From contig CAKZTQ010000058.1 of NCBI GenBank assembly GCA_937921735.1, positions 1-26,752 on the forward strand: 26,752 nt of DNA. Direction: 5' to 3'. Under the pieces are notes generated by a model. The model saw only the letters and a program-made list of their open reading frames with translations, was not told the DNA's origin and did no database searches. The position numbers and the translations under genes were made by a program. This stretch comes from an uncultured archaeon. Lineage in GTDB: Archaea; Hadarchaeota; Hadarchaeia; Hadarchaeales; Hadarchaeaceae. Positions 1 to 26,752 of this stretch are shown here, one piece after another; position 1 is the first letter of the stretch; the number at the start of each line of letters is the position of its first letter.

Positions 1-228
1 CGCCGTTTCTACCTCAAGAAGACCCTGCGGATGGAAAGCCTCCTTCCCGAGGTGAGGGCCCTGGCCGAGGAGGTTCTCCTGCACCTTTACAAGGAGGGCG
101 GTGTCCGGCTCGAGGTGGTCCTCGAGGCCCACGCCGAGGCTCCGGAGGGATTCCCCGAGGATCTGGAGCGGGTCCTCAAGGAGAACAGCCGGGTGCTCGG
201 GGCCGAGGCTTCCTTTGAGGAGGTCTGA
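1..228 (+). CDS. C-terminal end (partial, runs off the window) of a probable DUF499-family AAA+ ATPase, a family typical of DUF499/DUF1156/SNF2 defence-type loci
   Basis: Frame 1 is open from base 1: RRFYLKKTLRMESLLPEVRALAEEVLLHL...VRLEVVLEAHAEAPEGFPEDLERVLKENSRVLG...FEEV*. This resembles the C-terminal pattern I recall for DUF499 proteins (RFYG...IAEEV+xHL...V+LEIxAxxPxGF...VxENxRxL...FE). Confidence 0.6.
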   Translation, partial: RRFYLKKTLRMESLLPEVRALAEEVLLHLYKEGGVRLEVVLEAHAEAPEGFPEDLERVLKENSRVLGAEASFEEV

Positions 229-952
229 GGTACGGGGGCTGGAGTCTAGGCAGGAGGACGCGTTCTGGTGAGACTCCGTGATAAGAACTCCCCGTGGGTT
301 TTTCCCTTACCATGAGAACATCGCGCTGGCCATGCCCTCTTCCACGGATGGCCCGGGGGCGCTGGGGAACGGGATCTGGAGGATTTCTTATTCATTCGTG
401 TGCTACCTCAAAACTTGCACTTATGCGCCCTGGGGATACTCATGCGCCAGGACCACTTGAAAGAGGCCGCCAGTTTCCCGTCTGATGACGGGTGCCATGA
501 CCCAAGCAGCCCTATCCCTACTTTGGACCCTCCTGGCTGTTTTGCCAAGCCCCCACCTCCAGGAATCCTTCAAGGCTTTGCCCTTGCCCAAGATAGCCCC
601 TTGGGGCTGACCTTCCTCCACGGCCACGGCAAGGCTAGACCCCAGCGCAGCAAGACCAGGTCCCCCTCTGCCCTCTCCCGCTTCCTCAACCGCTTTTCCC
701 GCCTGCCACGCCCTGGACCCTGCTTGTGGTGGAGGAGGAGGCGGTTCACGTTAGAGGGCTTTTTCCCGGAGATGAAAGGGGGGAGGGAGCTGGTGGGAGG
801 CCAGGGAGCGGGCAACTCGGGTTCTCTTGCCCAAGCTCGTGGGGAGGGAAGTGGTGCCAAACGATAGAGCTGTGTGGGAAACCGGGGCATTATGGAAGGG
901 TTAACGGGTGCAATATTGCCCCTAGTCAATAGGGTTGATACTGTCTTGCCTG

Positions 953-1330
953 TCAAGCGGCCCCTTGGTGCGGCTGGGTCGCGTAGTACTCCCTGAGCCG
1001 CCCCATCATCCGCCCGAGGAGCTTGTGGGCCACGGCTAAAAGCGCCTGTTTTTTTCTCTTCCCTCGGGAGAGCAAACGGTGGTAGAAGGCCCGCATCTCT
1101 GGGTCATGGCGCACCGCCACCAGGGCCCCCATGTAGAGCTTTCACCGCAAGAGGGGAGGCCCTTTTCTGGAGAGCCGACTCCTCTCCACGCTCTTTCCCG
1201 ACGCTTCCCGCTCGGGGATCAGCCCCGTGTAGGAGGCTGCCGCCTTCGCCCGGCCCCAGAGGTGGGGCGGGAGGAGGGCCAGCACCGCTGCCGCCACCTG
1301 GGGTCCTACGTCGGGCAGGGCCATCAGGAC
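953..1330 (-). pseudogene. IS110-family recombinase (transposase) remnant: C-terminal Tnp domain only, with an in-frame stop
   Basis: Translates VLMALPDVGPQVAAAVLALLP...ASYTGLIPEREASGKSVERSRLSRKGPPLLR*KLYMGALVAVRHDPEMRAFYHRLLSRGKRKKQALLAVAHKLLGRMMGRLREYYATQPHQGAA*. It has the GLxPxxxxSG motif and the A+AHKL tail of IS110 enzymes. Internal TGA at 1142-1144; the N-terminal RuvC-like DEDD domain is absent. Confidence 0.9.
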
Positions 1331-1448
1331 GTGTGGATGCGGTCTTTCACGACCGGGATACTGTGCGGCGGGGAGGCCAGGGCGGGTGGCTACCCATCAA
1401 TCCCGCGGGCGTGGCGGCCCGGCAACCGGGGCGGTAGGGCCTCCCTCA
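1331..1448 (-). ncRNA. Putative IS110 bridge RNA, 3'-truncated
   Basis: Nested stems at 1371-1378/1438-1445, 1390-1394/1433-1437 and 1407-1410/1417-1420 enclose guide-like loops. A second loop carries ACAGTATC (1364-1357), identical to the element's own right end (944-937), next to a GGTC-gtgaaa-GACC hairpin. The layout matches the IS621 bridge RNA as I recall it. Ends are approximate. Confidence 0.7.
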
Positions 1449-1493
1449 GGGGGCAAGATACATGAACCCGGTTCATACTTTGTTTTCTCTTAC

Positions 1494-1522
1494 TTGACAA
1501 AGTTTAACAGCTTTACTAACCT
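1494..1522 (+). promoter_or_regulatory. Sigma70-type promoter for module 1
   Basis: TTGACA (1494-1499), 17-nt spacer, TAACCT (1517-1522), in an AT-rich patch; GGGGAGG ribosome-binding site upstream of ATG 1581. Confidence 0.75.
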
Positions 1523-1580
1523 TGAGCTAAGCTCCTCCGTTACTTGCTAAGCCCTTAGGCCAGGGGAGGTTGCTCTGAAG

Positions 1581-2159
1581 ATGTCGGGAGAAGAGCACTT
1601 ACTTTTAGAAGGCTTGGGCGCAAAGATTCGAAGCCGACGTCGGCAGCTGGGGTTGACGCTCAGGGAGCTGGGTAGGCGAGCGGGTCTTTCTGCAGCCTTT
1701 TTGTCCCTAGTTGAGCGAGGGCACGCCAAACCTGCTTTGTCCTCCCTTATAAGCCTGGCGCAAGCTCTGGAAGTCAGCCCTGAGTTTTTCCTAAGCACAG
1801 GGCTATCTCATGGAAAGGAGCTCGTGAGGAGATCTTCCGAGATCATTTACTTCCACCTTGATGGGCTCCCCGTGCGGTATGCGTTCCTCTCCTGTGAAAT
1901 CCCGGATAGAAAGCTGGATGTCGTACTAGTGGAGATTCCACCGGGCTACACTTCGGAGGTTTGGCAGCACCCTTATTTGGGCGAGGAGTTTATCTACGTC
2001 CTTTCCGGAAAAATCAAGGTTTTGTTAGGAAGTCGCACTTTTTGCCTTGGACCCGGTGATTCAGTTCATTTCCGCTCGGACATTAGGCATCGGTGGGCTA
2101 ATACGGAGTCCGATGTGGCGAGGGTTCTCTGGGTAGGTACTCCTCCATTCTGGAGGTAG
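1581..2159 (+). CDS. XRE-family HTH transcriptional regulator with C-terminal cupin sensor domain (PuuR/SutR-like)
   Basis: N-terminal LGAKIRSRRRQLGLTLRELGRRAGLSAAFLSLVERG HTH; cupin motifs H...GEEFIYVLSG and GDSVHFRSDIRHRWAN. Confidence 0.93.
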   Translation: MSGEEHLLLEGLGAKIRSRRRQLGLTLRELGRRAGLSAAFLSLVERGHAKPALSSLISLAQALEVSPEFFLSTGLSHGKELVRRSSEIIYFHLDGLPVRYAFLSCEIPDRKLDVVLVEIPPGYTSEVWQHPYLGEEFIYVLSGKIKVLLGSRTFCLGPGDSVHFRSDIRHRWANTESDVARVLWVGTPPFWR

Positions 2160-2163
2160 ATAT

Positions 2164-2520
2164 ATGGAGAAACTGGCGTTGGCCTGGCCGGATCCGGAAG
2201 GTGTAAAAGAGCTCGGGACATTTCTCCTGCCTTCCGGGGAGCGTGTGATACTGGGTACAGCAAGGTTTCCTCAAGGCCGCCTCATACCCGAGCGCGGGTT
2301 TTCTCTTCACCAGGGCAGCGAGCTGTCATTGCTTCTTGAGGGTTCCTTGGAGGTGGAGGTGGAGGGGCGAGAGACTGGTGACATCATTCGGGCTGGTGAG
2401 GTGACATTTATCCCGGCTGGTGTGCCGCATAGGGCCAAGGTGCTTCAACCCACGCTATTGGTTTGGGTTTGGATTGAGACAGGGAGGGAAGAGGATGGGC
2501 AGGCGGATATTGTGGATTAA
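2164..2520 (+). CDS. Small cupin-domain protein
   Basis: 118 aa with HQGSELSLLLEGSL and GEVTFIPAGVPHRA cupin motifs; tightly coupled to both neighbours. Confidence 0.85.
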   Translation: MEKLALAWPDPEGVKELGTFLLPSGERVILGTARFPQGRLIPERGFSLHQGSELSLLLEGSLEVEVEGRETGDIIRAGEVTFIPAGVPHRAKVLQPTLLVWVWIETGREEDGQADIVD

Positions 2521-3307
2521 TCCGGTCGGCACGGACGTTTTTGATAGGGAAATGCAAGCGCTTTTCGAAGCGGAAAAGCTTCCCGACACGCAAGTAGAGG
2601 TGCGCTCGCTGCAGCGGGGTCCGCATCATCTCGAGTACCACTACTACGGCGCTTTGGTTCTGCCGGATGTGTTACACATGCTTGTCGAGGCCGAGCGTGA
2701 GGGCTTCGATGCCGCGGTGGTGGGTTGCTTTTACGACCCGGGAGTAAAGGAAGCTCGGGAGGTTGTCCGTTCTCTTCCTGTGATTTTCCCTGCCGAGGCC
2801 TGCCTTTACCTGGCAGCTACCATGGGGGACAAGTTTTCCATACTCGTAGGGAGGCGGAAGTGGATCCCCGCGATGCGGGAGAATGTGGAACGCTATGGGT
2901 TGATCCACAAATTGGCTTCCTTCAAAGAGTTGTGCATGGGAGTTCACGACTTCCAAAAAGATCCTGAAGAAACGCGACGGCGGATGATCCGTTTGGGGCG
3001 AGAAGCCATCGAGCTTGATGGAGCTGAGGTATTGATCCTCGGTTGCACCATTGAGTTTGGCTTTTTCCGAGACTTGCAAGAAGAGTTGGGTGTTCCCGTC
3101 TTGGACGCCACGGTTACCCCACTAAAGGTGGCGGAGTTGCGTGCTGAGCTAAAGCAGAGGTACGGTTGGGGCGCAAGCAAGCGTGGAGGGTACGAGACCC
3201 CGCCGCTGCACGAGATGGAAGCCTGGGGTTTGGGGGGGCAGTATCCCGGATTAGCACGTGCATGGGGAATTTCCGATGTGGGGGTTGGGGAGAAGGCGAG
3301 GAGGTGA
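2495..3307 (+). CDS. Asp/Glu/hydantoin racemase family protein (hydantoin/allantoin racemase-like)
   Basis: Starts MGRRILWINPV; two catalytic-Cys motifs, GCFYDPG and ILGCT. Start moved to ATG 2495, downstream of a purine-rich GGGAGGGAAGAGG stretch. Confidence 0.9.
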   Translation: MGRRILWINPVGTDVFDREMQALFEAEKLPDTQVEVRSLQRGPHHLEYHYYGALVLPDVLHMLVEAEREGFDAAVVGCFYDPGVKEAREVVRSLPVIFPAEACLYLAATMGDKFSILVGRRKWIPAMRENVERYGLIHKLASFKELCMGVHDFQKDPEETRRRMIRLGREAIELDGAEVLILGCTIEFGFFRDLQEELGVPVLDATVTPLKVAELRAELKQRYGWGASKRGGYETPPLHEMEAWGLGGQYPGLARAWGISDVGVGEKARR

Positions 3308-3311
3308 AGCC

Positions 3312-4904
3312 ATGAGGTTGTGGAAGCTTGGGATGGCCTTGGTCTTCATCGGTGTATTATCCCTGGCGTTGGGGCAGGAAAAGATTTTGCGGTTGGATGA
3401 GGTGGCTGTTGGGGAGCTGGATCCCGCCAAGGCCACAGATTATGCGGATTCCATTCTGATGTTCAACGTTTACGATACGTTGGTCTGGCCGGATGCCCGT
3501 GGCAAGCTTCAACCCCACCTGGCCCAGCGCTGGACGGTTTCACAGGACGGGCTCACCTATACCTTCAACCTCAGGCCCGGGGTGCGGTTTCACGACGGAG
3601 CCGAGGTGACGGCTCAGGATGTCGTCTTCTCTCTGAACCGCATGGTGGCCATCAACCAAGGATACGCTTATTTGTTCCGAGGCTGGGTCAAGGAAGCCCG
3701 AGCGATCGATCGGTATACCGTTCGGTTTACCCTTTCTGAACCATATGCGCCGTTCCTGGCAACCCTGGTCCGGCTTCCCATAATCAATAGGAACTTGGTT
3801 TTGAAGAACCTGAGGCCGGGGCCTTTCGGAGAGTTCGGGGATTACGGGCAGGCCTTCCTCTCACGGGCAGACGCGGGTTCCGGAGCCTACCGGATTGCGT
3901 CGCATGACCCACAAGCGTTGACTGTAATGGCGAAGTATCCGGCCTACTTCCTCGGCTTTGCCCAAGGAGCTCCCGACCTCGTGCGGTTGCGCTATTCTCT
4001 GGAGCCTGCCACTGTGCGCACATTAATGGTGCGGCGGGAGCACGAGGTGACAAGCCAGTGGCTTCCTCCCGAGATTTACAGGGCCTTGGCCCAGCAGGGC
4101 CTGGATCTGGTTACCGAAGGAGGCAATTCCATCTTCTTCTTGAAGTTGAACAACAAACGGCCGCCCACGGATGACGTTCATTTCCGGAAAGCGATGGCCT
4201 TAGCCTTTGATTACGACGCCCTTCTCGATATCTTAAGGGTTACCGATAGGGTGCGCATGGGTAAAAAGGCTAGGGGGCCTCTTCCCGAGGGATTCCCTGG
4301 GTTTGATGCCGCCCTGCCCCTACCAAAGCGGGACCTAGCTGCGGCCAAGGCGGAGCTTGCCAAATCCAAGTATGACCCGCGGAGCATGCGGGTAGAGATC
4401 GCCTGGGTGGCGGAGGTGCCCTTGGAGGAAAAGATCGCCCTTCTTTTCCAGCAGAACATGGCTGAGCTCGGCATCCAGGTTGATGTCGTTAAGGTTCCTT
4501 GGGCCTTGATGACTGAGCGGGCGACCAAACCTGAAACCACACCTCATGTGACCAGCGTTTACGTTTCCGCTACTTTCCCAGATCCTGACTCCCTTCTTTA
4601 CAGCATGTACCACTCTAAAGCGGCGGGTACTTGGCTCTCCATGTCTTGGCTTCAGGACAAGCGGGTAGACGAGTTGCTGGATCTGGGGCGTAGAACGGTT
4701 GACGAAGCTCGTAGACGCGAGATTTACGTCCAGCTGCAACGGTACCTTGTGAAAAATCAGGTGGATATCTATGGCTATGAGCAGCTTGCCGTTTTCGCCA
4801 AGCAGCCGTATGTCTCCATTCCCACACTGGAGAGCCCTGAGAAGCAGGTAGCCGGTGTTATGGCCGGAAACTGGCTTTTCAGGCTAATGGAGGTACGTCG
4901 CTAG
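3312..4904 (+). CDS. Dpp/Opp-type ABC transporter substrate-binding protein (family 5)
   Basis: Signal peptide MRLWKLGMALVFIGVLSLALG-Q with no lipobox Cys; family-5 signature LAQRWTVSQDGLTYTFNLRPGVRFHDG; GAGGTG ribosome-binding site before ATG 3312. Confidence 0.93.
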   Translation: MRLWKLGMALVFIGVLSLALGQEKILRLDEVAVGELDPAKATDYADSILMFNVYDTLVWPDARGKLQPHLAQRWTVSQDGLTYTFNLRPGVRFHDGAEVTAQDVVFSLNRMVAINQGYAYLFRGWVKEARAIDRYTVRFTLSEPYAPFLATLVRLPIINRNLVLKNLRPGPFGEFGDYGQAFLSRADAGSGAYRIASHDPQALTVMAKYPAYFLGFAQGAPDLVRLRYSLEPATVRTLMVRREHEVTSQWLPPEIYRALAQQGLDLVTEGGNSIFFLKLNNKRPPTDDVHFRKAMALAFDYDALLDILRVTDRVRMGKKARGPLPEGFPGFDAALPLPKRDLAAAKAELAKSKYDPRSMRVEIAWVAEVPLEEKIALLFQQNMAELGIQVDVVKVPWALMTERATKPETTPHVTSVYVSATFPDPDSLLYSMYHSKAAGTWLSMSWLQDKRVDELLDLGRRTVDEARRREIYVQLQRYLVKNQVDIYGYEQLAVFAKQPYVSIPTLESPEKQVAGVMAGNWLFRLMEVRR

Positions 4905-4917
4905 GGGAGGAAGAGGG

Positions 4918-5940
4918 ATGGGGCGGGCACTTTTCCGGAGGTTGGTTTGGTCCCTAGGGGTTCTTTTTGGTGTTTCGCTCCTGATCTTTGTCCTCGCGCG
5001 CGTCATTCCAGGGGATCCGGCTAGGATTGCTTTGGGACCGATGGCCACCGAGGAGCAGGTGGAAGCACTGCGGCGTGCGCTCTACCTTGACCGCCCCCTC
5101 CCTCTACAATACGTGGAATTTCTGCGCCGGGTTGTCCGAGGGGATCTTGGATTTTCGACCTATACCAAACGCCCTGTAGTGGAAGATCTACGTGAATATC
5201 TTCCGGCTACTCTAGAGCTTGTCTTTGTGAGTGGCTTTATCATGGTTGCTCTGGGCCTTCCATTAGGAATTGTAGCCGCCCATTTTAGAGACCGTTGGCC
5301 GGACGCGTTGGCCCGCGTGCTGGCTCTTTTGGGGGTGGTGACACCGAGCTTTGTTTGGGCCATATTTCTCGTTTTAATTTTCAGTTACGCCTTGGGTTGG
5401 CTGCCGGTGATGGGTCGCCTTTCGGAGGGGCTTTCCCCTCCTCCTCGGGTTACGGGTTTTTTGACAATAGATGCCGTGCTAGCACGTGACTGGGTGGTTT
5501 TCGTAGACGCTTTGCGGCATCTTGCCCTTCCTGCTTTGGCCTTATCGCTCTCGGGCTTAGGGCAAGCGGCACGTTTGGCTCGGACCAATCTTCTTGAAAC
5601 CTTTGCCAAGCCCTATATCGAGCTGGCGCGGGCTTACGGGCTATCTCCGTTCGCTATAGCTCTTAAGTATGCCCTTCGCCCCGCTATGGCCCCGACCCTC
5701 ACCATAATGGGCCTTGACTTTGCGGCCATGCTTGGATCGGCCTTCTTGGTGGAGGCGGTTTTCAACTGGCCGGGCCTTGCCCGGTATATGGTTCAAGCAA
5801 CGCTATACAAAGATCTAAATGCCATTGTAGGCACGGCACTGGTTGTGGCCGCCTTCTTCTTGGCCGTCAATCTACTGGTCGACCTAGTAGTTGTTTGGCT
5901 TAACCCAAGGTTGCGAATTCAGGAAAGAGAGGGGATTTAG
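4918..5940 (+). CDS. Dpp/Opp ABC permease (DppB-like)
   Basis: PGDPA, GDLGFS and PATLEL motifs; EAA loop YIELARAYGL; FNWPGL. Confidence 0.93.
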   Translation: MGRALFRRLVWSLGVLFGVSLLIFVLARVIPGDPARIALGPMATEEQVEALRRALYLDRPLPLQYVEFLRRVVRGDLGFSTYTKRPVVEDLREYLPATLELVFVSGFIMVALGLPLGIVAAHFRDRWPDALARVLALLGVVTPSFVWAIFLVLIFSYALGWLPVMGRLSEGLSPPPRVTGFLTIDAVLARDWVVFVDALRHLALPALALSLSGLGQAARLARTNLLETFAKPYIELARAYGLSPFAIALKYALRPAMAPTLTIMGLDFAAMLGSAFLVEAVFNWPGLARYMVQATLYKDLNAIVGTALVVAAFFLAVNLLVDLVVVWLNPRLRIQEREGI

Positions 5941-5944
5941 GAGG

Positions 5945-6790
5945 ATGCGAAGGGAATCGCTGCGGCGCTTTTGGTATCACTTTGGCCGGAATCCCTTGTC
6001 CCTTTTGGGACTAAGCATAGTGACCTTGGTGGTTGTTGGGGCGCTGGGAGCTCCGTGGATCGCTCCTTATCCGGAGCATGCGGGCCGATTTGTGAATTTT
6101 GCGGAAGCAGGCCAGCCACCTAGCCTCCACCACTTGCTGGGCACTGATACTTTTGGCAGGGACCTCTTTAGTCGTATTCTCTTTGGTTATCGTATTTCCT
6201 TGGCGCTGGGGGTTGTAGTTCTCGGTATAGCTGTGCCGTTAGGAGTAACCCTTGGGCTTTGGGCGGGCTATATCGGCGGGGGGATCGCAACTTGGATAAT
6301 GCGCCTCTCGGATGTGTTCGTGGCAATTCCTCCTCTGGTGCTGGCTATGGCGGTATTGGGTGTGGCCGAGCCCAGCCTGACCAATGCGATGATGGCGCTT
6401 ACCCTGATGTGGTGGCCGTGGTACACAAGGATGATCTACAACCAGGTTCGTTCCTTGCGTTTAGAGGGCTATGTGGTTGCTGCCCAAATCATCGGGGCGT
6501 CGGCCACCCACATTATGTTTCGTGAGATCCTGCCCAATACCCTTCCGAACATCTTGACCAAGGCTGCCTTGGACATGGGATTTGTAATCCTGATTGGAGC
6601 TAGCCTCTCCTTCCTAGGGTTGGGGGTCCAACCCCCTACCCCCGATCTGGGAACCATGGTGGCCGAGGGTGCTCGCTATCTGCCGGATCTGTGGTGGTTG
6701 GCGGTCTTCCCCGGATTGGCGATCCTCTTTGTGGTACTAGGTTTTAACCTCCTGGCAGATGGCCTTCGCGATGCCTTGGGGGAGGGGTGA
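5945..6790 (+). CDS. Dpp/Opp ABC permease (DppC-like)
   Basis: HLLGTDTFGRDLFSRI, EAA loop YVVAAQIIGAS, LSFLGLG and FNLLADGLRD motifs. Confidence 0.93.
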   Translation: MRRESLRRFWYHFGRNPLSLLGLSIVTLVVVGALGAPWIAPYPEHAGRFVNFAEAGQPPSLHHLLGTDTFGRDLFSRILFGYRISLALGVVVLGIAVPLGVTLGLWAGYIGGGIATWIMRLSDVFVAIPPLVLAMAVLGVAEPSLTNAMMALTLMWWPWYTRMIYNQVRSLRLEGYVVAAQIIGASATHIMFREILPNTLPNILTKAALDMGFVILIGASLSFLGLGVQPPTPDLGTMVAEGARYLPDLWWLAVFPGLAILFVVLGFNLLADGLRDALGEG

Positions 6791-7761
6791 TCGCCGTGTC
6801 TTTGCTCGAGGTGAAACAACTGAATTTGAGCCTCAGGACCCATACGGGGTTGGCTCACATTCTCAAAGACGTAAGCCTCAGGGTAGAGGCCGGAGAGCGT
6901 GTAGCCCTGGTCGGTGAAACCGGTTGTGGCAAATCGCTTACCCTGAAGGCCATTCTTGGACTTCTGGAGGGTAAAGGGTTGGTAGTTTCCGGAAAAGTTC
7001 TATTTGAAGGCGAGGAAATCTTGGGCACACCGCGAATTTTGCGGCTTCGCGGAGTGCAGATAGGCTTCATTCCGCAGGATCCCGCAGCCTCGTTAAACCC
7101 CACGTTTTCTATTGCGGACCAGCTGCTCGCGGTGGTCCGACGAGTCCGAAGGAACCTCCCCAAGGAGAAAGCGTGGGCGTTAATCAAGGAGGCTCTTGTA
7201 GAAGTAGCTGTGCCTGACCCGGATCGTGTCTTGGCTTCCTATCCCTTTCAGCTTTCCGGGGGCCTTTGCCAGCGGGTCCTTATAGCCACGGCCCTGGTAA
7301 ACCGCCCCAAGCTCGTATTAGCCGACGAACCAGGTACTGCTCTAGATGTTACGGTGCAGGCACAGACATTACGCGCCATGCGGCATCTGACAGAAAAAAG
7401 CGGATCTTCTGTAATCCTGGTTACACACAACCTGGGTGTGGTTCGGGAGTTTGCCGACAGGGTTTACGTGATGTATGCCGGTACAATAGTAGAGCACGGT
7501 CCTGTCAAAAGCGTTTTTCAGACACCTCGACACCCCTATACCCGAGCTTTGCTCGACTCGGTTCCCCGGCTTACAGGAGGTGGCCTGCCCCAAGGACTAG
7601 ACGGCCACATCCCCGACTACACGTCTCCTCCCAAGGGGTGTCGCTTCCGTCCTCGTTGTGCCTTTGCCCGTCCGGAATGTGCGGAGGAGCAGCCTTTGCG
7701 GCAGGTGGCAGAAGGGCACGAGGTGGCGTGTGTCCTTTATGCGGAGGTGCCCCGTGGCTGA
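6787..7761 (+). CDS. Dpp/Opp ABC ATP-binding protein (DppD-like)
   Basis: Walker A GETGCGKS, LSGG signature, ADEP Walker B, HPYT, and Cys-rich C-terminus GCRFRPRC. Confidence 0.93.
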   Translation: MIAVSLLEVKQLNLSLRTHTGLAHILKDVSLRVEAGERVALVGETGCGKSLTLKAILGLLEGKGLVVSGKVLFEGEEILGTPRILRLRGVQIGFIPQDPAASLNPTFSIADQLLAVVRRVRRNLPKEKAWALIKEALVEVAVPDPDRVLASYPFQLSGGLCQRVLIATALVNRPKLVLADEPGTALDVTVQAQTLRAMRHLTEKSGSSVILVTHNLGVVREFADRVYVMYAGTIVEHGPVKSVFQTPRHPYTRALLDSVPRLTGGGLPQGLDGHIPDYTSPPKGCRFRPRCAFARPECAEEQPLRQVAEGHEVACVLYAEVPRG

Positions 7762-8722
7762 CATCCTTTTAGAGGTTCGGGATCTCACCAAGGAGTTTGC
7801 TGTGGGAAGAAAGCGCGTCCGGGCGCTGAATGGAGTTTCCCTTGGCTTGGAGGAAGGGGAGATCCTAGCTGTTGTAGGGGAGAGCGGTTCAGGGAAGACA
7901 ACTCTAGCCAATTTGGTTTTAGGTATTGAGATGCCGACCTACGGGGATATCCTCTATCGCGGCACACCCTTAAAAACTCCTCGACCGTTGCATATGCGGC
8001 GCCGCCTTCAGTACGTCCAGCAAAATCCGTGGACTACGCTTAATCCTCGACGTACCGTCTTTCAGAGTGTGGCGCTCCCCTTAGCGGTTCACAAGTTGAC
8101 CCCTCCAAGGTTGTGGAGGGAGCGGGTGGCCGAGCTTTTACACCTTGTGGGCCTCGGACCTGAGTTCCTCGACCGCTACCCTCATGCCCTTTCCGGCGGC
8201 CAACGGCAGCGGGTGGCGATTGCACGTGCTTTGGCGGCCCAGCCTGAAATGGTAATATTGGACGAGCCTACAAGCGCTTTGGACGTGAGCGTTCAGGCGA
8301 GAGTGTTGGGTCTGTTACTGGAGATTCAGGCACGTTTTTCCTTAAGCTATCTTTTCATTAGCCATGATCTGGCTGTAGTACGTAATTTCGCGCGTAGAAT
8401 ATTGGTTCTTTACCGTGGTCAAGTCATGGAAACAGGGCCTACGGAGGTGGTGTTCCGGAATCCTGTGCATCCGTATACCCGCCTTCTTTTGGCTTCGGTG
8501 CCAGTAGTCTCTGAAGAGGAGGCTGCTCTTCGCCCATCCTGGCCCTGGGATGCCCAAGACCGGTTGGGACCTGGGGAAGGGTGTCCCTTCTCTTCCCGTT
8601 GTCCCTGGGCGCAAGAGCTCTGCTGGCGCGAACGGCCTTCCCTTGTGCCAATACAGAAGTCTCACTTGGTGGCATGCCACTTTGCCGAACTGTTTGTCGA
8701 GGAGGTTTCCCACCATGGATAG
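7754..8722 (+). CDS. Dpp/Opp ABC ATP-binding protein (DppF-like)
   Basis: GTG start at 7754 after GGAGG; [33 protein letters not shown]. Confidence 0.93.
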   Translation: MADILLEVRDLTKEFAVGRKRVRALNGVSLGLEEGEILAVVGESGSGKTTLANLVLGIEMPTYGDILYRGTPLKTPRPLHMRRRLQYVQQNPWTTLNPRRTVFQSVALPLAVHKLTPPRLWRERVAELLHLVGLGPEFLDRYPHALSGGQRQRVAIARALAAQPEMVILDEPTSALDVSVQARVLGLLLEIQARFSLSYLFISHDLAVVRNFARRILVLYRGQVMETGPTEVVFRNPVHPYTRLLLASVPVVSEEEAALRPSWPWDAQDRLGPGEGCPFSSRCPWAQELCWRERPSLVPIQKSHLVACHFAELFVEEVSHHG

Positions 8723-9875
8723 GCTGAAAGAGGTGCAACAGCTTTTGGAGAAAGAAGGGCTCGACGGGTGGCTTCTCTACGATTTTCGAGGGCAGAATCC
8801 GCTTGCTCTCAGTGTTCTTGGGATCGTCCATACCCTACTTACGCGTCGCTGGTTTGTCTGGGTGCCTACCGTTGGTAAGCCCCAGGCCTTGGTCCACGTT
8901 ATCGAAAAAGACAATCTGCCTTGGACTTATCCTAAGCGGGTTTATGCGAGCCGAGAGTCCTTGGTAGAGGAGCTGTCTGGGTTGTTAGGGGGGGCTCGGC
9001 GTGTAGCTATGGAATACTCGCCCTTAGGTGATAACCCCTACCTTTCCCGGGTTGATGCCGGTACTGTCGATCTCCTTCGCTCCCTGGGAGTGGAGGTTGT
9101 GAGTTCGGGGAATCTCCTTCAGCTTTTCGCTGCGTGGTCTTCTGAACAGATGGCGGCGCATAGAGAAGCCGCTCGGCAGCTGGGGCAAGTCAAGGACTTG
9201 GTTTTTGCCTATATTGCTGAGGTTCTTGCGAAAGGTAAAAAGGTACGGGAGTTTGAAATTCAAGAATATATGCAGGCCCTTTTTAGGGAACATGGATTGG
9301 AAACGGAGCATGGGCCTACTGTGGCTTTCGGTCCCAGCTCTTCTTTGCCTCACTACCGCCCCCGTCCCAAAGCTGACCGCGTGCTTTCCCAAGGAGAGGT
9401 GATCTTGCTGGATATGTGGGCCAAGCTGCCGGGTCCTAATCCCTATGCGGACATCACCTGGGTGGCCTTCTGGGGGAGGCCATCCGAGGAGGTGGTTCGG
9501 GCTTTTACCGCCGTTTTGGAGGCGCGGGACCGGTGTGTGGATTTTCTTGCTGAGGGTTTGGCTGAGGGGCGCGAGATCCGTGGATGGGAGGTGGATGCGG
9601 TTGCGAGGAGGGTCTTGGAGGGGTATGGGTTTGGTTCCTATATACAGCATAGAACCGGACATAGCCTTGGGGTTGCACAGGTTCATGGGGATGCGGTTCA
9701 CTTCGACGGTTACGAGACACGTGACGATCGGCGGGTGATTCCCAACCTCGGGTATACCGTGGAGCCTGGGGTTTACTTGGGGGACTTCGGTGTAAGAACG
9801 GAAATAGATGTGCTCGTGCATCCCGCTTCTGTCGAGATCACCTCACCGGTGCAAAGACAAATAGATGCTCTTTAA
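8715..9875 (+). CDS. M24 family metallopeptidase (Xaa-Pro peptidase/prolidase-like)
   Basis: All five pita-bread metal ligands are present: LLDMW, YADITW, HRTGHSLG, TVEPG and RTEID. ATG 8715 follows GGAGG. Confidence 0.9.
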   Translation: MDRLKEVQQLLEKEGLDGWLLYDFRGQNPLALSVLGIVHTLLTRRWFVWVPTVGKPQALVHVIEKDNLPWTYPKRVYASRESLVEELSGLLGGARRVAMEYSPLGDNPYLSRVDAGTVDLLRSLGVEVVSSGNLLQLFAAWSSEQMAAHREAARQLGQVKDLVFAYIAEVLAKGKKVREFEIQEYMQALFREHGLETEHGPTVAFGPSSSLPHYRPRPKADRVLSQGEVILLDMWAKLPGPNPYADITWVAFWGRPSEEVVRAFTAVLEARDRCVDFLAEGLAEGREIRGWEVDAVARRVLEGYGFGSYIQHRTGHSLGVAQVHGDAVHFDGYETRDDRRVIPNLGYTVEPGVYLGDFGVRTEIDVLVHPASVEITSPVQRQIDAL

Positions 9876-9888
9876 AGGAGGTCAAGCA

Positions 9889-11961
9889 ATGGCTGAGCGG
9901 AAGGTCCAAGTTGCGGTTGACGTAGGTGGAACATTTACCGATCTGGTGGCTCTGTACGCGGATCCCCACACGGGGACGCAGCGAGTGGTGACGGCCAAAG
10001 TCGATACCACGCCCCCAGAGTTCGAAAAAGGGGTGCTTCAGGTGCTTCAAAAAGGGGGGGTTCCCGTGGGGGAAACCGCCCTATTGATACATGGAACCAC
10101 GGTGGTCATCAACGCCATCACCGAGCGTCGCGGGGTGAAGGTGGGATTAATCACCACCGAGGGGTTTAGAGATGTCCTGGAGATTGCTCGGGGCGATCGT
10201 CCTGACTTCTTTAACCTGCTTTACCGTAAGCCTCCACCCTTTGTGCCCCGGTACCTTCGGCGTGAGGTGCCCGGGCGTATGACTTACCGGGGCGAGGAGC
10301 GGAGTCCTCTAGATACGAATGTCCTTCCGGGTATCCTAGAGGACTTCAAAAAAGAGGGAGTGGAGGCGGTGGCGGTATGCCTCCTGCATAGTTATGCCAA
10401 TCCCAGCCATGAGGAAAGGGTTGTTCAGGAAATTCGGCGCCTTTGGCCGGATGTGCCTGTAATTGCTTCGCACGAGATTACACGGGAGTGGAGGGAATAC
10501 GAACGCACTAGCACTACGGTTCTCTGTGCCTATGTTCTCCCCGTAGCCCAGCGGTACTTAGATCGACTGGGTCAGGGATTGGCGGACCAAGGATTTGGCG
10601 GGCAAATCTACATTATGCATTCTAACGGTGGAGTGGAGACCCTCGAGCGGACCAAGCGGGTCCCTATTACCATGATCGAATCCGGACCTGCCGGAGGCTT
10701 TTTGGGGGCTGCGGAGCTTGGTCGGCTTCTTGGAGAACCCAACATCTTGGCCTTAGATATAGGTGGGACGACCGCCAAGTGCTCTCTTATCGTGGATGGC
10801 CAGGTTCGCATTAAGACAGATTACTGGATTGAAAGAGATCGAAAATCCTCTGGATACCCCATCATGGTTCCCGTGGTAGATGTGGTGGAAATTGGGAACG
10901 GAGGTGGAAGTATAGCGTGGGTGGACGATTTCGGCCGCCTGCACGTGGGTCCCCAGTCGGCGGGGGCCCAGCCTGGTCCGGCGGCCTACGGCCGGGGAGG
11001 TCAGGACGCTACCACTACCGACGCCAACTTGGCCTTAGGGCGCATTAATCCAAACTATTTCTGTGGCGGCGAAATAGAAGCAGATATGGACGCAGTAAAC
11101 ATGGCCTTGGATCGTCTTTCCGCTCGTTTAGGGATGAAGCGAGAGGAGGTGGCAAGAGGCATTATTCGCTTGGCTAATAACAATATGGTTAACGCACTTA
11201 AGCTGGTTTCGGTCAATCGGGGCTACGATCCGCGAGATTTCACCCTTATGGCCTTCGGGGGAGGTGGGGGAATGCACGCTGTGGCCCTTGCGCGGGAGTT
11301 GGGGATGCGCAAGGTGATCATTCCTTGGGCGGCGGATGTGTTTTCTGCCTTTGGAATGCTTATGACCGACCTTCGACGCGACTACCTCATTACCCAGCTG
11401 ATTTCCCTGGACACTCCCCAGGCGGCTTCTCGACTGAGTTGGCTGGCGGAGAGCCTGACCCAGACCGCTTTGGAAGAACTGAAGGCGGAGGGGGTTCCCC
11501 TGGAGCGGGCTCGGCTGTTGTATTTCGGACGCATCCGGTACGAGAACCAGGAACATACCGTTGAAATCCCTCTGCCGCCCCCACCTTATCGAGAAGACAG
11601 CTTGTCTCAGATTGCCCAAACCTTCCACGAGGCCTACGAGCGGGAGTATACCTACAGGCTTAATGCGCCTTTGGAGTTCGTAACCTTGCACCTTGTGCTC
11701 GGTGTGGCTATAGACCGCCTTCAGGTGCCGCGGATGCCCCGTACAGGGCGATCGTTAGAGGAGGCGATGAAGGGTGTCCGGACAGTGGACTTTGATTTAG
11801 AGGGTGTACAGCCAGCTAAGATCTACGACGGGCACTCCTTAGAACCGGGTATGGCCTTTGAAGGGCCGGCCATTGTGGAGACCAAAGGAACAACAGTAGT
11901 GGTGCATCCTGGATGCCGGGCGGAAGTGGACGATTTCGGCAACCTGCATATTTACCTGTAG
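9889..11961 (+). CDS. hyuA: Hydantoinase A / 5-oxoprolinase-family ATP-binding subunit
   Basis: DVGGTFTD, HGTTVVINA, REYER, SGPAGG, DIGGTT, VGPQSAGAQPGPAAY, GYDPRDF and SAFG motifs; about 690 aa; AAGGAGG ribosome-binding site. Confidence 0.93.
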   Translation: MAERKVQVAVDVGGTFTDLVALYADPHTGTQRVVTAKVDTTPPEFEKGVLQVLQKGGVPVGETALLIHGTTVVINAITERRGVKVGLITTEGFRDVLEIARGDRPDFFNLLYRKPPPFVPRYLRREVPGRMTYRGEERSPLDTNVLPGILEDFKKEGVEAVAVCLLHSYANPSHEERVVQEIRRLWPDVPVIASHEITREWREYERTSTTVLCAYVLPVAQRYLDRLGQGLADQGFGGQIYIMHSNGGVETLERTKRVPITMIESGPAGGFLGAAELGRLLGEPNILALDIGGTTAKCSLIVDGQVRIKTDYWIERDRKSSGYPIMVPVVDVVEIGNGGGSIAWVDDFGRLHVGPQSAGAQPGPAAYGRGGQDATTTDANLALGRINPNYFCGGEIEADMDAVNMALDRLSARLGMKREEVARGIIRLANNNMVNALKLVSVNRGYDPRDFTLMAFGGGGGMHAVALARELGMRKVIIPWAADVFSAFGMLMTDLRRDYLITQLISLDTPQAASRLSWLAESLTQTALEELKAEGVPLERARLLYFGRIRYENQEHTVEIPLPPPPYREDSLSQIAQTFHEAYEREYTYRLNAPLEFVTLHLVLGVAIDRLQVPRMPRTGRSLEEAMKGVRTVDFDLEGVQPAKIYDGHSLEPGMAFEGPAIVETKGTTVVVHPGCRAEVDDFGNLHIYL

Positions 11962-11973
11962 GGGGTGGGTAGC

Positions 11974-13629
11974 ATGAGCAAGCTAGACTTCATCACCCTT
12001 GAAGTGATCCAGAATTCCTTGCAGGCCATAAGTGATGAGATGTTTGCTGCTATGCGAAAGACGGCCATGAGTCCCATCATCTACGAGGTTCTGGACATGG
12101 GAACGGCGGTTACGGACGGCCATGGGAACTTGGCGACCTCCGGGGCGGGTATACCAGCCTTTGTAGCCGTGTTGGACAAAGCCGTCCAAAGGATCATCGA
12201 GCTTAACCAGGGCGATATCCGTCCCGGAGATGTGTTTGCTACTAACGACCCCTTCTTCGGCGGGGTTACCCACCTGAACGATGTGGTTCTGGCCATGCCT
12301 GTTTTTGTGGAAGGGGAATTGGTGGCTTGGACGGCTAACATTGCCCACTGGAACGATGTGGGCGGTATGGTGCCGGGTTCCATGTCCAACGAGGCTCGGG
12401 AAATCTACCAGGAAGGTCTTCGGTTACCGGCTGTTAAAATCGTTGACCAAGGCCAACCTGTGCGGGCAGTGATGGAGATTTTGCGGGCCAACACCCGTCT
12501 TCCCGATTTCCTCTGGGGCGATCTCTGGGCAGGTGTGGCAGCGGTTCGCCTTGGAGCTAGGCGCATTCAGGATCTGGCAGCCAAATACGGTAAAGATGTT
12601 TTCGTCCAGGCTCTAGATCATTTCATGGCTTATGGGGAGGAAGTTTCTCGTCGGGCTCTAAGGGAACTACCTAAGGGAAAATTTTACCTTGAAGAAGAGC
12701 AGGATGATGGCCGGATCTTCAAGGTAACCGTGGAAATACGGGATGATCGCTTTGTGATCGATCTGCGGGATAATCCTGATCAGCACGAAGGCCCCTACAA
12801 CCTGTGTCGGGACGCAACCCTGATCGCGTGTCAGCTCATCTTTAAAAATGTCACCGATCCCTTTAGTACCGTGGCTAACGCGGGGACCTTCCGTCCTCTA
12901 GAAGTGCTAACACGTCCCGGGTCTGTGTTTGACGCTCAGCCGCCCGCAGCCTTTGGCTTTTACTACGAAGTGGAAATTCGGGTATATGATCTTATTTGGC
13001 GCTGCTTGGCCCCTTACCTCGAGGATCGGCTTCCTGCCGGGCACTTTGCGTCGATTTGTGGAACCGTTATTGGAGGGCCCCATCCGGATACCGGACGCCA
13101 CTTCACCATCGTGGAGCCAGAGCTCGGTGGATGGGGAGCCTCCCGGTACTCTGACGGTAACAGCGCTCTATTTAGCGGCTTCCATGGGGAAACTTTCAAC
13201 TGTCCTGCTGAGGTGGCCGAAGCACGGTATGGGCTCTATGTGGAGCAGCTTCGCCTTAACGACGAACCGGGCGGCGAAGGCTATTTCAGGGGGGGTAAGG
13301 GCATTGTGCTTGATTACCGAGTTCGCTCTGATGGGTGCTTCCTAACCATCGGTTATACCCGGAGCAAACAGCGTCCTTGGGCTCTGGCGGGGGGCCGAGA
13401 AGGATCCCCGAATTACGTGGAAATATTCCGGAAAGACGGGAGAAGGGAGGTGTATTCCCAAGTTACCGCCCTGCCGCTGAATCGCGGGGATCTGATTCGC
13501 ATTCACACAGGCAATGGTGGTGGATACGGTGACCCTCGTAGCCGGCCAAGAGAAAAGGTGTTAGAGGATCTGAAGAACGGGTACATTACCTCTGAAATAG
13601 CCCGTGAGGTGTACGGCCTGGAGGTTTGA
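11974..13629 (+). CDS. hyuB: Hydantoinase B / oxoprolinase-family metal-binding subunit (copy 1)
   Basis: NDPFFGGVTHLND, AHWNDVGG, EIYQEG, GGWGA and GGGYGDP motifs, plus C-terminal tail RPREKVLEDLKNGYITSEIAREVYG. Confidence 0.93.
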   Translation: MSKLDFITLEVIQNSLQAISDEMFAAMRKTAMSPIIYEVLDMGTAVTDGHGNLATSGAGIPAFVAVLDKAVQRIIELNQGDIRPGDVFATNDPFFGGVTHLNDVVLAMPVFVEGELVAWTANIAHWNDVGGMVPGSMSNEAREIYQEGLRLPAVKIVDQGQPVRAVMEILRANTRLPDFLWGDLWAGVAAVRLGARRIQDLAAKYGKDVFVQALDHFMAYGEEVSRRALRELPKGKFYLEEEQDDGRIFKVTVEIRDDRFVIDLRDNPDQHEGPYNLCRDATLIACQLIFKNVTDPFSTVANAGTFRPLEVLTRPGSVFDAQPPAAFGFYYEVEIRVYDLIWRCLAPYLEDRLPAGHFASICGTVIGGPHPDTGRHFTIVEPELGGWGASRYSDGNSALFSGFHGETFNCPAEVAEARYGLYVEQLRLNDEPGGEGYFRGGKGIVLDYRVRSDGCFLTIGYTRSKQRPWALAGGREGSPNYVEIFRKDGRREVYSQVTALPLNRGDLIRIHTGNGGGYGDPRSRPREKVLEDLKNGYITSEIAREVYGLEV

Positions 13630-13667
13630 CGTAAGGAACCAAGGGTTCTTTTACCGAGGGGTTGTGG

Positions 13668-15242
13668 ATGAAGGACCCCATTACCGTAGAGATCATTGCT
13701 GAAGGCCTGGAGGCGGCGGCCCAAGAGATGCTCCTGGTCCTTCAACGAACGGCCATGTCTCCGATTGTGTATGAGGTTCTCGATGCCGGTGCAGGCATCA
13801 CGGATGCCGCTGGACGGCTGGTGGCCTCCGGGGCGGGCATACCTACTTTTGTGTCCATCATAGACCGCGCTGTGCGTGCGGCCCATGCACATTTCGGAGA
13901 GGACATTCGTCCTGGAGATATTTTTCTGACTAACGAACCTTCCCAAGGAGGGGTAACGCACCTTAACGATGTTGCTGCCGTCATGCCTGTCTATGCCATA
14001 GGTAGGCGGGTGGCGTGGGTGGGGGTTATTGCCCATTGGAGCGATGTGGGGGGTGGAGTAGCTGGGTCAATGATGGCCGGAGCCGGAGAGCTTTTCCAGG
14101 AAGGCATACGTATACCCCCGATCAAGGTGGCCGAAGGTGGCAAAATACTCACCCACGTTTTCCGGTTGCTTAAAACCAATTCCCGTTTACCGGACTTCCT
14201 AGAAGGAGACCTTTGGGCCCAGATTGCTGCTCTTAAGGCGGGGGAACGTCGGGTTCGTGAGCTTGCCCGGCGCTATGGTTACGAGGTCTTTGTAGATACG
14301 TTGAATGAGATCCTCGAAGCGGGGTACAAGCGGGCCCTTCAGGGCCTGGCCAATTTACCTCAGGGCGACTTTGCCCTGGAGGAAGAACAGGATGACGGCT
14401 CTTGCTTTCGCGTTAGGGTGCAAATTCGTCCCGATCAATTTGTGGTGGATCTGAGAGATAATCCTGATCAAATGCCTGGACCGTATAACCTTTATCGCGA
14501 TGCGACAGAAATAGCTGCTCAAATGATCTTTAAAGCACTTGTTGATCCTAGAAGAGAAGGAGCCAACGCGGGGTTCTTCCGCCCCTTAAAGGTTATAACC
14601 CGTCCTGGATCGCTTTTTGATGCGCTACCACCGGCTGCGTGCGGTTTTTATTACGAACTTCGTATGCGGGTGTACGACCTGATTTGGCGTTGTCTCGCCA
14701 CGCATCACCCTGCGCTCCTGCCTGCAGGTCACTTTGCTACTATAGGAGGTACGGTATTAAGTGGCCGTAATCCCGACAACCAAAAAGCCTATGTCTTGGT
14801 GGAGCCCCAGCCTGGAGGCTGGGGGGCTTTCTGGGAGGGAGATGGGGTTTCCACGCTTTTCAGTGCCTTCCATGGAGAAACGTACATTTGCCCCGCTGAA
14901 GTTGCCGAGGCTCGCTACGGTTTAGAAGTGGAACGGATGGCCTTGAACGAGGAAAAAGGGGGGGAGGGTCGCTATCGAGGAGGCAAAGGTTTTGTTCGGG
15001 TCTACCGTATGCGCGCGGAAGCGCTTCTTACCGTAGGTTTTACCCGCACCCGCATTCCACCTTGGGGGCTTGCAGGAGGGGGTCCGGGGACCCCAAACCG
15101 GGTAGAGATAATCTACCCAGACGGATCGATCAGACGGCTGGGTATCGCTAGTGGAGTACGCCTTCCACCGGGGGCACGGGTCCGAATCGTAACCGGCGTT
15201 GGGGGAGGTTATGGCGCACGTGGCGATTCAGAAGGCCGGTGA
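13668..15242 (+). CDS. hyuB: Hydantoinase B / oxoprolinase-family subunit (copy 2, lacks C-terminal tail)
   Basis: NEPSQGGVTHLND, AHWSDVGG, ELFQEG, GGWGA and GGGYG motifs; collinear paralogue of copy 1. Confidence 0.9.
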   Translation: MKDPITVEIIAEGLEAAAQEMLLVLQRTAMSPIVYEVLDAGAGITDAAGRLVASGAGIPTFVSIIDRAVRAAHAHFGEDIRPGDIFLTNEPSQGGVTHLNDVAAVMPVYAIGRRVAWVGVIAHWSDVGGGVAGSMMAGAGELFQEGIRIPPIKVAEGGKILTHVFRLLKTNSRLPDFLEGDLWAQIAALKAGERRVRELARRYGYEVFVDTLNEILEAGYKRALQGLANLPQGDFALEEEQDDGSCFRVRVQIRPDQFVVDLRDNPDQMPGPYNLYRDATEIAAQMIFKALVDPRREGANAGFFRPLKVITRPGSLFDALPPAACGFYYELRMRVYDLIWRCLATHHPALLPAGHFATIGGTVLSGRNPDNQKAYVLVEPQPGGWGAFWEGDGVSTLFSAFHGETYICPAEVAEARYGLEVERMALNEEKGGEGRYRGGKGFVRVYRMRAEALLTVGFTRTRIPPWGLAGGGPGTPNRVEIIYPDGSIRRLGIASGVRLPPGARVRIVTGVGGGYGARGDSEGR

Positions 15243-15259
15243 GAAAAGCTAAGAGTTCC

Positions 15260-15338
15260 CCCCATCACGAGACCGCGGTGCGCCTTCTGGAGGCCGGGCG
15301 ATATTGCCTGCTGGAGCGAAGGGGGTGTGGAATGTGGG
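15260..15338 (+). mobile_element. IS1634-family right-end remnant: last codons of the transposase plus terminal inverted repeat
   Basis: Reads PHHETAVRLLEAGRYCLLERRGCGMW, an IS1634-like C-terminus. GGGGTGTGGAATGTGGG (15322-15338) is a 15/17 reverse-complement match to 26613-26629. Confidence 0.75.
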
Positions 15339-15369
15339 TTGAAGGATTCGGATTCAGGTTTGAAGGAAT

Positions 15370-16554
15370 GTGGCAATGCAACTGAAAGAGTTGCTTGCTC
15401 GCATGCCTCTCTTTGATGTGTTAGCAGGGGATCCACATTTGGTCGAGGTGAGCCGCGTGGAGGCGTTGCGCGCAGGAGTGGATCCGCTGCCTGGTACGTT
15501 ATACCTCGTTGAACGTGAAGATACGTTTTTGGCGTGGATCGAGACATACCGACATTCTATGCTTTTCCGTCACCTCGGGTTTGTGCTACCGGCCCCGGCT
15601 GAGTTTCGCTTCCCACCTACTCTGAGAGCAGATGTGGTTGTGTTGCGCTACATAGAGTCTCAACTGCCACTTGATCTTAGCGCACGCATCCTGCGATGTC
15701 TTTATGAATGGCACCAACCTTCACAGATCGATGCTGAATCGTTGCGCAAAGAGATCATTGAAGAGTTACTTCAAGGTGCTTTTACCTCACTGGAGACGTT
15801 GCTTGCGCGTGCGAGGATTTTGAATCTCGCCTTAGAGCATAAAAGGCAAGTGTTGTTGGTGGACCTAGAAGATTCCGGCGCCTTTTATTTAGAGCACCTT
15901 GCCAAAGGTGAGGGTCATATTTCCCTAGTACGGAGCAGGATGTTGTCCTTGCTGAGGGAGGTTCTTCTTGAAGACTCCCCCTACCACGTGGCAAGTCTGC
16001 ATGGTACCGGAGCTGTGGCCTTGCTTGATCGTCGAGGCGCGGCAGATCCAACTATTCTTGCACAGACCGTGTACGAAAGGTTGCGGCGGGAGTTCGGAGC
16101 GGTGGCCTTCGTTGTGGCGTTGGGAAATTCCTACACGTCCCCAGAGTTGCTAGCCCAAAGCTACCGCGAAGCACAGATCACCCTTGAAATCCGTCGCATC
16201 TATGGTTTAAAGCCTCTTTGGATCACCTTCGAATCTGTGCGTCCCCAAGTTTTCTTGCATATCTTGCAGAAAAACCCAGAGATTGTCAAATTTGTCGAAG
16301 CAGTACTTGAGCCCTTGCGTGCAGTCGAACCCCGTTACCGCCGAGCTCTCCTAGAAGCGTTGGTAGCCTATTTGGAGTGCGACCGCTCGGTTAGAAAGGC
16401 ATCCAAAGTGCTAGGTATTCACCCCAACACTCTGAAGTACCGCATGCGGCGTCTAGAGGAGTTGCTCGGCCTCCAGAGTATTGACGGCGAGCGGAAGCTC
16501 CTGTACTATGTCGCCGCTAAGCTTTCCCTGCTTAAACTGCGGTTGTCCTCTTAG
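15370..16554 (+). CDS. PucR/CdaR-family transcriptional regulator
   Basis: PucR-like N-terminus (MQLKELLA...VLAG); central SYREA segment; C-terminal HTH LLEALVAYLECDRSVRKASKVLGIHPNTLKYRMRRLEELLG. Start may instead be ATG 15376. Confidence 0.9.
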   Translation: MAMQLKELLARMPLFDVLAGDPHLVEVSRVEALRAGVDPLPGTLYLVEREDTFLAWIETYRHSMLFRHLGFVLPAPAEFRFPPTLRADVVVLRYIESQLPLDLSARILRCLYEWHQPSQIDAESLRKEIIEELLQGAFTSLETLLARARILNLALEHKRQVLLVDLEDSGAFYLEHLAKGEGHISLVRSRMLSLLREVLLEDSPYHVASLHGTGAVALLDRRGAADPTILAQTVYERLRREFGAVAFVVALGNSYTSPELLAQSYREAQITLEIRRIYGLKPLWITFESVRPQVFLHILQKNPEIVKFVEAVLEPLRAVEPRYRRALLEALVAYLECDRSVRKASKVLGIHPNTLKYRMRRLEELLGLQSIDGERKLLYYVAAKLSLLKLRLSS

Positions 16555-16620
16555 GACCAGCCGAGTCTTCTGCGTTGGTCCTCTGAGGACATAGCCAACG
16601 AAGGAAGCTTCCGTTAATGT
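16543..16620 (+). promoter_or_regulatory. Tandem palindromic operator sites plus activator-type promoter for module 2
   Basis: GTCCTCTTAGGAC (16545-16557) and GTCCTCTGAGGAC (16578-16590), 33 bp apart; then TAGCCA (16592-16597), 17 nt, TAATGT (16615-16620). Confidence 0.7.
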
Positions 16621-16647
16621 ATCCCCATCTGAAGGGAGGAGATGTAT

Positions 16648-18243
16648 ATGCAAAGGGCTTGGAGGGCTTTTTTAGCGGGCATCCTTTTTCTCGGGTTTGC
16701 TGCAGCTCAAAAAACTCTGGTCGTGGCTGTCGAAGGGGATATCGACACCTTCGATCCCGCTTTTTCTGTGGGAAGCACGCCGACCCAGACTATTTCGGCT
16801 AACGTCTTCGAGACACTGATCCGTCCCCAGATCGTCGAGCGCACTGCCCCAGATGGAACCGTCTACAGAACGGTAGACATGGAGCAACTTGTAGGGCAGC
16901 TTGCAGAGTCTTGGGCCTTTGATTCAAGCGATCCGAATCGGGTTATTTTCCGACTGCGCAAAGGAGTGCGCTACCACAGCGGTACACCCTTTAACGCAGA
17001 TGCCGTGATCCTCGGCATGCGCCGGATCTTTGAAAGTCAGAGCATCACCACCTTCCTCGTGGGAATGGGTGGGGCGGTCACCCGTGCAGACCAGTTCCGG
17101 AAGCTCGACGACTACACTGTGGCCCTCACGATGAAGCAGGGCAACCTTCTGACGCTCAAGAACCTCACGATTTATAATTCCGCTGCGATCGACCCTGCCG
17201 ACCTCAAGGCCCACGCGACGCCGGAAGATCCGTGGGCACTCGACTGGTTCAAGAAGAACTTGGGTTCGGGAACAGGGCCCTACCTGCTTGAAAGCTACGT
17301 TCCGGGCGACCGCATCGTACTCAAAGCATACCCTAACTACTACCTGGGCAAACCCAAGATCGATCGCGTTATCATGAAGATCGTTCCAGATCCTGCACAG
17401 CGGGTACTGTTGCTGCGCACCGGTGCAGTAGACATGGCCAACCAAGTGCCTGTCCGTGAGCTTGACGCCCTCAAGAGGATTCCTTCCCTCAGGGTATTGA
17501 GCTTCCCTACCACCACACAGGATCGGCTGATGATGAACAATAGCATGCCGCCTTTTGATAACAAGCTGGTGCGCAAGGCTGTGGCGTATGCGATCCCCTA
17601 TGAGCTAATCGTGCGACAGGTTTATCGCGGCTACGCCCGCGTTTCCGTGGGGCCAATCGAAGACGGGATGCCTACCTCCGATCCAACGGCTTGGCCGTAC
17701 CGGTATGATCCTGAGCGTGCCAAGAAGCTCTTGGCCGAGGCTGGCTACCCGGAGGGTAAGGGACTTCCGCCAATCAAGCTCAGAATCCGTATCGGTAAAG
17801 AGGAGCAGGAACGTGAAGCCGTCATTGTGCAGGATGCGTTGAGCAAGCTTGGCATGAAGGTTACCATTGAAAAGCTTCCCTTCGCCACGTTCAACGAGCT
17901 GCAACAGGGCGGCAAGCTGCAGTTCTTTATCGATGACTGGATTTCCTGGGTCAACGATCCCTACTACCACATGTTCTGGAACTTCCACTCAAAGAGCCCC
18001 ACGAACTACGTCCGCTACAGCAACCCTGAGGTGGACAAGCTCATCGATACCTACATGTTGAGCCGTGACGCGAAGGCTCGAGCCGAGGCCAGCCGGCGCG
18101 CCCAGCGCCTTATCAGCGACGACGTGCCCCAGGTGTACTTGGCAAGCCCCAACTTCAACGTGGTTTTGAACAAGAAGGTCACCGGCTATATCTACTTCAA
18201 CGATCAGCTCACCCGGTTCTTCTACATGGATAAAAAACCGTAA
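16648..18243 (+). CDS. Dpp/Opp-type ABC transporter substrate-binding protein (family 5), second system
   Basis: Signal peptide MQRAWRAFLAGILFLGFAAA-Q; LAESW...FRLRKGVRYHSG, GTGPY, PFDNKLVRKA and YDPERAKKLLAEAG motifs. Confidence 0.93.
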   Translation: MQRAWRAFLAGILFLGFAAAQKTLVVAVEGDIDTFDPAFSVGSTPTQTISANVFETLIRPQIVERTAPDGTVYRTVDMEQLVGQLAESWAFDSSDPNRVIFRLRKGVRYHSGTPFNADAVILGMRRIFESQSITTFLVGMGGAVTRADQFRKLDDYTVALTMKQGNLLTLKNLTIYNSAAIDPADLKAHATPEDPWALDWFKKNLGSGTGPYLLESYVPGDRIVLKAYPNYYLGKPKIDRVIMKIVPDPAQRVLLLRTGAVDMANQVPVRELDALKRIPSLRVLSFPTTTQDRLMMNNSMPPFDNKLVRKAVAYAIPYELIVRQVYRGYARVSVGPIEDGMPTSDPTAWPYRYDPERAKKLLAEAGYPEGKGLPPIKLRIRIGKEEQEREAVIVQDALSKLGMKVTIEKLPFATFNELQQGGKLQFFIDDWISWVNDPYYHMFWNFHSKSPTNYVRYSNPEVDKLIDTYMLSRDAKARAEASRRAQRLISDDVPQVYLASPNFNVVLNKKVTGYIYFNDQLTRFFYMDKKP

Positions 18244-18252
18244 ACCGCGCGC

Positions 18253-18272
18253 CCCGGCCCCACGGGGCCGGG
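18253..18272 (+). other. GC-rich intergenic stem-loop after the binding-protein gene
   Basis: CCCGGCCC-cacg-GGGCCGGG with no U-tract; probably an mRNA stabiliser or attenuator. Confidence 0.6.
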
Positions 18273-18289
18273 CTCCCTTGGAGGACCCC

Positions 18290-19306
18290 ATGCGGGTGCT
18301 GCGCTACGTACTACGACGGTTGGCACTTCTTGTCCCGGTCTTATTGGGCACGCTCTTTATCGCCTTCTTCCTCACACGAGTTCTTCCGGGAAACCCCATT
18401 GACCGGGTTGCCGGGCCTTACATCTCACAGGAAAAGCGCGAGGCCATGAAGCGCGAGGCTCGCCTCGACCTCCCCTTTTACCAGCAGTTTTACCTCTACC
18501 TGGCCGACCTCGTCACTAAGGGCGACATGGGGACCTCCTATACCACCGCCCAGCCCGTGACCCGGGACCTACTCCAGCGATTTCCCGCGACGCTCGAGCT
18601 TGTCCTCTACGGCATGGGCCTTGCCGTGGTCCTCGCGATCCCGCTCGGGGTACTGAGTGCGCTCCACAAAGATTCGCCCGTCGACCACGCGGGCCGGGTC
18701 ATTGCTGTGGTGGGGGTGTCCGTTCCAGTGTTCTGGTTGGGACTGGTGCTCCTGTACGTGTTTTTCCTCAAACTCCAGTGGGCCCCGCCGCCCATCGGCC
18801 GCCTTCCCCCCACCATGAGCCCTCCGCCCCATGTCACCGGGTTGTACACGCTGGATGCCCTGCTGGCTGGACAGTGGGACGTGTTTAAGGCAGCGCTTTC
18901 GGCGCTAGCACTTCCGGCGGTTTCGCTCGCGGTTACCGCGATGGCCCCGCTGGCCCGCATGACCCGTTCGGCCATGGTGGAGGCCCTGGAGTCCGAGTAC
19001 GTGCGGGCCGCTCGTGCTCTGGGCCTGCCCCAGCATGTCATCATCTGGGACTACGCGTTCCGTAACGCGGTAATTCCGATCCTCACCATTTTTGCCGGGG
19101 TGTTCGGCTATGCGCTGGGCGGGGTGGTTCTGGTCGAGTTTATCTTCAGCTGGCCGGGCCTAGGGCTCTACACGCTGAACGCGATCCTCTCCAGCGACTT
19201 TCCCGCGATCCAAGGGGCAATACTCCTCGTAACCACGGTGTATGTCTTCATCTACCTGCTGCTGGACCTAGCTGTGGCCGCGATCGACCCCCGGGTGGAG
19301 GTGTGA
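18290..19306 (+). CDS. Dpp/Opp ABC permease (DppB-like)
   Basis: PGNP, GDMGTS, FPATLEL, EAA loop EYVRAARALGL and FSWPGLG motifs. Confidence 0.93.
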   Translation: MRVLRYVLRRLALLVPVLLGTLFIAFFLTRVLPGNPIDRVAGPYISQEKREAMKREARLDLPFYQQFYLYLADLVTKGDMGTSYTTAQPVTRDLLQRFPATLELVLYGMGLAVVLAIPLGVLSALHKDSPVDHAGRVIAVVGVSVPVFWLGLVLLYVFFLKLQWAPPPIGRLPPTMSPPPHVTGLYTLDALLAGQWDVFKAALSALALPAVSLAVTAMAPLARMTRSAMVEALESEYVRAARALGLPQHVIIWDYAFRNAVIPILTIFAGVFGYALGGVVLVEFIFSWPGLGLYTLNAILSSDFPAIQGAILLVTTVYVFIYLLLDLAVAAIDPRVEV

Positions 19307-19307
19307 G

Positions 19308-20162
19308 GTGCTCAAGCGCGTAGCCCAAAGCGAGGTCTTATACCGGATCAAGCAAAATCCTACCACCCTGCTCGGCCTTGGCATTGTCATCTTCATGTTT
19401 GGGCTTGCGGTCTTTGCCCCCTGGGTCGCGCCCTACGACCCGCTTGAAAAGCATTTTGATCATGTTTCTGAGCCTCCCTCGCGTCAGTTCTGGATGGGTA
19501 CCGACCAGTTCGGCCAGGACATCTTTAGCCGGGTGGTTTGGGCGGCGCGCCTGGATCTTTTCATCGCAGCCACGGCAGTGGCCATATCACTTGTGGTAGG
19601 CTCGCTCTTAGGCGCGCTTTCTGGCTATTTGGGCGGTTGGTTCGATGAGATGTTCATGCGCCTGATGGACATTCTCCAAGCGTTTCCTTCGCTTATCTTG
19701 GCCATGGGCATTGCCTTTGCCCTCGGACCCGGGGTCTTCACCGTGATCGTCGCTACCTCGGCGGTGAACATCCCCGGGTACGCCCGGCTCATGCGTTCCA
19801 CGCTCCTCTCCGAAAAACAGCGGACCTATGTGCTCGCCGCCCGGGCAGTAGGCAATCCCCCATGGCGTATTCTCTTTCGCCACCTAATCCCTAACGCGCT
19901 CACGCCGGTGCTGGTTAACGCGACGCTCCACTTTGGTTGGGCTATCCTGGAGGCTGCTGGGCTGAGCTTTCTTGGTCTTGGCGTCGCCGTCCCCAACGCC
20001 GAGTGGGGCGTGATGATCAACATGGGGCTCCAGGACTTTTGGCAGGGTCACTGGTGGGCGTACACCTTCCCCGGCGTTTTCATCGCGCTGACGGTGCTCG
20101 GTTTCAACCTCGTGGGCGACGGACTTAGCGATCTGCTCGATCCCCGGAGGGCACGCCAATGA
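19308..20162 (+). CDS. Dpp/Opp ABC permease (DppC-like)
   Basis: MGTDQFGQDIFSRV, YVLAARAVG, LSFLGLG and FNLVGDGL motifs. Confidence 0.93.
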   Translation: MLKRVAQSEVLYRIKQNPTTLLGLGIVIFMFGLAVFAPWVAPYDPLEKHFDHVSEPPSRQFWMGTDQFGQDIFSRVVWAARLDLFIAATAVAISLVVGSLLGALSGYLGGWFDEMFMRLMDILQAFPSLILAMGIAFALGPGVFTVIVATSAVNIPGYARLMRSTLLSEKQRTYVLAARAVGNPPWRILFRHLIPNALTPVLVNATLHFGWAILEAAGLSFLGLGVAVPNAEWGVMINMGLQDFWQGHWWAYTFPGVFIALTVLGFNLVGDGLSDLLDPRRARQ

Positions 20163-21130
20163 GCCTGCTTGAGGTGCGTGGTCTCAAAACCTACTTCTAC
20201 ACGCGACGGGGCGTTGTGAAGGTGCTCGATGGGCTCAACTTCGCCCTCGAGCCCGGGCAGATCGTGGGGTTGGTAGGGGAGACCGGGAGCGGCAAGTCGG
20301 TGACGGGCTTTTCCATTCTGCGCCTGGTGCGCAGGCCCGGCCGCATCGTTGGCGGTGAGGTGGTTTTTGAGGGCCGGGACCTCCTCAAGTTGCCCGAGCC
20401 CCAGATGGCCGCGCTCCGGGGGCGGGACATCGCGATGATCTTCCAGAACCCCCGTACGGCCCTTAACCCCCTCATCACCGTGGGGCGTTTCCTCGAGCAG
20501 GTGCTCCACTTCCGGGCGGGCCTGCCGAGAAACCGAACGCGGGATGAGGCAGTACGCCTGCTTTCCGCGGTACACATTCCGGACCCCGAGCGACGCCTTT
20601 CCAGCTACCCGCACCAACTCTCGGGTGGCATGGCCCAGCGGGTCATGATTGCCGCAGCCGTCGCGGCCCGCCCGAAGCTGCTCATTGCGGACGAGCCCAC
20701 CACCGGCCTCGACGTCACTGTGCAGGCGCAGATCATGCGCTTGTTGCGCGAGCTTCGCGATCAAACCGGCACGGCCCAAATCCTGATCACGCACGACCTG
20801 GGCCTTGCCTCGGAGGTCTGTGACGCCATTGCCGTCATGTACGCGGGGGAGATCGTGGAGTTTGCACCCACGCGCACGCTGTTTGCAACCCCCAAACACC
20901 CGTACACGCGGGGGCTGCTCGCTTCCCGGCCGAAGCTGGGGCAGACCGGGGAGATCCCTGGGATTCGCGGTGCCGTTCCAGATCTCATGAATCCGCCCCG
21001 GGGGTGTCGCTTTCACCCGCGTTGTCCCCATGCTTTCACCCGCTGTCGCGTGGAGCGGCCGAGGCCGGTCTACGTTTCTCCGGACCACTACGCCACTTGC
21101 TTCCTGCTCGAGGAGGAGGGGCATGCCTGA
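20159..21130 (+). CDS. Dpp/Opp ABC ATP-binding protein (DppD-like)
   Basis: GETGSGKS, LSGGMAQR, ADEPTTGLD and GCRFHPRC motifs. Confidence 0.93.
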   Translation: MSLLEVRGLKTYFYTRRGVVKVLDGLNFALEPGQIVGLVGETGSGKSVTGFSILRLVRRPGRIVGGEVVFEGRDLLKLPEPQMAALRGRDIAMIFQNPRTALNPLITVGRFLEQVLHFRAGLPRNRTRDEAVRLLSAVHIPDPERRLSSYPHQLSGGMAQRVMIAAAVAARPKLLIADEPTTGLDVTVQAQIMRLLRELRDQTGTAQILITHDLGLASEVCDAIAVMYAGEIVEFAPTRTLFATPKHPYTRGLLASRPKLGQTGEIPGIRGAVPDLMNPPRGCRFHPRCPHAFTRCRVERPRPVYVSPDHYATCFLLEEEGHA

Positions 21131-22136
21131 GCCGGTGCTGGTGGTGGAGCACCTTGTGAAGCATTACCCGGTACGCACGGGGTGGTTCCGGCGTCAGTAT
21201 GTGCACGCCGTGGACGGCGTCAGCCTTGAAGTCCATCCGGGAGAGACCCTGGCGCTTGTGGGGGAGTCTGGCAGCGGCAAGTCCACCCTGGGGCGCATGC
21301 TCCTTGTGCTCGAGCGCCCCACCGCGGGCCGCATTCTTTACAAGGGGCAAGATCTTTCGCGGCTTCGCGAGAGGGAGCTCCGTTCTTACCGTAAATCCCT
21401 TCAGATGGTCTTTCAGGACCCGATGGACGCGCTGAACCCGCGGATGACCGCCCTGGAGACGGTGATGGAGCCGCTCGTGCTCCACGGAATCGCTGAGGGC
21501 AAGGCGGCGCGCGACCGGGCGCTGGAGCTGCTCGAGCAGGTCGGGCTTACGCGGGAGCACGCAGGCCGCTATCCGCACCAGCTTTCGGGCGGGCAGCAAC
21601 AGCGGGTGGGCATTGCGCGGGCGCTCGCCACGGAACCGGAGTTCGTCGTTTTCGACGAACCGACAAGTGCCCTCGACGTCAGCGTGCAGGCCCAGCTTCT
21701 CAACCTGATCCGTAGGTTGCGCGCGGAATACCGCCTGTCCAGCGTGTTCATCTCCCACGACCTCGCGGTGGTGAGCCACCTTGCCGACCGCGTGGCCGTC
21801 ATGTACCTGGGGCAGGTCGTTGAGTTGGGCAGCCGGCAGCAGATCTTTGAGAACCCGCAACATCCCTACACCGTCTCGTTGATGTCCTCCATACCAGGGG
21901 ACCGCCCGCTGATGCCCTGGAAGCCGCTGGTGCTCGAGGGCGAGGTTCCCTCGCCGCTCAACCCCCCTTCAGGCTGCCGCTTCCACACCCGGTGTCCGTT
22001 TGCCGACGTCTCTTGTCATGTGCGCGCGCAGAAGCTGGAACCCATCGAACCGGGTCACTTCGTGGCCTGCCACCGTGTAATTGAACGCGGCGACTACGGC
22101 GTGTTAGAAGCTGCAAAGGAAAGGAGGAAGGCATGA
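21123..22136 (+). CDS. Dpp/Opp ABC ATP-binding protein (DppF-like)
   Basis: ATG 21123 after GGAGGAGG; [25 protein letters not shown] and GCRFHTRC motifs. Confidence 0.93.
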
Positions 22137-23674
22137 TACGAGTAGGCATTGACGTGGGCGGGACTAACACGGACGCAGTACTCATGGACGGTACGCAGGT
22201 GGTGCATTGGGTCAAGACCCCGACGACGGCCGACGTTACGGGGGGCGTGCTGAGGGCGCTCGAGCTTGTACTCACCGAGTCCGGCTTCGCTCCGGAGAAG
22301 GTCGGGGCAGTAATGATCGGCACCACCCACTTCACCAACGCCATCGTGGAGCGGCGTGACCTTGCGCCGACGGCTGTGATCCGGTTGGGGCTGCCCGCCA
22401 CACAGGCCCTTCCCCCGATGGTGGACTGGCCGGAGGATCTTCGTAGAGCTCTTGGCGAGCATGTTTACCTCGCTCATGGGGGTTTTGAATTCGATGGCCG
22501 TCCTATCTCGCCGCTGGACCCTCTAGAGCTGCGCAAGATCGCCGAGGACATCAAGGCCAAGGGTGTGCGCAACGTCGCGATTTCCGCCGTGTTCTCCCCG
22601 ATCAACCCGGAAGTTGAGGCCGAGGCGGCCCGCATCGTTCGGGAAGTCATCCCCGACGCCAAAATCACCCTTTCGAGTGAGATCGGCCGCATCGGGCTAC
22701 TCGAGCGCGAAAACGCGGCCATCTTGAACGCCTCTCTGCAGGATCTTGGTCATAAGATCGTTCGTGCTTTTTCCCAGGCGCTGCGTGACGCAGGGATCCC
22801 GGCTCCCTTCTACCTGACCCAGAACGACGGGACCCTGATGAGCGCGGAGTTCGCCGAGAAGTTTCCCGTCCTTACCATCGCTTCCGGGCCGACGAACTCG
22901 ATGCGTGGGGCTGCCTTTCTCTCGGGAATCAAGGAGGCCATCGTGGTGGATGTGGGCGGTACCACCACCGACGTTGGAGCCTTGCACCATGGATTCCCCC
23001 GTGAGGCGAGCATCGCGGTGGAAGTCGGGGGCGTGCGCACTAACTTCCGTATGCCCGACGTGCTTAGCCTAGGGCTTGGCGGGGGCTCTATCGTCGAACG
23101 CGAGCCACTTAAGATCGGCCCCGAGAGCGTGGGCTTCCGCCTTACGGAGGAGGCGCTGGTCTTTGGAGGGAGTACACTCACTGCGACGGACATCGCGGTG
23201 GCTGCCGGAATGGCCGAGGTGGGCGATGCCCGGCGGGTAAGGAATCTGGACCCTGCGTTCGTCGAGGCTGCGGTCGAAAGGATGCAGCGGATGATTGCCG
23301 ATGCGGTGGACCGCATGCTCCTTAGCCCGGAGCCCATCCCGGTCATCGTCGTGGGTGGTGGAAGCATCCTGGTACGGGATAGGGTAAGGAACCTTCCCAC
23401 GATCAAGCCCGACCACTATCCGGTGGCCAACGCCGTAGGTGCGGCAATTGCCCAGATCAGCGGGGAGGTGGACCGGGTGTATGCCTTGGCCGAGATCCCG
23501 CGGGAAAAGGCCCTCGAGGAGGCCCGGAGCGAGGCCAAGCAGCGGGCGGTGGAGGCCGGGGCCGATCCCAGCACGGTGGAGATCGTCGAGGTGGAGGACG
23601 TGCCCTTGGCCTATCTTCCGGGCAACGCCACCCGCATCCGGGTGAAGGCAGTAGGAGATCTTCGCCTTGCGTAG
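22133..23674 (+). CDS. Short hydantoinase/oxoprolinase-A-like ATPase (DUF917-associated type)
   Basis: DVGGTNTD, GTTHFTNA, LERENA, SGPTNS, DVGGTTTD and LGGGS motifs; 513 aa, lacking the C-terminal region of full-length HyuA. Confidence 0.88.
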   Translation: MIRVGIDVGGTNTDAVLMDGTQVVHWVKTPTTADVTGGVLRALELVLTESGFAPEKVGAVMIGTTHFTNAIVERRDLAPTAVIRLGLPATQALPPMVDWPEDLRRALGEHVYLAHGGFEFDGRPISPLDPLELRKIAEDIKAKGVRNVAISAVFSPINPEVEAEAARIVREVIPDAKITLSSEIGRIGLLERENAAILNASLQDLGHKIVRAFSQALRDAGIPAPFYLTQNDGTLMSAEFAEKFPVLTIASGPTNSMRGAAFLSGIKEAIVVDVGGTTTDVGALHHGFPREASIAVEVGGVRTNFRMPDVLSLGLGGGSIVEREPLKIGPESVGFRLTEEALVFGGSTLTATDIAVAAGMAEVGDARRVRNLDPAFVEAAVERMQRMIADAVDRMLLSPEPIPVIVVGGGSILVRDRVRNLPTIKPDHYPVANAVGAAIAQISGEVDRVYALAEIPREKALEEARSEAKQRAVEAGADPSTVEIVEVEDVPLAYLPGNATRIRVKAVGDLRLA

Positions 23675-24755
23675 GACCTGGAAGCTCAACGAAGCGGATC
23701 TCGAAGCCTTGGCCATCGGCGCGGCCATCCTGGGCACCGGCGGAGGCGGCAACCCCTACCTGGGGAAGCTCAGAGCCCGTGCGTTGCTGCGCCAGGGGTA
23801 TGAGATCCGTGTTCTGCCCTTCGACGCGCTGGAAGATGAAGACGTGATCGTCAGCGTCGGCGGGATCGGGGCGCCAGTGGTCGGGATCGAGAAGATCGAA
23901 AAGGGCGACGAGTGTTACCGGGCCATGCGGGCGCTCGAGGCCTACACCGGGTATCGGGTTACCGCGCTCATCCCGGCGGAGATCGGCGGGTCCAACTCGA
24001 TCGAACCACTCATCGCTGCAGCCTCCGCGGACCTTCCGGTGGTGGATGCCGACGGCATGGGGCGGGCTTTCCCTGAAGTGCAGATGTGCACCTACTTCAT
24101 CTACGGCGCAAGGCCCTACCCGGCGGCGTTGGCCGACGAAAAGGGCAACACGGTCATCCTGGGCAAGGTCCAGGACATGTACTGGCTGGAAAAGCTCGCC
24201 CGCACCGTGGCCGTCGACATGGGGGCAGCGGCGGGATTTGCCCTACCTCCGATGCGGGGCGAGGAGATTCGCCGTACCGCTGTGCCGTATACGCTCACCC
24301 AGGCGCTGAACCTAGGCCGGGCGGTGCTTGAAGCGCGCGCCCGCCGCGAGAACCCCATCGAGTCCGTGCTGAAGGTGACAAACGGGGTGTTGCTCTTTGT
24401 GGGCAAGGTGGTGGATGTTCAGCGTCGGATCGAGAGAGGCTTTGCCCGAGGCTGGGTGCGCATCGAGGGATTCGAAGCGTTTAGGGGATCGAGCCTCGTC
24501 ATCGACATTCAGAACGAAAACCTCGTTGCCCGACGTGATGGGAAGGTTGTTGCCACCGTTCCCGATCTGATCACTGTCTTAGACCTAGAAACGGCAGAGC
24601 CTATTACCACGGAAACCGTACGCTACGGTTTTCGTGTCGCCGTAGTGGGGCTTCCAGCCCATCCTCGGCTCAAGACGCCTCAGGCCCTCGAGGTGGTTGG
24701 ACCCAGGGCGTTTGGCTACGACCTGGACTATAGGCCGCTTAAAGGGGAGGTGTGA
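23667..24755 (+). CDS. DUF917 family protein (thiohydantoin desulfurase-like), copy 1
   Basis: LGTGGGGNPY, EIGGSNS, DADGMGRAFPE, QNENL and VPDLI motifs; TTG start overlaps the upstream stop. Confidence 0.88.
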   Translation: MRRTWKLNEADLEALAIGAAILGTGGGGNPYLGKLRARALLRQGYEIRVLPFDALEDEDVIVSVGGIGAPVVGIEKIEKGDECYRAMRALEAYTGYRVTALIPAEIGGSNSIEPLIAAASADLPVVDADGMGRAFPEVQMCTYFIYGARPYPAALADEKGNTVILGKVQDMYWLEKLARTVAVDMGAAAGFALPPMRGEEIRRTAVPYTLTQALNLGRAVLEARARRENPIESVLKVTNGVLLFVGKVVDVQRRIERGFARGWVRIEGFEAFRGSSLVIDIQNENLVARRDGKVVATVPDLITVLDLETAEPITTETVRYGFRVAVVGLPAHPRLKTPQALEVVGPRAFGYDLDYRPLKGEV

Positions 24756-24756
24756 G

Positions 24757-25845
24757 ATGCGTTGGATCTACCCGGAAAACTTGGAGGACATTGCTCTTGG
24801 TGCTGCGGTACTCGGCACCGGTGGAGGGGGCGATCCCTACATCGGCAAGCTCATGGCCCAGCATGTGATGCGTGTACACGGTCCGGTGCAGCTTGTTGAC
24901 GTGGACGAGCTGGACGATGAGGATCTGGTCGTTCCCGCGGCGATGATGGGAGCGCCGACGGTTATGATCGAGAAGCTCCCTCGGGGCGACGAGATTGTGG
25001 AGGCCTTCAAGGCCCTCGAGGCCTATCTGGGCAGGCCGGTAAAGGCGGTAATGTCCATCGAGGCCGGGGGCTTGAACTCCACGACCCCCTTTATCGTGGC
25101 CTCCCAGCTTGGACTCCCGCTCATTGACGGGGATGCCATGGGGCGGGCTTTCCCCGAGATCCAGATGGTTACCCTCACGCTCCACGGGATCTCGGCCACC
25201 CCCATGACCTTGGCTGATGACAAGGGCAACAGCGCTCTGCTCAACACCATCGACAATCGTTGGACCGAACGGTTTGCCCGCTCGATTACCATCGACATGG
25301 GTGGGGCCTCGATGATTGCGTTGTACCCCATGACTGGGGCCCAGGCCAAGAGGGCCGTGGTGCGCGGTACGATCAGCCTGATCGAACGTATCGGCCAGAG
25401 CATACGCCGGGCTCACAGGGAAAAGCGAGACCCCATCGAGGCCGTGCTTGAAGTCACCGGCGGCTTCCGTGTGTTCCGTGGGAAAATCATTGATGTGGCC
25501 CGTCGCACCGAGGGAGGATTTGCCCGAGGTGAGGCTACGCTTGTGGGCATCGATGAAGACCAGGGACATACGCTTAAGATCCACTTCCAGAACGAACACC
25601 TCGTGGCGATCCGCGACGGGGAGGTGATCGTTTCGGTCCCCGACTTGATTACCCTGCTCGACACCGAAACCGGTGAGCCGATTACCACCGAGGCTATGCG
25701 CTACGGGTTGCGCGCGGTGGTCGTCGGCATTCCTTGTGCGGACCCGTGGCGCACCCCCGAGGGGCTTGAGCTCGTAGGGCCTAAGTACTTCGGCTACGAC
25801 ATCGAGTACGTACCCGTGGAGGAAAGGTTTGGTGAGCGGGCATGA
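24757..25845 (+). CDS. DUF917 family protein (thiohydantoin desulfurase-like), copy 2
   Basis: LGTGGGGDPY, EAGGLNS, DGDAMGRAFPE, QNEHL and VPDLI motifs; ATG 24757 after GGGGAGG. Confidence 0.88.
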   Translation: MRWIYPENLEDIALGAAVLGTGGGGDPYIGKLMAQHVMRVHGPVQLVDVDELDDEDLVVPAAMMGAPTVMIEKLPRGDEIVEAFKALEAYLGRPVKAVMSIEAGGLNSTTPFIVASQLGLPLIDGDAMGRAFPEIQMVTLTLHGISATPMTLADDKGNSALLNTIDNRWTERFARSITIDMGGASMIALYPMTGAQAKRAVVRGTISLIERIGQSIRRAHREKRDPIEAVLEVTGGFRVFRGKIIDVARRTEGGFARGEATLVGIDEDQGHTLKIHFQNEHLVAIRDGEVIVSVPDLITLLDTETGEPITTEAMRYGLRAVVVGIPCADPWRTPEGLELVGPKYFGYDIEYVPVEERFGERA

Positions 25846-26585
25846 AGATTCTGGTGGTAACCCCGATTGTGACCGAAGGCCTCCATATGGTGGAGGACTT
25901 CCAGCACATGGTCAGCCCCGGCACCGAGGTGATCCACACCACCCTGGACCGGGGGCCGGCTTCGATTGAGTCCGAGTTCGACGAAATGCTCGCCGTGCCT
26001 GGGACTGTGGCCAAGATCATGGAGGGCGCGCAAAAGGGCGTGGACGCGGCCTTCATCGACTGCATGGGGGACCCCGGCCTCAAGGCGGCGCGGGAAGTGG
26101 TCGACATCCCGGTGGTGGGCCCCTGCGAGTCCAGCATGCATCTTGCCGCCATGTTGGGGCAAAAGTTCTCGGTGGTGACCGTGCTGGACTCGGTGGTCCC
26201 CATGTTCTGGAACAACGCCAAGGTGTACGGAGTAGCCGAGAAGATGGCCTCGGTGCGTTCGGTGGACATCCCCGTTCTTGATCTGCACCGGGATCCCGAC
26301 GCCATGGTCAAGGCGCTCGTGCGGGATTCGGTTGCGGCGGTCCGAGAAGACGGGGCGGACGTGATCATCTTCGGGTGCACGGGCATGAGCGGCGTGGTCC
26401 AGAAGGTTCAGGAGGGGATGGAGGCGGCGGGGGTTGCAGGTATCCCTGTCATCGATCCAGTAGAGACGGGGTTGCGGCTTGCGGAACTGTGGGTGCAGTG
26501 CAGGCTTTCACACAGCAAGAAGACCTATCCGTATCCGCGCAGAAAGGAGATACGGGGATACGATTTCGTGCCCTGGGGCATGTGA
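25842..26585 (+). CDS. Asp/Glu/hydantoin racemase family protein, second copy
   Basis: GPASIES, DCMGDPG and FGCTGM (two-Cys racemase motifs), plus PVIDP. Confidence 0.9.
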   Translation: MKILVVTPIVTEGLHMVEDFQHMVSPGTEVIHTTLDRGPASIESEFDEMLAVPGTVAKIMEGAQKGVDAAFIDCMGDPGLKAAREVVDIPVVGPCESSMHLAAMLGQKFSVVTVLDSVVPMFWNNAKVYGVAEKMASVRSVDIPVLDLHRDPDAMVKALVRDSVAAVREDGADVIIFGCTGMSGVVQKVQEGMEAAGVAGIPVIDPVETGLRLAELWVQCRLSHSKKTYPYPRRKEIRGYDFVPWGM

Positions 26586-26612
26586 AGGAAAGAGGGCTGG
26601 GTACACGTCGAA

Positions 26613-26752
26613 CCGACATTCCGCACCCCTCTCCCTTGGCCTTAGGATTTTGGGATGGAAACCACACCCAACCTACAGGTGTACGACCTGGGCCACCTGG
26701 GCCTGGTGGCCAGCATCGTGGATCAGATAGGACTGGTACAGACCGTAGACCA
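26613..26752 (+). mobile_element. IS1634-family element, left end (continues beyond the window)
   Basis: Terminal repeat CCGACATTCCGCACCCC (26613-26629), followed by the transposase start at 26655. Confidence 0.8.
26655..26752 (+). CDS. IS1634-family transposase N-terminus (DUF4277-like; partial)
   Basis: METTPNLQVYDLGHLGLVASIVDQIGLVQTVD... resembles the L(D/G)HLG+VAx+xDx+G+ start of IS1634 transposases. Not in the supplied ORF track. Confidence 0.8.
   Translation, partial: METTPNLQVYDLGHLGLVASIVDQIGLVQTVD

Follow-up and report, generated by a model that had tools for sequence, protein, structure and literature searches.

The minus-strand segment 936-1464 of the window (the whole analysed stretch of DNA, 26,752 bases) is in all probability an inert, internally deleted relic of the Thermus insertion sequence IS1000 (IS110 family), and intact IS1000 itself very probably represents a natural bridge-RNA system from an organism growing at about 70 °C. 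The element is the long-known IS1000 and not a new one (IS1000A and IS1000B of Thermus thermophilus HB8; Ashby and Bergquist, 1990, as cited in the accessible part of PMC6352166); what is new for IS1000 is its targeting of CRISPR repeats, by which a 32-bp puzzle in the Thermus literature is explained. For the window alone the importance is small, this copy being a fossil of a known insertion sequence.

The element measures 529 bp against the 1162 bp of its counterpart IS1000A/B, and its two halves match at 91% records annotated as "IS110-like element IS1000A/B family transposase", which span 1162 bp. The retained segments align to IS1000A 1-133 and 768-1162, positions 134-767 being absent, and the top DNA matches of the 529-bp element are Thermus in 32 of 32 plasmid records. 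Compared with IS1000A/B, whose intact form comprises 1162 bp between the CA copies, the window copy has the same boundaries, the same CA and about 91% identity over the ends and the retained interior, but is devoid of 134-767 and carries a nonsense codon. Its features are as follows.

1465..1472, minus strand: left target flank ACCGGGTT, host DNA bordering the element
1463..1464, minus strand: left copy of the CA core (junction reading)
1457..1462, minus strand: right-donor half TGTATC, first bases of the left end (junction reading)
1460-1455, minus strand: putative -10 half TATCTT of a promoter formed on circularisation (sequence reading)
1440..1449, minus strand: 5′ strand of the bridge RNA closing stem, CTGAGGGAGG (left-end alignment; the 3′ partner is deleted here)
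1390..1437, minus strand: target-binding loop, complete (left-end alignment, helices, guide matches)
1437-1431 and 1395-1390, minus strand: 5′ and 3′ strands of the target-loop outer stem
1430-1421, minus strand: left target guide, CCCGGTTG followed by CC
1421-1406, minus strand: target-loop inner hairpin CGGGC-CGCCAC-GCCCG
1404-1396, minus strand: right target guide GGGATTG (1404-1398) plus handshake AT
1332..1390, minus strand: donor-binding loop, 5′ half (left-end alignment, guide comparison)
1390-1380, minus strand: donor-loop outer stem, 5′ strand
1364-1356, minus strand: left donor guide ACAGTATCC
1355-1340, minus strand: donor-loop inner hairpin CGGTC-GTGAAA-GACCG
1339-1332, minus strand: remnant of the right donor guide, CATCCACA
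1330..1332, minus strand: deletion junction, IS1000A 134-767 missing (alignment to IS1000A)
953..1330, minus strand: C-terminal transposase remnant (Transposase_20) with an in-frame TGA (Pfam, translation, alignment)
951..956, minus strand: putative -35 half TTGACA of the junction promoter (sequence reading)
938..944, minus strand: left-donor half ACAGTAT, last bases of the right end (junction reading)
936..937, minus strand: right copy of the CA core (junction reading)
931..935, minus strand: right target flank ACCCT, host DNA (junction reading)

The initial annotation had proposed an IS110-family bridge-RNA element from a thermophile, and this assignment is borne out by the Thermus origin of the best DNA matches and by a two-loop RNA in 12 distinct full-length relatives. 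The donor and target halves that it joined across the two ends are read as claimed on the minus strand, namely CCGGGTT (1470-1465), CA (1464-1463) and TGTATC (1462-1457) at the left junction and ACAGTAT (944-938), CA (937-936) and ACCCT (935-931) at the right one. The IS621 donor that it gave agrees with the printed one, ACAGTATCTTGTAT, which forms part of the dDNA oligo listed under methods in PMC13396178, and the near-identity of the two donors amounts to 13 of 14 positions. The exact copy of ACAGTATC noticed at 1364-1357 beside a small hairpin is present, the hairpin occupying 1355-1340; this word occurs twice in the window on the same strand, while shuffled sequences contain it 0.38 times on average and reach two or more copies in 6 of 100 cases. 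CCCGGTT (1430-1424) and GGGATTG (1404-1398), described as arms of a nested-stem loop, are found on either side of the hairpin 1421-1406, and the loops thus singled out are the left target, right target and left donor guides of the family. The reported matches to the flanks, 6/7 on the left and 5/7 on the right, hold, but the left guide had been placed one base off the family register, which is set by perfect matches in relatives. In that register the left flank agrees with the 8-nt left target guide at 5/8 positions, and the core with the right flank gives 5/7 pairs plus one G-T wobble with the right target guide. The window flanks are a near-cognate site which the guides fit only partly.

The window copy is dead and immobile. 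The deletion has cost the gene its start codon, its ribosome-binding site and the DEDD domain, and the donor-binding loop its 3′ half; gone as well are the 3′ strands of the donor-loop stems and of the closing stem and the remainder of the right donor guide. Pfam recognises Transposase_20 only (PF02371, E 5.9e-11), and the remaining frame is broken by a TGA at 1144-1142 (minus strand) in place of CGA in IS1000A. The promoter scan of the integrated copy returned 0 sigma-70-like sites. The claim of a readable bridge RNA is retained for the target loop and the 5′ half of the donor loop, but fails for the rest, because the RNA is cut off inside the right donor guide; its predicted fold is no better than chance (z -0.06, 89 of 200 shuffles as good). 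In the Rfam scan of the window no family reached the gathering score, and a loose CRISPR-repeat pattern had one match there, at chance level.

The distribution of the 529-bp form was considered with regard to another reading, namely that it is a working non-autonomous, MITE-like derivative, movable in trans by full-length IS1000. Both donor halves and both core copies are indeed intact, copies that have lost internal sequence but not their ends are frequent in Thermus (end-to-end distances of 233, 529, 728 and 936 bp), and supply of the bridge RNA in trans works for IS621 according to the accessible text of PMC11208160. Yet all the 529-bp copies found occupy one site with identical flanks. The genome to which the window belongs holds a single copy; the two copies on pTHTHE1601 lie inside one shared, duplicated segment of 73+529+217 bp; and a search with a 29-nt left-flank pattern retrieved four metagenome contigs, all occupied, three of which hold the full 529 bp with 0-1 mismatches while the fourth stops inside the element. 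Neither the window's genome nor pTHTHE1601 was found to contain a full-length IS1000, and the genome has just one further IS110-family gene (contig C5), which was tried as a sibling and rejected at 26% identity. A mobile derivative is therefore very unlikely, and the reading as an inert relic is preferred.

Every flank copy found was occupied, so the search for an empty allele of the window site returned none; the element was likewise seen in 0 of 60 relatives of the window's genome. Only pTHTHE1601 and pTthSNM3-3c were found to carry the 35-nt right flank, which is interrupted by another insertion in the latter. Two further ideas about the site were dropped. A decayed CRISPR repeat as target was rejected because no other copy was present in the genome or in five Thermus records and the stretch of flank past the bases read by the guides shows no significant resemblance to a repeat (its best score was 6.0, shuffles averaging 4.05 and 311 of 2000 of them scoring as well), and an inverted-repeat look around the neighbouring IS4 gene gave no support to the flank being an IS end. 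The relic very probably originated by insertion at a near-cognate, non-CRISPR site, later lost 634 bp and gained the nonsense codon, and was then duplicated once, passively, within an 819-bp segmental duplication.

Intact siblings, which the initial annotation had envisaged as candidates for a thermostable programmable recombinase, do exist, as exemplified by three 1162-bp copies in the HB8 species representative, and full-length copies share the boundaries of the window copy. Their protein contains both DEDD_Tnp_IS110 (PF01548, 2.2e-30) and Transposase_20 (PF02371, 3.2e-24) in the case of IS1000A, and among solved structures it comes closest to ISCro4 (E 8.5e-35) and IS621 (E 8.9e-32), the alignments being almost complete in length. 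For the left end in HB8 the computed folding energy is -78.5 kcal/mol (z -4.09, equalled by 0 of 200 shuffles), and the Rfam scan of this intact end gave chance-level matches only. Across 12 distinct full left ends, 94.9% of the cells pair in a six-helix model (97.5% for the closing stem, helix 1), whereas 35-52% do so in a control with partners slid by one to three columns; four pairs are changed on both sides, a number reached by 0 of 500 shuffles. Because these relatives have diverged little (mean column identity 91%), 31 of the 41 stem pairs never vary and the structure rests on few compensatory changes. A search for related loci returned nine, eight of them from Thermus, and among 301 genomes of the class the IS1000 clade spans 63-100% identity, the next proteins being at most 39% identical, so that intermediates for deeper covariation are lacking. 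A hint of expression comes from short contigs spanning left-end positions 67-158, whose word depth was very high in three size-fractionated libraries of two RNA studies, although contig depth is no basis for ranking the parts of a gene; a sense 3′ end at left-end position 167 is likewise hinted at by contigs. Cover by RNA contigs was low over the target loop, which is uninformative, and no circle-junction joint was seen in the contigs, the only material available from four RNA runs.

The guides provide the functional reading of this RNA. In the left-end alignment the two target guides are the sole hypervariable blocks, and the loop sequences follow the insertion sites across lineages. The left target guide agrees with its flank at 98 of 152 positions over 19 junctions (0 of 20,000 guide-site shuffles as high) and the right one at 98 of 105 positions over 15 junctions (19 of 20,000), these shuffle counts overstating the significance because junction rows share guides or repeat families. 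The classes of right guide fit their own flanks (GGGATTG with CA-ATCCC, GGGGCTG with CA-GCCCC and GACTTTG with CA-AAGC); at the left junctions, L044 and L059 match the guide only with a one-base shift and L062 carries an extra base. The left donor guide, ACAGTATC or ACCGTATC, is the right-end sequence in 14/14 elements having both. The AT following the right target guide is invariant and complementary to donor positions 6-7, a place that corresponds to the handshake of IS621. In 12/12 full sequences the last two bases of both left guides are CC, opposite the CA core, leaving the second core base unpaired by the left guides.

As to the core itself, TCA is common to both window junctions, which makes its position ambiguous by one base from the window alone; the copies inserted in CRISPR repeats settle it as CA, in agreement with the initial annotation. 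Intact repeats read GTCGCAATCCCC and interrupted ones GTCG-CA-[IS]-CA-ATCCCC. The CA is thus single in intact CRISPR repeats, as it is in REP-like paralogues, and is present at both ends of the inserted element. Among the 21 left ends listed, 18 start as in the window and 18, the window included, have the CA core.

Members of the family usually insert at the end of CRISPR repeats in Thermus. Such repeats hold 21 of the 29 distinct right-end junctions, at GTCG-CA-ATCCCC, within the part of the repeat that encodes the 5′ handle of the crRNA; 11 of 19 distinct 30-nt flanks repeat in the same locus with a spacing of 68-81 nt, and the arrays continue on either side of the element. The left guide would read past the repeat end into the neighbouring spacer. 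Positions 1-4 of the left guide match the used repeat-spacer junctions at 2.3/4 on average (n=10), as against 1.06/4 for 87 unused repeats of the same loci (one-sided Mann-Whitney p 3.5e-5). Some lineages differ in both target guides and are inserted in other sequences. One of them (Thermus genome G068) was retargeted to a REP-like repeat, of which 44 copies of the 18-nt left part are present; of the 30 repeat copies read, the element occupies four, and there are empty paralogues in which CA occurs once.

Palindromes at these sites raise the question whether the target is chosen mainly by the protein or by a DNA hairpin, with the guide match being secondary, as in the logic of ISPpu10. A palindrome does stand just after the core both in the repeats (CCCC-TTAC-GGGG) and at the window site (CCCTA-TTGAC-TAGGG), the REP-like target of G068 is palindromic too, and a second, sequence-plus-structure layer is proposed for ISPpu10 in the accessible part of a preprint (10.64898/2026.03.19.712850). 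Against this, guide-changed lineages sit in matching flanks, some of which are without an obvious hairpin (L044, L027 and L059); within arrays the hairpin is constant and yet the used junctions fit the left guide at the spacer end; and the window flank past the guide-read bases does not significantly resemble the repeat. We consider this explanation unlikely and keep to the selection of targets by the guides.

Targeting also accounts for the published peculiarity of IS1000. According to the accessible text of Blesa et al. (2019; PMC6352166), a 32-bp end of IS1000 (1165-1196) is identical to CRISPR repeats and has 52 copies in HB8 and 38 in HB27, which was read as recruitment of the repeats, or of isolated 32-bp segments, from the IS1000 end. 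The identity as such is confirmed. Nevertheless, the 30 nt after the right CA are missing at non-CRISPR sites (window, L044, L050, L057, L059 and L027), no fewer than seven distinct repeat sequences border the various copies, the repeat is split into GTCG-CA and CA-ATCCCC, and the regular spacing of the array persists across the element. The lengths add up as well, 1196 being the sum of 1160 and 36, that is, the element plus one whole repeat, so the published 1196-bp length seems to include the interrupted 36-bp repeat. Recruitment from the element is thus extremely improbable, and the 32 bp of the published IS1000 end are CRISPR repeat because the element inserts in repeats. Neither homing to CRISPR repeats nor IS1000 as a bridge system was found reported in the literature searched, which concerned IS110 elements in relation to CRISPR repeats and bridge recombinases of thermophiles, although the supplementary orthologue lists of PMC11208160 may include IS1000.

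The mechanism of intact IS1000 is proposed by analogy with IS621. The element combines a DEDD/Tnp_20 recombinase with a predicted RNA of about 155-165 nt from its left end, in which a closing stem encloses two internal loops, and with a putative junction promoter. In the target loop the antisense right guide would pair with the core and five bases of the right flank, and the donor loop would read the joined ends ACAGTAT-CA-TGTAT in the same manner. Recombination at CA, as in IS621, would insert the circular element and leave CA at both ends. In the circle, the right-end TTGACA is expected to stand upstream of the left-end TATCTT at a distance of 17 nt, and the joined boxes may constitute a promoter for both the RNA and the recombinase.

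A further-reaching and rather doubtful proposal is that IS1000 lives in the CRISPR memory of its host, with the transposon and CRISPR RNA pathways being coupled. A bridge RNA set to the handle-coding end of the repeat together with the adjacent spacer would choose particular repeat-spacer junctions. [quoted passage not shown] Since these are kept, the interrupted repeat may still be processed, and hybrid crRNA-like RNAs could run antisense into the right end of the element. If true, arrays would be weakened by IS1000 and might in turn yield guides directed at it.

The targeting of repeats by IS1000 is the reason why Thermus arrays are so often interrupted, and the question is raised whether the insertions disable parts of an array or feed odd RNAs into the crRNA pathway. 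As HB8 carries intact IS1000, the idea of a heat-stable programmable recombinase is testable at once, and the CA core, if upheld in assays, would widen the range of sites for bridge recombinases.

Compared with IS621 of E. coli, as described in the accessible parts of PMC11208160 and PMC11208158, IS1000 has the same two-domain recombinase (PDB 8wt6) and likewise encodes its RNA in the left end, upstream of the gene; in both, the left guides are in top-strand sense and the right guides antisense, the guides read the 2-nt core, and two handshake bases follow the right target guide. The systems differ in the core, CT in IS621 and CA in IS1000, which thereby departs from the IS621-type CT; among IS621 and its orthologues the protein contacts the second core base, a T that hardly ever varies (PMC11208158, accessible text). 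Unlike that of IS621, the IS1000 RNA is bracketed as a whole by a closing stem of 10 bp; in nature IS1000 targets a CRISPR repeat instead of a REP sequence, and the host grows at high temperature, in contrast to that of IS621. The best structure match to the IS1000A recombinase is ISCro4 (PDB 9t56; residues 2-305 against 9-314), a comparison confined to the protein. ISPpu9 and ISPpu10, IS110 elements of Pseudomonas putida, home to REP or to one conserved intergenic repeat, so far as the available descriptions go, and resemble IS1000 in targeting a multi-copy palindromic host repeat and in having miniature gene-less derivatives, whereas most IS1000 copies lie in CRISPR repeats and the DNA sequences are unrelated. 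Finally, the accessible part of PMC10883916 describes binding of the Sulfolobus CRISPR-repeat-binding protein Cbp1 to the 3′ flank of the IS110-family element ISC1229, which may be a possible parallel to IS1000 in CRISPR repeats.

The 529 bp at 936-1464 is a dead copy of an already known element, IS1000A/B, present in the literature since 1990 (by way of a reference in PMC6352166). Querying plasmids with this stretch by blastn yielded 32 records, from Thermus in every case: pTHTHE1601 of T. thermophilus SG0.5JP17-16 has it at 100% identity, and in the other records its halves lie 1162 bp apart within genes annotated as 'IS110-like element IS1000A/B family transposase'. Alignment with the T. 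thermophilus HB8 copy revealed identical first and last bases and the absence of IS1000A positions 134-767; the boundaries proposed in the initial annotation are those of the full-length copies found by search, and what it observed is confirmed, its interpretation being supported in kind. The intact protein contains DEDD_Tnp_IS110 and Transposase_20 domains, and the latter, C-terminal domain (PF02371, E 5.9e-11) is the sole protein signal of the window copy.

936-1464, minus strand: internally deleted IS1000 copy
1470-1457, minus strand: left junction, CCGGGTT-CA-TGTATC
944-931, minus strand: right junction, ACAGTAT-CA-ACCCT
1430-1424, minus strand: loop arm CCCGGTT, on one side of a small hairpin
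1404-1398, minus strand: loop arm GGGATTG, on its other side
1364-1357, minus strand: internal exact copy of ACAGTATC
1144-1142, minus strand: in-frame TGA within the Transposase_20 frame
1581-2520: region adjoining the element, with an HTH-cupin regulator (Cupin_2 3.6e-17, HTH_3 1e-11) and the small ORF below
2164-2520: second small ORF

Both junctions, the internal copy and the loop arms had been read from the sequence beforehand and are all seen in it; ACAGTATC occurs just twice in 26,752 bases (shuffle mean 0.38; two or more copies in 6 of 100 shuffles).

Left and right IS1000-type ends were gathered from HB8 pTT27, pTHTHE1601, the genomes of 32 Thermus species and one additional genome, giving an alignment of 12 distinct full-length left ends with mean column identity of 91%. 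The HB8 left end folds at -78.5 kcal/mol (z -4.09; none of 200 shuffles as good), and the predicted fold comprises two arms within a 10-bp closing stem, each composed of outer stem, internal loop and inner hairpin. A six-helix structure imposed on the alignment is paired in 94.9% of cells, falling to 35-52% when partners are slid by 1-3 columns; both-sided change is found in 4 pairs, a number reached by none of 500 shuffles, covariation support being thin because 31 of the 41 pairs are invariant. Rfam has no family matching the window or the intact HB8 left end. The proposed bridge RNA is supported by a two-loop fold with guides in the left ends of 12 full-length relatives.

Hypervariability in the alignment is limited to two blocks, one on either side of the first loop. 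From 22 junction rows 19 were scored, dropping L062 (a locus with an irregular junction carrying an extra base) and two rows of L028 (a partial tandem copy); the rows are not independent, guides and repeat families being common to several of them. The left target guide (8 nt, 5′ side of the first loop) reads as the sense of the left flank with 98 of 152 identities over 19 rows, a score that no shuffle attained in 20,000 reassignments of guides to sites, and the right one (7 nt, 3′ side) is the reverse complement of the CA together with five bases of the flank, matched at 98 of 105 positions in the 15 rows with a right flank (19 of 20,000 shuffles did as well). Loop sequences therefore track insertion flanks, as had been suggested, and each right-guide class fits its own flank: GGGATTG with CA-ATCCC, GGGGCTG with CA-GCCCC and GACTTTG with CA-AAGC. 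Besides the shared guides and repeat families, this is weakened by the left guides, both of which finish in CC opposite the CA core in 12 of 12 full sequences, and by the junctions of two loci, L044 and L059, which fit only after a one-base shift. On the 5′ side of the second loop the left donor guide is ACAGTATC or ACCGTATC, which in 14 of 14 elements agrees with the right end of the element itself; the invariant CCACATG on the 3′ side of this loop complements the CA-TGT at the left end.

The usual target of IS1000 is the CRISPR repeat. Among 29 distinct right-end junctions, 21 start with ATCC and reach the repeat terminus after 30 nt; 11 of the 19 distinct 30-nt flanks recur at 68-81-nt spacing in their own locus, and a further one is a repeat of this kind in single copy. 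The three full HB8 copies interrupt arrays of 16, 23 and 20 repeats, which continue on both sides. Orientation is always antisense to the array, and the left target consists of four repeat-derived bases, the remainder being spacer. The repeats used include at least seven sequences, which share the end (crRNA sense) ...GGAT-TG-CGAC or ...GGAT-TG-AAAC; comparison with the T. thermophilus crRNA 5′ handle, AUUGCGAC (methods of PMC8157118), therefore places the entry between handle positions 4 and 5. At ten used junctions (duplicates L033 and L035 dropped) left-guide positions 1-4 match on average 2.3 of 4, versus 1.06 of 4 at the 87 repeats left unused in these loci (p 3.5e-5, one-sided Mann-Whitney test), so the left guide appears to select among repeat-spacer junctions. 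The identity of IS1000 positions 1165-1196 with CRISPR repeats, interpreted as recruitment in PMC6352166, is explained by this targeting (1196 = 1160 + 36); none of the article texts searched was found to say this. In T. parvatiensis pTP143 (L035:1742-1909) a partial and a full IS1000 occupy successive repeats of one array, with a single repeat remainder and a single spacer between them. Cbp1, a Sulfolobus protein that binds CRISPR repeats, also binds the 3′ flank of IS110-family ISC1229 (PMC10883916); repeat-like target remnants might be present there too.

Intact HB8 repeats read GTCGCAATCCCCTTACGGGGCTCAATCCCTTGCAAC, and the interrupted one GTCG-CA-[element]-CA-ATCCCC.... In one Thermus genome (G068) a lineage of the element has both target guides changed, and its left flank is part of a dispersed REP-like repeat of the form ...CTTGGGCACCCCATGTTG-CGAAACCAAAGTGCGGGCACTTAG... 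(loci L103-L132), an 18-mer of its left part occurring in 44 copies (reversed control 0). The 30 copies read comprise 4 occupied and 26 empty ones; most of the latter have CG at the core position, and a few have a single CA, e.g., L122 (...CTCTGTTG-CA-AAGCC...). Since CA is single in intact HB8 repeats and CA-bearing empty REP-like copies, the core is CA, as proposed earlier, and it stands at both ends of the element when the site is occupied. Within this genome IS1000-type copies occupy only REP-like variants with CA at the core position.

RNA runs were available as Logan contigs, without strand or level. As a hint of expression, left-end positions 67-158 are covered by short contigs with word depth of 2.0e4-3.6e5 in three size-fractionated libraries from two studies; most of the recombinase gene there has depth of a few hundred at most, mostly tens, a measure that cannot rank parts of the gene. 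An adapter-bearing contig end puts a 3′ end on the sense strand at position 167 of the left end, and no circle-junction joint was seen in these contigs. Very deep short small-RNA contigs also cover the last 84 bp of HB8 IS1000A beside the interrupted repeat (L043:1493-1584, antisense). On the crRNA-sense strand one contig end with adapter falls 60 nt inside the element, and in another run a contig links the right end to a repeat from a different family. Array transcripts may be read, perhaps processed, into IS1000, as far as contigs of mostly unstated strand indicate.

In the window copy the deletion begins within the right donor guide and removes the 3′ strands of the donor-loop and closing stems, the ribosome-binding site and the DEDD domain; the remaining RNA fold has z -0.06 (89 of 200 shuffles as good), and a promoter scan gave no promoter-like site. 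Its target fits the guides in part and beyond the guide-read bases bears no significant likeness to a CRISPR repeat. The deleted form occurs twice in pTHTHE1601, the two copies sharing flanks of 73 bp to one side and 217 bp to the other, so that segmental duplication, and not transposition, produced the second copy; four metagenome contigs have the same site occupied. No intact IS1000 was found in the window's genome, whose other IS110-family gene is 26% identical. Deleted copies retaining both ends are frequent in Thermus (L060:1400-1632, L056, L059, L050), with 233, 728, 936 and 947 bp between ends, the shortest being about two ends only. The sequence on the right of the window's insertion site recurs in another plasmid, T. 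thermophilus pTthSNM3-3c (L069:1501-1560), where a different insertion, ending in TGTGTAAGGGTCCGTGTTTAATAGGGGGGCACACC, interrupts it 11 bp earlier; this end also adjoins an IS1000 right end in T. parvatiensis (second right end of L035).

Window positions 1465-15542 are 99.9% identical to pTHTHE1601. The 1.06-Mb assembly has 60 kin of about 1 Mb without the element, and G+C (58.3%) and tetranucleotides of the contig are not outliers in its bin (rank 45 of 60). Mis-binning of Thermus plasmid DNA, or else recent transfer, may account for the contig. The HTH-cupin regulator and the small ORF, outside the IS1000 finding, head a gene cluster that pTHTHE1601 also has and that includes ABC transporter parts, hydantoinase/oxoprolinase family proteins and an Xaa-Pro peptidase family protein. 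An IS110-family transposase is also encoded by filamentous phages of Thermus, its presumed role being integration (PMC11437467).

The value of the window copy lies with its relatives, whose sequences point to a bridge-RNA system adapted to heat, which uses a CA core and homes to CRISPR repeats. Among solved structures the intact protein is closest to two bridge recombinases, ISCro4 (E 8.5e-35) and IS621 (E 8.9e-32), both alignments spanning nearly the full length, and the guide strand logic is that described for IS621 (PMC11208160). The invariant AT following the right target guide, complementary to donor positions 6-7, stands where IS621 has handshake bases (PMC11208158). The claimed near-identity of donors holds against the published IS621 donor, ACAGTATCTTGTAT (a methods oligo in PMC13396178), the sole difference being the second core base: the core is CA in IS1000 and CT in IS621, where this base is called almost invariant (PMC11208158).
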